This document shows positions 1 through 53,405 of a stretch of 53,405 nt of DNA, piece by piece. The position numbers were made by a program, and so were the translations under genes. The DNA comes from a virus (lineage: Duplodnaviria; Caudoviricetes). Under the pieces are notes generated by a model, which was not told where the DNA came from, ran no database searches, and saw only the letters and a program-made list of their open reading frames with translations. The stretch spans positions 1 through 53,405 of IMG/VR virus record IMGVR_UViG_3300020593_000094; one strand, given 5' to 3'. Within the stretch, counting starts at the first letter, position 1; each line of letters starts with the position of its first letter.

Positions 1-2726
1 CCTTCCGCCACCAGCGCCTTCAGCTCCTCCAGCTTGCGGAAATACTCCAGGCCCTGCTCGCTGCCCTCGATCTCGAAGCGGTAGCCCTTGAGCATCGAGC
101 CGTGCCCCGCATCCAGCTGGACCACGTCGTAGAACTGGCCTTCGTAGCCGCTCTTCAGCGCCTTGTAGAAGCGCTCGGTGTAGTCGACCAGCAGGCGGAC
201 CAGTATGTCTTCCTGCTTGCGGACGTCGGCATAGCCGGTGATCGCCAGCTCGCTGGCCGGGATCAGCAGCGTGTACCAGTCGGCCGGCCCCTGGCAGAAG
301 TCCATCAGCTTCTGCCGGTCCAGGCGCAGGTTGCTCCAGCCCCGCTGCAGCTTGCAGTCCTGCAGTTCGACATAGATGCGGTCCCAGTCGAACAGGCCGA
401 ACAGCGCCGGGTTGAGCTTGGCGCGGTTGCGCGCCTGCGCCACGGAGCCCGCCGCCTTCGTGGTGCTCAGCGCCTCGATGCGCGGATACAGGTCCAGCGT
501 CACATGGGGCAGCTTGACCTTGCCGGCGAACGCCGCGGGCACTTCGTACAGCCAGGGGAAGTGGGTGCGCTTGAAGCCCTTCTGCTGGTTGTCCTTGTAG
601 CCGTCCTTGAGCGCCAGGGTCCTCAGCTTGCCCTGCGGCAGGTTCGCCCGGGTAGGGAGCTCCAGCTCGATCAGTTCGTCGCTGGGGGTGATCCCCTCTT
701 CCTTCAGGTAGTCCTTGAAGGCCGCAATGTAGTTGGCGCGTACGCCGAAGATGTTCAGGGTTTCCAGCTTGTCCAGGTGCAGGCCCTTGGGGCGTTCCTG
801 GGGGCTGGTGCGCTTGAGCGAGAAACCCTCGCCCTTCAGCCGCACGCCGCGGCCGAACAGCTGGATGATCTGCGAACCCTCGCCCTGCCCCATGTTGAGC
901 AGGCCCATGGTGGAAACCCGCCAGCTGCTCCAGCCCTCGGTGAACTTGCGCGAGCCGATCAGCACGTTCAGCCGGCTGTCCTTATGGTTCAGGGTGCCGA
1001 AGAGCGCGCCAGTGAAGTCGTCCGCCTCGCTGTCGAAGGCCGCGCAGGCCTCGGCCTGGCGGAAGAAGGCGGAGTCGTCGCCGATGTTGATCAGCGCGAA
1101 GGGCTCGCCATCGCCCACCCGCAGGGCCAGTTCGCCCTTGCTGCTGCGGATGTTGACCAGCTTCAGGCGCTGGCGGGACGGGGCGTTGAACACCCGCTGG
1201 AGGATATCGGCGTACAGTTCGTCGATCCTGTCGCCATAGCCCAGCAGCGGCGCGAAGCGCCCCTGGAAGATGTTGTTGCCCTTGGCGTCCAGCAGCTGCG
1301 CCTTGTCATTCACCAGGTCCGCCAGCCAGGCCTTGATCTGCGCCTCGCGGTTGAGGAACTCGGCGAGGAAGGTCACCACCTCGAGAATGTCGGAGTCTTC
1401 GTCCGCCACCTTGTTGCCGACGAACACCCAGAGCGGTTTCTCGATGTTGAAGTCCTGCAGCTGCTCGCGATGACGGCTCCACAGCCAGGTCTGCTGATAG
1501 AAGGCCAGCAGGCAGGCGGCGAAATACTTGTAGGCGTTGTCGCCCTCGGCGTAGGCCTCGCCGTTCATGTTGAGGATCAGCGAGTCCTTGCCGTAGCCAT
1601 CCTCGTAGAAGAACTTGTACGAGTAGTCGAAGAGGATGCACTTGGCATAGACCTCGCGGGTCGCGGTGATGCGCGCCTGGCGCAGCTCTTCCGCGGTCAG
1701 CGCCAACTGCGCCAACTGGTCCTCGTCCAGCTTCTTCAGGCTGGCGGTCTGGAACAGCATCTTCGCGCGCTTCTTCTTCAGCTCTTCCTCAGCCGCGTTG
1801 ACGGTCAGCCCCTTGGCCACCGCCTGGCCGAAGGTGGCCGAATACTCGAAGGCGAAACCACCGCGCACCAAGGCGTCGCGCCGGCTCATCCAGGCCCCCG
1901 CGGCCGTCCCGGTGCCGCGGTGGCCTTCGTCCACCAGCACCAGGTTGTTGCCTTCGAAGGCTTCCACCGCCACGGTCTTGTCGCCCATCTCGTCGCCGAG
2001 CTTGTTGATGTCGATGATCTCGATGGTGCCGCGCGGCGGCGTCTGGCTCTTGTTGAAGAACTGGGCGAAGCCGAAGCCGGACAGGTGCAGCTCTTCCAGG
2101 TGCTGGCGCGACAGGCCCTCGTTAGGTGTCAGCAGGATGACCTTGCTCGGGTAGCGCTCGCCATTGCCGGCCTGGAAGTAGTGCAGGTACTGCAGGATGT
2201 TGACGTGCAGCAGCAGCGTCTTGCCGCTGCCGGTGGCGTTCCAGAAGGCGATCTTGTTCAGGTCGTCGGCGTCGAAGTCGCGGAACGGGTCGGCGCCGGC
2301 CTCCCCGCGGTAGGCCGCCAGGGTTTCGTTCAGGCCATCGAGCAGCGCTTCGCGGCGGTTGAAGTACCAGTCCAGGTAGATCTCGCTGAACAGCAGCGAC
2401 AGGTACTGGAAGTACTTCATCTGCAGTTCGTGGCCTTCGCGCTTGTTGCGCTGGGCGGTGATGCGCTGCCAGTGCGCGACGATGTTCAGGTCGTAGCGGC
2501 GCAGCTCCGCCTCGCCGATGCGCTGCGGCTCGAAGAGGTTGCCAGCGAGCTCGTGGAAGAACAGCGTCTGGCCATCGTCGTCGATGCCTTCGTGGCGGTC
2601 GTCGCCCAGGCGCAGCTTCAGCGCCCCCAGGCTGCCGCCCTTGAAGAAGCCCAGCATCCAGCGGTTGAGCACCAGTTCCTGGTGGAAGCTGCGCTTGCCG
2701 GCCGCGCCCCGTGGTGCTCGCGCCAT
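1..2726 (-). CDS. res: Type III restriction endonuclease subunit (Res, SF2 helicase-like); C-terminus runs off the window edge
   Basis: Minus-strand frame starts at ATG 2726, overlapping the mod stop (TGATG). Reads MARAPRG..., with Walker A FWNATGSGKTLL, DExH motif VLVDEGHRG, FEYSATF and QLFGRGVR. Absent from the ORF track because no stop lies inside the window. Confidence 0.88.
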   Translation of the reverse strand, partial: MARAPRGAAGKRSFHQELVLNRWMLGFFKGGSLGALKLRLGDDRHEGIDDDGQTLFFHELAGNLFEPQRIGEAELRRYDLNIVAHWQRITAQRNKREGHELQMKYFQYLSLLFSEIYLDWYFNRREALLDGLNETLAAYRGEAGADPFRDFDADDLNKIAFWNATGSGKTLLLHVNILQYLHYFQAGNGERYPSKVILLTPNEGLSRQHLEELHLSGFGFAQFFNKSQTPPRGTIEIIDINKLGDEMGDKTVAVEAFEGNNLVLVDEGHRGTGTAAGAWMSRRDALVRGGFAFEYSATFGQAVAKGLTVNAAEEELKKKRAKMLFQTASLKKLDEDQLAQLALTAEELRQARITATREVYAKCILFDYSYKFFYEDGYGKDSLILNMNGEAYAEGDNAYKYFAACLLAFYQQTWLWSRHREQLQDFNIEKPLWVFVGNKVADEDSDILEVVTFLAEFLNREAQIKAWLADLVNDKAQLLDAKGNNIFQGRFAPLLGYGDRIDELYADILQRVFNAPSRQRLKLVNIRSSKGELALRVGDGEPFALINIGDDSAFFRQAEACAAFDSEADDFTGALFGTLNHKDSRLNVLIGSRKFTEGWSSWRVSTMGLLNMGQGEGSQIIQLFGRGVRLKGEGFSLKRTSPQERPKGLHLDKLETLNIFGVRANYIAAFKDYLKEEGITPSDELIELELPTRANLPQGKLRTLALKDGYKDNQQKGFKRTHFPWLYEVPAAFAGKVKLPHVTLDLYPRIEALSTTKAAGSVAQARNRAKLNPALFGLFDWDRIYVELQDCKLQRGWSNLRLDRQKLMDFCQGPADWYTLLIPASELAITGYADVRKQEDILVRLLVDYTERFYKALKSGYEGQFYDVVQLDAGHGSMLKGYRFEIEGSEQGLEYFRKLEELKALVAE

Positions 2727-5695
2727 CAGAGCGCCTCCACGGCGAACATGCGTTCGAGGAATTCCGGCTCGATCTGGCGCAGCTTGAGCTCGCGGGTGGC
2801 GCCGCCCTGCGCCGCGGTCTGGGTGAGCACCGAGGGAATGTTGTGGTCGCCGTTGAGGTAGATGACGTCGAAGCGGCTGTTCGCCGGGTCGATCGCCAGC
2901 TCCTCGCAGAGCCGGCTGATGCCCTCGTAGTCGAGGACCTCGCAGTCACGCCAGAGCACCAGGCAGCTTTCCCCGCCCGGCAGCGTGCCGGTGACCTTGA
3001 CGAAGCCCCGCTCCAGCTGCGCATCCACCTGGCCGACGCGCAGGCCGAGGAGGTAGTTGAAGGTCTCGACCAGGTCCACCGGGCGCCGCTCGAAGGCGCC
3101 GGCGGAGTCCACCGCGATGTCCATGGCGTAGTCGAACGGCTTGCGGAAATCGCCGATCGACAGCAACGAGGCGCGGCTCTCCACGTTCAGCATGTAGCGC
3201 AGCAGGTAGTCGTCCCGCGCGTGGTCCGGGAGGAAGCCGAACAGGTCGCCCACCGCCGGCGGCCGGGCCAGCTGGATGTTGTTCAGGGCGTCCTCGTAGC
3301 TCTCCAGCTTGAGCACCTTGAAGCAGCCGGACAGGCCGGTCTGCGGCGCCGTGGGCTCGCCATCCTTCCATTGCGCGGAGTAGATGGCCTTGATCGCCCG
3401 CGGCTTGGTCACGGTTTCGAAGTACTCGCCCTGCTCCACCAGGATGAAGCCGAGCTTGGGCTCCAGGCCGGCGGCCTGGGCCTCGCGCCGCAGCTCGATC
3501 ACCGCATGGGCGGTGGTGCCGCTGCCGCCGAAGTAGTCGAGCACCAGGGCCTGCTCGTCGGCCTGGACCGCCAGGGAGATGCACTTCTTCACCAGGTGGA
3601 TCGACTTCGGGAAGTCGAAGCGTTTCTCGCCGAGCATGTCGATGAGCAGGCTGTTGCCGTACTTGCCGGCGTCGAACTCGCCGCCGCTCCAGACGGTCTT
3701 GGGCACGGTCTGTTCATGGGTGACGAACAGGTCCCAGTCGTCGCCGACCTTGAGCGCCGCGACGCGCTCCAGGTTCTGGCGGATGGAGTCGAGGCCGAAG
3801 TTCCAGCGCCGCTCGACGCCGTCCTGGTCGATCGGCCACACCTCGATGCGCCCATCGGCCAGCAGGACGTTCCTGCCGGCCGGGTGGAAATCGTCGTCCG
3901 GCACCGTGCCGACGTCGACCACGCGGCCGTCCAGCACGTAGATCGGGTAGAACGACGGCCGCCGGTCGATGCGCCGGGAATTCTCGCCCCAGCGCCGCAT
4001 CTTGCGCGGGGTGCCGTTCTCTTCCAGGGTCCTGGCGATGCTCGACAACCCGTCGCGGGTGAGGAACAGCGCGTACTCGTGGGTACGGTTGAAGTTGCGG
4101 GTGATCGAGCCCTTGGGGTTGTGCACCACGGTGACCCGCGACAGCGTGTGCTCCGGCGCCACCTGCTCCATCACCTTGGACAGGTTGACCATCTCGGAGT
4201 CGTCGATCGCCACCGTCTTCACGCCGTCGAAGCGCAGCAGGCTCATACCCTTGATCAGGCGGTCCTGCATCAGGCTCATCCAGGACGAGTGCTTGTACTC
4301 GTTCTTGTAGAGGATGGGCGTGGAGTTGGTGTTGTAGGGCGGGTCTATATAGATGTACTTGACCTGCTCGCGGTAGCGCTCCTGCAGGAAGCTCAGGGCC
4401 TGGAAGTTGTCGCTGTGGACGAAGGTGCCGTTGACGCTGCCGTCCAGGTCGGCAATGGAGGCCAGCAACCGCGCCTTGAAGGCGGCGTCGTAGAGGCTGG
4501 TGTCGAGCATCCGGAAGGGGGCGTTGCGCAGGTCCTGCTCGGTGCCGTTCGCCGCGCCCGTCCAGAGCCCCAGCTGGCGCCACTGCTCCCACTGCCGGGA
4601 GTTGCCGACGATGGCCGGGTACAGCGCTTCCGGCACCCGGTCCAGGGTGATGCAGTAATGGCTGGAGACCACGAACTTCTTCTTCAGCCAGAGCTTCTTC
4701 TGGAACTCCTCCAGTTGCGCCAGGAAGTCGATCAGCTCCCGGGCGATGGCCCGCAGGCACTGCGTCATGCGCAGGCTCTTGTCGATATCGGCGATGGCCG
4801 TGGCGTTCTGCAGGTCGTCCAGGTGCAGGACTTCGTTCTTGATGTAGAAGTCCAGCTCGCCGCGCAGGAAACGCCCGAGGTCCTTGTGGATGAAGTAGTC
4901 GGCGGTGTTCTTGCTGGCGTAGTCGCTGAGGGTCTTCTCCAGCAGCGTGCGCTGCGGGTTCTTCTCGGTCGGCTCGCGCCTGGCCAGCTCGGCCCAGCGC
5001 GCCTTGACCGCCGCGTCGCCCAGCACGGTCTCGACGGCCTTGCCGATCAGCGTCTCCTGCTTGGTGCCCTTGGCCACCGGCCGGTATTCGAAGCGCAGCG
5101 TCAGCAGCGGCTGGCCGTCGGCGCCGTCGCCCTCCTCGATGGGCAGCAGCGCTTCGTCGTATTCGTGGCCGTGCTCGTCGGTGCGGCTCAGCGTCATCGG
5201 CTCGATCAGCGCGAAGCGGCGTTCCTTGTCGTTGTCCTTGCGGTTGTCCTTGGCGGTGTCGGCGGCCACCAGGCGGAAGTGCACGGCGCGGCCGTCTTCC
5301 AGGCGGAAGCTGTAGTTGGCGAAGTTCTCGCCGCTCTTGGTGTAGTACTGGTCCTTGTTGGCCCAGTGCAGCATGACTTCCTCGCCGGCGTAGGGGATGG
5401 CGTAGGTGTCCCCCTTGTAGCGGCGCTGGCTGACGAAGTCGCCGTTGTTGTAGTAACGGCTGAAGAAGGTCAGCAGGTGGCTGAAGACGGCGTTCTCGTG
5501 CTCGGCGCCATCGCTCCCCGCCAGGTGCTCCTGGATCTTGCGCGGCAGGCGCCGCTCCAGGTAGTCGTTGATCTCGCCGGCGCGGGCATTGAGGATGCGG
5601 TAGACGCCGAAGTCCAGCTCCGGGCGGTCGATCTGGAAGATCTCGCGCAGCTTGGCGACCAGGGCCTGGTGCTTGGGATTACGGATGTCGCTCAT
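2726..5695 (-). CDS. mod: Type III R-M methyltransferase subunit (Mod, beta-class N6-adenine MTase)
   Basis: IYIDPPYN catalytic motif precedes the DYFGGSGTT SAM motif. N-terminal ELDFGVYRI is typical of this Mod family. Start placed at ATG 5695 (MSDIRNP). Translationally coupled to res. Confidence 0.9.
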   Translation of the reverse strand: MSDIRNPKHQALVAKLREIFQIDRPELDFGVYRILNARAGEINDYLERRLPRKIQEHLAGSDGAEHENAVFSHLLTFFSRYYNNGDFVSQRRYKGDTYAIPYAGEEVMLHWANKDQYYTKSGENFANYSFRLEDGRAVHFRLVAADTAKDNRKDNDKERRFALIEPMTLSRTDEHGHEYDEALLPIEEGDGADGQPLLTLRFEYRPVAKGTKQETLIGKAVETVLGDAAVKARWAELARREPTEKNPQRTLLEKTLSDYASKNTADYFIHKDLGRFLRGELDFYIKNEVLHLDDLQNATAIADIDKSLRMTQCLRAIARELIDFLAQLEEFQKKLWLKKKFVVSSHYCITLDRVPEALYPAIVGNSRQWEQWRQLGLWTGAANGTEQDLRNAPFRMLDTSLYDAAFKARLLASIADLDGSVNGTFVHSDNFQALSFLQERYREQVKYIYIDPPYNTNSTPILYKNEYKHSSWMSLMQDRLIKGMSLLRFDGVKTVAIDDSEMVNLSKVMEQVAPEHTLSRVTVVHNPKGSITRNFNRTHEYALFLTRDGLSSIARTLEENGTPRKMRRWGENSRRIDRRPSFYPIYVLDGRVVDVGTVPDDDFHPAGRNVLLADGRIEVWPIDQDGVERRWNFGLDSIRQNLERVAALKVGDDWDLFVTHEQTVPKTVWSGGEFDAGKYGNSLLIDMLGEKRFDFPKSIHLVKKCISLAVQADEQALVLDYFGGSGTTAHAVIELRREAQAAGLEPKLGFILVEQGEYFETVTKPRAIKAIYSAQWKDGEPTAPQTGLSGCFKVLKLESYEDALNNIQLARPPAVGDLFGFLPDHARDDYLLRYMLNVESRASLLSIGDFRKPFDYAMDIAVDSAGAFERRPVDLVETFNYLLGLRVGQVDAQLERGFVKVTGTLPGGESCLVLWRDCEVLDYEGISRLCEELAIDPANSRFDVIYLNGDHNIPSVLTQTAAQGGATRELKLRQIEPEFLERMFAVEAL

Positions 5696-6120
5696 GACTT
5701 GGCCTTTTTCAATACCGCTGTATCTGTCCGGGTTCTGCGCCGGGAAAACGCACGCCGCGCCCGCAACCGGGTTCGCCACGGCGGGCTCGGACTATGCTCG
5801 GGATGCACGCGCCACCGGCCCGCGCCGCAGTGGCAGGGCACTTCGGCGGCAAACGACCGGGGTGGCAGGCGGAATCAGGATTCAGCTCCCTCTGCGATCC
5901 GCCAGGCAGTGAATCTCAACTGACTTGCGATTGGCAACCTGGGCCGCGCCCTGCCAATCCAAACTGTTGATCTTACAAGAGAAGCGAACCGTTCGCGACC
6001 GGTGGGGGGCGGGCTGCGCATAGGAGCAGGCGCGGGCCCCGCAGTGCCGGCATTGCGCCGGCCACCCCGGCGGACGGACGGTCGAGGACTCCCTCCAGCC
6101 CGGCCGTGCGGTGTCGGGAT

Positions 6121-7197
6121 TCAGGACTCCTGGGTACCCAGGGTGTCGCGGATGCTGTCGATCACGCCGCCATCCTTGATCACGTCGCGCAACCAGGCAT
6201 CCAGGGGCATGCCGCCCCACTTGATGGCACGCTCCACCAGGTAGGGGATCGGACTGTGCGGCTCGTGCTGGCGGAAGTACTGGGCGACGTTGCCCAGCAG
6301 CGCCAGGGCCTCCTCGCGGCTGCGCGGCATGCCGTTGATGGCCGGGACGGTGGAAGCCGGCGCCTCGGCGGGCGCGGGCCGGTTGGCCGGCGCGGCTTCG
6401 GGTTCGGCCTGCGGGGCGGAATTGGCGCTGATGTCCACGTTGCGCTCCTTGAGCAGGCGCTCCAGCAGTTGCTGGCAGCGGTGCAGCACGTCGTCGAGGT
6501 TGCGGAAGGAAGGCGCTTCCCGGCCGAACAGGCTGTCGGCCCTGGCGCCGAGCCCCTGCAAGGCGACGAGGCAGGCGCTGACCTGGGCATGCTGGGCCTG
6601 CAGGTGCGTGGTGTCGGTCAGCACCACGGAGCGCTGGAAGATTTCCGCATTGATCTTGCCGTCGTCCAGCGCGGCGCTGGCGGCATCGGCGTTCTGTCGG
6701 GCCAGGTTCTCCACCTGCCGCGACTCTTCGTAGCTCAGCAGGCTGTATTCCTGGCCCTGGGTCAGCGGCAGTTGGCTGGCCACCTCGGCCAGTGTGCTGT
6801 CGAGCCAACCCAGGCGCATGGCGCGCTGCTCGATACCTTCTTCCAGTTCAGGGAAAAGATTGTCCCAATACTCCTCCAGCAACCGCGTGGCCAGCGCCAG
6901 GCCGTGCTGCATGCCGGCGAAGCCATGGCGCCGGGCCAGGCCCTCGGCCAGCCAGGCGACCAGCATCAGGTCCTTGCTGCGGCGCGCGATGCCGTCCCCG
7001 GCCAACTCGATGACCTGCTCCCAATCCGCCTGCTTGAGGTCGGTCTGCCAGTCGCCCTGGGACAGATACTGCGGGTCGGCGCGGCGCGCTTCCTTGATCT
7101 GGTCGAACAGCTCGGAAAAGCTCAGGTCCTCGCCGGCACCGCCATCGATGGGGGCGGCCAGGAGATCGAGGGATAGTGAAGGGGGTAATGGCATCAT
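6121..7197 (-). CDS. tssA: T6SS protein TssA (ImpA family)
   Basis: ImpA N-terminal motifs (LLAPI..G..G.DL, ADW..V, SKDL) and C-terminal EPHSPIPYLVERAIKWG. Start moved to 7197 because a separate small ORF occupies 7211-7384. Confidence 0.92.
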   Translation of the reverse strand: MMPLPPSLSLDLLAAPIDGGAGEDLSFSELFDQIKEARRADPQYLSQGDWQTDLKQADWEQVIELAGDGIARRSKDLMLVAWLAEGLARRHGFAGMQHGLALATRLLEEYWDNLFPELEEGIEQRAMRLGWLDSTLAEVASQLPLTQGQEYSLLSYEESRQVENLARQNADAASAALDDGKINAEIFQRSVVLTDTTHLQAQHAQVSACLVALQGLGARADSLFGREAPSFRNLDDVLHRCQQLLERLLKERNVDISANSAPQAEPEAAPANRPAPAEAPASTVPAINGMPRSREEALALLGNVAQYFRQHEPHSPIPYLVERAIKWGGMPLDAWLRDVIKDGGVIDSIRDTLGTQES

Positions 7198-7210
7198 GGT
7201 GCGTGATATC

Positions 7211-7384
7211 TCAATCCGGTGAGGTGTCGCGCCGACCGAAGCGTGGTCTGCGGCCGTTGCCAAGCAGGGCGGCGATGCTGATGAGCAGCAGGATCAGGAA
7301 GGCATACTCGCCCGCCAGGTTGAAGAATAAATGAGCGCCGCAGGCCACTGACAACGCCAGCAAGAGGAAACCCACATTTTTCAT
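7211..7384 (-). CDS. Small 57-aa two-TM membrane protein (not in ORF track)
   Basis: MKNVGFLLLALSVACGAHLFFNLAGEYAFLILLLISIAALLGNGRRPRFGRRDTSPD*. GGAG lies 6 nt upstream of the ATG; two hydrophobic stretches and a basic tail. Confidence 0.6.
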   Translation of the reverse strand: MKNVGFLLLALSVACGAHLFFNLAGEYAFLILLLISIAALLGNGRRPRFGRRDTSPD

Positions 7385-7429
7385 TCCAGACTCCGGCAGC
7401 AGGTTGGTTCGAATGACGCATCGGCTGAC

Positions 7430-7681
7430 CTACAACTCCTCGACCTTTTTCCGCGCCCCTTTCTCGGTGTACAACCCCTTGTTTTCCGGCAACAGCTGGA
7501 AGCGCTTGATGGCGATGCCCATGTAGCCCTGATCACGAAGCCGCTTTATATCTGCCAGAGTCGTTTCAGAAGGTTTGGGAAACACACCTCGCTTGATCTG
7601 TATAAGGTCATAAAGTTGACCGCCTCCCCAGATCAAAAAAGCCAAAATGAAAAGTGTTGCGAACACTTCACCAATTGCCAC
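7430..7681 (-). CDS. Small membrane-anchored hypothetical protein in a low-GC insert
   Basis: 83-aa ORF with an N-terminal hydrophobic helix; AT-richer than the flanking T6SS genes. Confidence 0.6.
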   Translation of the reverse strand: MAIGEVFATLFILAFLIWGGGQLYDLIQIKRGVFPKPSETTLADIKRLRDQGYMGIAIKRFQLLPENKGLYTEKGARKKVEEL

Positions 7682-7924
7682 CAGCTTACCCTTCTGAGGA
7701 ACTAAGGATTCTTGACAAGCTCTTTTTCAAGCCAGTTCCCATAAATATGAAATTGGCTCCTGGCAACCCATAGTGCATCTGCGATGCTGGTGCCACACGA
7801 CATTGATCTGCCTGTTGCGATAACAACTCATATGCCCTCCTCGGGAGCGCCTACAGAGCAACGCAGAAGACCGAGACCTCCCGGCGGCCGAAGCCGCCGA
7901 GAGGCACATTGCAGGCCAGTCCTA

Positions 7925-8431
7925 TCAGGAATAGACCTTGTTCATCGAACGGTCCCAGCCGCCGGCGACGTTGCCGCCGCCCGCGCCATCGGCGCGTTTC
8001 TGCTGGGTGTAGGTGGTCTTGATGCGAGCGAAGTTGAAGGTCACCACTTCGGTCGGCAGATCGCCGGATTCGGCGTCGTTGGCGGCGCCGGTGTGGTTGA
8101 TCGAGGACACCACCACTTCTTCCAGGGTGATCTGGTAGTAGGTGACCTTGTCACCGCCGGCGCGGTTGACGTTCAGCACCACCTGCTTCAGGTGCTGGCC
8201 CTTGCAGCAGGCTTCGAAGAGCTTGGCCGAGGCCTTGTCGACGAACTTGCGCACGGTGAAGTCGCTCAGGTTGACGCGCTCGGAGGAGGCGCCGCCGGCG
8301 GAGCTGGCGGTGGCCGAGGTGGCCTGGGTGGCGCCGTAGTTGTAGCCGAGCACCTCGATCCAGTCCTTGTGCTTGTCGTCCAGGGCCTCCCCCGGAATGC
8401 CGTCGATCTTCAGGAAAGCATCAAATGCCAT
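7925..8431 (-). CDS. hcp: T6SS tube protein Hcp (TssD)
   Basis: MAFDAFLKIDGIPGEALDDKHKDWIEV ... GGWD signature. Start ATG 8431 is preceded by GGAGA. Confidence 0.96.
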   Translation of the reverse strand: MAFDAFLKIDGIPGEALDDKHKDWIEVLGYNYGATQATSATASSAGGASSERVNLSDFTVRKFVDKASAKLFEACCKGQHLKQVVLNVNRAGGDKVTYYQITLEEVVVSSINHTGAANDAESGDLPTEVVTFNFARIKTTYTQQKRADGAGGGNVAGGWDRSMNKVYS

Positions 8432-8592
8432 GTCGCATATCTCCATATTTAAGTGAGTCGGGCTTCCATCGAACTGCTCAGATCGTCGCCCTACGTTGAA
8501 ACCCCTATCCGTAGAGAGGCTCCGTCGGCACCGCGGCCATGCCTGCCGGCATGGCCATCGGTATTGCTTCCCGCCCGCGTCGGCGGCCCGGC

Positions 8593-11067
8593 TCAGTTGA
8601 GCGCACGGACCTCGATCTCCACGCGGCGGTTGGGTTCAAGACACTCGATCAGGCGCGCCCGCGGCAGCTGCATGTCGCACTTCACCAGCGGCTTGGCGCT
8701 GCCCTCGCCCACCGCTTCCATGAGCTCCCCGGGCACGCCCTTGCCGGCCAGGTAGGTCTTGATGGTCTGGGCACGCTGCAGCGAGACCTTCTCGTTGGAA
8801 ACCGGATCGCCCAGCTGGTCGGCATGCCCGGCGATCACGATCTTGCCCACGTTGGGTGTACTCAGGAGCTTGCCGGCGATGGCGTTGAGCTGCCGCTGGC
8901 CGCCGGCCTTGAGGCTCTGGAAGTCGGCGCGGGCGAAAGCGAACAGCGTGTCGGACTCCAGGGTGATGGTCTCGATGGCGCGCAGCGACTGCGAACGCAG
9001 GCTGTTGATGTAGTTGCGCGAGCTGGACACCAGGAAAGCGTTGTCGAGGATGCGCGGCACGTCCGGCTGGCGGATCTGCTCGGCGTAGAAGTCGATCTGC
9101 CGGCTGGCGTATTGATAGTCGGGGGCTTCGCGGTCACTGCCGCCGACGTGCGCGGCGATCGCCGGGTACCAGTAGTCGGGCAGGTGCGCCTTGAGGAAGG
9201 CCGGGTCGGCCTTCTCGCGCTGGGAGCGCGACAGCATCACATAGGTGTCCAGCGCCGCCTCGCCGAAATCGGCGATCGACTGGGCGCGGTTGTCCGTCGG
9301 CAGCGCGCGCGGTTCGACGCTGTCGACACCACTGACCGGGGCCAGTTCGCGGGCATTGCGCTGATAGACCTTGATGCCGGTGAGCAAGTACAGGGTGCGC
9401 GTCAGGTTCTGCGCGGTGGGCTCGAGCATCACGCTTTCCAGGCGGGCGAAGTAGCGTTCGCGCAGCAGCGGCTCCACGGCATGGCCCTGGTACAGCCCCA
9501 GGCGCATGGACAGCGGCACGCCGTCGTCGTGGTGCCAGCCGAAGTAGTGCGCGGTCCACTGGCGCAGGCCGTCCAGACTGCGCCACTGAGTGAAGCGTCC
9601 CGCCTCGTTGCGGTCGGCCTCGGCGGCGCTGGCCAGCTCGCTGCCGATGTCGCGCAACTGGGCATGGTTGTTCCAGAACGACCAGCCCCAGGCGCCGCAC
9701 AGCAGCGCCGCGAGCGACGCGGCCAGGCCGACGCCGATGGCCTTGCGCCGACGTTCGCGGCGGTTGCTGGTGTACAGCGCCACCAGGTGCTGGTCGGGAA
9801 TGATGACCTTGTGGAACAGGCTCGGGATGAACAGCGACTGCGGCCGTGCCGTGGCGCCACCGGGCTCGCCGTCGGCCTGCAGGGAGAAGCGCGCGCTGAC
9901 CGCGCAGGCATGCACGCCGTGGCGCGGCTCGCTGCTGTCCAGTGCCGAGGTGAAATAGAAACCACGCAACAGCTCGGCGCTCTGGTAGGGGTTGGCGCGC
10001 AGCAGCGTGGCGACGAAGGCCTGCAGGCGCGGACGCAGCGCTTCCAGCTCCAGCGGCAGCCGATATACCGACGGGTCCTCCCGGGTGACGCGGATGTCCT
10101 GCTCCACCAGTTGCTGGTGCGCCACCTGCTTCCAGTACTGCACCAGCGCCGCCATGGCGTCGTCGAAGCGCCGGCCCCAGTCGGACTGCTCGAATCCCTG
10201 GTGATTGAAGGTCTTGCCCATCACCTCTTCACGGCGCGTCGGGTCCAGGCACTGGTGGAACTCGCTGAAGCCGGGCAGCAGGTCGCACTTGGTGAACACC
10301 AGGTAGATCGGCAGACGCGCCTCCAGCAGCTGGTGTGCTTCCTGGATGCGTTCGCGCAGACGCTTGGCCAGTTGCTCGCGGTCATCGTCGCCGCCCTGCA
10401 GCAGGTCCTCGATGCTCACCGTCACGATCAGGCCGTTCAGCGGCCGGCGCTGGCGATACTTGCGCAGCAGGGCGAGGAAGCCGCGCCACTTGCCGGCCTC
10501 CTCGGGGTTATGCATGTAGCGTCCGGCGGTATCCAGCAGCACCGCCTCGGCGGCGAAGAACCAGTCGCAGTTGCGCGTGCCGCCCAGGCCGGCGACGCGC
10601 ACGCCCTCGCGGTCGGCATAGGGGAAATTCAACCCGGACTGCGCCAGCATGCTGCTCTTGCCCGCCGCCGGCTGGCCGATCACCAGGTACCAGGGCAAGG
10701 CGTAGAGGGCGTCGCGGCTGCGTCGGCCGCGCCCCTTGGCGCCAAGGCGTTCGAGGCTCTGCAACAGACGTTCGCGCAGCAGGCCGATCTCCTCGCGGTC
10801 CTGCGGGCTGGCCGCCAGCACGGCCTGGTCGGCGTCGTCGCGCAGCAATGCTTCCAGGTCATGGGACGGCGTCGCCGCGCCACGGTACAGCAGCAGTACG
10901 TAGAGCGCCGAAAGCAGCAGGAACAGGGCGATGCCGGCAAGCAGGCTGGGCAGCGAGGCGAAGCCCAGCAACAGGCCCAGGCGCCAGACCAGGAAGATGG
11001 CCAGGAAGAAGGCCAGGCCGAGGATGTAGGGTTGGTACTTGAGGAAGTAGTAGCGGATTCTGTTCAT
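8593..11067 (-). CDS. TssM/IcmF N-terminal NTPase domain fused to a C-terminal OmpA peptidoglycan-binding domain
   Basis: LPWYLVIG..AAGKS, TRNCDWFF, LLDTAGRY, LRGFYFTS (IcmF-N). C-terminal GHADQLG...N.KVSLQRA...PNRRVEIEV (OmpA-like). Start MNRIRYY at 11067 overlaps the tagF stop. Confidence 0.88.
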   Translation of the reverse strand: MNRIRYYFLKYQPYILGLAFFLAIFLVWRLGLLLGFASLPSLLAGIALFLLLSALYVLLLYRGAATPSHDLEALLRDDADQAVLAASPQDREEIGLLRERLLQSLERLGAKGRGRRSRDALYALPWYLVIGQPAAGKSSMLAQSGLNFPYADREGVRVAGLGGTRNCDWFFAAEAVLLDTAGRYMHNPEEAGKWRGFLALLRKYRQRRPLNGLIVTVSIEDLLQGGDDDREQLAKRLRERIQEAHQLLEARLPIYLVFTKCDLLPGFSEFHQCLDPTRREEVMGKTFNHQGFEQSDWGRRFDDAMAALVQYWKQVAHQQLVEQDIRVTREDPSVYRLPLELEALRPRLQAFVATLLRANPYQSAELLRGFYFTSALDSSEPRHGVHACAVSARFSLQADGEPGGATARPQSLFIPSLFHKVIIPDQHLVALYTSNRRERRRKAIGVGLAASLAALLCGAWGWSFWNNHAQLRDIGSELASAAEADRNEAGRFTQWRSLDGLRQWTAHYFGWHHDDGVPLSMRLGLYQGHAVEPLLRERYFARLESVMLEPTAQNLTRTLYLLTGIKVYQRNARELAPVSGVDSVEPRALPTDNRAQSIADFGEAALDTYVMLSRSQREKADPAFLKAHLPDYWYPAIAAHVGGSDREAPDYQYASRQIDFYAEQIRQPDVPRILDNAFLVSSSRNYINSLRSQSLRAIETITLESDTLFAFARADFQSLKAGGQRQLNAIAGKLLSTPNVGKIVIAGHADQLGDPVSNEKVSLQRAQTIKTYLAGKGVPGELMEAVGEGSAKPLVKCDMQLPRARLIECLEPNRRVEIEVRALN

Positions 11068-11987
11068 ACCAGTTGCGCCTCCTCGGCCGGTGCGAAGCGC
11101 GCCAGGTAGTCGCGCAGCGCCAGGCCCTCGTCGGGCAGCTCCAGGGCTCGGTGGTGTTCGTTGAAGTCGGCGAAGCTCTCGAGCAGGTCGTAGCGCTCCT
11201 CGCGCCCGGCCACTCCGGTGAGCAGGCGGTACAGGGCGTCTTCGCCGCGGCCGGTGAAGCACAGCAGCGCCGGACGCATGAAGTCGTCGACCAGCAGGCT
11301 GGCCACGGGAATGGCTCCGCCGGCGAAGCGCGCCAGCCAGGTGCACCAGAGGTCGGCCACCGGGCGCTTGAGCCAGCGCTCGGCCGGCAGCGGCAGGCGC
11401 AGCACCAGCGGGCGGCCCTCGGCCAGGGGTTCGCGCAGGGCGTGCAGGCGGTGCAGCAGCGCGCTGGCGACGAATTCCGGGTAGGTGTTGGCCAGCGCGG
11501 CGGAGATGTCGCGCAGATTGAAGTCGGCAAGGAATTTCTCGTGGACCCGCCGGTACAGCGCCAGGTCCTGCTCACCCCAGGGACGCAACGTCTCGATGCG
11601 GGCGAACAGGTGCTGCGCCTCCACACCTTGGCGCGCCTGGTTGAGGAGGGGCGTGACCTGGCCGGCGAACAGTTCGCCCAGGGTGTGCGGGGCGACGAAG
11701 CCCTGGGCGTGGCTGCCGCGGATGCCCTGGAAGACCAGGAACGGATAGCGCCGGCCGCTGGCATCGCGCGAGCTGGCCAGACCACCGAACAGCCAGTTGC
11801 CGGAGCGTGCGCGGAAGCAGAAGTGGCACAACGGCAGGCGGTCGAAGCGCTCGCGCCAGTCCTCCATGCCCTGCAGACGACCGAGGCCGGCCTGCAGCCA
11901 GGCGTCGAACTCGCGCACCTCTTCCGCTGCGCCGTGCAGGCTGACGAAATCGGCCGCCGCGGGCAGCTTGCCGAAACAACCGATCAT
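11064..11987 (-). CDS. tagF: T6SS-associated protein TagF
   Basis: MIGCFGKLPAAADFV and SRDASGRRYPF motifs; located after tssM. Confidence 0.9.
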   Translation of the reverse strand: MIGCFGKLPAAADFVSLHGAAEEVREFDAWLQAGLGRLQGMEDWRERFDRLPLCHFCFRARSGNWLFGGLASSRDASGRRYPFLVFQGIRGSHAQGFVAPHTLGELFAGQVTPLLNQARQGVEAQHLFARIETLRPWGEQDLALYRRVHEKFLADFNLRDISAALANTYPEFVASALLHRLHALREPLAEGRPLVLRLPLPAERWLKRPVADLWCTWLARFAGGAIPVASLLVDDFMRPALLCFTGRGEDALYRLLTGVAGREERYDLLESFADFNEHHRALELPDEGLALRDYLARFAPAEEAQLV

Positions 11988-12021
11988 GGGCGCGCGCCCT
12001 CGCCTGCCATGGCCAAGGCCC

Positions 12022-15000
12022 TCACAGGCGTCCCGCCTGGCCCAGCGAGCCGAGCGTCTTGACGTTGGCCAGGTCGGTCATCTTCACCCCGCCATAGTTG
12101 CGCACCAGCAGGCTGACATTGCCGGCGCCGGTGCTCCAGGTGAAGCGCTGCTGCACCTCGTCGACGTTGCTCACGCGGGCGCTCTCGCTCATCTTCAGCA
12201 GGCCCCAGCGGCCGGGGTAGTCGAATACCGTCAGGCGCTGGCCGGAGAGGGTCACCACGTCCAGGCGCGCGCCCGGGGTGCTGGTGCTGCCCGGCCAGGC
12301 GAAGCGGCTCCAGTTGCTGCGGCCGTTGCGGTAGTGCTGCTCCTGGCCGTCCAGGGTGAAGACGATGTCGGTGAAGGCGCCGGAAGGTTCGAGCATCACC
12401 TCGAAACCGTTGTCGCGGTCGGACAGGCTGGCAATCACCTCGCCCAGCGAACTGGCGCGGTCGATGCCACTGACCATGTGCGGGTCCACCAGCGGCGCCT
12501 GCTGACCGTTGCCCATGCCCAGGCCTTCGCCGCCGGAGAGGTTGCCGATCTCGTTGCGCTTGAAGGCCGGCAGCAGGCCGGTCTGTGGGTCGACGAAACG
12601 CTGCAGGTCCTTGACCGAGGCCTCATTGGCGCTGCCCGGGGCAATCGGGTAGCGGTGCGCCAGCACCTGGTTCCAGGGCCGTGCGATCTGCTGCGTCCAG
12701 GCCTGGGCGATCTGTTCGCCGGCCGGCCCGCGCAGGCTGTCCCAGCTGTACTGCAACGGCGCGATGAAGAGCTTCTGCAGCGAGGCGGACAGGCCGCCCT
12801 GGCTGGTATCGATGCTGGTCTCCACGTAGTTGCGCGCGCCGGCGAACTCGGAAGGCCCGCCCTCGAGGGTCTCGCTGATCAGCGCCTTGCTGCTCTTGCC
12901 CACGTCCTGGGAACGCTGGACGTTGGCCAGGCGCACCTTGAGCCGGCGCAGCGAGGCCAGGTAGCGATCCATGACGGTGCTGTCGGCGCCTTCGGGGTTC
13001 TCCCGGGCGAACAGCCGCGCCACCGGTTCGAAGCGCTTGGCCAGGCTGCCGTCGTCGACCTTGGGCAGCGGCGTGCTCATCTGTTTGGCGGCCGCTTCGG
13101 CGTCATCGCCGAACACCCCTTTCACCCGCATCCAGAAGCTGTCTTCGACGGCGCTGGCGACCTTCTGCGCCGGCCTCTCCGGCTGGTCCCAGCTGGTGTT
13201 GCGGTCCACCGCCGCGAGCAGTTGCTTGAGCGGCGAGTTCTGCACGTCGCTGTACAGCGACAACTGCCGGGTGGCGCCCTGCATGTCGCCGAACTGGCGC
13301 ACACCGGTACCGGCCAGGAAGCGCATCCAGACCTCGGCGTAGTCGGCCTTGTAGCGGGCCATCAGCTCGCGCATGAAGTTGGCCTTCTGCACCAGGCCAT
13401 CGCCGCCCTCGCCGTCGAGCACCCAATCGGACTCGTTGCGCAGGTCGCCGGAAAGCAGCCTGATCAGCTCCGGCCGCAGGAACTGCTCCCAGCCCTGGCG
13501 GCTGTAGAGCGCCGGGATCGCCTCGCTGGAATACAGCAGGTTGCGCCCGGGCAGCGGCACCAGGTCGTTGAGGGTCAGCGCGGGGAACTGGCGGTCGGCT
13601 TCCAGCTGCAGACGCAGGTACTCGCGATCCACCAGCGAACTGGCGCGCATGAAGGACTTGAGGTTCTGCCGTGCCTCGGCCACCAGTTCCTCGTTGCGGC
13701 GCAGCGCCGGTGCCTCTCCGGCCCGCAGGTAACGAACGTACATGGCGCTGTTGGCACGCACCACCGCGGGGTCGAGCTTGTCGCCCCCCTCCCCGGCCTG
13801 GGCGCGCTCCCAAGCCTGCGGCAGGGTAGCGGCGACGAAGTCGGCATCGGCGTGCTGTTCCGGGCGGGTGAGGATCAGGTAGAGCTTGAGCGCGTCGTAG
13901 GCCTCGATCAACGAGGCCACCTGGTGTTCGTCGAGACGGTCGAGGACCTCCTCGGACAGGCTCAGGCCCGCAGCGGCGGCACGCTCGCCGGAGGTATCCG
14001 CGGCCTTGTCGGCGGCCAACTCGGCCAGGGCGCCGCGACGCGCATCACGCGCGGCTTCACGCAGGCGACTGCCCGCTTCGCCACGCAGGCGCGAGCCCAG
14101 GTCACCAACACTACGGGGCACACCGCCCAGGGACGGGGCGGCAGCGGCGTTGCCTTGGCGCACCTGGCGCAGCGCCGCGCCGGTGGCATCGCTGCTACGG
14201 CCCGGCGCCTTGCCGGCCTCGACGGGTACAGTGAGGGTAGCGCCCAGGCTCTGAGCGAAGTCATCGAGGTTGCGCAGACGCCGCTGCAACTCTCGGCCCA
14301 CCGGCTCCAGGGCCTGGCGCTGCAGTTGATCCAGGTAGGCCCGTTGCAGCGAAGAGCGCAAGTCGTCGCCGGCATAGAGGCCGGCCCCCTGGCGCAGGGG
14401 TACGCCATTCTGCCGCTGATTGTCGACCTCGGCCAGGCGGGTGCGCAGCAGTTCCAGGTCCTGGGCCGGGTCCTGGCCGGCGCCGCCCAACTGGGCGCGC
14501 AGGCCGTCGAGCCAGGCGCGGTTGTTGGCGAACGACCAGCCCTGCCAGGCGGCCAGACCCACCCCGGCCAGCACGGCGACGGCCAGCAGACTGGGCGCCA
14601 GTGTCTTGCGCCTGCCCAAGCGCGAGTAATAGAGGCTGAGATCCCGGTCGGGGAAGATCACCCGGCGGAAGGTGTCGGTGATGAAGTAGCTGCGCTCGCC
14701 AATGCGCCGCGCCAGGTTCTCGTCCGGGCGCTCGACGGTATCGGCGTCCAGGGCGAAGTTCTCGGCCACCACCTCCTCCAGCAGCGGCGGCAGCACCTGG
14801 TCGGTCTGCAGGGCGCTGGTGAAGTACAGGCCACGCAGCACCGCCGGGGTGCGCTGGCGCGCGGCGCGCTCGAAGCTCTCGAGGAAATCGCCGAGCAACC
14901 CGGACAGCTCGCCCAGGTAGCGCGGGAACTGCAGCAGGCTGGCGTCGGCGCGCCCGCCCAGGATGCCGAGCTGGGCACCGATGTGCTGTTCCAGGCTGGC

Positions 15001-15906
15001 CAGCAGCGCACCGAACTTGTCCTGCAGCGCGCCGCGCAGGCCGTGCTGGCGCAGCTCGCCGAGGCTGAAGGTGATGCCCAGCGGCTGCTGGCGGGCGGTG
15101 GCGTCCAGCGCGTCGAAGGCCTGGGAGAAGCCGGGCAGCAGGTCGACCTTGCTGAGCATCAGGTAGATCGGCGGGTTCACCCCCAGGCACTGGCTGTAGG
15201 TCTGGATGCGCTGCGCCAGGCGCTCGGCCAGCTCGCCGCGCTCGTCATGGGAGGCGGCCAGCAGGCCGGGCAGGCTGACCACCAGCACCAGGCCGTTGAC
15301 GGCCGGCTTGCGGCGCTGGCGGCGCAACAGCTTGAGGAATTCGGCGAACTCCTGGGCCGACTGGTCGTCGGTGAGGTAGCGGCCGGCGGTGTCGATGAGC
15401 ACCGCTTCCGGGCTGAAATACCAGTCGCAATGCTGGGTGCCGCTGTCCGTCGCACTCTGCCCGGCAATGCTGGCCGACAGACCCGAGCGCGTCAGCAGGG
15501 AGGTCTTGCCCGAGGCCGACATGCCCACCACCAGGTACCAGGGCAGGTCGTACAGCGCCGCCTTGCCGCCGCCACCCGCCGCACGCGAGGCACGCAGCAA
15601 CGCGATGGTGTGTTTCAGGCGCTGCTGCAACACCTGGGAGTCGCGGAACTCGCCGCCGCTGCCGGCGCTGCGGTCCACCTCGAGCTGGACCAGGTTCTCG
15701 ATGTTGCGCTCGGCGCGGATGCGCCGGTACTGGCGCAGCACCACCAGCAACAGGCAGAAGGCGCTGAACAGCGCCATGGCCACCAGCACGCTCTCGCGCT
15801 GCGGCAGCCAGCGCGGCAGCACAAACCAGCACAGCAGCATGCCGACGAGCCACAACAACGGCAGGGCGAACCAGAAACTCTTGAGTGCGCGGAATATGAC
15901 TTTCAT
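12022..15906 (-). CDS. tssM: T6SS membrane subunit TssM (IcmF)
   Basis: 1294 aa. N-terminal TMs, LPWYLVVG..ASGKTS, CDWYFS, LIDTAGRY, and a C-terminal L.LDGQ...Y.NG...W...WPG domain. Confidence 0.94.
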   Translation of the reverse strand: MKVIFRALKSFWFALPLLWLVGMLLCWFVLPRWLPQRESVLVAMALFSAFCLLLVVLRQYRRIRAERNIENLVQLEVDRSAGSGGEFRDSQVLQQRLKHTIALLRASRAAGGGGKAALYDLPWYLVVGMSASGKTSLLTRSGLSASIAGQSATDSGTQHCDWYFSPEAVLIDTAGRYLTDDQSAQEFAEFLKLLRRQRRKPAVNGLVLVVSLPGLLAASHDERGELAERLAQRIQTYSQCLGVNPPIYLMLSKVDLLPGFSQAFDALDATARQQPLGITFSLGELRQHGLRGALQDKFGALLASLEQHIGAQLGILGGRADASLLQFPRYLGELSGLLGDFLESFERAARQRTPAVLRGLYFTSALQTDQVLPPLLEEVVAENFALDADTVERPDENLARRIGERSYFITDTFRRVIFPDRDLSLYYSRLGRRKTLAPSLLAVAVLAGVGLAAWQGWSFANNRAWLDGLRAQLGGAGQDPAQDLELLRTRLAEVDNQRQNGVPLRQGAGLYAGDDLRSSLQRAYLDQLQRQALEPVGRELQRRLRNLDDFAQSLGATLTVPVEAGKAPGRSSDATGAALRQVRQGNAAAAPSLGGVPRSVGDLGSRLRGEAGSRLREAARDARRGALAELAADKAADTSGERAAAAGLSLSEEVLDRLDEHQVASLIEAYDALKLYLILTRPEQHADADFVAATLPQAWERAQAGEGGDKLDPAVVRANSAMYVRYLRAGEAPALRRNEELVAEARQNLKSFMRASSLVDREYLRLQLEADRQFPALTLNDLVPLPGRNLLYSSEAIPALYSRQGWEQFLRPELIRLLSGDLRNESDWVLDGEGGDGLVQKANFMRELMARYKADYAEVWMRFLAGTGVRQFGDMQGATRQLSLYSDVQNSPLKQLLAAVDRNTSWDQPERPAQKVASAVEDSFWMRVKGVFGDDAEAAAKQMSTPLPKVDDGSLAKRFEPVARLFARENPEGADSTVMDRYLASLRRLKVRLANVQRSQDVGKSSKALISETLEGGPSEFAGARNYVETSIDTSQGGLSASLQKLFIAPLQYSWDSLRGPAGEQIAQAWTQQIARPWNQVLAHRYPIAPGSANEASVKDLQRFVDPQTGLLPAFKRNEIGNLSGGEGLGMGNGQQAPLVDPHMVSGIDRASSLGEVIASLSDRDNGFEVMLEPSGAFTDIVFTLDGQEQHYRNGRSNWSRFAWPGSTSTPGARLDVVTLSGQRLTVFDYPGRWGLLKMSESARVSNVDEVQQRFTWSTGAGNVSLLVRNYGGVKMTDLANVKTLGSLGQAGRL

Positions 15907-15937
15907 GTCTTCCTGACCTGATCGATGAAGGCGAGGC

Positions 15938-16651
15938 TCAATGGCCGAACAACGCGTCCAGTTGCCCGGCGAGGGCCGCCACGTCCTTGCCCAGCAGCCA
16001 GTCGAGGGTGAAGTAGAGGGCCGCGCAGAGCAGCGCGATCAGCCCGACGTAGACCCACAGCGGCACCTCGTAGCGGATCATCTGCGAGACCTGGTCCGGC
16101 AGTGCCCAGTCCGGCGCCAGGGTGCGCGGCGCCTTGCGGTAGCGGGCGATGTCCTGGCCCAGGGTGTTGGCGAGGTAGCGCAGCTGGTCCTTCTGTTCGA
16201 GGTTGTATTTGCCCTCGAAACCCAGGGCCAGGCACAGGTGGTAGACCTCCAGCACGTCGAGGTTGGTCTTGACGTCGGCGCGCAGCGCCTCGAGCTTGTC
16301 GAAGAAGCCCTCGCCCGCCAGGTGCACGCCGAAGTACTTGAACTGCAGTGGATGCAGTTCCACGTGGCTGCGGATGTTGCTGCCGCTGTCGTTGAGCACG
16401 CTTTCGTCGAGGAAGGCACAGAGCGCGTACTGGGTGTCGCGCACCTGCTCGACGCTGTAGCCGGCGGCGCGGGCATTGCGTTCCAGAGAGGCGAAGAAGT
16501 CGTCGACGCTGGCCAGGAAGCGCTCGACGCTCTGTGCCTGGCGACCGCGGCGAATCATCAGGGCCATGGACAGGAAGTCCTTGGCCAGGTCCTTGAGCGT
16601 GGGTTTCTCGCCCTGCTGCAGCAGGGTCGCAGGCATCACGGCTTCGTTCAT
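15938..16651 (-). CDS. tssL: T6SS TssL (DotU family)
   Basis: YALCAFLDE, PLQ..YFG..LAGEGFF, LEVYHLCLALGFEGKY, and a C-terminal TM. Confidence 0.94.
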   Translation of the reverse strand: MNEAVMPATLLQQGEKPTLKDLAKDFLSMALMIRRGRQAQSVERFLASVDDFFASLERNARAAGYSVEQVRDTQYALCAFLDESVLNDSGSNIRSHVELHPLQFKYFGVHLAGEGFFDKLEALRADVKTNLDVLEVYHLCLALGFEGKYNLEQKDQLRYLANTLGQDIARYRKAPRTLAPDWALPDQVSQMIRYEVPLWVYVGLIALLCAALYFTLDWLLGKDVAALAGQLDALFGH

Positions 16652-17991
16652 TTGAGCACCGCCATCAGTTCGAGCTTGAGGTTGGCGAACGCGCTGGGCA
16701 CGTAGAAGGCGATGGCCTGGGCGTCCATCATGCGCTGGTAGACGCGGCCGTGCGGTTCGATGGAGAAGTAGTGGTTGTCCAGGCGCACCGGAATGGCGTT
16801 GGGCAGGCGCGTGGCGTGGTTCAAGGCGGCGCCGGGCATGGCGGTGTTGACCACCACCTCGATGTCTTCCGGCGAGCCCACCTTGAAGGCCCGCGGCACC
16901 AGCTCCAGCAGGCTGGCGCCAGGCATGTCGGCGTGCACCGAGATATAGAAGTCGGCCTCGGCCAGGCGCGGGTCGTGCAGACGGCCGACGTAGTAGGAGG
17001 GCTTGGTCTGCTCCACCGCGATGGGCACGTACTGGTTGGGCACCACGTTGTCCAGCAGTTCGCGCAGCAATGCATCCAGGCGCAGCAGCGAGGCGGCCGG
17101 GTCGTCGTGGTCGTACGGCGGAATGTCCTTGAGCTGGATATTCAGCGAGAAGGTCAGCAGGCTTCCGGCCAGCTCGGCGAGGAAGCGGTAGAGCTGCTCC
17201 GGGTGCAGCCGCGGATGCTGCAGCAGGTGTGCCAACGCCGGGTAGGCGCGGTTGACCGTGTACAGCAGCCAGAACAGGGTGACGTCGCTGGAGCCGAACT
17301 CGGCGATCTGGTCGGCACGCTCGCGGCGCCGGTCGGACAGCGCTTCGCTCTTGGCCTGGAGCACGCCGAGCAGGCGCCGGGCGATGCCCAGCAGGGTGTC
17401 ATGGGCGCCCAGGTGCAGGCAAGGGTGGACGAAATGGCCGTCGAGGTTGAAGCCGCCGGCGTTGTTGCGCACCAGGTTGGCCAGCGGACAGTAGGTGAAG
17501 CCGTCGAGGTTGTCGCCCTCGATCAGCAGCACCACGTTCAGACGCAGGCTGGTGATCTCGTTCTCCAGGTCGCCCTCGTTGAGGTCCGGCAGGGTGTCGA
17601 ACTGCTTGCGGAAACGCCGCGCGCCCTGCTCGGTGGCACCGTCTTCGACGTAGTTGAGGCCATAGGGCTCGGGCCGGCGCAGCGCTGCGTAGACCTTCAG
17701 GTCGCTTTCACGCAGCAGGTCCTTGAGGTCGCGCGCGGCCGGCAGCGGGTCGTGCTGCGGGGCGTCGTAGAGGGTGCCGTCCGGGAACACCAGCTTCAGC
17801 CGCGACAGTTGCAGCACGCCGTTGGCCAGCGCCTCCTCGTCCAGCTCCAGCAGTTGAACACCCCAGTGGAACGGCGTGCTGCGCAGGGTGGCCTGGGCCA
17901 GCTGGTGCTGGTGGAACTCGTCCTGATACTGGAAATGCTGCGGTAGGAGGAACATGCCCTCCGACCACATCACCCGACTGCTCTTGCTCAT
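16648..17991 (-). CDS. tssK: T6SS baseplate subunit TssK
   Basis: VMWSEGMFLLPQHFQ start motif; 447 aa. Confidence 0.95.
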   Translation of the reverse strand: MSKSSRVMWSEGMFLLPQHFQYQDEFHQHQLAQATLRSTPFHWGVQLLELDEEALANGVLQLSRLKLVFPDGTLYDAPQHDPLPAARDLKDLLRESDLKVYAALRRPEPYGLNYVEDGATEQGARRFRKQFDTLPDLNEGDLENEITSLRLNVVLLIEGDNLDGFTYCPLANLVRNNAGGFNLDGHFVHPCLHLGAHDTLLGIARRLLGVLQAKSEALSDRRRERADQIAEFGSSDVTLFWLLYTVNRAYPALAHLLQHPRLHPEQLYRFLAELAGSLLTFSLNIQLKDIPPYDHDDPAASLLRLDALLRELLDNVVPNQYVPIAVEQTKPSYYVGRLHDPRLAEADFYISVHADMPGASLLELVPRAFKVGSPEDIEVVVNTAMPGAALNHATRLPNAIPVRLDNHYFSIEPHGRVYQRMMDAQAIAFYVPSAFANLKLELMAVLK

Positions 17992-18722
17992 AGACTGCCT
18001 TCCAGGGCTGAGTTGACCTTGCTTTCCAGCGCGTCGTGCACGCCGTTCTCGACACTCTCGCCGGCGGCGCGCAGGACACTGTCGCCGGCCTTCTGCAGCA
18101 GCGGCGCGGTGGCGCCCGGCTGCTCCCCGGGGGCACTGGCAGCCAGTTGGCGCGCCGCCGGGTCATCGAGCACGTCGGTGCCCCGGGCCACCGCCACGCG
18201 ACTGCCTTCGAGGTAGATGCGCGCCCCTTCGCTGGAGGAGAACAGCACGCCCTCCTTGCGCATGGAGTCGGCCGCCACAGCCACCTTCCAGCGCGTCTGG
18301 CGCGTGTCGCGGAAGAAGGCGGCAACGCCGATGTAGCGGGCCTCCAGAGCCATGGGCCACTGCTCCACCTGGCCCATGCCCGGCAGCAGAGTCAGCTCGC
18401 GAGCATCCAGCAGGGTGTTGCCCAGCGCCACCTTGGGCGTGTCCCATAAGGCATCGGAGTCGGCGGTCAGGAAGCGCTCCAGCGAGTTCAGCTGGTACAC
18501 CCGAACCACCACCGATAGCGGCTTGCCGTCGCGGCCGGGGTTGAGGTCGTTGCCGCCATCGACGGTGAGGGTCACCTTGTCGCGGTCGCTGAACAGCATG
18601 TCGCCGGCCCAGGTGCCGTCCATGCGCTTGCCCACGCGGTCCATCACCCCGCAGGCGGAGAGCCCCGCGGCGAGCAGCAGCAGGCCGACGAGGCGCAGTT
18701 TTCGGGAAGCGGAGAAAGTCAT
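17988..18722 (-). CDS. tssJ: T6SS lipoprotein TssJ
   Basis: Lipobox LSAC; LNP...GKPLSVVVRVYQL; YIGVAAFFRD. Confidence 0.93.
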   Translation of the reverse strand: MTFSASRKLRLVGLLLLAAGLSACGVMDRVGKRMDGTWAGDMLFSDRDKVTLTVDGGNDLNPGRDGKPLSVVVRVYQLNSLERFLTADSDALWDTPKVALGNTLLDARELTLLPGMGQVEQWPMALEARYIGVAAFFRDTRQTRWKVAVAADSMRKEGVLFSSSEGARIYLEGSRVAVARGTDVLDDPAARQLAASAPGEQPGATAPLLQKAGDSVLRAAGESVENGVHDALESKVNSALEGSL

Positions 18723-18733
18723 CGCGGCGGTCC

Positions 18734-21346
18734 TCAGCGGATGCGGTAGGCGAAATCGCCATCCTTGCCCAGGCGTACGGACAGGCTCTGCAGGGGCTTG
18801 CCCTGGGCCATCCGCTCGAGGACGCGCTGGGCCAGCTCCGGCATCAGCGTCCCGGACAGGATGTTGTCGATGTTGCGCGCGCCGCTGTCGACTTCGGTGC
18901 AGCGGGCGGCGATGGCCGGGACCAGCTCGGCGTCGAAGTTCAGGCTGGCCTGGTGGTTGCGCTCGAAGCGCTGGCGCAGGCGCTCCAGCTTGAGCGCGAC
19001 GATGCGCTGCAGCACGGCGTCCTGTACCGGGTAGTAGGGCACGATGCTCAGGCGGCCGAGGAAGGCCGGCTTGAACACCTGGTTGAGGGTGTCACGCAGG
19101 CCCTCGACGATCTCCGCCGGAGCGGGAGCGGCCTCGGTGCCCAGGCACCACTGCATGATCCGCTCGGTGCCGACGTTGGAGGTGAGGATGATCACGGTGT
19201 TGCGGAAGTTGATCTCGCGGCCCTCGCCGTCGTCCAGCACGCCCTTGTCGAAGACCTGGAAGAACAGCTCCAGCACGTCCGGGTGGGCCTTCTCCACCTC
19301 GTCCAGCAGCACCACGCTGTAGGGCTTGCGGCGCACCGCCTCGGTCAGCACGCCGCCCTCGCCGTAGCCGACGTAGCCCGGCGGCGAACCCTTGAGGCTG
19401 GAGACGGTGTGCGCCTCCTGGTACTCGGACATGTTGATGGTGATCAGGTTGCGCTCGCCGCCATAGAGGATGTCCGCCAGGGCCAGGGCGCTCTCGGTCT
19501 TGCCGACACCGCTGGGGCCGAGCAGGAGGAATACGCCGATGGGCTTGTTCGGGTCTTCCAGGCGCGCGCGGGAAATGCGGATACGCTTGCCGATCTCTTC
19601 CAGGGCGTGGTCCTGGCCAAGCACGCGCTCGCCGAGCAGGGATGGCAGGCGCTGTACGGTGTCGATCTCGTCGCGCAGCATCTTGCCCAGGGGGATGCCG
19701 GTCCAGGCGGAGATCACTTCGCCGATGGTGCCGCCGTCGACGCGGGCGTGAACCAATGGCGTCTCGCCCTGCACCTCGGTCAGCTCGGCACGCAATGCCG
19801 CGAGGTCCGCCCGCAGCGCCTCGCCCTCCCCCGCCTCCGCGCGGGCCTCCAATTCGTGCAGGCGCTTGACCAGTTCCAGCTCGCGCTGCCACTGCGCCTT
19901 CAGCACTTCCTCGCGCTGGCGCACCTGTTCCAGGGCGGCCTTCAGTTCGGCCAGGCGCGCTGCATGATCGGCGCCGCTGGCGTTCTCCTTTTCCAGCACG
20001 GAGATCTCGGCGCGCAGGTTGTCGCCTTCACGCAGGCAATCCTCCAGCGTGCCGGGCTGCGCCGCCTGCGCCAGGGCCACGCGGGCACAGGCGGTGTCGA
20101 GCACGCTCACCGCCTTGTCCGGCAACTGGCGACCGCTGAGGTAGCGGCTGGATAGGCGCACGGCCTGGACGATAGCATCGTCGAGCACGGCGACACGGTG
20201 GTGCGCCTGCATCTTCTCCAGCAGGCCACGGAGCATGTGGATGGCGCTGTCCTCGTCCGGCTCTTCCACCTTGACCACCTGGAAGCGGCGGGCCAGGGCG
20301 GCGTCCTTCTCGAAGTACTTCTTGTATTCGGCCCAGGTGGTGGCGGCGATGGTGCGCAGCTCGCCGCGGGCCAGCGCCGGTTTGAGCAGGTTGGCCGCAT
20401 CGTTCTGTCCGGCCTGGCCGCCGGAGCCGATCAGGGTATGGGCCTCGTCGATGAACAGGATGATCGGGTGCAGGCTGCGCTTGACCTCTTCGATCACCTG
20501 CTTGAGACGGTTCTCGAACTCGCCCTTGACCCCGGCGCCGGCCTGCAGCAGGCCCAGGTCGAGGGTATGGATGGCCACGCCCTGCAGCGGGGGCGGCACC
20601 TCGCCCTGGGCGATGCGCAGGGCCAGGCCTTCCACCACTGCGGTCTTGCCGACGCCGGCCTCGCCGGTGAGGATCGGGTTGTTCTGTCGGCGGCGGGTGA
20701 GGATGTCGACCATCTGCCGCACCTCAGCCTCGCGGCCCAATACCGGGTCGATGCAACCTTCGCGGGCGTTGCGCGTCAGGTCGATGGTGTACTGGTCCAG
20801 CGCTGGTGTCTTGCCGCGAGACGCGCCCGGGGCCGCAGTGACAGAGTCCGGTTGCGGCGCGGCCTGGGCCTGCTGCACCTCGCCGCTGGCCTCGGTGAGC
20901 GCCACCAGGTTCAGGCGCAGATCGTCGGGGTTGATCTTCTCCAGTTCGGGCGCGGAGGCCAGCGCCACCCGGCGCAGTTCGGCGTCGTCGAGCAGTGCCT
21001 GGAACAGGTGGCCGCTGCGGATCTGCGCCTCGCCGTATTCGATGGACGCCAGCACCCAGGCGCGCTCGATCAGCCGGGTGATGTGCGGCGACAGTGCCGG
21101 GGTACGGGTGTTACCGGTCTTGAACCCGGCCAGCGCCTGTTGCAGTTGGGCCTGCAGGCGGTCGGGCCGCACTTCGTAGTGACGCAGGATGGCCTGCAGA
21201 TCGTTGCCCTCGGCGTCCAGCAATTGCAGCAGCAGGTGTTCGATGTCGACGTCGTAGTGGCGCTCGGCGAGGCAGAGTCCGGCTGCCCCTTCGGTGGCGC
21301 TGCGGCAGCTGTCGTTGAGCTTGGCGAACAGGGATTTCAGGTTCAC
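18734..21346 (-). CDS. clpV: T6SS AAA+ ATPase ClpV (TssH)
   Basis: Two AAA modules (GEAGVGKT, GPSGVGKT), RRRQNNPIL, GSPPGYVGYGEGG. GTG start overlaps the tssG stop. Confidence 0.96.
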   Translation of the reverse strand: MNLKSLFAKLNDSCRSATEGAAGLCLAERHYDVDIEHLLLQLLDAEGNDLQAILRHYEVRPDRLQAQLQQALAGFKTGNTRTPALSPHITRLIERAWVLASIEYGEAQIRSGHLFQALLDDAELRRVALASAPELEKINPDDLRLNLVALTEASGEVQQAQAAPQPDSVTAAPGASRGKTPALDQYTIDLTRNAREGCIDPVLGREAEVRQMVDILTRRRQNNPILTGEAGVGKTAVVEGLALRIAQGEVPPPLQGVAIHTLDLGLLQAGAGVKGEFENRLKQVIEEVKRSLHPIILFIDEAHTLIGSGGQAGQNDAANLLKPALARGELRTIAATTWAEYKKYFEKDAALARRFQVVKVEEPDEDSAIHMLRGLLEKMQAHHRVAVLDDAIVQAVRLSSRYLSGRQLPDKAVSVLDTACARVALAQAAQPGTLEDCLREGDNLRAEISVLEKENASGADHAARLAELKAALEQVRQREEVLKAQWQRELELVKRLHELEARAEAGEGEALRADLAALRAELTEVQGETPLVHARVDGGTIGEVISAWTGIPLGKMLRDEIDTVQRLPSLLGERVLGQDHALEEIGKRIRISRARLEDPNKPIGVFLLLGPSGVGKTESALALADILYGGERNLITINMSEYQEAHTVSSLKGSPPGYVGYGEGGVLTEAVRRKPYSVVLLDEVEKAHPDVLELFFQVFDKGVLDDGEGREINFRNTVIILTSNVGTERIMQWCLGTEAAPAPAEIVEGLRDTLNQVFKPAFLGRLSIVPYYPVQDAVLQRIVALKLERLRQRFERNHQASLNFDAELVPAIAARCTEVDSGARNIDNILSGTLMPELAQRVLERMAQGKPLQSLSVRLGKDGDFAYRIR

Positions 21347-21816
21347 AGGCGGACCCCATCGTAAGGAATGCGGAACAGCGCGCAGCGCGAGGGTTCGGCG
21401 TGCGCGCCGGGACGTTTCAGCCAGCCGAGCCGGCCCAGGGACAACTCGCCGCCACGGCCCAGGGTGGCCAGGGGGACCGCCTCGCGGCGCAGGCGCGGGG
21501 CGACCTCGAAATCCAGCTCGACGCCCAGGTAGAAGCGCACCAGCTCCACCAGGCGCTGGTGGTCGGCGTGCCCAGGCAGGAAGCGCCGGTAGTCCTCCAG
21601 CGCCAGCGGCCCCAGCTCGATGCGCACGCAGGACTGGTAGTCCCAGGTACGCCGACCGGTGACCGCGCTCTGCCCGAGCACGGCATTGGCGCGGCCCAGG
21701 CGCGTGCGTTGCGACGTTTCGATGGCCAGCCAGCGGCCGTTGAAGGGACGCACGCGGATCGGCAGAGCGAAGTAGAAGCCGAGCATGGCCTCCAGGTTCA
21801 GCGGGTTGCGCTGGCG
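21343..21816 (-). pseudogene. tssG: 5'-truncated tssG (C-terminal half of the T6SS baseplate subunit)
   Basis: Frame reads RQRNPLNLEAMLGFYF...LG..AVTG.RTWDYQSCVRIELGPL...Y.RFLPG...LG.LGWL. Upstream of about 21816 the DNA is phage coding sequence. Confidence 0.85.
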
Positions 21817-22529
21817 TGGGCGTCCTGGATGGTTTTGAGGTTCACACCAGCGTCCTGCAGCTGCTTCTGCAGCTTCTCGACGACCTGGGCGCCCTGCTCG
21901 GTGGTCTCGATCGTGAGGCCATCGACCAGGAGTTTGCGGAGTGCATCAGCCATGTCATGGCCTCCTTTCGGTTTCTGCGCAGGGGGTTTCGCAGCGGGGC
22001 TGCGCGCGTCCCCGATGCGTAGTTGCTCGCCGCCTCGGGCCTTGTCGACCAGGGCGAGGTGGTTCATTCGCATATCCGTGACGATGGCGTCGTAGGGCTC
22101 ACCATCGGGGGTGACGCCGTCCTGAAATACGACGGAGGCTTCAAGCCCCATGGACAGCTCACGCTTGCCGGCCTCGTAGTCGCGGATCGTGTTGGCATCC
22201 ATCAGCACCAGCGGGACCTGGACAAAGTCGCCGTCGCGAAGGACCTCGGCGCCGGTGTTCCCGACAGCCAGCTCCTTCCAGTTGTCGGCGTTCACCTCGC
22301 CGTGGTGGTCGTTGGTCATCGGGCGGAAGGCGTAGGAGCGCATGGCGTCCTCAGCGAACACCGCCTCCGGCGGCCGGTAGACGCGGACCAGAGGCATCTC
22401 TGGTTTGCCGACCTCGGAACCGAGGTAGTCCTGCACGCCGATGCGCGCCACCTTGGCGACGGCCACGAGGTATCCGTCAGTGGTCCGGCGAACCCCGGAC
22501 ACCGACAGGGAGTGGTCGAGAAGGAGCAT
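21798..22529 (-). pseudogene. DUF2213-family phage head protein (protease/scaffold-like), 3'-truncated
   Basis: T.DGYL...A.VAR.G.Q.Y, P.TNDH, GKRELS.G, NHLALVDKARGG. The ORF stops just after the coiled-coil region begins, using a TGA supplied by tssG DNA. Confidence 0.8.
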
Positions 22530-22531
22530 TG

Positions 22532-24328
22532 CTATTCCTCGTTGAGGTCGTCCGACCAGCTCGGGGGGATCTCTTCGAAGATCTCCGGGCCAAGCTCGAT
22601 GACGCCGCGGTACGGTTCGACCTGGTCAAGGTCGACGCTGCCGGGCTGGTAGGTGAAGGTGATGTGCGGCTGGTAGTCCGGCCAATCCCAGGAGGCGCCG
22701 GCGTCGAGAATGCCCTGGTGTCGCCAGGTCAGCTCGGTGTTGTTGAACAGCAGGACAATGGCGCCCTCCCCGAACTGCTCGACCATGCGGGGGCCGCCGG
22801 CGGAACTGGTCAGGTTGCCGTTCGGCTTGTTGGTCCAGGCCTGAGCGACTGCCATCCAATCGACCGGAGTCTTGCTGTAGGCGACGGTGACATGCAGGTC
22901 TTCGGCAGGAAGCGTGGTCTCGAAGCCCTGGGCCTTCGCCCAGTCAATGATCGCGCCAGTGTTCAGCACCTTGCGGGACACGTAGAGCGTGCGCGCTGCG
23001 GCGTCCTGCAGCTTGGTGGTGCCACCCTCCTCGTCCCGCTCGTCTTCCGGCACCTCGGAGCCGAACTCCTCCAGTGCCGATTCCAGGCCTGGCATGACGC
23101 TGTTCTCCACCAGCAGGGTCTCGGCGGCCTTGCTGAGCGCGTCTGCGGGGAAGAGCTTGGTCTCGGAGATGGTCTTGATGGTCTCGGCAGTGGTCTTGCC
23201 GATGTCCGCCCGCTCCTTCGCCGTGGTCTGCCAGAGGCTGTTCCAGATGTAGTGTATTTCCGGGGGGCGGCTTCCCAGCGCAGAGCGCACCAGGCACTCG
23301 TCCAGCGCTGACATGGCCGGCGTGATGTCGAGCTCTTGGCTGGACTGGATGCGGTCGTAGTAGTTGCGCAGGTCAGCTTCGCCGGTGGAGTTCATTCCGG
23401 CGGGCGATTGGCTGAGCATGCGGGTGGCTGGTATGTCAGCGGCTCCGCATCCGGCCTGCATGAAGCGGTCCATGATGTCCGGCAGCGTGCTGAAGTTGGC
23501 AGACTTGCTGCTGTACTCCTCCTCCTTGTCCAGCAGCAGGCAGCCATTGATGCCCTTGGCCGTGGCAGCCAGGCGGAAGCGCTCCAGCAGCTTCTTCTCG
23601 TACTCCTTGTCGTTCATGCCCTGCATGAAGTCAGGGATGCTGATGATGTCGACCTTCGCCTCGAAGATCAGGCTGGCCACGTTGGCCATGGTGCTGTCGA
23701 TCTGCTGGATAGCCTCGAATACGGCCTGCAAGACCGAATCGCCCCAGCCGAACTGGTTGCCGCTGGCCAGGTCCTGGTCGGGGATGTCGGCGCCGGTGAA
23801 GATCACCAAGCGGGACGGGTGAATCTCGATCGCGCTGCCGCCAAGTCGGTAGGCCTTGGGCTTGCCGTAGTTCGGCGACATGACGTCGCGGTCCTGCTCG
23901 GTGGCCGAGAGGTCGCGCCGGCTCATGACCGTCAGGTACTTGATGCCGCCGGCCTTGATGCGATCGGGATTCAGCGGCTTGCTGGTATCGATATCGCCGG
24001 TACCGATGAAGATCGCGGCACCGCCCCAGAGGCGCGCCTTGATCAGCGCCTCCATGGTGCGGGCCTTGACCTGCAGGCGCTTCTCCTCGGCCTCGATCTT
24101 CTCGATCTGCTGCTTGCTGGCCTGCCATGCCCGCCAGCGCCGGGTGGCGTCCTTGGCGGGGATGTCGACGACCTTGCGGGGGAACCAGGCGCCACGGTAG
24201 GCGTTGAGCAGCTGCTCGTCGGTGAGCATCACCGGCGCGTAGAAGCTGCCGGCGGCCTTGTCGCGCTCCGTGCCCAAGTTGGCCACGAAGTTGACCAGCT
24301 TGTCGCTGAGGAAGCGGACTACGCCCAT
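22532..24328 (-). CDS. Phage portal protein (DUF1073 type) with C-terminal Acb1-like 2H phosphoesterase domain
   Basis: Portal part: KVVDIPAKDATR.W, IHPSRL, WGDSVL, AADIPATRMLSQSPAGMNSTGEADLRNYYD. After an acidic linker, an extra ~150 aa carries two HxT motifs (LHVTVAYS, PHITFTY). Confidence 0.88.
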   Translation of the reverse strand: MGVVRFLSDKLVNFVANLGTERDKAAGSFYAPVMLTDEQLLNAYRGAWFPRKVVDIPAKDATRRWRAWQASKQQIEKIEAEEKRLQVKARTMEALIKARLWGGAAIFIGTGDIDTSKPLNPDRIKAGGIKYLTVMSRRDLSATEQDRDVMSPNYGKPKAYRLGGSAIEIHPSRLVIFTGADIPDQDLASGNQFGWGDSVLQAVFEAIQQIDSTMANVASLIFEAKVDIISIPDFMQGMNDKEYEKKLLERFRLAATAKGINGCLLLDKEEEYSSKSANFSTLPDIMDRFMQAGCGAADIPATRMLSQSPAGMNSTGEADLRNYYDRIQSSQELDITPAMSALDECLVRSALGSRPPEIHYIWNSLWQTTAKERADIGKTTAETIKTISETKLFPADALSKAAETLLVENSVMPGLESALEEFGSEVPEDERDEEGGTTKLQDAAARTLYVSRKVLNTGAIIDWAKAQGFETTLPAEDLHVTVAYSKTPVDWMAVAQAWTNKPNGNLTSSAGGPRMVEQFGEGAIVLLFNNTELTWRHQGILDAGASWDWPDYQPHITFTYQPGSVDLDQVEPYRGVIELGPEIFEEIPPSWSDDLNEE

Positions 24329-25614
24329 TAGGAAACACCTGCGAGGGAGTACCGATTGATCGGGAACTCCTTGTGGATGAAGTAGCCACCCGCGTCATTG
24401 GGGTGATCGATGTCGGCTGACTTGTCCGGCTCGCCGTTGGTGCCCCACACCTGCTGCTCCAAGGCATCGGCGTAGGTCGGGCACCGGTCGGGGTTCACCC
24501 GATACCGCCGCTCGCCCTTGGCGTTGCAGAACATGGCGTTCATGGAGTTGATCCGGTCCTTCACCGGAGGGTTGGCGGCGGGCGCCGAGACGATGAAGCC
24601 GGCTTGTTTGAGCAGCGCTATGTCGGTCTCACTCGCCCGGACGGACTTGCGCGAGTCACCCGAGGCGTCGGGGTAGATCCTGATCTGGCGCGTCGGCCGG
24701 TAATCGCCGTCGGCGTACAGCCAGAACCGCTCCTTCAGCTGCCGGATCATGTCCGGCGTGTCGTAGCCGTTGATGATCTCGTCGACCGCGTGCGGTAGGC
24801 CCAGGCGCTTCACATGCACCACGGCGGCCATCTTGCCGACGTTGAAGTCCATGCCCACGAACAGCGGCTCGCCAGGCTGCGCGGTTTCCTGCGAGGCGTT
24901 GAGCTTGCGGTCGTAGGCCGTGTAGATCGTGCCCGACGTCAGGTTGACGAACTGGCCGCGCAGGTACGCAGCGATCAACTGCGGCGGGTACGACTCCATC
25001 AGGGAATCGATGTAGTCGTCCGGAAGGTTCGCCTCGTTGTCGTAGGTGCTGGCCTGGACCAGGCCGTACAGCTCCTGCAGATGCGGCTTCTCGCGCAGCT
25101 GCTTCACGAACTGCTGGAAGACGAACTTGAATCCTTCCGGGGTGGTGGTGACGTCCACGCGGTTGCGCAGGCGGTCCACCTTGTAGCGCATCCGCGCGAT
25201 GATCTTGCGCCAGGCCTGCTGGGCCTTGATCAGCGACAGGACGTCGAGCTCGTCCACCAGGGAGCGGCCAACCTTGAAGCCGACGATGGTCTGCGGCTTC
25301 TCCATGGAGCGGCAGATGATCGTCGTGCGGTAGGCGCTGCCGCTGTAGAGGTGAACCTCATGGTTCGCCTGGTTGATCTTGGTGCGCAGCCCCCAGTCGA
25401 AAGCCACTTCCTCGATCGTGGGGTAGAAGATGTCGCGAATCTGGGCGTAGGTCGGTGCGAAGTAGCCGGCGTTGATGCGCGGCCACTCCCAGGCGTGCTG
25501 GGCCAAGCCGGAGCAGCCAACCCAGGTCTTGCCGGAGCCGAACCCGGCCACGAAGCCGCAGAACTTGTGCGGCAGGGCCAGGAACTTCGCCTGGGGCCTA
25601 TTCAGCGTCGGCAT
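24328..25614 (-). CDS. terL: Terminase large subunit
   Basis: Walker A AGFGSGKT, Walker B LVDELD, nuclease GMDFN, DH.NDA; lies upstream of the portal. Confidence 0.93.
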   Translation of the reverse strand: MPTLNRPQAKFLALPHKFCGFVAGFGSGKTWVGCSGLAQHAWEWPRINAGYFAPTYAQIRDIFYPTIEEVAFDWGLRTKINQANHEVHLYSGSAYRTTIICRSMEKPQTIVGFKVGRSLVDELDVLSLIKAQQAWRKIIARMRYKVDRLRNRVDVTTTPEGFKFVFQQFVKQLREKPHLQELYGLVQASTYDNEANLPDDYIDSLMESYPPQLIAAYLRGQFVNLTSGTIYTAYDRKLNASQETAQPGEPLFVGMDFNVGKMAAVVHVKRLGLPHAVDEIINGYDTPDMIRQLKERFWLYADGDYRPTRQIRIYPDASGDSRKSVRASETDIALLKQAGFIVSAPAANPPVKDRINSMNAMFCNAKGERRYRVNPDRCPTYADALEQQVWGTNGEPDKSADIDHPNDAGGYFIHKEFPINRYSLAGVS

Positions 25615-26197
25615 CGCGCACCCTCGCGTCGATGATGGTCACCGCGACGCTGGTCGGCGGCGCATCGTCCTCGGGGTTCTCCAGCAGCTTCAGCTCAGCA
25701 CGCTTCTTCGCCACTTCCAGGCGCTTCAGCTCAATGTCCAGGGCAGCCGACTCGGTGCCGACGTGCCGGCTCAGCAGCTCCAGGTTGCGGAGCTTGTCCG
25801 GCCACTTGACCTTGCGGAGCACGCCGGCGATGCGGCGATCATCGCCACGGCCTTCGAACAGCTCGGCGACCTCTATGCCGGACAGGAACTGGCGCCAAAC
25901 CTTGGGCCACTCGCGGATAGGCTTGAAGCTGCCGTCGTCCTCGTGGATGTCCAGGACGTCCATCTCGTCGATCTCGCGCAGGCGGCGGACGACGTAGTCG
26001 GAAGAAACCTCAGTGCGCTTGGAGCGCTCGGCCATGGCCTGGGCGATCGCCTCGGCTACCTCCGGCACGCGGAGCAGCTCGTAACCCATCTCGGCCGCAC
26101 GCTTCGTTGCGTACCCCGCGCGGATGGCTGCCTGCGTCGCGTTGAGGTCGACCAGGTACTCCTCGACGAACAGGCGCCGCTTCTTGTTCAGCGCCAT
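25598..26197 (-). CDS. terS: Terminase small subunit
   Basis: FVEEYLVDLNATQAAIRAGY signature. Confidence 0.94.
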   Translation of the reverse strand: MALNKKRRLFVEEYLVDLNATQAAIRAGYATKRAAEMGYELLRVPEVAEAIAQAMAERSKRTEVSSDYVVRRLREIDEMDVLDIHEDDGSFKPIREWPKVWRQFLSGIEVAELFEGRGDDRRIAGVLRKVKWPDKLRNLELLSRHVGTESAALDIELKRLEVAKKRAELKLLENPEDDAPPTSVAVTIIDARVRDADAE

Positions 26198-26209
26198 GTG
26201 AACCTCGAA

Positions 26210-26509
26210 TCAGGGATGTGGCCGTCGACGCTCTGCCCCGTCCCACCTCCAGTCGTACTGAAAAATCTGCTTCCGGCGCGTCCAGGCGTAGACCACCACG
26301 CCCAAGTGCATGACCACCGCCCACGGGCTGACCCAGTAGCCCTTTGCCAGCTCGACCAGCAAGCCGAAGGCTCCGAGGGCGACCAGGTAGAACGAAAGGC
26401 TCAGGATCGGATGCTCGAACAGGTGGACGGAGCGCAGGAAGTCCAGCGCAGCCAGTACCACGAGAATGCACAGCAGGGCGTCCAATCCCATGAGGATCGA
26501 GTTCATCAT
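26210..26509 (-). CDS. Multi-TM membrane protein, holin-associated
   Basis: Three hydrophobic helices; lysis-gene position upstream of terS. Confidence 0.6.
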   Translation of the reverse strand: MMNSILMGLDALLCILVVLAALDFLRSVHLFEHPILSLSFYLVALGAFGLLVELAKGYWVSPWAVVMHLGVVVYAWTRRKQIFQYDWRWDGAERRRPHP

Positions 26510-26511
26510 GG

Positions 26512-26835
26512 TCAGGCACCTCGGGGCGTGAGGAAGCGCTCCGCAAAGGCTTTCAGGCCGGGGATCACGTTCATGGCCAGTAGGCCTATGGTGAACGCGA
26601 CGCCGGCGAGGAAGGCGTCATCCAGGGGGATGAGGTAGGTTCGGGATAGCCAGCCAGCGACGGGCTGGGTCCAGTAGGTGGCGCAGCCAAACCCGGTGCC
26701 GACGGCCAGGGCGGCCTGGAGGCGGGTCAGGTCTTTCAGGAAGCCGAGCGAGAGGATGGAGCCCCAGAACCCGGCGATGGTCACGCTGTACTTGGCAAAC
26801 AGCGCGCCAATACCGATGGAGGTCGTGGGTTCCAT
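26512..26835 (-). CDS. Putative holin
   Basis: 107-aa multi-TM protein starting MEPTTS after GGAGG; first gene of the late operon. Confidence 0.65.
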   Translation of the reverse strand: MEPTTSIGIGALFAKYSVTIAGFWGSILSLGFLKDLTRLQAALAVGTGFGCATYWTQPVAGWLSRTYLIPLDDAFLAGVAFTIGLLAMNVIPGLKAFAERFLTPRGA

Positions 26836-26850
26836 CTGGTCCTCCGGCTG

Positions 26851-26883
26851 AAAACAAAAAACCCGGCGCAAGGGCCGGGTTTC
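26851..26883 (-). terminator. Intrinsic terminator ahead of the late operon (tR'-like)
   Basis: Minus strand AAACCCGGC-CCTTGC-GCCGGGTTT followed by TTTGTTTT, between the putative late regulator and the holin. Confidence 0.75.
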
Positions 26884-26951
26884 GGTGTGTTTATTCGTGC
26901 GGGTGTAGCTGTGCACAGTGGCAAAACGATACCCAAATGCTCGCCAAAACG

Positions 26952-27821
26952 TCAAGCGACCTGTTTTAGCCGCTCCCGCTGGGTCCAGTAGGCCGCCACG
27001 CGGTCATGGTATCGCTGGTGCACCTCGGGCAGTTCCAGGACGTCCTCGCCCCACTCCGACCGGTAAGCCTCGCCATACCGCTTCATCCGCAACGCCCAGC
27101 GCGATAGCTGCTGGTCGGACATCCGGCGCAGGCGTTCGGCCAGGCGCTGCTGATGGTGCTCCCGGCGTTGCGCGTAGGACTCAGCACGCTGCTCGGCGAC
27201 CACATCCCGGTCGACCTGCTGCCAGCGCCAGCCAGGTCCCTTCCGCAATCCGCTCTGCTTCGCTACCACCTCGGCTACCGGCTTCAGGGCCTGGGCGTCC
27301 AACTTGTCGACGTGGCGCGCCAGCCGCTCCCAGGTGCTGGCGTAGTCCCGCGCCCAGTGGCTGGGGTCTATCCGGCACCCGAGGCGCTCCTCGATGAACA
27401 GGCAGACCTCGCCTGGGCCCAGCGTGTCCCGGCCGTTCACCGCCCGCTTATGCGAGTTGATCGCGGCCAGAGCCATCCAGTAGGCCCGCTCGCCCTGACG
27501 CTGGGTCAGCTGGCCGAGGCCGGCGCCGATCCAGACAAGGCCGTGAGCGATCGCCACGTCGTCACCGGTAGCCAGCGGCGAGTAGAGCGTATGCCCGAAG
27601 TGCTGCAGTGGCTTCGGCAGGGTGCCGATGGCCGACATCACCAGCCCAGCCGCCAACATGTGCGCGCTCTTCCCGTTGGTGTCCTTCCGCTCGGCGTGGG
27701 TCTCGTTGGCCACCCGCCCCCGCTTCCCCAGCTTCGCCTTCTCGGCGGCTACGGCGAGGACCGAATCGCGGTTTTCGTACATGCAATCGTGCCAGGCCTG
27801 TCGCGCGCTGATCAGTCTCAT
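26952..27821 (-). CDS. Putative late-gene regulator/antiterminator (Q position)
   Basis: 289 aa, last early gene after rusA and just before the terminator preceding the lysis/packaging genes. Function inferred from position only. Confidence 0.55.
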   Translation of the reverse strand: MRLISARQAWHDCMYENRDSVLAVAAEKAKLGKRGRVANETHAERKDTNGKSAHMLAAGLVMSAIGTLPKPLQHFGHTLYSPLATGDDVAIAHGLVWIGAGLGQLTQRQGERAYWMALAAINSHKRAVNGRDTLGPGEVCLFIEERLGCRIDPSHWARDYASTWERLARHVDKLDAQALKPVAEVVAKQSGLRKGPGWRWQQVDRDVVAEQRAESYAQRREHHQQRLAERLRRMSDQQLSRWALRMKRYGEAYRSEWGEDVLELPEVHQRYHDRVAAYWTQRERLKQVA

Positions 27822-27849
27822 TTCGGCTCTCCCCTGTGGTTTTCTGTGG

Positions 27850-28299
27850 TCATCGCTGCGCCCCTTCAGCCATCAGCGGAACAATCTTCACCTCGACGCG
27901 CGGGACCTCGGCGTACCGCTTCGCCAGCATCACGTTGACGACCTGAGTATCGTCCTTCCACACGACCCCGTTGAGCGCGTCACATACCGCCTTCAGGCAG
28001 TTGTCCGCGTCACATTTCACGGTGGGCATCACCTCGCCAACTAGCGCCATTGCCTGGCGCCTCTTCGACCAGGACCGAGGAATGGGGTGGAACATCCGCA
28101 ACTCGATGAGCACTGGGCCGGCGATCAGGGAGCGGCCTGCGAGCGCTTTCTGAGCGGCCAGCGCCACAAGGGATTCATACGCCACGGTCTTCTCCGGCGT
28201 GAACATCCGGGCGTGGCCTGCGACGCGGCCGATGCGCGGCCTACCCTTCCCCACCGGCTCGCCTGGCACGATGAACACGACCGGGCGCAGGTCATGCAT
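27850..28299 (-). CDS. rusA: RusA-family Holliday junction resolvase
   Basis: PGEPVGKGRPR, K.D.DN..KAVCDALNGVVWKDD.QV. Confidence 0.92.
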   Translation of the reverse strand: MHDLRPVVFIVPGEPVGKGRPRIGRVAGHARMFTPEKTVAYESLVALAAQKALAGRSLIAGPVLIELRMFHPIPRSWSKRRQAMALVGEVMPTVKCDADNCLKAVCDALNGVVWKDDTQVVNVMLAKRYAEVPRVEVKIVPLMAEGAQR

Positions 28300-29053
28300 C
28301 GCGGCGCACCTCTGGAGCTTTCCGGCGCTGCAGCCCCATCTTGGCCAGCAGCAGCTCGCGCGCCTGGCTCGGATTGGTCGGCAGCCCCTGCGCAGTGATC
28401 AGGTCGCGTGCTTCCTGGTGCGACTTCGCCAGTTGCACCTGCATCGGTGTCTTCTCCTCGAAGGCGATGGCCTTCGGGATCTCGCCGTCGAGCGGCTTAC
28501 CCATGGCGGCGCGGGCCTTGACGATGGCGTAGTTGCGCGAGAACACCTTGCGCAGTGACTTGTCGCTCAGCTTGGCGTGCTTCAGGTCCCAGGTGCCGGT
28601 GGCCTTCGCAGCGATCCGCACCGCTTCGTGGCTGTACACGCCGCGCAGAGCTTCCTCCCAGGCTTCATCGTCGGTGGGCATGCCGGGAACCTGCAGGCAC
28701 ATGGCGCGGAATTGTGGAGCCGATGGGGGCCATCCGTCGTTCTCCATGCTGCTGAGCTGGGCCAGGCCATTGGCCAGTTGCTTGCTGGTCAGGCCGGTCA
28801 GGTGCTTCGCCCAGGCGTGGTCAGGCTTCGGGACTGGGCCAAAATTCGCCGTCCAGCGGTGGCCGTAGGTCTGCACCATGGTCTTCCAGAGGCTCTCCAG
28901 CAAAGGCAGCGCCAGTGGCTCCACAAGCTTTGGCGAGGCTTGCTCGCTGCTCATCGATGGCGAGGTCGACCTGCTCGACTGCAGAAAGTGAGCGTTGGCC
29001 AGGTCGCCGGCGCTCGCTGGGCCCTTGGGGGTTTTCGGCTCGATGGTTTCCAT
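28292..29053 (-). CDS. Replication protein P-like (helicase loader)
   Basis: YG.RW...FG, W...L.GLT..QLA.GL, WPPSAPQFR.MC. AGGAG precedes ATG 29053. Follows the initiator gene. Confidence 0.75.
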   Translation of the reverse strand: METIEPKTPKGPASAGDLANAHFLQSSRSTSPSMSSEQASPKLVEPLALPLLESLWKTMVQTYGHRWTANFGPVPKPDHAWAKHLTGLTSKQLANGLAQLSSMENDGWPPSAPQFRAMCLQVPGMPTDDEAWEEALRGVYSHEAVRIAAKATGTWDLKHAKLSDKSLRKVFSRNYAIVKARAAMGKPLDGEIPKAIAFEEKTPMQVQLAKSHQEARDLITAQGLPTNPSQARELLLAKMGLQRRKAPEVRRDA

Positions 29054-29840
29054 GGCTGCTCCTGTTCTGGTCGTAGCGGTGCTTGCGCTTCAGGTCTTTC
29101 GCCAGTTGGTGCTCCCACTGGCCCTGTGACTGGTACTTGTCGTGTCGGTTGATCCAGTAGCTGCGGAATTCGAGGAGGTCGTCATCGCGCAGCTGGAACC
29201 CTTGCATCCCGATTCGCACCAACGTCGCTGGCCAGCCTCTGGGGCTTGGCGTCCATGCGTCGTGCATCGGGAAGCGATCTGGGGGGTCATGGCTCGCGCG
29301 CGGAAGGGAAGTAGGAAGTTCTTTTGGAGGAAGACCGGATGTAGGCCCCACCTCTGGCCCCACCTCGGTCGAACCTCCGGCCCCACCTAAGGCCCTGCCT
29401 GATCCATCTATCTCGCTGCAAGCCAGTAAATCCGCACCCTCTGGATCAAAATCATTGGCCCCACCTAAGGCCCTAGGTCTGGCCCCACCTGTGACAAACC
29501 TCTGGCCCCACCTCTCCGAGACGGATTTATCCCGTTCAGCCTTCGGAAGGTGGAAAACGAAGGGGCCGATGCTTCCCATGGGCTCAAGAAGACCGCGGCG
29601 AACCAGGGCATCGATGGCGTAGCGGATTTCCTTGCGGGTGGCCTTATGCGCTGGACGGCCAGGTGATGCGGGGATGCTCAGGACCTCGATCAGCATCTGC
29701 TCGCTCAGGCGCCGGACTTCGCCGGAGAACCCGGTGCGGTAGTCCATGTGCATGCGAATGGCGCAGTAGACCTTGAGCAGCTGATGCGGCTCGTCCACCA
29801 AGGCGTCCCACTCGGCGTCGCAGATCAGGAACGACGGCAT
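28821..29840 (-). CDS. Phage replication initiator (O-like) with DnaT-like ssDNA-binding domain
   Basis: Lies after cII. RFPMH.AW.P...L.EFRSYW....W..LA segment. Internal GGCCCCACCT repeats at about 29340-29515 are consistent with origin iterons. Confidence 0.75.
   Translation of the reverse strand: MPSFLICDAEWDALVDEPHQLLKVYCAIRMHMDYRTGFSGEVRRLSEQMLIEVLSIPASPGRPAHKATRKEIRYAIDALVRRGLLEPMGSIGPFVFHLPKAERDKSVSERWGQRFVTGGARPRALGGANDFDPEGADLLACSEIDGSGRALGGAGGSTEVGPEVGPTSGLPPKELPTSLPRASHDPPDRFPMHDAWTPSPRGWPATLVRIGMQGFQLRDDDLLEFRSYWINRHDKYQSQGQWEHQLAKDLKRKHRYDQNRSSHGNHRAENPQGPSERRRPGQRSLSAVEQVDLAIDEQRASLAKACGATGAAFAGEPLEDHGADLRPPLDGEFWPSPEA
29343..29513. repeat. Iteron-like direct repeats GGCCCCACCT (candidate phage replication origin)
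   Basis: Six copies of GGCCCCACCT between 29343 and 29513, inside the initiator gene, as for lambdoid ori. Confidence 0.65.
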
Positions 29841-29842
29841 CG

Positions 29843-30151
29843 TCAGTCCGCCACGAGCTGATCAACGCCCTGGACGTGATCCATCCAGCGCTTGGCCTGG
29901 TAAAGGATCGCCTCGATGTCGCGCTCGTCGAAACAGCGCATGCCCTTCGGCACCACCTTCAGGTCCAGCACCGCGAGGATCTCGCAGAACTGCTGGAACT
30001 TCTCCGGCTTCATCCGGCTGATCGTGGCCTCGTCGCAACCCACCGCAACCGCCACCGGCGCGTTGCCGACCGACGCAAGCCGTTGCATGAGGATGGCGAA
30101 GTTCTTGCGGGCCCTGATCGCCTGATCCTGGTCCAATTGAGTTGTGGACAT
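29843..30151 (-). CDS. cII: CII-family transcriptional activator
   Basis: LASVGNAPVAVAVGCDEATISRMK...LAVLDLKVVP; downstream of cro. Confidence 0.85.
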   Translation of the reverse strand: MSTTQLDQDQAIRARKNFAILMQRLASVGNAPVAVAVGCDEATISRMKPEKFQQFCEILAVLDLKVVPKGMRCFDERDIEAILYQAKRWMDHVQGVDQLVAD

Positions 30152-30153
30152 GG

Positions 30154-30399
30154 TCAGGACGCCAACTCTTGACGGGCTGCGGCTATCGCGGCCAGTTCGG
30201 GAAAGAACGAGAACGCTGAAACCTGACCATTCGTGGCCTTATGAAGCTTCGATGCAACGCCTTCGCTGGGCTTCCGGTGCCCTCCGGCAATCAGCCAGAG
30301 ATAACCAACAGAGATCCCGGCTTCATCAGCAACGCGCCGGCGCTCGTCATCAGTGGCTCCAGAAAGCCACTTCTGCATATCGGGGATGGGGGTCTTCAT
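30154..30399 (-). CDS. cro: Cro-like HTH regulator
   Basis: HTH (VADEAGISVGYLWLIAGGHRKPS); divergent from the repressor. Confidence 0.8.
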   Translation of the reverse strand: MKTPIPDMQKWLSGATDDERRRVADEAGISVGYLWLIAGGHRKPSEGVASKLHKATNGQVSAFSFFPELAAIAAARQELAS

Positions 30400-30427
30400 A
30401 GGCTCACCTTCGGTCAGATAAATCAAA

Positions 30428-30493
30428 TTTATCTCACAGATAATTTCAAGGCAAGCAAGGTTTATCGTGTCGATTATTTATCAGATAGATAAA
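30428..30493. promoter_or_regulatory. OR operator region: three TTTATC-N5-GATAAA-type palindromes
   Basis: 30428-30444 TTTATC-TCACA-GATAAT; 30461-30477 TTTATC-GTGTC-GATTAT; 30477-30493 TTTATC-AGATA-GATAAA; all between cro and cI. Confidence 0.8.
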
Positions 30494-30511
30494 AGAGGCG
30501 AAAATTTCGCC

Positions 30512-31216
30512 ATGGACATCAACACCGTGCGCAGGGAAAACCTGCGAAAACTCATCCAGCAGGCTCCATCTCAGGCCGAGTTCGCCGACTCGTGCGGAAC
30601 GGCCGCATCGGTCATCAGCCTCATCGTCTCTCCTAACCCAAAGCGAAACCTTGGGGACAGACTCGCGAGAAAGATTGAAGCTGCGCGAGACCTTCCTCAC
30701 GGATGGCTGGATGTGCAGCACCAGGGTCAGGAAGGGATTGATGTTTCCTCACTTCCTGCACCTCTCGCCCAGAAAATCAGCAGTTATCGCGCCAAGGTGA
30801 GCATCGAGCGCTTCGATATAGCCGGTTCGATGGGGCCCGGCACGGAACCGCCGGACCTGCACAACATCGTCGACTCAATGACACTGGATGCTTCCTGGGT
30901 TCGTCAGAACCTGGTCTACACAGCGGTCGAGAACATCAAGCTGATATCCGGCCGGGGCGACAGCATGTCCCCCACCATCAAGAACGGTGACCCACTGCTG
31001 GTGGACGTGGGAATCACGTCGGTGGAATGTGACGCCATCTACTTCTTCATGATGGGGAAGCAGCTGCAAATCAAGAGGATTCAGCGGCATCTGGACGGCC
31101 TCACGGTCCTCTCGGACAACGATCGGTACAAGCCGATCGAAATCGCTGCCGAGCGCGAGGAAGAACTGACGATCTTCGCCCAGGTGATTTACGGCTGGAA
31201 TGGGCAGAAATTCTGA
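30512..31216 (+). CDS. cI: CI-like repressor (HTH + S24 peptidase)
   Basis: N-terminal HTH (RRENLR...ARKIE...GWLD) and GDSMSPTI...IKRI autocleavage domain. Confidence 0.92.
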   Translation: MDINTVRRENLRKLIQQAPSQAEFADSCGTAASVISLIVSPNPKRNLGDRLARKIEAARDLPHGWLDVQHQGQEGIDVSSLPAPLAQKISSYRAKVSIERFDIAGSMGPGTEPPDLHNIVDSMTLDASWVRQNLVYTAVENIKLISGRGDSMSPTIKNGDPLLVDVGITSVECDAIYFFMMGKQLQIKRIQRHLDGLTVLSDNDRYKPIEIAAEREEELTIFAQVIYGWNGQKF

Positions 31217-31264
31217 GCCCGGCCACTTGGCGCAGAACATTTTTTGATCAAACAAGGAGGTTCC

Positions 31265-31576
31265 ATGCGAGCAATCGCTATTGCGGTACTGATGATTACC
31301 CTGTCCGGCTGTGCCAGCAACGGGACGCCAATCGATCAGGCGGACGTTCGACAGATCGTTCAGGGACAGACCACATACGACCAAATGATCGAGCGATTCG
31401 GTACCCCGCTTTCCCAGTCCTTCGACTCCGATGGGAATCTGCAGGCGACCTGGTTCTACGTATACGTCGGGCCATTCGGGGCCGGCATGGAGCAGCAAAA
31501 CCTGACCGCTCTCTTCGACAAAGACAACAAGGTCAAGCGGTACGTGATGACCAATGGTCAGCCGGGGAAGCGCTGA
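31265..31576 (+). CDS. SmpA/OmlA(BamE)-like lipoprotein
   Basis: Lipobox LSGC; I..GQTT..Q....FG.P...W.Y pattern; directly downstream of cI. Confidence 0.75.
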   Translation: MRAIAIAVLMITLSGCASNGTPIDQADVRQIVQGQTTYDQMIERFGTPLSQSFDSDGNLQATWFYVYVGPFGAGMEQQNLTALFDKDNKVKRYVMTNGQPGKR

Positions 31577-31577
31577 T

Positions 31578-32027
31578 ATGACGACGCGACGGCTTGCCGG
31601 AATTTACCTTGCCCAGGCTATCTCTCTGCTAAGCGCATGCACCTGGACTGGAACTGCACTGGCTGAACCTACATACGTCGAAAAAATGACCGGCCTTCCA
31701 GCAGTTTGCACCATCGAGGACATGTATCAACAGACCGAGGTTGATGCTGCCGCGAAGAAATTTGGCGAAGGTAGCAAAAGCTGGTCCAAGGCGTTCCACT
31801 CCAGACTTGAAGCTGTACGCACTTGCGTGGATGGAGCAAAAGAAAAGGGAAAGCTTCTTTACAAAGCTGAAATAGCGAGCAGGCCAGAGCTAAAACACCA
31901 TCTTTCCGAAATGTATACCGCATGGCTCGATTATCTCGATCATCTATCCGATCAGGATAGGTCAACATTTGAAGAAGCCTACGAGCAATCTGCAAACCGG
32001 CTTAAAGCTGAGCTCGATGCTAGCTGA
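31578..32027 (+). CDS. Secreted hypothetical protein
   Basis: Signal-peptide-like N-terminus ending ALA; two Cys in the mature part; lower GC. Confidence 0.65.
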   Translation: MTTRRLAGIYLAQAISLLSACTWTGTALAEPTYVEKMTGLPAVCTIEDMYQQTEVDAAAKKFGEGSKSWSKAFHSRLEAVRTCVDGAKEKGKLLYKAEIASRPELKHHLSEMYTAWLDYLDHLSDQDRSTFEEAYEQSANRLKAELDAS

Positions 32028-32080
32028 TGCTGCGCTTCTAGCCAAAGGTCTACGCTGAAACCTCTACCCCGGAGGTTCCC

Positions 32081-32293
32081 ATGGCCGACTCCCCTCTCCC
32101 CGCCCTGCTCTACCGCCTCAATCTGAACATCAACGCCATCGGATCGGCCGTCGAAGAGCTGGCGATCTGGGTTGAGCAACGAGGCTCAACCGAGACCGCT
32201 GATGTCGTGAAGCTCCACCTGGAGACGCTGATCGAGAACGCGGACTTCATTTCGGAAGCGCTGGTGGAGCTGATTGCGCAGCAGGATGGCTGA
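32081..32293 (+). CDS. Small hypothetical protein
   Basis: 70-aa helical ORF with a GGAGG RBS. Confidence 0.65.
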   Translation: MADSPLPALLYRLNLNINAIGSAVEELAIWVEQRGSTETADVVKLHLETLIENADFISEALVELIAQQDG

Positions 32294-32548
32294 TCACCAG
32301 GCGCTCTCATCCACCTGCCAACGCAGCGTGATTGAGCCGTCCTCGCCCTCTTCCATCTCCAGCCCATCGTTTGAGCGCAGCTCTTCCAGCAACCGCTCCC
32401 AATCTTCCTCCGCCTCATCCTCCTGCCTTCGGATCGTCGCCGCCCGTACGCGCTGCACCGGCGGCGAATTGATCAGCCGCTGAAGCCTACCCACCAATAG
32501 GTCGTACCCAGACGGTTGCTGATCATGCTTGCGCGCTGCCTTTGCCAT
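32294..32548 (-). CDS. DUF1654-like protein, LexA-controlled
   Basis: Y..L..R.QR.INSP..Q......I.R...E...DW..LLEE pattern; GGAGG RBS; SOS box immediately upstream. Confidence 0.75.
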   Translation of the reverse strand: MAKAARKHDQQPSGYDLLVGRLQRLINSPPVQRVRAATIRRQEDEAEEDWERLLEELRSNDGLEMEEGEDGSITLRWQVDESAW

Positions 32549-32567
32549 GTTGAACCTCCGTCTCAAT

Positions 32568-32587
32568 TACTGGTTATTCATACAGTA
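32568..32587. promoter_or_regulatory. LexA (SOS) box
   Basis: TACTG-GTTATTCATA-CAGTA matches CTG-N10-CAG with TA flanks. Confidence 0.85.
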
Positions 32588-32671
32588 TTTTGAGATTTAG
32601 GGATTCGCAAGCAGCTCGCCATAGAAAAATTCCCAAGCGAAATCACAGAGATAACCAGCATGAGCAATAAA

Positions 32672-32713
32672 TTTATCATTCTGATATTGACCAATATTTA
32701 TCGTGCAGATAAA
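32672..32713. promoter_or_regulatory. OL operator region: two TTTATC-N5-GATAAA-type sites
   Basis: 32672-32688 TTTATC-ATTCT-GATATT; 32697-32713 TTTATC-GTGCA-GATAAA. Same motif as OR, upstream of the plus-strand early operon. Confidence 0.8.
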
Positions 32714-33364
32714 TTTACTTCCAACGCCGCAGCCGTTCGCCACTGTTCGCAGTCGTCCGCTGAAGGCCAGGCCACCGAGCCGCGCTCTTTCACAACTCCG
32801 ATCCCTCCGCAGTCCCGACAGGCGCCGACACCGGCCTGAGCGACGGAGGCAAAACCGACTGCTATTGCGGGAGAACCCGCCCACGCCTGGCTCTGGATAC
32901 CAGGCCGTCTCGACCTGCTGGTGCGACTGGAGCCAGCAACAACCGAGGCGCGCTGCAACGCTCCCTGCCGGGTTGCCTGAGATGAAGGCGTTCCACCGGC
33001 ACAGCGGAAACAGTGACAGCTGTGCCCTGCCGGGTGGCGAGTAACCCGGTGCTGACAGCCAGACGCACCAACCGCGGGTTGTAGAAGCCCAGTAGGCGAA
33101 CGCGGAGCGACACCGAATACCAGCCAAGCACGGCAGGCGCATTCACCGAGTGCGCCCACCGGGACTGGATGGCTTCCCCCTTCAAGACGGTCCTCATAAA
33201 TGTCCACCAAGGGGCGCGATCGATGCGGGCGAAACCGCAGGCGGGCTTTGCGACTGAGCCATATCAAAGAGTGCGGGCAGCCGGCCAACGTGGCGCTGAC
33301 AGCCGGGAAAGACCGGCCCAATGCTCCTGGCGGTTCGTCACGGCTCCGCCAGGGCGCATCGGAA

Positions 33365-33498
33365 AGTGATCTGAATGCGCAGGCTGATGCGTAGCGACGC
33401 AGGCTCACAAGCGGGGCGCCGGTGGGCGAAAGCTGGCCGGCTCGGTTAGAACCTGACACTTCACACCCAAGCCGGAGATCAGCACCGGCCAGATCACT
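33365..33498 (+). ncRNA. Candidate tRNA-like structured RNA in the pL leader
   Basis: Closing stem AGTGATCTG/CAGATCACT, D-like arm TGCGCA-GGCTGA-TGCGTA, and T-like arm GCCGG-AGATCAGCA-CCGGC abutting the 3' strand. Confidence 0.45.
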
Positions 33499-33532
33499 CC
33501 CCGATGCGTAAGCATCAGACCCCCATCCTTCG

Positions 33533-33557
33533 CCCGGCTTCGGCCGGGTTCTTTTTC
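33533..33557 (+). terminator. Intrinsic terminator (tL-like)
   Basis: CCCGGC-TTCG-GCCGGG followed by TTCTTTTT. Confidence 0.75.
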
Positions 33558-33652
33558 CGCCCGCATCCGCATGAACGTTCCCCGCCTCCCCATCGGGCCA
33601 GCCCGGCGGCGAGAGCGTTCATTCGCATGTCGGCGCCACTGAGGACACCGCC

Positions 33653-33886
33653 ATGTTCCACACCTTCCGCGGGCGCCGGAACCGCCGGCGCGCCCACTTC
33701 CAGGGCGCCCAGGCGGCCTACGACCTGCGCGGCGACCCCTTGTGGGATGGCCCTGATCCTGAACCCGAAGACCTCGACGAGGACTGCAGCGATGACGACG
33801 ACGATCGACTCCGACTGGGCGACGAAGAAAGCCCGCTGGATGGTGGAACGCGAGATTCACCTGATCAGCACCAGCGCTGTGCCTGA
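33653..33886 (+). CDS. Small acidic early protein
   Basis: GAGGA RBS; basic N-terminus and Asp/Glu-rich remainder; overlaps the next ORF. Confidence 0.5.
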   Translation: MFHTFRGRRNRRRAHFQGAQAAYDLRGDPLWDGPDPEPEDLDEDCSDDDDDRLRLGDEESPLDGGTRDSPDQHQRCA

Positions 33887-34079
33887 CGCCGAGTGCGCCA
33901 GGGCAATGGTCGAGGCCTACGTCGTCGTCTGCCTCCTCACCGAGGAGCAGCAGAACGAATACAACGAGCAGGCGGATGAAGCAGCGCGCAAGCGCCGCCG
34001 CCAGCTCACTGCCAGCCGCGTAAACCGCCTTCTGGAGGAGATTCGGGATGACGACCAGACCCGTTCAATCGCTCATTGA
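33792..34079 (+). CDS. Hypothetical early protein
   Basis: Distal part of ORF 33504-34079, starting MTTTIDSDW after GAGGA. Confidence 0.6.
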   Translation: MTTTIDSDWATKKARWMVEREIHLISTSAVPDAECARAMVEAYVVVCLLTEEQQNEYNEQADEAARKRRRQLTASRVNRLLEEIRDDDQTRSIAH

Positions 34080-34239
34080 CGACCAGGTCGCCGACCTGAT
34101 CATGCCGGCCGGCGCCGACATCGCCGTCGCACTCGGCCTGCCACGCGAGACGCTGGTGCAGAACCTGCCGCGCCGCATGGCGCTGACCATCAAGAAGGGC
34201 CGGAAGTGCCTGGGGGTGCGCCGTGAACGCGAAGCGTAA
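34048..34239 (+). CDS. Small hypothetical early protein
   Basis: 63 aa, GGAGG RBS, host-like codon usage. Confidence 0.6.
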   Translation: MTTRPVQSLIDDQVADLIMPAGADIAVALGLPRETLVQNLPRRMALTIKKGRKCLGVRREREA

Positions 34240-34357
34240 AGCCATCCTGCTCGGCGCCCTCGGTGCCGTCGCCCTCTACACCTTCCTGATCATCGGCCCT
34301 GCCACCGCCGGTCATATCACCGGCGAGCAACCCACGACGGCGTACGCCGCGAAGTGA
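34223..34357 (+). CDS. Small single-TM protein (44 aa, not in ORF track)
   Basis: GTG start; MNAKRKAILLGALGAVALYTFLIIGPATAGHITGEQPTTAYAAK; fills the gap in the operon. Confidence 0.55.
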   Translation: MNAKRKAILLGALGAVALYTFLIIGPATAGHITGEQPTTAYAAK

Positions 34358-34364
34358 GAACCCC

Positions 34365-34835
34365 ATGACTTCTATTCCTGCTGGCCTGTGCCAATGCGGG
34401 TGCGGCGCTGCTACGCGCGTCGCGTCTGTGAACGATCGCTCGAAAGGCTGGGTGAAAGGCCAGCCGGTCGCCTACGTGAAAGGTCATCACCTTCGCGGCA
34501 ACAAGTCCGGAGCGCTGTCTCCCCGCTGGGCCGGTGGCCGCCACCTGAGCAGCCACGGCTATGTCGTCCTCTGGACACCTGCAGGCCGCAAGTACGAGCA
34601 CGTGCTGCTCGCGGAGCAGACGCTCGGCCGGGAGCTGAAGCACCTGCGACGCGGCCATCCACAGAACGAAGTGGTGCACCACATCAACTGGATCAAGACT
34701 GACAACCGCCGGGAGAACCTGCTGATCTGCACCCACGAGTACCACGTCGCTCTCCACCACAGGCTGCAGGCGTCGCCGGATTGGCCTGAGTTTCCATCGG
34801 TGGTGCGGCCTGGCTTCGGAGGTGCGAACACATGA
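34365..34835 (+). CDS. HNH endonuclease
   Basis: C.CGCG N-terminus; YEH...E..LGR.L....EVVHHIN..KTDNRRENL. Confidence 0.88.
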   Translation: MTSIPAGLCQCGCGAATRVASVNDRSKGWVKGQPVAYVKGHHLRGNKSGALSPRWAGGRHLSSHGYVVLWTPAGRKYEHVLLAEQTLGRELKHLRRGHPQNEVVHHINWIKTDNRRENLLICTHEYHVALHHRLQASPDWPEFPSVVRPGFGGANT

Positions 34836-35635
34836 CCATCTACACCGTGCGCGCCTCGTCCTGGGGCGCCCTTTTCGACTGCGGATTTCGCTGGGAGGGC
34901 GTACACCTCCTGAAGATGCGCAACCCGTCATCCCCCCGGGCGCTGCTCGGTACCGCGATCCACGCCAGCACCGCCGCGTTCGACGCGGCACGGGTGAACG
35001 GCGAGCCGATCAGCGCCTACGACGCTTCGGAGCTGCTGGTGCACACGCTGCAGCAGCCTGAGTTCGAGGTGGACTGGCGCGGCTCTGACATCAGCATGCG
35101 CGAAGCCGAGTCCACCGGCCTGGCGCTGCACACGAAGTACTGCAACGACATCAGCCCGAACTACGACTTCGTGGCCGTCGAGCTGACGACCAAGCCCCTG
35201 GAGATCGACTGCGGCGGCGGGATCATCGTCCGCCTCACTGGCCAGCTCGACCGGGCCCGAATCAAGCGCGACTCCCACGGCATCGGTATCGCTGACGTGA
35301 AGACTGGCGGCGCCGCGGTGAGCCAGGGCGTGGCCAAGACCAAGGGCCACAAGCCGCAGATCGGCACCTACGAGCTGCTCTACCAGCACACCACCGGCGA
35401 CCCAATCACCGCGCCGGCCGAGATCATCGGCCTGAAGACCAAGGGCAAGCCCGAGGCGGCGGTAGGCGAAATCATCGGCGCGCGCCAGGTGATGGTCGGC
35501 AGCGAGTCGCACCGCGGCCTGATCGATTACGCGGCGGACATGTTCCGCACCGGCCTGTTCCCACCCAACCCGCAAAGCCCGCTGTGCAGCCCGAAGTACT
35601 GCCCGCGCTGGGCGACCTGCCCCTACCACGAATGA
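34832..35635 (+). CDS. PD-(D/E)XK exonuclease (RecE/RecB-like)
   Basis: GTAIH, G.LD...IADVKTG, Q..TY, C-terminal C...YCP....C cluster; upstream of the annealing protein. Confidence 0.85.
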   Translation: MTIYTVRASSWGALFDCGFRWEGVHLLKMRNPSSPRALLGTAIHASTAAFDAARVNGEPISAYDASELLVHTLQQPEFEVDWRGSDISMREAESTGLALHTKYCNDISPNYDFVAVELTTKPLEIDCGGGIIVRLTGQLDRARIKRDSHGIGIADVKTGGAAVSQGVAKTKGHKPQIGTYELLYQHTTGDPITAPAEIIGLKTKGKPEAAVGEIIGARQVMVGSESHRGLIDYAADMFRTGLFPPNPQSPLCSPKYCPRWATCPYHE

Positions 35636-35643
35636 GGAAGCCC

Positions 35644-36453
35644 ATGAGCCAAACCACCCTCGCCGACCTGCAAACCAGCGCCGTCGCCCGGCGCCAGCAG
35701 GAGCAGGCGCCCGTCGCGATGTCGTTCTTCAACATGGAAGGCTTCGAGCTGATGCAGCGCATCGCCAAGGCCTTCAGCCAGTCCGACCTGGTGCCCAAGC
35801 AGTACCAGGGCAACCTGCCCAACTGCATGATCGCTCTGGACATGGCCCAGCGCATCGGCGCGAACCCGCTGATGGTGATGCAGAACCTGTACGTCGTGCA
35901 CGGCACGCCGGGCTGGTCTAGCAAGTTCCTGATCGCCACGGTGAACACCTGCGGCCGCTACTCCTCCATGCGCTACGAATGGAAGGGAGAGCCTGGCAAG
36001 CCGGACTACGGCTGCCGCGCCTGGACGATCGAAAAGTCCACCGGTGAGCGCCTGGATGGCATCTGGGTGACCTGGAAGATGGTCAACGACGAAGGCTGGG
36101 CAACGAAGAACGGCAGCAAGTGGAAGACGATGCCGGACCAGATGTTCATCTACCGCGCCGCCGCCTTCTGGCAACGCGCCTACGCGCCAGACCTGGGCAT
36201 GGGCCTGCAGACCGCAGAAGAACTGCAGGACGTCATCGACGCCAAGCGCGACACCGACGGCTCCTACACGGTCGACCTCGATGCGCTGCGCCGCCAGCAG
36301 GACACCACCGAGAAGTCGCCTGTAGCCGAGCAGCCAGCTCTCGATCACGAGCCTGGTGAAGTGATCGACACCGTCAGTGGCGAGATCACCAAGACCACCG
36401 AGCGCCAGCCCACCGCCCAGCAGCAGGACGGCAACGACCTCAACTTCGAGTAA
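35644..36453 (+). CDS. RecT/Red-beta-like ssDNA annealing protein
   Basis: S.LVP..YQG...NC.IA..MA.R.G..P..VMQN.Y.V.G.P; W..MPDQM..YRA...W.R.Y.PD..MG....EE. Confidence 0.78.
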   Translation: MSQTTLADLQTSAVARRQQEQAPVAMSFFNMEGFELMQRIAKAFSQSDLVPKQYQGNLPNCMIALDMAQRIGANPLMVMQNLYVVHGTPGWSSKFLIATVNTCGRYSSMRYEWKGEPGKPDYGCRAWTIEKSTGERLDGIWVTWKMVNDEGWATKNGSKWKTMPDQMFIYRAAAFWQRAYAPDLGMGLQTAEELQDVIDAKRDTDGSYTVDLDALRRQQDTTEKSPVAEQPALDHEPGEVIDTVSGEITKTTERQPTAQQQDGNDLNFE

Positions 36454-36459
36454 CCGGCC

Positions 36460-36660
36460 ATGGCCAGCCAGACCATCGAAGAGCAGTTCGACCGCGTGGA
36501 GGAGTTCACCAGCCTCCTCTGCGCGGCTGAGCTCAGCGCCGCCAACAGCTGGGAAGAGCAGTTCACCGCCGACCTGCGCGCGAACTTCCAGCGCTACGGC
36601 GCGCGGATGTTCCTGAGCGAGTCCCAGCACACCACCCTCGATCGCATCGCCAACCAGTAG
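36460..36660 (+). CDS. Small hypothetical protein
   Basis: 66-aa ORF within the operon. Confidence 0.7.
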   Translation: MASQTIEEQFDRVEEFTSLLCAAELSAANSWEEQFTADLRANFQRYGARMFLSESQHTTLDRIANQ

Positions 36661-36672
36661 GAACCCGCACCC

Positions 36673-37440
36673 ATGACCCAGAACAACGCCGCTTTCCTCC
36701 ACATGACCGCCGACACGCTCGGCAAGAGCCTGCTGCAGGGCCTGATCCAGGAAATCCGCATCCTGCCGGACGTGTGGCAGAAGCTGTCCGAAGCCAAGCA
36801 GACCGACGTGATCGATCGCCTGGAGCAGCAGGTGCGCAACGCCGCCACCATCGCGGTGCACACCATTGCCGGAGCCGAGCGCGAGACCGTCTACGGCAAG
36901 CTCGAATCCATCGCGGCCAAGGACAAGATGAAGGCCGTGATCGTGGTGAACCACTCCAGCCCGAACAAGCACGACCTGCTCGACGCTGTGAACGAGGACT
37001 GCCTGCTGATCATCGGGGGCGCAGGCGAATTCCTGGGCGGCATGAAGGACGTGAAGGCCGACCCGGACCAGAACCCACTGGACCTGAATGGCGGCGACCA
37101 CGACATGGAAGACCCTGGCGCATGGGGTGGCGACGCACCGAGCGACGACAGCGACGTCGTGGACGCCGAATTCGACGAGGTTCCGCAGCTCACCGTAGAG
37201 CGCTTCGCCGGCCACACCCTGGGCGAGATCGCCATCGGCGTCGCCACCAAGAAGGACGTGTTCGACGCGGCCTGGCTGCAATCGCGCTTTGCCCTCACCA
37301 CTGAAGAGGCCGAGCGCGTCGTTCTCCAGCTGCTGGACCAGGGCGTCATCGTGCTCGAGCAGGAGAACGAGGAATCCCGCGAGCTGAATACCTACCGCGT
37401 CATCAAGAAGCCGGGGGATATCGCCCTCGACCTGGAGTGA
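36673..37440 (+). CDS. Phage protein with FtsK-gamma-like C-terminal winged helix
   Basis: C-terminal AAWLQSRFAL...EAERVV.QLLDQGVI resembles the FtsK gamma domain. Confidence 0.65.
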   Translation: MTQNNAAFLHMTADTLGKSLLQGLIQEIRILPDVWQKLSEAKQTDVIDRLEQQVRNAATIAVHTIAGAERETVYGKLESIAAKDKMKAVIVVNHSSPNKHDLLDAVNEDCLLIIGGAGEFLGGMKDVKADPDQNPLDLNGGDHDMEDPGAWGGDAPSDDSDVVDAEFDEVPQLTVERFAGHTLGEIAIGVATKKDVFDAAWLQSRFALTTEEAERVVLQLLDQGVIVLEQENEESRELNTYRVIKKPGDIALDLE

Positions 37441-37443
37441 GCC

Positions 37444-39189
37444 ATGCGCATCACGAAATTCGAAATCACCAACTTCCAAGGGCTGCGTCATGCGGCCCTT
37501 GATGTTTCTGCGCCGGTGCTGCTGGTGGCCGGTCACAACGGCGCCGGCAAGAGTTCGATGCTGGATGCCATCGCAATGGCTTTCAATGGCCAGCCGCGCC
37601 GTGTCTCGCTGAAGAAGGAGATGGACAAGCTGGTCAGCGAGGGCGCCAAGAAGGGCGAAGCGCACGTCACCTATATTGATGCCGGCGGCGAAGAGCAGAC
37701 CGCGTGGGTGATGCTACCCACCGGGAAGAACGCCCCGCTCGGTGACTCGCCGTTCCTGCCCTACGTGCTCGACGCCAGCCGCTTCGCTGCACTGGATTCC
37801 AAGGAGCGCCGCAAGGTGCTGTTCGATCTGAGCGGCGCCAGCGCCAGCCCGGCGGAGGTCGGCAAGCGTCTGCAAGCCAAAGGCCTGGACCTGAAGCTGT
37901 TCGAGAAGGTGAAACCCCTCCTCCGCTCCGGTTTCCCGGCCGCCGTCGAGCAGGCCAAGGCCTACGCCAGCGAGGCGCGCGGCGCCTGGAAGGCGATCAC
38001 CGGCGAGAACTACGGCAGCGAGAAGGCTGTCGGCTGGGCGCCGGAGCTGGTGGCCACCGTGGTCACCGATGACCAGGTCGCCGAGGCCGGTAAGAACCTG
38101 CAGCTGCTCGAGGACGATCTGGCCGAGGCCCAGCAGGCCCTCGGCGCCAGCAAGCAGGCCCGCCTGGCTGCCGACGGCCGCGCCCAGCGCATCACCAAGC
38201 TGCGCGAGCTGGTCGACCTGGAGCCGCGCCGCCGCAACAAGCTGACCACCGACGAGCAGAACCAGGACGAATGGTCCGAGAAGGTCATGGCCGCCGAGCT
38301 GGCCTCGGCCGGCAGCGTGCCGCACCAGCCGCTGACCTGCCCCCATTGCCAGGGCGCAGTCGACCTGCAGGCCGGGACCCTGGTGGTCCACCAGCCGCCG
38401 GAGCAGATCGCCGACGCGGAAGCCGCCCGCCGGTTGCCCGAATACCGCGAGTATCTGGCCAGCGCCCAGCGCGCCGTCGCGAACAGCCAGCGGGACCTGG
38501 ACGAGAGTCTGGCCGCGGCCGAGCAGATCAAGGCTCTGGAAGCAGAGTCCGTCGACGCGCCCAGCGCCGAAGCCATCGCCAACGGCGAGCAGGCCATCAA
38601 CGAGCTGCGGCAGGCCCGTGACGCGAGCCGCGCGAAGCTGGTGGCCCTGCAGGAAGCCCTTGAGGCCGCCGCCCAGCGCGAGACCTCTATCGCGAAAGCG
38701 CAGGCCGCGCACCAACACGTAGTGGCGTGGACCGGCCTGGCCGACGCGCTGTCGCCGACCGGCATACCGGCGGAGATCCTCGCCGACGCCATCGGCCCGG
38801 TGAACGACACCCTGAAGCGCCTGTCCGGCATTGCCGGCTGGTCGCCGGTGCAGATCAGCGCCGACATCGACGTGACCTTCGGCGGCAGGCTCTACGGCCT
38901 GCTGTCCGAGTCGGAGCGCTGGCGGTGCGACGCGACCATCGCCCTCGCCATCGCGACGATCTCTCCTGTCCTGCGCCTGGTGCTGCTGGATCGCTTCGAC
39001 GTGTTGGACCTGCCGAGCCGCAACCAGGCCATCGCACTGATGCGCGCCATGACCTCCGACCGCGAGATCGACTCGGTGATCGTCGCCGGCACGCTGAAGG
39101 AGCCGATGGCGAAGACGCCGGAATGGCTGCAGGCGGTCTGGATCGACGGCGGGCACATCGCCGGCCACGAGCAGCAGGCAGCGGCCTGA
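37444..39189 (+). CDS. SbcC/Rad50-like ABC ATPase
   Basis: G.NGAGKSS Walker A, coiled coil with central CPHC zinc hook, LLSESE signature, LVLLDRFD. Confidence 0.88.
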   Translation: MRITKFEITNFQGLRHAALDVSAPVLLVAGHNGAGKSSMLDAIAMAFNGQPRRVSLKKEMDKLVSEGAKKGEAHVTYIDAGGEEQTAWVMLPTGKNAPLGDSPFLPYVLDASRFAALDSKERRKVLFDLSGASASPAEVGKRLQAKGLDLKLFEKVKPLLRSGFPAAVEQAKAYASEARGAWKAITGENYGSEKAVGWAPELVATVVTDDQVAEAGKNLQLLEDDLAEAQQALGASKQARLAADGRAQRITKLRELVDLEPRRRNKLTTDEQNQDEWSEKVMAAELASAGSVPHQPLTCPHCQGAVDLQAGTLVVHQPPEQIADAEAARRLPEYREYLASAQRAVANSQRDLDESLAAAEQIKALEAESVDAPSAEAIANGEQAINELRQARDASRAKLVALQEALEAAAQRETSIAKAQAAHQHVVAWTGLADALSPTGIPAEILADAIGPVNDTLKRLSGIAGWSPVQISADIDVTFGGRLYGLLSESERWRCDATIALAIATISPVLRLVLLDRFDVLDLPSRNQAIALMRAMTSDREIDSVIVAGTLKEPMAKTPEWLQAVWIDGGHIAGHEQQAAA

Positions 39190-39238
39190 CCTTCCAACTC
39201 AGGCGGCCACGCTGGCCGCCTCTACTCAAGGAGGGCTC

Positions 39239-39955
39239 ATGAAGCCCATCATCTTCGACACCGAGACCACCGGCACCGACCACCAGACCGACCAGATCAT
39301 CGAGGCGGCCTGGCTGGAGCTCGCCGATAACCCGAGCCAGCTCGACGAGATCCGCTCACCCGAAGAACTTCCGTTCTATCACGAGCGCTTCAAGCCGACG
39401 GTTCCGATCAGCCTCGGCGCCCAGGCCGTGCATCACATCATCTGCGAGGACCTGGTTGGCTGCCGCGAGTCGAAGGAGTTCGCCCTGCCCGCCGGCCAGA
39501 TCCTGATGATCGGCCACAACGTCGACTTCGACTGGCGCATGGCCGGCGAAAACCCGGCTATCAAGCGCATCTGCACCCTGGCGCTGAGCCGCTTCCTGTT
39601 CCCGGACAAGGACAGCCACACCCAGTCCGCCATGATGTACCTGATCGGCCGCCGCTTCGGCCGTGAGGCATGGGCGCGCGACCTGCTTCGCAACGCCCAC
39701 GCCGCGCTCGACGATGTCCGCAACTGCGCCATCGTGTTGCGATTCCTGCTCCGAATCGCAAAGGAGTCCGGCCACTCGGTCGACACCTGGGAAGAGGTCC
39801 ACGCGCTGAGCGAGAAGGCGCGCATCCCGACGGTCATGCCCTACGGCAAGCACAAGGGCACGCCGATCAACCAGGTTCCGAGCGACTACAAGGCGTGGCT
39901 CCTGCGCCAGCCCGACGTCGATCCCTACCTCGTCCAGGCGCTACGCGCGCGCTGA
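39239..39955 (+). CDS. DnaQ-family 3'-5' exonuclease (exonuclease X-like)
   Basis: FDTETTG, GHN..FD, AH.ALDD; C-terminal MPYGKHKG......VP.DY..WLL. Confidence 0.9.
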   Translation: MKPIIFDTETTGTDHQTDQIIEAAWLELADNPSQLDEIRSPEELPFYHERFKPTVPISLGAQAVHHIICEDLVGCRESKEFALPAGQILMIGHNVDFDWRMAGENPAIKRICTLALSRFLFPDKDSHTQSAMMYLIGRRFGREAWARDLLRNAHAALDDVRNCAIVLRFLLRIAKESGHSVDTWEEVHALSEKARIPTVMPYGKHKGTPINQVPSDYKAWLLRQPDVDPYLVQALRAR

Positions 39956-40040
39956 TCCGCCACCAGGGCGCCGCAACGGCGCCCAGCACCACGAGCCGAC
40001 CCCATGGAATGCAAGATCACCCCCTCACGCCGGGCGGAGG

Positions 40041-40184
40041 ATGCTGCGCGCCATCGCCTGGGGCTCCTGCTCCTGGTACGGCTACCAGACCAACCGCGAC
40101 ACCCGCTATGCGGCCTTCATCGGCTGCATGGTGCGGGTGGACCAGCAGTGGATCCCACGCAACGAGCTGCGCGTCCTGCAGTGA
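40041..40184 (+). pseudogene. Short ORF or possible gene remnant
   Basis: Frame MLRAIAWGSCSWYGYQTNRDTRYAAFIGCMVRVDQQWIPRNELRVLQ has strong GC3 codon usage but a poorly spaced RBS; out of frame with ATG 40004. Confidence 0.4.
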
Positions 40185-40250
40185 GCAACCTCCTGCCGCT
40201 TCCACGAGGCGGCAGTGGGATGCGACGAGCATCAACACCCCCTTGGTATT

Positions 40251-40274
40251 GCCCGGCCCCGGCCGGGCCTTTTT
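40251..40274 (+). terminator. Intrinsic terminator upstream of the DGR cassette
   Basis: GCCCGGC-CCCG-GCCGGGC followed by CTTTTT. Confidence 0.6.
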
Positions 40275-40302
40275 ACTCCCAGTCGAGCACAAGGACAGCA
40301 CC

Positions 40303-40788
40303 ATGACCGAGATCATCACCAGCATTTCCGCTGCAGCACTTCCGGCCCGCGGCCAGCCCCTGGCCGGCGGCACCTTCATCGAGCGCTACTGGCTGAACAA
40401 CCAGGAGCGCGCCCTGATCCTCCTCGGCGCCGAGCACGACCTCTTCGGCGCCTACGGCGAATATGGCCAGGACATCGCCGGCGCCGGCCACTACGTCGAC
40501 GGCGAGGCGAACACCCGCGCCATGGCCGAGGCCGGCAGCGAGCTCGCCAAGAAGGCCCTGGAGCTGGCCGCCCACATCCCGGCCTGTCTGGAGGGCCAGT
40601 TGATCATGGCGGCCAAGCACGCCGGCCTGATCACCGACCTGCGCGAGGACCGCTGCTACTGGCTCAGCACGCAGCGCTCCGCCTACCGCGCCTACGGCAT
40701 GGGCTTCGAGGATGGCTGGCAGCACTACAACGGCAAGCACGCCGAGCTGCTCGTCCGCCCCGTCCGCAGCCTGCCCATCCTTCAGTGA
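40303..40788 (+). CDS. DGR target protein 1 (DUF1566/CLec-type, 161 aa)
   Basis: ATG 40303 after AAGGA; P..GQP..GG.F, DG..NTRAM, YW.STQ...AY...F..G......K.....VRPVR; C-terminus encoded by VR1. Confidence 0.9.
   Translation: MTEIITSISAAALPARGQPLAGGTFIERYWLNNQERALILLGAEHDLFGAYGEYGQDIAGAGHYVDGEANTRAMAEAGSELAKKALELAAHIPACLEGQLIMAAKHAGLITDLREDRCYWLSTQRSAYRAYGMGFEDGWQHYNGKHAELLVRPVRSLPILQ
40670..40770 (+). repeat. DGR variable repeat VR1
   Basis: 101-bp ungapped match to 42077-42177 with 11 differences, all at template adenines. Confidence 0.95.
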
Positions 40789-40906
40789 TCCACTGATTCA
40801 TTCCTTCTCCAGCAGGCGATTCGCGGGACCGCGCCCACCGCGGTCAGACCAGAAGCATGCCGGGCAAGCGCCGGCCGCCTGCGCCCTATTCCGTTGAGGA
40901 CCTCCC

Positions 40907-41506
40907 ATGCAAGCGAAGCAACTGCCCGCGCTGAAGATCGGGCGCCTGAACCACCTGACCATCAACTTCCACGGGGCCGACCTGGTCGCCGAACCGTTCC
41001 AGGCCGCCATGCTCAGCACCATCGAGACGGCCAGCAGCGTTCCGCCGCTCGGCAACTACTGGCCCGGCGAGGGCGGCCACAATGTCGGCCTGATGCGCGG
41101 CGAGAATGGCGGCCGCGACTACTACCTGATCGTCGCCAGCGGCCCGGCGGCGGAGGTTCGCGCAGCCTATGGCGGCCACGGTCACGAGACCGAGAGTGCC
41201 GACAGCGCCAGCGACGGCCTGGCGAATACCCGGGCCCTGCTGGCCGACAGCAAGGCGCACCCTGCCGCGAAATGGGCCTCGGAATACACCGCCGACGGCC
41301 ACAGCGACTTCTACCTGGGCGCGCGGCGCGAGAACCAAATCGCCGAGGCGATCGCTCCCGAGCTCTTCAGCAAGGGCTACCACTGGTCGAGCACGCAGCG
41401 CTCCGCCGACGACGCCTACCTCATGGACTTCGAGGATGGCTGGCAGCACTTCTACGACAAGTACGCCGAGCTGCTCGTCCGCCCCGTCCGCAGAAAATAC
41501 ATCTAG
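40907..41506 (+). CDS. DGR target protein 2 (DUF1566/CLec-type, 199 aa)
   Basis: P..G.YWPGEGG, DGLANTRALL, HPAA.WA, DGHSDFYL..RRE, HWSSTQ...VRPVRR; C-terminus encoded by VR2. Confidence 0.92.
   Translation: MQAKQLPALKIGRLNHLTINFHGADLVAEPFQAAMLSTIETASSVPPLGNYWPGEGGHNVGLMRGENGGRDYYLIVASGPAAEVRAAYGGHGHETESADSASDGLANTRALLADSKAHPAAKWASEYTADGHSDFYLGARRENQIAEAIAPELFSKGYHWSSTQRSADDAYLMDFEDGWQHFYDKYAELLVRPVRRKYI
41394..41494 (+). repeat. DGR variable repeat VR2
   Basis: 101-bp ungapped match to 42077-42177 with 9 differences, all at template adenines. Confidence 0.95.
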
Positions 41507-41563
41507 TCCTTCAATCCTTCATTCATGGGCGCGCCAGCGCCCTCGCTTTTCGAGGTAGCCAGG

Positions 41564-41920
41564 ATGGCGCTGCACACCGAACTCGAGATCCACCGCAGTG
41601 CCGAGGAACTCCTCGGCGTGGTCCTTGCCCTGGTAAGGCACATCCCGCGGGACATGAAGCAACTCATCGGCGGGAAGCTCCGCGACGAGAGCCTGCAGGT
41701 CCTGGTGCTGATTGGCCGGGCGAACATGTCCCGGAACAAGCGCCAGCACCTGGATGATCTCCTCGAAAGCATCTGGATGATCAATCAGCTGCTGCGCGCG
41801 ATGGTGAACGAGCGATTCATCAGCATCCCGCAGCAAGCCAGGGCCATGAAGCTGACCGCTTCCATCGGCCGCCAGGCCAACGCATGGAAGAAAGCCACCG
41901 CAACCGCGCCCGTTGCTTGA
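41564..41920 (+). CDS. avd: DGR accessory variability determinant (four-helix bundle)
   Basis: 118-aa basic helical protein (L.IH....EL......LVRHIPRD.K..IG.KL....L.....I.RAN...IGRQ..AWKK) between target and template repeat. Confidence 0.85.
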   Translation: MALHTELEIHRSAEELLGVVLALVRHIPRDMKQLIGGKLRDESLQVLVLIGRANMSRNKRQHLDDLLESIWMINQLLRAMVNERFISIPQQARAMKLTASIGRQANAWKKATATAPVA

Positions 41921-42076
41921 GGGTTACGGCCCTCCTGCCTGCGCGCCAAATCTGGTCGTGCCGCTGCCCGGTTGGGCACCGCCATGCGCACCCACAGGGA
42001 CCACCGGCTACCGGCGAGGCCTGGCGCAGTTTCTCCGTTGAGCAATCGGCGGGGCGACGTGGATAGCACGATAGGT

Positions 42077-42177
42077 CGCAGCGCTCCGCCAACAACGCCT
42101 ACAACATGGACTTCGAGGATGGCTGGCAGAACAACAACGACAAGAACGCCGAGCTGCTCGTCCGCCCCGTCCGCAGA
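42077..42177 (+). repeat. DGR template repeat TR
   Basis: Contains 7 AAC triplets in the target reading frame and 27 adenines in total; lies between avd and the RT remnant. Confidence 0.95.
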
Positions 42178-42178
42178 T

Positions 42179-42475
42179 TTGACGGTTGCCCCTTTCACCT
42201 TCGAGGACCTGGCCCAGGCCTACTTCGACTGCCGCCGCCACAAGCGAAACACCAACAGCGCGCGGCGCTTCGAGCTGAACCTCGAGGAGAACCTGCTGGA
42301 CCTGCACGACGAGCTGCCGGCCTTCCAGGTGAAGCCCGCTGGCAAGGGCTTCTTCCACATCGTCGACACCGCCAGCGGCAAGGTCTGCGGCTTCCGGCGC
42401 GGCCACCAGCAGGCGCTCGACCGCGCCGAGGTGCTCACCATTCGCAAGCGCGACGACCTGGGGACGGAAGGCTGA
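42179..42475 (+). pseudogene. DGR reverse transcriptase N-terminal remnant (to ~42316) fused in frame to the 3' part of an unrelated small phage gene
   Basis: FTFEDLAQAYFDCRRHKRNTNSARRFELNLEENLLDLHDEL is RT domain 0. It is followed by PAFQVKPAGKGFFHIVD... and a stop; no YxDD core in the cassette. Confidence 0.85.
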
Positions 42476-42789
42476 TGGCAAAGACTCAGCAGGAGCGCTC
42501 CGCCAAGGCTGCGGCGAAGCGCGCAGAGGTCGGCGAGGAGGAACTGCGGCACAGGGTTCGCCCCGGCGTGCTGGCCAAGCTGGAGGACCTGATGCAGTGG
42601 GGCGGCATCGAGCAGAAAGCCGAGGCCGTGCAACTGCTGATTCTCAATGTGCATGCCCTGGGGCCGGACGGCGCCGCGCAGCTCCTCACCGTTCCGCGCC
42701 ACGAAATCGCGATCAGCGAAAGCGTGGCGCGCAGGCTTGAAGCGGAGGGCCGGCGCGAGGCTGCCGCCCTCGACCGGAGCGACGAGTGA
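42475..42789 (+). CDS. Hypothetical phage protein
   Basis: MAKTQQERSAKAAAKR...; ATG overlaps the upstream TGA. Confidence 0.75.
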   Translation: MAKTQQERSAKAAAKRAEVGEEELRHRVRPGVLAKLEDLMQWGGIEQKAEAVQLLILNVHALGPDGAAQLLTVPRHEIAISESVARRLEAEGRREAAALDRSDE

Positions 42790-42896
42790 TCGGTGCCGCC
42801 GGACAGGCGCATCGATAAGCCTCCCCGAGACACTCCTTACGCCGGATAGGCGATGCCACGGCACGGCTTATCGACGGATATCTACCTGGAGAAACC

Positions 42897-43985
42897 ATGA
42901 CGCCAGCCCACCAGATACTGGTCGGCGACTGCCTGGAGCTGCTCCGGGCGATGCCCGACGAATCGGTGCACTGCTGCATCACCAGCCCACCTTACTTCGG
43001 CCTGCGCGACTACGGCATGGCCGGCCAGATCGGCCTCGAACAGACGCCCGCCGAGTTCGTGTCGCGCCTGGTCGAGGTCTTCCGCGAAGTCCGCCGTGTG
43101 CTGCGCGACGACGGCACCCTCTGGGTGAACATGGGCGATAGCTACGCCAGTGGTGGCCGAGGCGGTGGCGGAACCTTCATGGCCGAGCGTGGTGACGGTG
43201 CCTGGAAGGGCCGCAGCGAGGCCTCCGGCTGGCGATCTGCGCCGCAAGGCCTCAAGCACAAGGACTTGGTCGGCATCCCCTGGCGGCTGGCGTTCGCCCT
43301 GCAGGACGACGGCTGGTATCTGCGCCAGGACATCATCTGGCACAAGCCAAACCCCATGCCTGAGAGCGTGCGCGACCGCTGCACCAAGGCTCACGAATAC
43401 CTGTTCCTGCTCAGCAAGTCGCCGCGCTACTACTTCGACCGCGAAGCGATTGCAGAGCCCCTGGCGCCAGCATCTGTTGCACGTCTGGCCCAGCCCGGCT
43501 GGGAAGACCAGCAAGGCTCGGCCAGGGTGCCGGGGAAAGCCAACGGAGCCATGAAGGCCGTGGGCGGCAGCCGGAGCAGGCGCTACAGCTTCGCCCGGGA
43601 GACCAAGAGTACCGCCGGAACCCACGGCCAGAAGGCGCAGCACCGGCCTGACCGCCCCGACATCGACTACAGCGCCACGCGGAACAAGCGCAGCGTCTGG
43701 TCGGTGCCAACCGGCGGTTTCCGCGGTGCGCACTTCGCAACATTCCCGCCCGACCTGATCCGCCCGTGCGTCCTCGCCGGCGCGCCGCGCGACGGCCTGA
43801 TCCTCGACCCATTCGGCGGCGCCGGCACCACCGGCCTTGTCGCCATGCAGGAGGGGCGCCGCTCGGTGCTCCTCGAACTCAATCCCGAATATGCCGCGAT
43901 CGCTCGCACCCGCCTGGCTGCTGCCTGGCTGGAGGGCGCCGCGCAGATGGATGTCCTTCTGGACCACAAGGAGCCCGCCGCATGA
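42897..43985 (+). CDS. Orphan beta-class amino-DNA methyltransferase (N4-C/N6-A)
   Basis: TSPPYFGLRDY, HFATFP, LDPFGGAGTT. Confidence 0.92.
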   Translation: MTPAHQILVGDCLELLRAMPDESVHCCITSPPYFGLRDYGMAGQIGLEQTPAEFVSRLVEVFREVRRVLRDDGTLWVNMGDSYASGGRGGGGTFMAERGDGAWKGRSEASGWRSAPQGLKHKDLVGIPWRLAFALQDDGWYLRQDIIWHKPNPMPESVRDRCTKAHEYLFLLSKSPRYYFDREAIAEPLAPASVARLAQPGWEDQQGSARVPGKANGAMKAVGGSRSRRYSFARETKSTAGTHGQKAQHRPDRPDIDYSATRNKRSVWSVPTGGFRGAHFATFPPDLIRPCVLAGAPRDGLILDPFGGAGTTGLVAMQEGRRSVLLELNPEYAAIARTRLAAAWLEGAAQMDVLLDHKEPAA

Positions 43986-46135
43986 CTTCGCTGAAGAAGC
44001 CTGCCCCGATCGATTTCAAAACCCAATACGGCCTGGCGCTGGACGAGGCCGACGACGCCATCATCGTGGATCTGTTCGCCGGCGGCGGCGGCGCCAGTAC
44101 CGGCCTGGAGATGGGCCTGGGCCGCCAGGTTGCCCTGGCCATCAACCACAACCCCGCGGCCATCAGCATGCACGAGGCCAACCACCCGCATGCAATCCAC
44201 AAGCCGACCGACATCTGGGGAGTCGACCCGATCGAAAGCACGCAGGGCCGCCCGGTGGGTTGGCTGCACGCATCACCGGACTGCAGGCACCACAGCCAGG
44301 CCGCAGGCGGCCAGCCGCGCAAGAAGGAAATCCGCGACCTGTCGTGGGTGGTTGCGAAGTGGGCCGGGAAGCTCCAGAAGGCTGGCCAAGGGCCCTGGGT
44401 GATCAGCCTGGAGAACGTGAAGCAGATCCTTCAATGGGGACCGCTGGTAGCGAAGCGCGACAAGGCCACCGGCCGCGTCATCAAGGTCGACAGCACTGTG
44501 GCTGCCGCAGGCGAGCACGTGCCTCGCCACGAGCAGTTCCTGGTCCCGGACCCGAAGCGCAAGGGCCGCACCTGGCGCCAGTTCGTCCAGACGCTGCGCG
44601 GCTTCGGCTACCACGTCGAATACTGGATCGAGCGCAACTGTGACTTCGGCGATCCCACCAGCCGCCAGCGCCTCTACATGGTGGCGACCGCTGGCGACGT
44701 GTCCCCGGTCGCGCCGGCGAAGACGCACGCCGCAAAGCCGGCCAAGGGCCAGAAGCCGCACCGCACAGCCGCCGAGTGCATCGACTGGAGCGACCTGGGC
44801 CAGTCCATCCGCCACCGGAAGCGCCCGCTGGCGGAAGCCACGATGCGCCGGATCGCCAAGGGCATCGAGAAGGAAGTGCTGCAGCGCGCACAGCCCTTCA
44901 TCGTCCCGCTGACGCACCAAGGCTCCGATCGCCTGCACAGCCTGGCCGAGCCCTTCCGCACCATCACGGCCGCGCACCGGGGCGAACTGGCCCTGGCCTC
45001 GCCGACGCTGATCCAGGTTGGCTACGGCGAGCGAGACGGCCAGCAGCCGCGCGTGCCGGGGCTGGACAAGCCGCTGGGCACGGTGGTCGCCGGCGGCGGC
45101 AAGCATGCCCTGGCCACGGCGGTTCTGGTCGGCGCTGGAGGCCCCAGCTACGGCGGCAAGCCCGCCGCGGTGGACCAGCCGCTGGGCACCGTTGTGGGCG
45201 AGAATCACCGCGCTCTCGCTTCCGGTGTGCTGATCGGCGTCGGCGGCCGTGCCGGCCAGACCGAACCGCGCTCGGTCGCCGAACCGATGTACACCATAAC
45301 CGCGAAGGCCGACTGCAGCGTGGCCACCGCCTTCCTGGCCCAGGCGAACGGCGGCTACAACACTACCCACAGCCGCCCGGCCGACGCTCCGGTCAGCACA
45401 ATCACCAACAAGGGCAGCCAGCAGCAGCTGGTCACGGCCAACTTGGTGACGCTGCGGAAAGGTTCGAACGGCGCACCGGTGGATGGCCCGCTGGGCACGC
45501 AAACCGGTGCAGACCACCACGGCCTCGTCGCTGCTCACCTGCTGCACCTGCGCGGCAACTGCGATGCCAGGGACGCTGATGAGCCCTTGCACACGATCAG
45601 CCCCGGTGGCCAGCACCATGGCCTGCTCAGCGCCCTGCTGGTGACGAACACCACCGGCCACAGCAGCACGCCGGCGGACCAGCCGACGCCCACCGTGACA
45701 ACCGGCGGCCACCACATGCTGGTCACGCCGGAAATGATCGCCGGCAGCCTGACGCCGGAGCAGCTCGACGGTGCCGTGTGGGTGGCGGCGTTCCTGATGA
45801 AGTACCACGGCATGGGCGAGAACATCCGTCCGCTGGACGAGCCGGTCAGCACCGTGACCACCAAGGACCGGCTGGCCCTGGTCACCGTGTGGATCAGCGG
45901 CAGCCCCTACGTGATCGTCGACATCCGCCTGCGCATGCTGAAGCCGCGCGAGCTGTACCGCGCCCAGGGCTTCCCCGAGAGCTACATCATCGACCGCGGC
46001 CACGACGGCCGCCGGTTCACCCTTTCGGAACAGGTCCACATGTGCGGCAACAGCGTCAGCCCGGGGACCATGGCCGCCATCGCGCGCGCCAATGACCCGT
46101 GGCGCCTGCGCCCCCTGCACGCCAGGGCGGCGTAG
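43982..46135 (+). CDS. Orphan C5-cytosine DNA methyltransferase (long phage type)
   Basis: DLFAGGGG, HASPDCRHHS, LENV, R.RLY, RML.PREL..AQGFP, CGNSV; repetitive central region. Confidence 0.92.
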   Translation: MTSLKKPAPIDFKTQYGLALDEADDAIIVDLFAGGGGASTGLEMGLGRQVALAINHNPAAISMHEANHPHAIHKPTDIWGVDPIESTQGRPVGWLHASPDCRHHSQAAGGQPRKKEIRDLSWVVAKWAGKLQKAGQGPWVISLENVKQILQWGPLVAKRDKATGRVIKVDSTVAAAGEHVPRHEQFLVPDPKRKGRTWRQFVQTLRGFGYHVEYWIERNCDFGDPTSRQRLYMVATAGDVSPVAPAKTHAAKPAKGQKPHRTAAECIDWSDLGQSIRHRKRPLAEATMRRIAKGIEKEVLQRAQPFIVPLTHQGSDRLHSLAEPFRTITAAHRGELALASPTLIQVGYGERDGQQPRVPGLDKPLGTVVAGGGKHALATAVLVGAGGPSYGGKPAAVDQPLGTVVGENHRALASGVLIGVGGRAGQTEPRSVAEPMYTITAKADCSVATAFLAQANGGYNTTHSRPADAPVSTITNKGSQQQLVTANLVTLRKGSNGAPVDGPLGTQTGADHHGLVAAHLLHLRGNCDARDADEPLHTISPGGQHHGLLSALLVTNTTGHSSTPADQPTPTVTTGGHHMLVTPEMIAGSLTPEQLDGAVWVAAFLMKYHGMGENIRPLDEPVSTVTTKDRLALVTVWISGSPYVIVDIRLRMLKPRELYRAQGFPESYIIDRGHDGRRFTLSEQVHMCGNSVSPGTMAAIARANDPWRLRPLHARAA

Positions 46136-46186
46136 TCGCCCCTCTCCCATCACATCCAATGCGCCAGCAGGCGCCGAGGAATCGTC

Positions 46187-47194
46187 ATGCCCATTCGCAA
46201 CGCGATCATCCACCACATCGACAAGAAGCCCGATGGCAACCCTGCGCTGCTGCACCTGGCCACTCAGGCACTGGCCGAGTCGCAAGCCCTGGAGAATCTG
46301 CACTTCGACCTGAGCACGGCCTACAACGCCAAGCCTGGCAAGGGCTGGGGCCTGTTCATCGAGGAGTCCGGCGCCTACCCCTTCAGCGGCTGGCTGACCA
46401 AGTACCTGGACGGCGAACAGGACTTCGTCGCCTTCGCCAAGGTGACGGCCGAGCACATGAAGGCCCTGATGGAGGAGTCGAACCTGAGCGTCGGTGGCCA
46501 CCTGCTGATCGTCCACTACACCCAGGGCATGACCGACTACCTGGTAGTGGCGCTGCTGCAGCAGACCGAGAGCACCGGCATCAATGAGCGGCTGGAGACG
46601 GTCACCACCCGGAGCTTCGACCTGGGCCACCTGCAGTTCGCGGCGCGCATCAACCTATCGGAGTGGCGCACCAACAAGGCGTCGAAGCAGTACATCTCGT
46701 TCCTGAAACCGAAGGGCGGCCGCAAGTTCAACTCCTACTTCAACGACTGCATTGGCTGCACCGAGGGCGTCGACGCGCCCAGCGAGACCCGCACCCTGCT
46801 GAAGGCCTTCAGCGACTTCGTGGAGAGCGAGGACCTGCCGGACACAGAGGCGCGCGAGAAGACCGAAACCCTGCTCGACTACGCCACGGCGCAGGCGAAG
46901 ATCGGCGCACCGATCACCCTGGACGCCCTGTCCGAGCTGATGGACGAACAGGCGCCGCGCGCCTTCGCCGACTTCATCCGCGACAAGGACTACGGCCTGG
47001 CCCAGGAGATTCCGCCGGACAAGCGCACGCTGAACAGCTTCCGGCGCTTCACCGCGAAGGCCGATGGCCTGTCGATCAGCTTCGCGCCCCACCTGCTGGG
47101 CTCCAAGGTCGAGTTCGACGCCGGCCGCGACACCCTGCTGATCCACGGGGTGCCCGAACAGCTCAAGGCCCAGATGAAGAAGGTGGCGCCGTGA
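46187..47194 (+). CDS. Nucleoid-associated protein NdpA/YejK homologue
   Basis: [33 protein letters not shown]...YF.D.IGC.EG, DKRTL..FRRFT. Confidence 0.9.
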
Positions 47195-47442
47195 AGTTCC
47201 ACGCCCCGACGGGTGCCCTCGTCGTGGATCAGGAAGGGCTGCAGCGCGCCGCTGATGGCCTGCTGTTCGCGATGAAGAAGATCCGCATCCTGGGCGAACT
47301 GCCGCTGGACAAGCACGAACGTGGCGCGCTGATCACCAACGCCGACCACGCGCAGAAGGCCATCATCGACGCCGCCGCGGCCCTGGGCATCGACCTGGGC
47401 GCCCGGTGGGGCAACGAGCTGGACCTGCGCGACCGCAACTGA
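47191..47442 (+). CDS. Small hypothetical protein (83 aa)
   Basis: GTG start overlaps the upstream TGA; high GC3. Confidence 0.7.
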
Positions 47443-47467
47443 AGCGCCAGCGGCGCGAGGACCTCCC

Positions 47468-48166
47468 ATGAAAACACGTGAACAGCTGCGCGACGAACGA
47501 GCGGCCCTGGCGCAGCCCGCTCTGGTGCCGGAGCTGCAGGGCGGCCTTGACGTGGCAGTCGATCGCCTCGAAATCCCGGTGAGTGGATGGGGGCAGTTCC
47601 CGATTGTCCATGTGCCGTGGAATGTCTTCGATCGCGCCGTGATGTGGGTGGAGGACCGTCGGCGCTATGGCGATGACGGAACCATCGTAGACGACTGGAT
47701 GGCCTTGAAGGCAATCCAGCGCGCCGCCCTGGCGCAACCCTCCCCGGCACCAGAGAGCGCCGCCGTCCTACCGCCCTTCGCTGAGAAAGTGCTGGCCAAG
47801 CTGCGCCGCTTCGAGGAATGCGCCAGCGACTTCGATTCGGGCGGCGTCGATATCGGTCGGCACTGGCTTGACCTGCTGACTCAGCTCGGGCTGCTCAATC
47901 GAGTTCAGCGCAGCCCGGCGCTCTGGGAGATCAGCCAGCAGGGCGAGGATTTGCTCGAAGCTCCGGGCGCCCAAGCTGGGCGGGTGCCAGCCGGATTCAC
48001 ACTGGTCCCCGAGCATGACGGAGTCGATGCCATCGTCACCGCGCTCTACCGCCGGTTCAAGGAATGGAGCGCTCGGGGCTTCGGTCCTGAGGACGTGACA
48101 TGGTGCGAGGTGAAGGCCGACCTGCTGGCATTGATCGCCGCCGCGCCGGCGAAGGGAGGTGAGTGA
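47468..48166 (+). CDS. Hypothetical mosaic phage protein
   Basis: GAGGA RBS; AALAQP linker repeats; AAAP end. Confidence 0.7.
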   Translation: MKTREQLRDERAALAQPALVPELQGGLDVAVDRLEIPVSGWGQFPIVHVPWNVFDRAVMWVEDRRRYGDDGTIVDDWMALKAIQRAALAQPSPAPESAAVLPPFAEKVLAKLRRFEECASDFDSGGVDIGRHWLDLLTQLGLLNRVQRSPALWEISQQGEDLLEAPGAQAGRVPAGFTLVPEHDGVDAIVTALYRRFKEWSARGFGPEDVTWCEVKADLLALIAAAPAKGGE

Positions 48167-48324
48167 TGATCGCCATCCACTTCGTGCGCGACACCGGGAA
48201 AACTGCCTGCGGCTTGCGGCCGGCCGGCTTGGCCTGGTCGCGCGACAAGCCGGTGACCACCTGCAAGCGCTGCAAGGCCTGGCTTGGATGGAATGAGCGC
48301 CAGGAGGGAGGCGGCCATGCGTAG
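48166..48324 (+). CDS. Small Cys/His (zinc-finger-like) protein, 52 aa
   Basis: IH...TACG...VTTCKRC; coupled TGATG start. Confidence 0.55.
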   Translation: MIAIHFVRDTGKTACGLRPAGLAWSRDKPVTTCKRCKAWLGWNERQEGGGHA

Positions 48325-48439
48325 GGCCTTGCTCATCACCTCCAGCATCGTCTTGCTCGGCCTGGCCGCCATCGGCGCGGCCATCGCCGTGCCGCTGTTC
48401 CCGGCGTTCGCCGCCATGCAGTGGGGGTGCAGCCTATGA
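48317..48439 (+). CDS. Small membrane peptide, 40 aa
   Basis: MRRALLITSSIVLLGLAAIGAAIAVPLF...; GGAGG RBS; overlaps both neighbours. Confidence 0.5.
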   Translation: MRRALLITSSIVLLGLAAIGAAIAVPLFPAFAAMQWGCSL

Positions 48440-48960
48440 CGCCGGCCAGGCAACAGGCCTTGCTCAAGGCGCAGACCGGGGTGGCGCGCAAGGTCTACGA
48501 CGTGGTGCCGATCCAATCGCCCTGGTCGCCCCTGCAGATCAAGGGCGCCCTGACGGCCGGCGGCCACAGCAGCGCGGAGCTGTCGGTGATCCGAGCCTGC
48601 TTGAACGACCTGAAGGACGCCGGGCTGGTCCGCGAGGTTGATCGCCGGATGTACCTGCGCACCGAAGTCAGAACCCCACCCCAGCAGAAGGACCAACCCA
48701 TGCCCCAGATCGTCACAAGCATCAAGCCCGCAGCGAAGGCCAGCAGCACCAGCGCCAGCCCCATCGAACTGCTCGGCGACCTGGCCAGCCAGTTGAAGGC
48801 GCTGGGCGAGGAGTTCTCGGCGAAGGTCCAGGCGCTGGCGGCGCGCGTCGAGGAAGCCGCCCTGACGATCGAGCAGGGACTGGAGGCGAACGCCGCCAAC
48901 CTGGAGAAGGTTCGCCAGCTCCAGACGTTGCTGAAGAGCCTCGCCGAACCCAACACCTAA
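48436..48960 (+). CDS. Hypothetical protein (wHTH-like plus coiled coil)
   Basis: CL.DLKDAGLVRE motif followed by a coiled coil. Confidence 0.7.
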   Translation: MTPARQQALLKAQTGVARKVYDVVPIQSPWSPLQIKGALTAGGHSSAELSVIRACLNDLKDAGLVREVDRRMYLRTEVRTPPQQKDQPMPQIVTSIKPAAKASSTSASPIELLGDLASQLKALGEEFSAKVQALAARVEEAALTIEQGLEANAANLEKVRQLQTLLKSLAEPNT

Positions 48961-49000
48961 CTCATGCGGCGCCGGTACGCCGGCGCATTGAGGCATTGCT

Positions 49001-49213
49001 ATGCGAAAAGAACTCATCAAGATCAGCGAGTTCCAGCGGCGCCGCTGGGGCACCAATGGAACACCACTGTCCGGCCAGGCAATCCGCAATCAGCTCAGGG
49101 ACGGCATTCTCCCGGGCGAACGGATCGGCAAACTCTGGTTCGTCGACTGGACGGCGTTCAGCAAGTCGACCAGCAACGACCTGGTCGCCATGGTCCTTCG
49201 AGGAGCAGCGTGA
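49001..49213 (+). CDS. xis: Putative excisionase
   Basis: 70-aa basic HTH-like protein (G.LPGERIGKLWFVD) overlapping the integrase start. Confidence 0.75.
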   Translation: MRKELIKISEFQRRRWGTNGTPLSGQAIRNQLRDGILPGERIGKLWFVDWTAFSKSTSNDLVAMVLRGAA

Positions 49214-50325
49214 TGTCGCCTCGTCCACGGAACAAGGCCAACAAGGGGCTCCCCGAGAACCTCTACCTGGACTCAAGGCGCGGGACCTACCGCTACAGAA
49301 GGCCGACGGATGGAAAGTGGTTCCCCTTTGGCACCGACCGGGCCAAGGCAATCAACGCGGCCAAGCAGTTGAACATGGAGTTCATTGGCGGGGCCGACCT
49401 GGTGTCCAAGGTGAAAGGCGGATCCACCGACCTGTTCGTCGACTTCATCGACCACTACAAGGAGAAAATCCTCCCGCCGCGCGAACTGGCGAAGGGCACG
49501 CTCGATCTGTACGAAGTGCGGCTCCGGCAATTCAGGAAGGCCTGGCCCGCCCATGCGGTCAACGAGATCACCATCCGCATGATCGCGGACCTGCTCGACA
49601 GACTGACACCCCGGGCAGCAAACCAGGCCCGGGCACTTCTGGTCGACATCTTCAACCACGCCGTGGCGAAAGGCCTGTGCCCGGACAACCCAGCCATCTG
49701 CACCATTCCGAAGATCGAGAAGAAGCAGCGCAAACGGCACACTGTAGAGGGGCTTCGGGCAATTCGCGAGAAGGCGCCAGCCTGGCTGCAGAACGCGATC
49801 GACCTGGCGCTGATCACCGCCCAGCGCCGGACCGACATCCTGGCCATGCGATTCGACGACGTTCGCGACGGGTTTCTGTACGTTGTCCAGCAGAAGACGG
49901 CCAAAGCCAGCGACGCGGCCTGGATTCGCTTCCGGGTGACGCCCGAGCTCCAGACCGTGCTCAGCAGGTGCCGGGACAACATCCCGTCCCCCTTCCTGAT
50001 TCACCGCAGGCCAGAACGGAAAAAGCAAAAGCAGGCCGAGCAGAAGGAGCACTGGACGAAGATCGAGGAGCGCTACCTGACCAGGGCCTTCAAGGAAGCC
50101 AGGGACACGGCAGGCTGTTATGCGGGGTGGAGTGAAGAGGAGATGCCGGGCTTCCATGAGGTCAGGGCGCTGTCGCTGCACCTGTACAAGAAAGCCGGAA
50201 AGGATGGGCAGAAGATCGCCGGCCATGCCAGCGAGGATATGACGAAAAACTATCAGCGCGACCACGAAGAAGTGGTCTGGGCGGACGCGATTCCGGACCT
50301 GGATATCAGCGAATTCGCCCGATAG
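49213..50325 (+). CDS. int: Prophage tyrosine integrase (lambda-like)
   Basis: LP.NLY arm-binding domain; catalytic R (AQRRTDI), H..R (FHEVRAL), GH, Y (MTKNY). Confidence 0.93.
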   Translation: MSPRPRNKANKGLPENLYLDSRRGTYRYRRPTDGKWFPFGTDRAKAINAAKQLNMEFIGGADLVSKVKGGSTDLFVDFIDHYKEKILPPRELAKGTLDLYEVRLRQFRKAWPAHAVNEITIRMIADLLDRLTPRAANQARALLVDIFNHAVAKGLCPDNPAICTIPKIEKKQRKRHTVEGLRAIREKAPAWLQNAIDLALITAQRRTDILAMRFDDVRDGFLYVVQQKTAKASDAAWIRFRVTPELQTVLSRCRDNIPSPFLIHRRPERKKQKQAEQKEHWTKIEERYLTRAFKEARDTAGCYAGWSEEEMPGFHEVRALSLHLYKKAGKDGQKIAGHASEDMTKNYQRDHEEVVWADAIPDLDISEFAR

Positions 50326-50326
50326 T

Positions 50327-50357
50327 TTTGCGCGCATTTTGCGCCAGTTTTGCGCGG
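50327..50357. repeat. Three direct TTTTGCGC repeats (candidate arm-type integrase sites)
   Basis: TTTTGCGCGCA-TTTTGCGCCAG-TTTTGCGCG immediately after int, next to the att core. Confidence 0.6.
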
Positions 50358-50369
50358 GCCCGGAAATGA

Positions 50370-50404
50370 AAACGGCCCAAGCACTGTAAGTGCTTGAGCC
50401 GTTT
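50370..50404. terminator. Hairpin between int and att (bidirectional terminator-like)
   Basis: AAACGGCCCAAGCACT-GTA-AGTGCTTGAGCCGTTT, 16-bp arms with one mismatch. Confidence 0.6.
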
Positions 50405-50412
50405 GGGATTTT

Positions 50413-50457
50413 TGGTCGGGACGGAGTGATTCGAACACTCGACCCCTTGCACCCCAT
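50413..50457 (-). other. att core: duplicated 3' half of tRNA-Pro(GGG)
   Basis: Reverse complement ATGGGGTGCAAGGGGTCGAGTGTTCGAATCACTCCGTCCCGACCA gives anticodon GGG, T-arm GTTCGAAT and CCA. The D-arm and 5' acceptor strand are absent. Confidence 0.88.
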
Positions 50458-50580
50458 ACAGGTAAAAACCTTTCTAAAGAAATCTAAGCCAGTCCGAAAA
50501 ATAAATCTCAACCCATTGAATTTACTTTGACATAGAGGATTTTTCGTCAAAAATCGTCCGAAGTCATGCGACGAAATCCG

Positions 50581-50638
50581 ATCTCAATTGGCAACCAATT
50601 GGCAACCAGGTAATCTCAATTGGCAACCAATTGGCAAC
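50581..50638. repeat. 26-bp direct repeat x2 containing four TTGGCAAC units (candidate arm-type sites)
   Basis: ATCTCAATTGGCAACCAATTGGCAAC at 50581-50606 and 50613-50638, just upstream of the second integrase. Confidence 0.75.
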
Positions 50639-50653
50639 GAGGAAACGGACCAA

Positions 50654-51997
50654 ATGGCCAAGATCACAGACCGCCAGATGACGGCCAAACCAGGTACAAG
50701 CGACAAGTGGCTGAGCGAGGTTGCCATCTGGGGACACGGCAGCTTGGTCGCCCGTATCACTCCAAGCGGTGAACGCCTCTTCTATTTCCGCTACACCAAC
50801 AACAGCAGTGAGCGCATCACCTTCCCCATTGGCACATACAGTCGCGATGGCAGCGAAGGCACTATGACACTCGCTGAAGCAGGTCTGCGGGCTAAAGAGC
50901 TTGCCGGGCTTCATAAGTCAGGCGTCAGAGATGTCAAGGAGCATCTAGAGGCCGAGGAAGCCTCTCGCGTGGCGGCACGCGATGCTGAGCTTGCACGGGT
51001 CGCCGCAGAGAAAGCCGCATTGGAGGCGGCCCAGGCCCGTCAAGCTGCCAGAAAAACCGTCCAGCAGCTGTTCGATCACTGGGCCAAGGTCGACTTGATC
51101 AACCGCAAGGACGGCGGCGCAGAAGTCCGCCGCATGTTCGAGAAAGATGTTCTGCCTTTCCTCGGTCAAATGGCCGTCGAAGATGTGAAAAAAGGCCACA
51201 TCACCGAGGTAACGGACGCCCTGCTCGCTCGCGGCGTCAACCGGATGGCGAAGATGGTCTTCAGCCTGATGCGCCAGATGTTCCGATTCGCCGTAGACCG
51301 GGATCTAATCGATCACGATCCGACTGCAAGCATTCGCAAAGCCAAAATTGGCGGTAAGGACGTCGAGCGAGATCGCGTATTGAGTGACGAAGAAATACGC
51401 GCGTTAGCAAGGCTCTCTCCGCAAGCCGGCCTACTCCCCTCTTCAGAGGCAGCAATTTGGATTGCTTTGTCTACCTGTTGCCGCATCGGCGAGCTGCTGA
51501 ATGCCCGATGGGAGAATGTCGACCTCACCAAAGGCAACTGGCACATACCTGCAGAGCAAAGCAAAAACGGTAGGGCCCACAACGTAACCCTCTCACCGTT
51601 CGCCATTCAACAATTCAAGGCCCTCATGGTATTCAGCTCTGCCAGCGAATGGTGCTATCCCAACACCCAGAATAGCGGTCCTGTTTGCTCAAAGACTGTG
51701 ACCAAGCAGCTTGGCGATAGGCAGCGCCTGCCAAACCAAGGGATCCTGAGCAACAGAAGCGCTAATGCTCAGGCGCTACTCCTCTCGGGAGGAAAGTGGA
51801 CTCCACACGACCTAAGGCGAACTGGCGCCACGATCATGACCGCCCTTGGTGTTCTCCCGGAAGTAGCGGAACGCTGCCTTAACCACACGGAGGAAAACAA
51901 GGTAAAGCGCACCTACCAACGACACAGCTACGCCAAAGAGATGTCAGAAGCATGGTATATTCTTGGACAACACTTAGAATTACTAATTTCAAAGTAG
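50654..51997 (+). CDS. Tyrosine integrase with N-terminal arm-binding domain (P4-like)
   Basis: L..RITPSG.R.FYFRY...IG.Y...TLAEA; CRIGEL, KNG, HDLRRT, LNH, TYQ. Start MAKIT at 50654. Confidence 0.93.
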   Translation: MAKITDRQMTAKPGTSDKWLSEVAIWGHGSLVARITPSGERLFYFRYTNNSSERITFPIGTYSRDGSEGTMTLAEAGLRAKELAGLHKSGVRDVKEHLEAEEASRVAARDAELARVAAEKAALEAAQARQAARKTVQQLFDHWAKVDLINRKDGGAEVRRMFEKDVLPFLGQMAVEDVKKGHITEVTDALLARGVNRMAKMVFSLMRQMFRFAVDRDLIDHDPTASIRKAKIGGKDVERDRVLSDEEIRALARLSPQAGLLPSSEAAIWIALSTCCRIGELLNARWENVDLTKGNWHIPAEQSKNGRAHNVTLSPFAIQQFKALMVFSSASEWCYPNTQNSGPVCSKTVTKQLGDRQRLPNQGILSNRSANAQALLLSGGKWTPHDLRRTGATIMTALGVLPEVAERCLNHTEENKVKRTYQRHSYAKEMSEAWYILGQHLELLISK

Positions 51998-52064
51998 CGA
52001 AAAACCAGATACCTCGCAGCTTTGTGGCCATGACAAATACTACAACTAAGCTCTCAGATAAGTA

Positions 52065-53165
52065 CTAAGACTTCCCTATTATCCCCCTCACAACCTTGTC
52101 ACTTACAAGCAAATCAATCATATAACCTTGAACATCCTCACTATCACACTTGATCCCCAGGCCATTCAGCCTAAAAAGAACTTTATCTAGCACCTTATCA
52201 ACAATAGCCACAGCCTCAACACGAGAGCGAAATGGAGCACTCTCTCGCAAAACAGCTATAAATTCATTTCTAATAGTACTTTTACGCTCACCCTCAACCT
52301 TTGCCTTTCCATATCCACCTGCACGCGCCCTTTCACGATAAGCTCTTGACTCATCTGGATACAGACTCCGACGTATATTTAGATATTTACAGGCACGCTT
52401 CCGAGCATTCCTATAGCCGACCATATCGCCCACCCTCAAGTGAAAGTATGCGTCTGCCACGGAAACTAAGATAAGCTCCACCAAACAATCCTCATGCTTT
52501 TTACTGCACGCTTTCTTATCAGCCATGGAAATTAAATTATTTACATAATCAGAACAAAAGCCTCCACTCTCATCTATCACTTCCAATTTCTCAACCAAAA
52601 GCCGCCTCACAAATCTTGAATTTATCCCAAGCCCATGATTCGCCTCACCATCAGGCAAGAAAATATATTCAACAAGAAGGCAAAGCCTCTTAAAACTCTC
52701 AAATTCCGGCGTCCCCATCAAGCTCTTAAACTCGTCATCATTAAAATCCAAAAATTCGTCCATGACTTTTTGCGCAACGAATAAAGAAGCAATTTCAAGC
52801 TCATACTCACTATCGCTCTTTAAATCCCTCATCAGATATACGGCCTCTTCAAAGGAATACCAATCGACCACCCCATCCGGTGCAATTTCTTCCTCAGGAT
52901 CAACCTGTTCAACTAAAAAGTAAGCACATGTCCCACTTCCTCCAAAATATACACCATCCCCAGCAGATGTGACCCTAACTCTTATTCTGGCCTCATCGAA
53001 AACCGCTGCAACAATCGCGCTATCAGGTGTTTCATTACCAGACAATTCAGTCCGTATAAAATACCCCCCGACAGGTCCAGGCCTTCTGCGCAGCAATACA
53101 CGAGAATTAGAGCCGACTATAATTGCCAAATACTGTTTAGCTTCTGGAATATTCAAGTTCAACAA
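52065..53165 (-). CDS. Low-GC hypothetical protein with degenerate NUDIX-like N-terminal domain
   Basis: AIIV....RVLLRR then GNETPDSAIVAAVFDEARI resembles a Nudix box lacking the RE..EE core. Confidence 0.55.
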   Translation of the reverse strand: MLNLNIPEAKQYLAIIVGSNSRVLLRRRPGPVGGYFIRTELSGNETPDSAIVAAVFDEARIRVRVTSAGDGVYFGGSGTCAYFLVEQVDPEEEIAPDGVVDWYSFEEAVYLMRDLKSDSEYELEIASLFVAQKVMDEFLDFNDDEFKSLMGTPEFESFKRLCLLVEYIFLPDGEANHGLGINSRFVRRLLVEKLEVIDESGGFCSDYVNNLISMADKKACSKKHEDCLVELILVSVADAYFHLRVGDMVGYRNARKRACKYLNIRRSLYPDESRAYRERARAGGYGKAKVEGERKSTIRNEFIAVLRESAPFRSRVEAVAIVDKVLDKVLFRLNGLGIKCDSEDVQGYMIDLLVSDKVVRGIIGKS

Positions 53166-53328
53166 CCCCTATAAATTTACAATCAAAACTACAGCCTAGA
53201 ATAAGACTTCCAAATATGCCCAAACATGCATGCCAATTAAATCCGCTCACTATCCCCTTACCCTACGCAGGGATTACACCAAATCTCACTCAGAGCAGAG
53301 CAGAAACATCAGCCTAATGCCTAGAAGC

Positions 53329-53363
53329 CCGCTACAGCTGCTATTCAATAGCAGCTGTAGCGG
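53329..53363. repeat. Perfect 17-bp inverted repeat (terminator-like)
   Basis: CCGCTACAGCTGCTATT-C-AATAGCAGCTGTAGCGG followed by CTTTTT. Confidence 0.7.
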
Positions 53364-53405
53364 CTTTTTAGCCATGCTCACTCATCCGCGAGCCAGTACC
53401 ACAGC

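What the first reader, a model, noticed from the sequence alone, without database searches (positions are those of the whole stretch)
40303..41506. DGR targets are small cytoplasmic early proteins, not tail fibres
Seen: both targets (161 and 199 aa) lack signal peptides, TM segments and fibre repeats. They sit in the pL-type early operon among recombination genes, an exonuclease, two orphan methyltransferases and YejK, far from structural genes. They share DG..NTRA and W.STQ motifs but are divergent outside the VR. Known: the classic phage DGR diversifies a receptor-binding protein through a CLec fold. Inference: this could be an intracellular hypervariable binder pair, possibly a heterodimer with two variable surfaces, for example neutralising host defence proteins or rival phages. 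The function is unknown.
Basis: inference. Interest (0 to 1): 0.8.

Follow-up and report, generated by a model that had tools for sequence, protein, structure and literature searches.

The report
Decayed phage DGR, small early targets
A temperate Pseudomonas-type phage carries a now-disabled hypermutation cassette whose two small lectin-fold target proteins lie among early, non-structural genes, which suggests that this group of phages diversifies a binder used inside the cell rather than a tail fibre.

Summary
Positions 40303-42176 hold a diversity-generating retroelement (DGR): two targets (161 and 199 aa), bAvd, an RT-15 RNA and a 100-nt template repeat. All 19 template/variable-repeat mismatches fall on template adenines.

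Both targets are single-domain Lcl_C/DUF1566 C-type-lectin folds. T1 matches the Legionella Lcl C-terminal domain at Z 13.4. Neither has a signal-like or membrane segment.

They lie in the cI-side early arm, between RecT/exonuclease genes and two methyltransferases, YejK and integrase. That is at least 14 kb from the packaging genes and on the opposite strand.

The finding does not mention that a ~1.3 kb deletion removed the reverse transcriptase. Contigs from two independent studies bridge the junction. The two variable regions are therefore frozen here.

The layout is a conserved class. Of 80 related viral loci, 72 have two or more targets and 56 have Avd plus a full RT. It also occurs in isolated phages Haboob, Cruim01, phPA-G and Magia.

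RT-less homologues occur in D3, Medea1 and the virulent jumbo phage PA5oct. In PA5oct the gene lies in the early-transcribed terminal repeat and is not among the structural proteins named there.

An intracellular early binder is the best reading (about 0.5). Its ligand is unknown.

The parts
40251..40268 (+). Terminator-like GC hairpin followed by a T run, 35 nt upstream of the T1 start codon
   Evidence: 7 GC pairs, loop 4, T run. Shared with close relatives L006, L007 and L009, but present in only 5 of 70 family loci overall.
40303..40788 (+). DGR target 1 (T1), 161 aa, a single Lcl_C/DUF1566 C-type-lectin-fold domain
   Evidence: ORF. (phrog_4245, 7.7e-26). (Lcl_C 17.1 bits, below the 34.9 cut-off). 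(model pLDDT 97.2). (8q4e_A Lcl C-terminal domain: Z 13.4, rmsd 2.2, 114 aligned).
40670..40769 (+). Variable repeat 1 (VR1), the last ~33 codons of T1
   Evidence: 90% identical to the TR, with 10 of 10 mismatches at TR adenines.
40827..40845 (+). GC-rich inverted repeat downstream of VR1 (candidate DGR target-recognition hairpin)
   Evidence: 7-bp stem, 5-nt loop. No equivalent follows the TR. Function inferred from the BPP-1 DGR (recalled).
40907..41506 (+). DGR target 2 (T2), 199 aa: a ~44-aa variable, low-confidence N-terminus followed by an Lcl_C/DUF1566 C-type-lectin-fold domain
   Evidence: (phrog_4245, 3.1e-29). (Lcl_C 21.4 bits, below cut-off). (287 homologues, many named 'DUF1566 domain-containing protein'). 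(pLDDT 75.7; residues 1-44 and the VR loop are low). (4eps_A Z 9.1; 8q4e_A Z 8.5).
41394..41493 (+). Variable repeat 2 (VR2), the last ~33 codons of T2
   Evidence: 91% identical to the TR, with 9 of 9 mismatches at TR adenines.
41527..41542 (+). GC-rich hairpin downstream of VR2 (candidate target-recognition hairpin; overlaps the avd start)
   Evidence: 6 GC pairs, 4-nt loop.
41525..41920 (+). Accessory variability determinant (bAvd), 131 aa, intact
   Evidence: PF22296 bAvd, 45.5 bits against a cut-off of 40, E 1.2e-11. (NF033474, 2.3e-10, below cut-off). (84-89% identical to Avd of L006-L008).
41904..42078 (+). RT-15 RNA motif: structured non-coding element directly 5' of the TR
   Evidence: RF03018, 152.3 bits against a gathering score of 82, E 1.2e-37, full length. 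The same element is annotated between avd and RT in phage Cruim01.
42077..42176 (+). Template repeat (TR); 7 AAC codons in the frame of the targets
   Evidence: The AAC count was read from the sequence.
42179..42475 (+). Chimeric ORF: a short N-terminal remnant of the DGR reverse transcriptase fused in frame to the 3' end of a downstream small ORF. Deletion junction at about 42301-42322.
   Evidence: 41-aa match, 70% identity to the Haboob RT; about 46 codons by my reading of the translation. (no Pfam domain). (about 1.3 kb missing relative to L006 and L007, with short imperfect repeats at the junction). (contigs from runs X5 and X6 bridge the junction with 0 differences).
42475..42789 (+). 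Small conserved protein (phrog_5439, 104 aa) that travels with the cassette
   Evidence: 1.4e-38. A homologue is found in 30 of 80 related viral loci, usually just upstream of T1. No Pfam, PADLOC or NCBIfam hit.

Best explanation
This is a decayed member of a conserved class of diversity-generating retroelements. The class sits in the early, cI-side (pL-type) arm of lambdoid temperate phages of Pseudomonas, with a similar cassette in Burkholderia phage Magia.

In intact relatives, the RT and Avd copy the TR RNA (which carries an RT-15 leader) with errors at adenines. The copy is written into the last ~100 nt of two tandem paralogous genes. Seven AAC codons on the ligand-binding face of a minimal C-type-lectin (Lcl_C/DUF1566) domain are rewritten.

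The targets have no signal peptide, lipobox, membrane segment or virion-anchoring domain. They are co-transcribed in direction with recombination, DNA-methylation and integration genes. I therefore infer that they act in the cytoplasm early after infection or induction, as variable binders. The most likely ligands are polymorphic host proteins, such as defence components. Each phage genome would carry one variant pair that is tested at the next infection.

In this record a ~1.3 kb deletion removed the RT. The two variants are frozen unless a related RT acts in trans.

Shown: DGR anatomy, A-specific mutagenesis, fold, absence of export features, genomic context, RT deletion and conservation of the class. 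Inferred: cytoplasmic location, early timing in this phage, and the ligand.
For: DGR anatomy and activity in the family:
- In the window, 19 of 19 TR/VR mismatches are at TR adenines.
- Across the 70 sources with Avd (67 viral loci, the window, Haboob and Cruim01), 1721 of 1925 substitutions are at A. The 58 with a full RT all have 2 or more VRs.
- bAvd scores above the Pfam cut-off. The RT-15 RNA scores 152 bits.
- Members of the same 90% cluster differ from T2 at 8 residues, 7 of them in the VR; and at 13 residues, 7 in the VR.
- The highest-entropy columns of the T2 family are 169, 172, 181-183, 186 and 187.

Fold:
- T1 model pLDDT 97.2.
- T1 hits in VIA-align: Lcl C-terminal domain Z 13.4 (rmsd 2.2, 114 aligned), BACOVA_04982 Z 12.7, Bd2740 C-terminal domain Z 9.9, Mtd Z 6.6.
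- T2: Z 9.1 and 8.5 to the first two.

No export or anchor features:
- Hydropathy as given.
- Of 9 longer relatives scanned, 6 show Lcl_C as their only hit, 1 adds a weak below-cut-off coiled-coil hit, 1 has only a weak below-cut-off DNA_pol3_beta_2 hit and 2 have none. None shows a tail-fibre or export domain.

Context in the window: CI-like repressor, HNH, exonuclease, RecT, SMC-like ATPase, RNase T exonuclease, T1, T2, avd, TR, phrog_5439, two methyltransferases, YejK, integrase, all on the + strand. Packaging and head genes are on the - strand.

Same arm in isolated phages:
- Haboob: CI ... T1 T2 avd RT ... Bet.
- Cruim01 and phPA-G.
- Magia: nuclease, RecT, ATPase, regulator, terminator, lectin-fold target, avd, RT, integrase.
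- Among 80 viral loci, every homologue found was co-oriented with the targets. CI-like lies upstream in 11, integrase downstream in 11, methyltransferase homologues occur in 17 and portal homologues in 0. Only homologues of this window's proteins were sought.

Independence from virion type and from lysogeny:
- T1 homologues occur in 26 phage records. These include Detrevirus D3 and PMG1, jumbo Wroclawvirus phages, and records named vB_PaeP and vB_PaeS.
- Magia is described as a myophage (PMC7883833, passages read).

Timing and location of a homologue:
- PA5oct EST35_0104 (47.5% identical to T1; 44.4%) lies in the 39,080-bp terminal repeat.
- The paper states that most genes gp34-gp105 there are highly transcribed at 5 min and are early genes. 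It names only gp39, gp48 and gp51 as structural in that stretch (PMC7318152, passages read).

Targets are kept without an RT: PA5oct, D3 and Medea1 have no RVT_1 domain, while Haboob and Magia served as positive controls.
Against: - There is no direct evidence on localisation, timing or ligand for T1 or T2 in any phage.
- Every characterised structural relative is an extracellular adhesin or receptor-binding domain: Lcl C-terminal domain, a Bacteroides pilus protein, a Bdellovibrio fibre tip and Mtd.
- The PA5oct statement says 'most genes'. Per-gene expression and mass-spectrometry tables are in supplements I could not open. The equation of gp104 with locus tag EST35_0104 rests on the paper's count of 105 genes in the repeat.
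- T2 has a 44-aa N-terminal extension of unknown role, modelled with low confidence. It could dock onto something, including a virion.
- In D3 the homologue sits about 730 bp downstream of cI on the same strand. That position also fits lysogen-expressed genes.
- No signal-peptide predictor was available, so non-classical export cannot be excluded.
- PADLOC and NCBIfam give no hint of a defence-related family.
Confidence: 0.5

Rival explanations
1. Lysogen-side protection. The variable lectin-fold proteins are made from the prophage and bind components of superinfecting phages or other invaders. This would be a DGR-based exclusion or defence sensor that benefits the lysogen.
For: - The cassette is always on the cI strand. 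In some phages it is close to cI: D3 orf68 lies about 730 bp downstream of cI. In Haboob the order is CI, glycosyltransferase, two small ORFs, T1. CI-like lies 2-6 kb upstream in 11 of 80 loci.
- DGR-based immunity has been proposed in print (PMC10053308, results section and passages read).
Against: - Homologues are carried by virulent jumbo phages, in a region the PA5oct paper describes as early-transcribed.
- In this window the cassette lies 9 kb downstream of cI. It follows the recombination genes and a terminator-like hairpin.
- No PADLOC match.
- No membrane or periplasmic features of the kind seen in known exclusion proteins.
Confidence: 0.15
2. Virion-associated accessory adsorption proteins. 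The small lectin domains attach non-covalently to the tail or capsid and vary host recognition, as in the classic phage DGR, even though they are encoded away from the structural genes.
For: - Phage DGR targets are mostly tail proteins (PMC8144416, passages read).
- The fold relatives are adhesins and Mtd.
- The Magia authors suggest host-range alteration (PMC7883833).
- T2 has an N-terminal extension that could dock.
Against: - T1 has no anchoring domain; it is one domain of 161 aa.
- The genes lie in the early arm on the strand opposite to the packaging and head genes.
- The same family occurs in phages of different taxa and morphotype names, so no common virion partner is evident.
- The PA5oct homologue is not among the structural proteins named in the terminal repeat.
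Confidence: 0.1
3. Extracellular action after lysis. The proteins accumulate in the cytoplasm and are released at lysis. Outside the cell they bind variable surface glycans or exopolysaccharide on neighbouring cells or debris, for example to mask receptors.
For: - The Lcl_C-type domains that have been characterised bind extracellular ligands (titles of entries).
- This route needs no signal peptide.
Against: - An early-operon position is unexpected for a product needed only at lysis.
- A released protein would not favour the phage genome that encodes the useful variant, which weakens selection for a DGR (inference).
Confidence: 0.08
4. Functionless relic. With the RT gone, the targets are leftovers drifting towards loss and no longer do anything.
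For: - The RT is deleted here.
- RT loss or truncation inside the held DNA also occurs in L032, L047 and L049.
- CheckV rates the record 64% complete.
Against: - Both ORFs, avd, the RT-15 RNA and the TR are intact.
- The RT-less form is identical in contigs from two independent studies.
- Plaque-forming phages keep the targets without any RT: Medea1, D3 and PA5oct.
Confidence: 0.05

Closest known systems
Bordetella phage BPP-1 DGR (Mtd, Avd, TR, Brt)
   Same: Adenine-specific TR-to-VR rewriting. Gene order target, avd, TR, RT. VR at the C-terminus of a C-type-lectin fold (Mtd 1yu0_A is Z 6.6 to T1). GC hairpins downstream of the VRs.
   Different: Mtd is a 381-aa tail-fibre tip protein with N-terminal trimerisation domains, encoded with the tail genes (recalled). 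Here there are two targets of 161 and 199 aa, essentially lectin domain only, in the early arm. The RT is deleted.
Legionella pneumophila DGR target LdtA and other 'category d' DUF1566/CLec2 targets (Wu et al. 2018, PMC5758913)
   Same: Same domain family (DUF1566/Lcl_C). The paper notes that about half of category d targets are short and consist of DUF1566 alone (passage read).
   Different: LdtA is a surface lipoprotein with an export signal. T1 and T2 have no signal, lipobox or N-terminal Cys. They are phage early-region genes. The paper does not describe that context in the passages I read.
Burkholderia phage Magia DGR (MT701587; PMC7883833)
   Same: Same module order: nuclease, RecT, AAA ATPase..., terminator, short lectin-fold target(s), Avd, RT..., integrase. 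The RT is 66% and the Avd 43% identical to the Pseudomonas ones. The authors noted targets in 'relatively short reading frames'.
   Different: The Magia targets are shorter (120 and 154 aa) and gave no tblastn match to T1 or T2. The announcement interprets the system as host-range adaptation and does not discuss the early-operon location.
Bacteroides type V pilus and related adhesin DGR targets (structure 4eps_A, BACOVA_04982)
   Same: Among the closest solved folds (Z 12.7 to T1, Z 9.1 to T2). DGR diversification of such pilus adhesins is reported (abstract of 10.1101/2024.11.15.621889 in the listing).
   Different: Those are C-terminal domains of exported multi-domain pilus proteins of cells. 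They are not free-standing phage early proteins.
Cellular DGRs with cytoplasmic targets (cyanobacterial regulators, PMC7517822; putative antigen sensors, PMC10907252)
   Same: Precedent that DGRs can diversify intracellular proteins (abstracts seen in the listing).
   Different: Those targets are large multidomain cellular signalling or conflict proteins. Here they are minimal lectin domains encoded by phages.

Membership tests
Diversity-generating retroelement (DGR) | TR/VR repeat pair whose differences fall on template adenines | tested here: met
   19 of 19 mismatches are at TR adenines for the two VRs. The chance of this is about 1e-11.
Diversity-generating retroelement (DGR) | DGR-clade reverse transcriptase encoded beside the TR | tested here: not met
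   Only a 41-aa N-terminal match remains. No RVT_1 domain occurs in the whole record. About 1.3 kb is deleted relative to L006 and L007. The element is a DGR remnant, not an autonomous DGR.
Diversity-generating retroelement (DGR) | Accessory protein Avd | tested here: met
   PF22296 bAvd, 45.5 bits against a cut-off of 40.
Diversity-generating retroelement (DGR) | VR at the C-terminus of a target ORF with a C-type-lectin fold, using AAC codons in the TR | tested here: met
   The VRs are the last ~33 codons of both ORFs. The folds are shown. Seven AAC codons were read.
Diversity-generating retroelement (DGR) | IMH and hairpin recognition elements 3' of the VR and absent from the TR | tested here: inconclusive
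   GC hairpins occur at 40827-40845 and 41527-41542, and none follows the TR. Their function is not testable here.
Lcl_C / DUF1566 (PF07603) | Pfam score at or above the gathering cut-off (34.9 bits) | tested here: not met
   T1 scores 17.1 bits and T2 21.4 bits. Many close homologues do carry precomputed PF07603, and sources name them DUF1566.
Lcl_C / DUF1566 (PF07603) | Fold of the Lcl C-terminal domain | tested here: met
   T1 against 8q4e_A: Z 13.4, rmsd 2.2, 114 aligned. T2: Z 8.5. The profile of the T2 family hits the 8q4e_A sequence at E 1.8e-5.
Mtd-type phage receptor-binding DGR targets | N-terminal domains that build or attach to the tail fibre | tested here: not met
   T1 is one domain of 161 aa. 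T2 has only a 44-aa low-confidence N-terminus. No fibre domain appears in Pfam or PHROGs.
Mtd-type phage receptor-binding DGR targets | Encoded with tail or structural genes | tested here: not met
   The early arm is on the + strand. Terminase, portal and protease are on the - strand at 21.8-26.2 kb.
Exported or lipoprotein DGR targets (LdtA-like) | Signal peptide or lipobox | tested here: not met
   No hydrophobic N-terminal stretch and no N-terminal Cys in T1 or T2. In the family alignments, 0 of 39 and 0 of 36 members are above the threshold. This was a simple hydropathy test only; no dedicated predictor was available.
Known anti-phage defence proteins (PADLOC-DB) | Match to a defence-system model | tested here: not met
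   No hit for T1, T2, Avd or phrog_5439 at E <= 0.001.

The most novel reading that the evidence does not exclude
Temperate Pseudomonas and Burkholderia phages use a DGR as a phage-side adaptive counter-defence. The cassette would generate libraries of minimal cytoplasmic lectin-fold binders, expressed early. Each variant pair is tested against the polymorphic immune proteins of the next host. The binder gene has also spread to virulent jumbo phages. Their RT-less copies still differ mainly in the VR, which raises the possibility that resident prophage DGRs rewrite the copies in trans, or that the copies are exchanged by recombination.
Probability: 0.2. Interest if true: 0.9.

Novelty: new variant of a known kind. 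Interest (0 to 1): 0.62.

Why it matters
Phage DGRs are usually read as host-range devices acting on tail fibres (PMC8144416; PMC10743442 abstract). Here the targets are free-standing lectin domains in the early operon. This class is widespread: 210 of 220 pattern matches in IMG/VR were confirmed as relatives. Homologues are also kept by RT-less and virulent phages.

This opens a testable possibility: that targeted hypermutation is also used inside the cell, for example against host immunity. Several cultured phages with intact cassettes (Haboob, phPA-G, Cruim01, Magia) make the test straightforward.

The proteins are also very small natural hypervariable scaffolds. T1 is a 161-aa single domain modelled at pLDDT 97. 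That may be of interest for binder engineering.

Tried and rejected
- Heterodimer test: complex prediction on T1 plus T2 residues 44-199, with alignments, scored 0.00 and 0.01 against a mark of 0.32. The verdict was 'no answer'. It is not evidence either way, and the heterodimer idea stays untested.
- Foldseek against the PDB with the T2 model found nothing at E <= 0.001. VIA-align found the fold.
- Conserved terminator upstream of the cassette: a hairpin plus T run lies within 200 nt of the first target in only 5 of 70 loci, against 11 of 700 random windows. It is a local feature of the window's close relatives. Magia has an annotated terminator in the same place.
- Sigma-70-type promoter scan of 39800-42950: 0 sites, with 0.3 expected.
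- PADLOC and NCBIfam gave nothing for T1, T2 or phrog_5439.
- Expression from public runs: two metatranscriptome runs (X16, X19) hold only short contigs (about 35-250 nt laid) over parts of the stretch. The tool warns that these may be DNA or relatives, so they show no transcription. Parts without cover mean nothing.
- ESM Atlas returned only Lcl_C/DUF1566-type clusters.
- Literature: eight searches. The HbP1 search returned only unrelated papers. The papers on Cruim01, phPA-G and Medea1 do not mention the retroelement in their main text. None of these searches found a paper that describes DGR targets in a phage early operon or proposes an intracellular role for them. Supplements were closed. 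Wu et al. Table S1 and the PA5oct Tables S2 and S5 may bear on this.
Full report
**What is there**

The window is a 53,405-bp IMG/VR virus record, linear, with a CheckV completeness estimate of 64%. The two ORFs of the finding are at 40303-40788 (T1, 161 aa) and 40907-41506 (T2, 199 aa).

The last ~100 nt of each ORF repeats a third copy further downstream. VR1 is 40670-40769, VR2 is 41394-41493 and the TR is 42077-42176. The VRs differ from the TR at 10 and 9 positions, and all 19 are TR adenines. With about 26.5% A in the TR this has a chance of about 1e-11. In the targets' reading frame the TR carries seven AAC codons (read).

Between T2 and the TR lie two further parts. One is an intact bAvd gene at 41525-41920 (PF22296, 45.5 bits against a cut-off of 40). 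The other is a full-length RT-15 RNA motif at 41904-42078 (RF03018, 152 bits against a gathering score of 82). GC hairpins follow both VRs, at 40827-40845 and 41527-41542, but none follows the TR. This is the anatomy of a DGR.

**The RT is gone**

No RVT_1 domain exists anywhere in the record. Right after the TR, an ORF at 42179-475 begins with a 41-aa match to a DGR RT (70% identical to the Haboob RT), about 46 codons by my reading of the translation. It then continues as unrelated sequence.

Against the closest relatives, L006 and L007, the window is collinear up to 42322. It resumes about 1.3 kb later in their coordinates, with a short imperfect repeat at the junction. L007 has a 363-codon RT ORF there.

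Contigs from two runs of two studies bridge the junction with no differences. These are X5, record 14, 42148-42913, and X6, record 23, 42147-42402. Neither run is flagged as a possible source of this DNA. The deletion is therefore real and has spread. Avd, the RT-15 RNA and the TR are intact, so only an RT supplied in trans could still drive diversification.

**What the targets are**

By sequence both are weak Lcl_C/DUF1566 matches, below the Pfam cut-off: 17.1 and 21.4 bits against 34.9. Both match phrog_4245, of unknown function.

T2 has 287 homologues at E <= 1e-3 among 606 candidates. Most are 190-208 aa, from Pseudomonas, and named 'DUF1566 domain-containing protein' by their sources. T1 has 271 cluster representatives at E <= 1e-3 among 1.84 billion.

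The AlphaFold models behave as follows:
- T1 has a mean pLDDT of 97.2.
- T2 has a mean pLDDT of 75.7. Residues 1-44 and the VR loop are low and the core is above 90.

VIA-align against 48,161 PDB representatives gave these matches for T1:
- Legionella Lcl C-terminal domain: Z 13.4 (rmsd 2.2, 114 aligned).
- Bacteroides fimbrial protein 4eps_A: Z 12.7.
- Bdellovibrio Bd2740 C-terminal domain: Z 9.9.
- Many animal C-type lectin domains at Z 6-8, and Mtd at Z 6.6.

For T2, the same top two chains scored Z 9.1 and 8.5. A profile of the T2 family also finds the Lcl C-terminal domain by sequence at E 1.8e-5. Both targets are therefore minimal C-type-lectin-fold proteins of the DUF1566 branch. The DGR paradigm of a CLec scaffold holds. 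What is missing is everything else.

**No export or anchoring parts**

- The maximum 19-residue hydropathy is 1.15 for T1 and 0.73 for T2.
- T2 has no cysteine. T1 has two, neither near the N-terminus.
- In the family alignments, 0 of 39 and 0 of 36 members have an N-terminal 12-residue stretch above 2.0.
- Of nine longer relatives scanned, none shows a tail-fibre or export domain. Six show Lcl_C as their only hit, one adds a weak coiled-coil hit, one has only a weak DNA_pol3_beta_2 hit, and two have none.

This was a simple test, and no dedicated signal-peptide predictor was available.

**Context**

The + strand arm runs as follows:
- CI-like repressor, 30467-31216.
- HNH endonuclease, YqaJ-type exonuclease and RecT.
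- phrog_6576 and an SMC/Rad50-like ATPase.
- RNase T exonuclease and a 47-codon ORF.
- Terminator-like hairpin, 40251-40268.
- T1, T2, avd and TR.
- phrog_5439.
- N6/N4 methyltransferase and C5 methyltransferase.
- NA37/YejK.
- Integrase, 48964-50325.

The - strand arm holds a CII-like regulator, a P-like helicase loader, small and large terminase, portal and head protease.

**A conserved class**

A pattern scan of IMG/VR confirmed 210 of 220 stretches as relatives, and 80 loci were kept. Among these 80:
- 72 have two or more target genes.
- 67 have Avd, and 56 have Avd plus a full-length RT.
- 30 have a phrog_5439 homologue and 17 a methyltransferase homologue.
- 11 have a CI-like gene upstream and 11 an integrase downstream, on the same strand.
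- None has a homologue of this window's portal.
- Every hit was co-oriented with the targets.

Only homologues of this window's proteins were sought.

Across the 70 sources with Avd (67 viral loci, the window, Haboob and Cruim01), 1721 of 1925 TR-to-VR substitutions are at A. All 58 with a full RT have two to four VRs. One locus, L069, is not A-biased. A few extra copies look decayed.

Close relatives in the same 90% cluster differ from T2 mainly in the VR: 7 of 8 and 7 of 13 changed residues. The most variable columns of the family are the AAC positions. So the class is or was recently active.

The same layout occurs in four cultured phages:
- Haboob.
- Cruim01.
- phPA-G.
- Burkholderia phage Magia, where the order is nuclease, RecT, ATPase, regulator, terminator, lectin-fold target, Avd, RT, integrase.

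RT loss or truncation inside the held DNA also occurs in L032, L047 and L049.

**Homologues without any DGR**

T1 finds 26 phage records, all from Pseudomonas. They include:
- D3 (orf68, about 730 bp downstream of cI) and PMG1.
- Several ~287 kb virulent Wroclawvirus jumbo phages, including PA5oct.
- Medea1, which keeps two DUF1566 genes next to two methyltransferases.

PA5oct, D3 and Medea1 have no RVT_1 domain. Haboob and Magia, used as controls, do.

The PA5oct homologue, EST35_0104, lies at 37081-37572 inside the 39,080-bp terminal repeat. The PA5oct paper states that the repeat holds 105 genes. It says most genes gp34-gp105 are highly transcribed at 5 min and are early genes. It names only gp39, gp48 and gp51 in that stretch as structural (PMC7318152, passages read; per-gene tables are in closed supplements).

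This is the only experimental hint on timing and location for the family, and it points to an early, non-virion role.

**How it most likely works**

In intact relatives, RT and Avd copy the TR RNA with errors at adenines and write the copy into both targets. This varies the ligand-binding face of a free-standing lectin domain.

The proteins have no export or anchoring parts. They sit in the early arm next to recombination and DNA-methylation genes. The family is used by phages of several taxa, including virulent ones. I therefore infer cytoplasmic action early in infection.

A variable binder implies a variable ligand. Polymorphic host defence proteins are the most attractive candidate, because a variant is expressed from the incoming genome and selected at that infection. 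That step is pure inference.

My sub-confidences are:

| Claim | Confidence |
|---|---|
| DGR remnant | 0.97 |
| Single-domain Lcl_C-type lectin fold | 0.95 |
| Early and non-virion | about 0.65 |
| Counter-defence specifically | about 0.25-0.3 |

The rivals are lysogen-side exclusion, a virion accessory protein, action after lysis, and a functionless relic. They are set out with their evidence in the Rival explanations section.

**Comparison with what is known**

Short DUF1566-only targets are a recognised DGR target category (Wu et al. 2018, PMC5758913). DUF1566 is called the commonest Pfam domain in DGR targets (PMC6642488). The Magia announcement noted targets in 'relatively short reading frames' and suggested host-range adaptation (PMC7883833). 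Large surveys state that viral targets are mostly tail proteins (PMC8144416). DGR-based immunity has been proposed for cells and prophages in general terms (PMC10053308).

My eight searches found no paper that describes this early-operon class or proposes an intracellular role for phage DGR targets. Supplements were closed.

I therefore rate it a new variant of a known kind. The element, fold and domain are known. The placement, the minimal architecture as a conserved phage class and the implied site of action are not described.

**Verdict**

It is a good, testable lead because cultured phages with intact cassettes exist.

Noticed in passing
L088 (PA5oct) 2995-3486; L091, L092, L093 295-786: The T1 homologues of virulent jumbo Wroclawvirus phages differ from each other mostly in the VR-equivalent end. 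Compared with PA5oct, 26-34 of 45-62 nucleotide differences lie in the last 120 of 492 nt. Against the TR of Haboob or phPA-G, PA5oct's end differs at 17 positions, 15 of them TR adenines. PA5oct has no RT. Possible causes are trans-diversification by resident prophage DGRs, or VR exchange by recombination.
   Followed up: partly
window 42475-42789 (phrog_5439): A 104-aa protein of unknown function travels with the cassette. A homologue occurs in 30 of 80 related loci, usually directly upstream of T1. Here and in L006 and L007 it is downstream of the RT position. It has no Pfam, PADLOC or NCBIfam hit.
   Followed up: partly
window 2726-21346, - strand: Downstream of the head protease, the expected capsid and tail genes were not recognised. 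There is an 870-aa ATP-dependent-protease-like protein (phrog_4871). There are ORFs of 1294, 447 and 237 aa without PHROG hits, and one of 917 aa matching only unknown-function PHROGs. A 1017-aa protein has a DNA-methyltransferase region. CheckV rates the record 64% complete. The prophage may be defective or a hybrid.
   Followed up: no
L069 7553-9045: In this one locus the TR/VR mismatches are not adenine-biased: T 7, A 2-5, G 2, C 2-3 per copy. The TR may be misassigned, or the repeats may have decayed.
   Followed up: no
L090 (Medea1) 6959-9120: The plaque-forming phage Medea1 keeps the phrog_5439-like gene and two DUF1566 genes, but has a 164-aa hypothetical protein where avd, TR and RT would be. 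Adenine and cytosine methyltransferases follow.
   Followed up: partly
window 52001-53000: GC content drops to 0.42 with strong negative GC skew (-0.43) at the right end of the record, beyond the integrase. This is probably host flank or an attachment-site region.
   Followed up: no
window 37444-39189: The SMC/Rad50-like ATPase next to RecT matches the N-terminal ATPase heads of several defence ATPases in PADLOC (PtuA, AriA, GajA, MADS3), but only over about 50-80 residues. The same gene sits beside RecT in Magia. It is more likely a recombination partner than a defence gene.
   Followed up: no

What the first reader, a model, noticed from the sequence alone, without database searches (positions are those of the whole stretch)
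40303..42316. Two-target diversity-generating retroelement in the prophage early region
Seen: three ungapped 101-bp copies. VR1 (40670-40770) and VR2 (41394-41494) differ from TR (42077-42177) at 11 and 9 positions, and every difference is at a TR adenine (e.g. AAC to TAC/CGC/GGC/CAC in VR1; AAC to GAC/CTC/CAC/TTC/TAC in VR2). TR has 27 A in 101 nt, so this bias is not neutral drift. Order is target1-target2-avd-TR-RT. Known: adenine-specific mutagenic retrohoming is the DGR hallmark (Bordetella BPP-1 paradigm). Inference: one template independently diversified two different proteins.
Basis: partly seen in the sequence, partly recalled or inferred. Interest (0 to 1): 0.9.

Follow-up and report, generated by a model that had tools for sequence, protein, structure and literature searches.

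The report
Two-target DGR that lost its RT
This is a real diversity-generating retroelement with two variable target genes, of a type common in Pseudomonas prophages, but here a 1.3 kb deletion has removed almost all of its reverse transcriptase gene, so it is probably a frozen relic.

Summary
VR1 (40670-40769), VR2 (41394-41494) and TR (42077-42177) align without gaps. All 10-11 and 9 differences fall on TR adenines.

The cassette has most DGR parts:
- two paralogous small C-type-lectin-fold target proteins
- a bAvd gene
- the Rfam RT-15 RNA abutting the TR
- a VR-specific downstream motif and hairpins

The stated "RT" is only a 46-codon stub. Compared with collinear relatives (L083, L004, L006), about 1292-1299 bp are missing. 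The junction shows 9-bp microhomology at 42314-42322. It fuses the RT start in frame to the tail of a small downstream ORF. No RVT_1 domain exists anywhere in the 53 kb record. Contigs from three studies bridge the junction without a difference.

The family is widespread. Of 103 related loci, 85 have two VRs and 7 have three or more. Of 87 assessable loci, 79 keep a full RT and 8 are defective. Two-target DGRs with short DUF1566-type targets are already in print.

Verdict: a degenerate member of a known kind. The VRs are most likely relics of past diversification. Supply of an RT in trans is not excluded.

The parts
40251..40275 (+). Terminator-like GC hairpin plus T run just upstream of target gene 1
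   Evidence: Pattern scan. Consensus match only.
40303..40788 (+). Target gene 1 (161 aa), a soluble single-domain C-type-lectin-fold protein of phrog_4245
   Evidence: ORF. phrog_4245 E 7.7e-26. AF2 pLDDT 96. VIA-align Z 13.4 to the Lcl C-terminal domain 8q4e_A. No hydrophobic segment.
40670..40769 (+). VR1, the variable repeat at the 3' end of target 1
   Evidence: 10 differences from the TR, or 11 with the boundary base. All are at TR adenines.
40827..40845 (+). Inverted repeat (7-bp stem, 5-nt loop) 57 nt after VR1
   Evidence: Read from the sequence and present in the MFE fold. Not uniformly conserved in relatives.
40907..41506 (+). Target gene 2 (199 aa), a paralogue of target 1 with a disordered N-terminal ~42 residues followed by the CLec domain
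   Evidence: 38% identity to target 1, E 3e-20. phrog_4245 E 3.1e-29. AF2 pLDDT 83.8. Foldseek top hit 8q4e_A, E 8.4e-5.
41394..41494 (+). VR2, the variable repeat at the 3' end of target 2
   Evidence: 9 differences from the TR, all at TR adenines.
41527..41542 (+). GC hairpin (6-bp stem, 4-nt loop) 32 nt after VR2
   Evidence: The stem is conserved and the loop varies in the relatives printed.
41564..41920 (+). avd accessory gene (118 aa)
   Evidence: PF22296 bAvd, 45.9 bits against a cut-off of 40, E 8.6e-12. 98% identical to the avd of L083.
41904..42078 (+). RT-15 structured RNA motif (RF03018) between avd and the TR
   Evidence: 152.3 bits against a gathering score of 82, E 1.6e-37, full length. 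Found in the same position in 17 of 17 related loci tested.
42077..42177 (+). TR, the template repeat (27 A in 101 nt)
42179..42316 (+). Remnant of the RT gene (about 46 N-terminal codons)
   Evidence: Aligns to the first ~46 residues of the Haboob and Cruim01 RTs and then diverges. tblastn covers RT residues 2-42 only. No Pfam or NCBIfam hit.
42314..42322 (+). Deletion junction with 9-bp microhomology
   Evidence: Left-side homology to L083 runs to 42322 and right-side homology starts at 42314. 1292 bp of L083 are absent. Contigs of runs X1, X5 and X6 bridge it with 0 differences.
42317..42475 (+). C-terminal 53 codons of an 89-aa ORF that lies downstream of the RT in relatives, here fused in frame to the RT stub
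42475..42789 (+). Next gene of the operon (104 aa, phrog_5439, unknown function). It marks the resumption of collinearity.

Best explanation
The region is a member of a large family of DGR cassettes carried in the early-left operon of lambda-like Pseudomonas prophages. The standard layout is: target 1, target 2, avd, RT-15 RNA, TR, RT. In intact members the TR transcript is copied by the RT with misincorporation at adenines, and the cDNA replaces the 3' ends of both target genes. This varies about ten Asn/Asp codons on each of two small, soluble C-type-lectin-fold binding proteins. That mechanism is inferred from the BPP-1 paradigm. In this copy a ~1.3 kb deletion between short direct repeats removed the RT from about codon 47 onward, together with the first ~36 codons of the next small ORF. 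The deletion is shown. The two VRs therefore record diversification that happened before the deletion and are now most likely frozen (inferred). The prophage is itself a remnant. Its late operon stops after the portal gene and a DUF2213 gene and abuts a truncated host tssG gene.
For: All differences between the VRs and the TR are at TR adenines. bAvd scores above its Pfam cut-off. RT-15 RNA matches at full length and abuts the TR. Both targets have a CLec fold: pLDDT 96 and 83.8, Z 13.4 to 8q4e_A, and Z 6.8 and 6.6 to the DGR targets Mtd (1yu0) and TvpA (2y3c). No RVT_1 match exists in the whole 53,405-base record. RT homology stops after residue ~46. The window is collinear with L083, L004 and L006 on both sides of a 1292-1299 bp gap, with microhomology at the junction. 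The RT of L083 carries RVT_1 (63.5 bits) and its best solved relative is 8ub7_A at E 2.5e-36. Contigs of three studies (X1, a possible source; X5; X6) bridge the junction with 0 differences. X5 carries identical VR1 and VR2 and X6 an identical VR1; X6 does not cover VR2. Run X7 holds a relative whose sequence continues into the RT at 42322; its VR2 differs from the window at 8 positions, all TR-adenine sites. A cluster relative of target 2, P0005, differs at 1 residue outside the VR and 7 inside it. Family context: of 103 loci, 85 have two VRs and 7 have three or more. Among 178 distinct TR-VR pairs there are 2059 mismatches at A against 142 at other bases, and 137 pairs have none at other bases. 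Of 87 assessable loci, 79 have a full RT and 8 a defective one. The genome holding L098, which has the same kind of RT stub, has no other RT of this family at E<=1e-5, yet its VRs also differ from its TR only at A. The prophage is truncated.
Against: There is not one non-adenine difference between the TR and either VR (0 among the 74 non-A positions of the 101-nt TR, for each VR), and the target 1, target 2 and avd ORFs are all intact. So the deletion is recent, or the parts are still under selection, which would also fit continued use with an RT supplied in trans. The host genome is not available, because the record is a virus record only. A second DGR RT in the same cell therefore cannot be excluded, and one related genome (G002) does carry two RTs of this family, 80% identical to each other. 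Contigs cannot show rare VR variants.
Confidence: 0.85

Rival explanations
1. The cassette is a non-autonomous but still active DGR. It keeps every cis part (targets with their downstream motifs, avd, RT-15 RNA, TR and 139-145 nt after the TR) and uses the RT of a related prophage in the same cell.
For: The segment kept after the TR (42178 to 42316-42322) is about as long as the 140-nt spacer that BPP-1 needs in cis after its TR (passages of 10.1101/2023.10.23.563531). An independent lineage, L098 (avd 71% identical), lost its RT at the same left boundary, keeping RT residues 2-42, but with a different right side. Two RTs of this family co-reside in genome G002. There are no non-A TR-VR differences and all ORFs are intact.
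Against: The L098 genome has no second RT of this family at E<=1e-5. VR1 and VR2 are identical in the contigs of an independent study, X5, and VR1 also in X6. Synonymous-site variation in RT codons 1-45 is not clearly suppressed: 0.85-1.0 bits against roughly 0.6-1.3 elsewhere. RNAalifold on the post-TR segment gave -2.4 kcal/mol and no compensatory pair. So an RNA function for the retained stub is not shown.
Confidence: 0.1
2. The missing RT is an assembly artefact (a collapse or chimera at a short repeat), and the real phage has an intact RT.
For: The junction lies in a 9-bp microhomology. The record is a metagenome-type viral contig rated 64% complete.
Against: Separate assemblies from three studies cross the junction with 0 differences: X1 record 7 and X5 record 16 span 42148-42900, and X6 record 23 spans 42147-42402. 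The fusion is in frame. The intact form appears only in the more divergent X7 relative.
Confidence: 0.03
3. The three repeats are ordinary paralogous sequence and the adenine bias is chance or a composition effect.
For: Targets 1 and 2 are paralogues.
Against: The chance that all differences fall on A is 8e-8 and 2e-6. The third copy is non-coding, A-rich and flanked by avd, RT-15 and an RT stub. The same pattern holds in 178 TR-VR pairs of relatives.
Confidence: 0.01

Closest known systems
Two-target DGR cassettes of Pseudomonas phages Haboob (OR683404), Cruim01 (PP179333) and the P. citronellolis prophage L083
   Same: Same order of parts: target 1, target 2, avd, RT-15, TR and RT start. They share about 70-91% DNA identity up to window 42316-42322. 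They have two VRs with A-specific mismatches and lie in the same early-operon position.
   Different: Those have a full RT of 358-386 aa. The window keeps only ~46 codons.
Bordetella phage BPP-1 DGR (mtd-avd-TR-brt)
   Same: Adenine-specific TR-to-VR differences, an Avd accessory protein, a VR at the C-terminus of a CLec-fold protein, and a GC-rich repeat end followed by a hairpin after the VR. Features taken from passages of PMC3240598. Fold match to Mtd, Z 6.8.
   Different: BPP-1 has one target, and it is a tail-fibre protein. Its structured RNA (the spacer, Rfam RT-10) lies after the TR. Here there are two small, soluble, non-structural targets, the structured RNA (RT-15) lies before the TR, the RT ORF starts 2 nt after the TR, and the RT itself is deleted.
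'Category d' / CLec2 DGR targets (DUF1566, DUF823, Fib_succ_major), such as the Legionella DGR (Wu et al. 2018, PMC5758913)
   Same: Short proteins consisting of little more than a DUF1566-type CLec domain with a C-terminal VR. The best fold match is the Legionella Lcl C-terminal domain.
   Different: Pfam Lcl_C scores are below the cut-off: 17.1 and 21.4 bits against 34.9. There is no lipoprotein or signal sequence, whereas the paper describes LdtA as a surface lipoprotein.
Vibrio cholerae 1311-69 DGR with one TR and two VRs in two DUF1566 ORFs (Yan et al. 2019, PMC6642488)
   Same: One TR, and two VRs at the C-termini of two separate DUF1566-type ORFs (passages).
   Different: A different host and lineage. 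That element was reported with its RT.

Membership tests
Diversity-generating retroelement (DGR) | TR-VR repeat pair(s) whose differences are confined to TR adenines | tested here: met
   10-11 of 10-11 differences (VR1) and 9 of 9 (VR2) are at TR adenines; P 8e-8 and 2e-6.
Diversity-generating retroelement (DGR) | An intact DGR-clade reverse transcriptase gene in the cassette | tested here: not met
   Only RT residues ~1-46 remain. No RVT_1 anywhere in the record. A 1292-bp deletion relative to L083. Orthologous loci do have the RT: 79 of 87.
Diversity-generating retroelement (DGR) | VR at the 3' end of a target ORF, within a C-type-lectin fold | tested here: met
   The VRs end 19 nt (VR1) and 12 nt (VR2) before the end of the stop codons. 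AF2 models with Z 13.4 to 8q4e_A, 12.6 to 4eps, 6.8 to Mtd and 6.6 to TvpA.
Diversity-generating retroelement (DGR) | Accessory gene (avd) | tested here: met
   PF22296 bAvd, 45.9 bits against a cut-off of 40. NCBIfam DivGenRetAVD scores only 41.2 bits against a cut-off of 80.
Diversity-generating retroelement (DGR) | Target-recognition elements after the VR: a GC-rich repeat end, a VR-specific sequence absent from the TR, and a hairpin | tested here: inconclusive
   A GC-rich 3' end is shared by all three copies. In the sequences printed, a short AT-richer motif follows both VRs but not the TR, in the window and in relatives (by eye, not counted). VR2 has a 6-bp GC hairpin 32 nt downstream. 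The VR1 hairpin is 57 nt downstream and not uniformly conserved. Loops do not fit the GRNA consensus reported for phage DGRs. No functional test.
Diversity-generating retroelement (DGR) | Ongoing mutagenic retrohoming | not testable with these tools
   Only contigs were available. They show the same VR1 and VR2 in X5 and the same VR1 in X6; X6 does not cover VR2. Contigs cannot show rare variants.
Rfam RT-15 RNA (RF03018) | Score at or above the gathering threshold over the full model | tested here: met
   152.3 bits against 82, model positions 1-192.
Pfam Lcl_C / DUF1566 (PF07603) | Score at or above the gathering threshold | tested here: not met
   17.1 bits (target 1) and 21.4 bits (target 2) against 34.9. 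The fold nevertheless matches the solved Lcl C-terminal domain best.

The most novel reading that the evidence does not exclude
This prophage DGR family does not vary tail fibres. It varies two signal-less, soluble CLec proteins encoded in the early-left (recombination/integrase) operon, which would act inside the cell as variable binders in phage-host or phage-phage conflict, for example against defence proteins or competing phages. RT-less copies such as this one would then be either fixed specificities kept after the diversifier was lost, or non-autonomous cassettes served in trans by a co-resident prophage RT. The second option is hinted at by two independent RT losses at the same boundary, each keeping ~140 nt after the TR.
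Probability: 0.2. Interest if true: 0.65.

Novelty: new member of a known kind. Interest (0 to 1): 0.3.

Why it matters
As a DGR this one is ordinary. Two-target cassettes with DUF1566-type targets are catalogued, and this family is abundant in Pseudomonas prophages.

Three things are worth keeping.
1. The element lacks its RT. Automated or by-eye calls that stop at the RT start would wrongly list it as an active DGR.
2. About 9% of family members (8 of 87) have lost the RT while keeping their targets. Target homologues also occur in phages with no DGR at all (D3 orf68; the pair in vB_Pae_U7). So the CLec proteins have a function that outlives diversification.
3. RT-15, an orphan Rfam motif, is placed here as the avd-TR intergenic RNA of a DGR family, in 18 of 18 cassettes tested (the window plus 17 loci).

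The function of these non-structural phage DGR targets remains an open question.

Tried and rejected
- I looked for an RNA function of the retained RT stub. Per-codon synonymous entropy over 79 distinct RT genes showed no clear suppression in codons 1-45. RNAalifold on 72 post-TR segments gave only -2.4 kcal/mol and no two-sided compensatory change. It did predict a pairing of the TR 3' end with a stretch 53-61 nt downstream, but those bases encode a conserved peptide, so this says nothing either way.
- An exact search for the 41-nt junction found nothing in IMG/VR (the window's own record may be left out of that scan) and nothing in the JGI metagenome contigs. The junction's spread is therefore known only from Logan contigs.
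- A megablast search of the phage collection found only one partial match. The more sensitive blastn search was needed.
- No promoter-like site was found in 39900-43000.
- The fusion ORF as an exact protein is not in the protein collection under three tried starts. Gene callers may use another start.
- A paper search for the PDB code 8UB7 found nothing. That this chain is the BPP-1 bRT is my recollection only.
- Supplementary tables of the DGR surveys were not available. They may already list this Pseudomonas family.
Full report
**Observation.**
The TR (42077-42177) holds 27 A in 101 nt. VR1 (from 40670) differs from it at 11 positions and VR2 (from 41394) at 9. Every one of these is a TR adenine.

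The last VR1 difference (TR 42177) is the first base beyond the VR1 repeat, so 10 are secure for VR1. The chance that all differences fall on adenines is 8.2e-8 for VR1 and 2.2e-6 for VR2. In the target reading frame, 26 of the 27 adenines are at codon position 1 or 2. There are seven AAC codons, which is the usual DGR design.

**Parts present.**
- **Targets.** Target 1 (40303-40788, 161 aa) and target 2 (40907-41506, 199 aa) are paralogues: 38% identity, E 3e-20. Both belong to phrog_4245, of unknown function. Their Pfam Lcl_C (DUF1566) hits are below the cut-off: 17.1 and 21.4 bits against 34.9.
- **Target fold.** AlphaFold models built on alignments of 49 and 44 family sequences are confident: pLDDT 96.0, and 83.8 with residues 1-42 of target 2 disordered.
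- **Fold matches of the target 1 model.** It matches the Legionella Lcl C-terminal domain (8q4e_A: Z 13.4, rmsd 2.2 Å over 114 residues), a Bacteroides fimbrial protein (4eps: Z 12.6) and Bd2740 (Z 9.7). Many C-type lectin domains follow, including the DGR targets Mtd (1yu0, Z 6.8) and TvpA (2y3c, Z 6.6). Foldseek agrees.
- **Target location.** Neither protein has a hydrophobic segment. The highest 19-residue Kyte-Doolittle means are 1.15 and 0.73, so they are probably soluble and intracellular. That is an inference.
- **avd.** The gene at 41564-41920 passes the bAvd Pfam cut-off (45.9 bits against 40).
- **RT-15 RNA.** The avd-TR spacer is a full-length match to Rfam RT-15 (41904-42078, 152 bits against 82). 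RT-15 sits in the same place in 17 of 17 related loci tested. [quoted passage not shown] It speculates that other RT motifs serve other DGRs (passages of PMC5737381).
- **Downstream of the VRs.** In the sequences printed, a short shared motif follows both VRs but not the TR, in the window and in relatives (by eye, not counted). A 6-bp GC hairpin lies 32 nt after VR2. A 7-bp inverted repeat lies 57 nt after VR1.
- **Comparison with published hairpins.** For phage DGRs, hairpins 4-34 bp after the VR with GRNA loops have been reported (passages of PMC3240598). The loops here do not fit that consensus.

**The RT is missing.**
The ORF that starts 2 nt after the TR aligns with the RTs of phages Haboob and Cruim01 for about 46 residues. 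It then diverges and stops at 42475. tblastn with the Haboob RT covers residues 2-42 only. A search of the whole 53,405-base record with RVT_1 finds nothing.

The window is collinear with L083 (a Pseudomonas citronellolis prophage, avd 98% identical) over 40190-42322 and again over 42314-42782. 1292 bp of L083 are absent between these stretches. L004 and L006 give 1299 and 1297 bp. The two flanks share a 9-bp microhomology at 42314-42322. The deletion joins RT codon ~46 in frame to codon ~37 of an 89-aa ORF that follows the RT in the relatives. The RT of L083 carries RVT_1 (63.5 bits). Its closest solved relative is the 328-residue chain 8ub7_A at E 2.5e-36. I recall that chain to be the BPP-1 RT but could not verify it.

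**The deletion is not an artefact.**
Logan contigs of three studies cross the junction with no difference. X1 (a possible source of the record) and X5 (an independent landfill metagenome) each have a contig over 42148-42900. X6 (a labelled organism) has one over 42147-42402.

X5 carries VR1 and VR2 identical to the window. X6 carries an identical VR1 but does not cover VR2. Run X7 holds a relative that differs at several percent of positions. Its contig runs on at 42322 into RT-coding sequence, and its VR2 differs from the window's at 8 places, all of them TR-adenine sites. A 90% cluster relative of target 2 (P0005) differs at one residue outside the VR and at 7 inside it, all at Asn or Asp codons of the TR. 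So close kin with an RT have diversified, while the RT-less form is the same wherever it was seen. Contigs cannot exclude rare variants.

**Family context.**
An avd-based search returned 80 IMG/VR loci and 21 genome loci. Twenty of the 21 genome loci are from Pseudomonas (incl. Metapseudomonas); one is a Moraxellaceae MAG.
- **VR number.** With two phage records added there are 103 loci. Six have no detectable VR, 5 have one, 85 have two and 7 have three or more.
- **Adenine specificity.** Over 178 distinct TR-VR pairs (the window's two included) there are 2059 mismatches at TR adenines against 142 at other bases. 137 pairs have no non-adenine mismatch, 30 have one or two, and 11 have three or more.
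- **RT state.** Of 87 distinct loci with enough sequence after avd, 79 have a full RT and 8 a defective one. Ten duplicates and 6 loci that were too short were set aside.
- **Targets without a DGR.** Target homologues exist without any DGR. D3 orf68 lies just after cI, and phage vB_Pae_U7 has the pair without an annotated avd or RT.
[quoted passage not shown] Half of the DUF1566-type targets are short single-domain proteins (passages of PMC5758913). 271 of 948 DGRs have multiple VRs, and Pseudomonas is among the richest genera (passages of PMC6642488). Supplementary tables were not available, so I cannot say whether this exact family is listed.

**Genomic setting.**
The plus-strand operon reads, in order:
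- exonuclease, RecT, an SbcC-like ATPase and a DnaQ-like exonuclease
- the DGR cassette
- a phrog_5439 gene, two DNA methyltransferases and an NA37 nucleoid protein
- the integrase at 48964-50325

The minus-strand late operon has RusA, small and large terminase, a portal gene fused to an Acb1 domain, and a DUF2213 gene. It then abuts the C-terminal half of a tssG gene and a type VI secretion cluster. So the prophage has lost its head, tail and lysis end. CheckV rates the record 64% complete.

**Mechanism and rivals.**
The best reading (0.85) is a relic. An intact two-target DGR diversified both CLec proteins, and then a microhomology-mediated deletion removed the RT. The absence of any non-adenine TR-VR difference and the intact ORFs show the loss is recent or the parts are still selected.

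The main rival (0.1) is use of an RT supplied in trans.
- **For it.** The stretch kept after the TR (139-145 nt) is as long as the 140-nt spacer BPP-1 needs in cis (passages of 10.1101/2023.10.23.563531). L098 lost its RT at the same left boundary independently. Genome G002 holds two RTs of this family.
- **Against it.** The L098 genome has no second RT of this family. The VRs are identical across studies. Neither synonymous-site nor covariation tests show an RNA element in the stub.

An assembly artefact (0.03) and chance (0.01) are contradicted.

**Verdict.**
The repeat observation is confirmed. This is a degenerate new member of a known and common DGR family, and its interest is modest.

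Noticed in passing
window 22532-24328 (-): The portal protein (Phage_portal_3, E 4.8e-106) carries a C-terminal Acb1 anti-CBASS domain (PF23474, E 3.5e-42) in one 598-aa ORF.
   Followed up: no
window 21343-22529 (-): The prophage late operon ends after a DUF2213 gene and directly abuts an ORF that matches only positions 181-304 of the 304-position TssG profile. ClpV, TssJ, TssK, DotU and two TssM-like genes follow. It looks as if a deletion removed the phage structural genes and part of a type VI secretion cluster.
   Followed up: partly
window ~41377-41410 (target 2 gene, start of VR2): In run X6 a short contig covers only this stretch and is flanked on both sides by the same ~28-nt sequence, which looks like a CRISPR repeat; that reading is my recollection. 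In run X1 a separate 61-nt contig covers the same stretch with one difference, but no flanks were listed for it. This is possibly a CRISPR spacer against the target-2 gene (tables 7 and 8).
   Followed up: no
L098:4765 (Pseudomonas aphyarum) against window 42316-42322: A distant family member (avd 71% identical) lost its RT at the same left boundary, keeping RT residues 2-42, but with unrelated sequence to the right. Three other groups of loci keep only RT residues from ~319-328 onward (L010/L012/L013, L030, L065). Breakpoints seem to cluster, and I have no explanation.
   Followed up: partly
L008:4511-4616: In this locus the TR has only 16-17 adenines, against 33-34 in its sister L007, and it differs from VR2 at just two edge positions. 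It looks as if the TR had been overwritten by a VR copy.
   Followed up: no
L020, L043, L049, L054, L077, L085 (and possibly L003): These loci carry a third target gene with its own VR, 0.6-2.7 kb further upstream. Its differences from the TR are also adenine-specific.
   Followed up: partly
L104 (phage D3 orf68) and L105 (phage vB_Pae_U7): Homologues of the target proteins occur in phages with no avd or RT annotated nearby. In D3 the gene lies directly downstream of cI.
   Followed up: partly
window 41904-42078 and 17 related loci: The Rfam motif RT-15, which has no assigned function, is the avd-TR intergenic RNA in every cassette tested (18 of 18). It lies upstream of the TR, whereas the BPP-1 spacer (RT-10) lies downstream of it.
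   Followed up: partly
window 2726-5779 (-): A 1017-aa ORF with an N6/N4 DNA methylase domain lies beside the type VI secretion cluster, outside the prophage.
   Followed up: no
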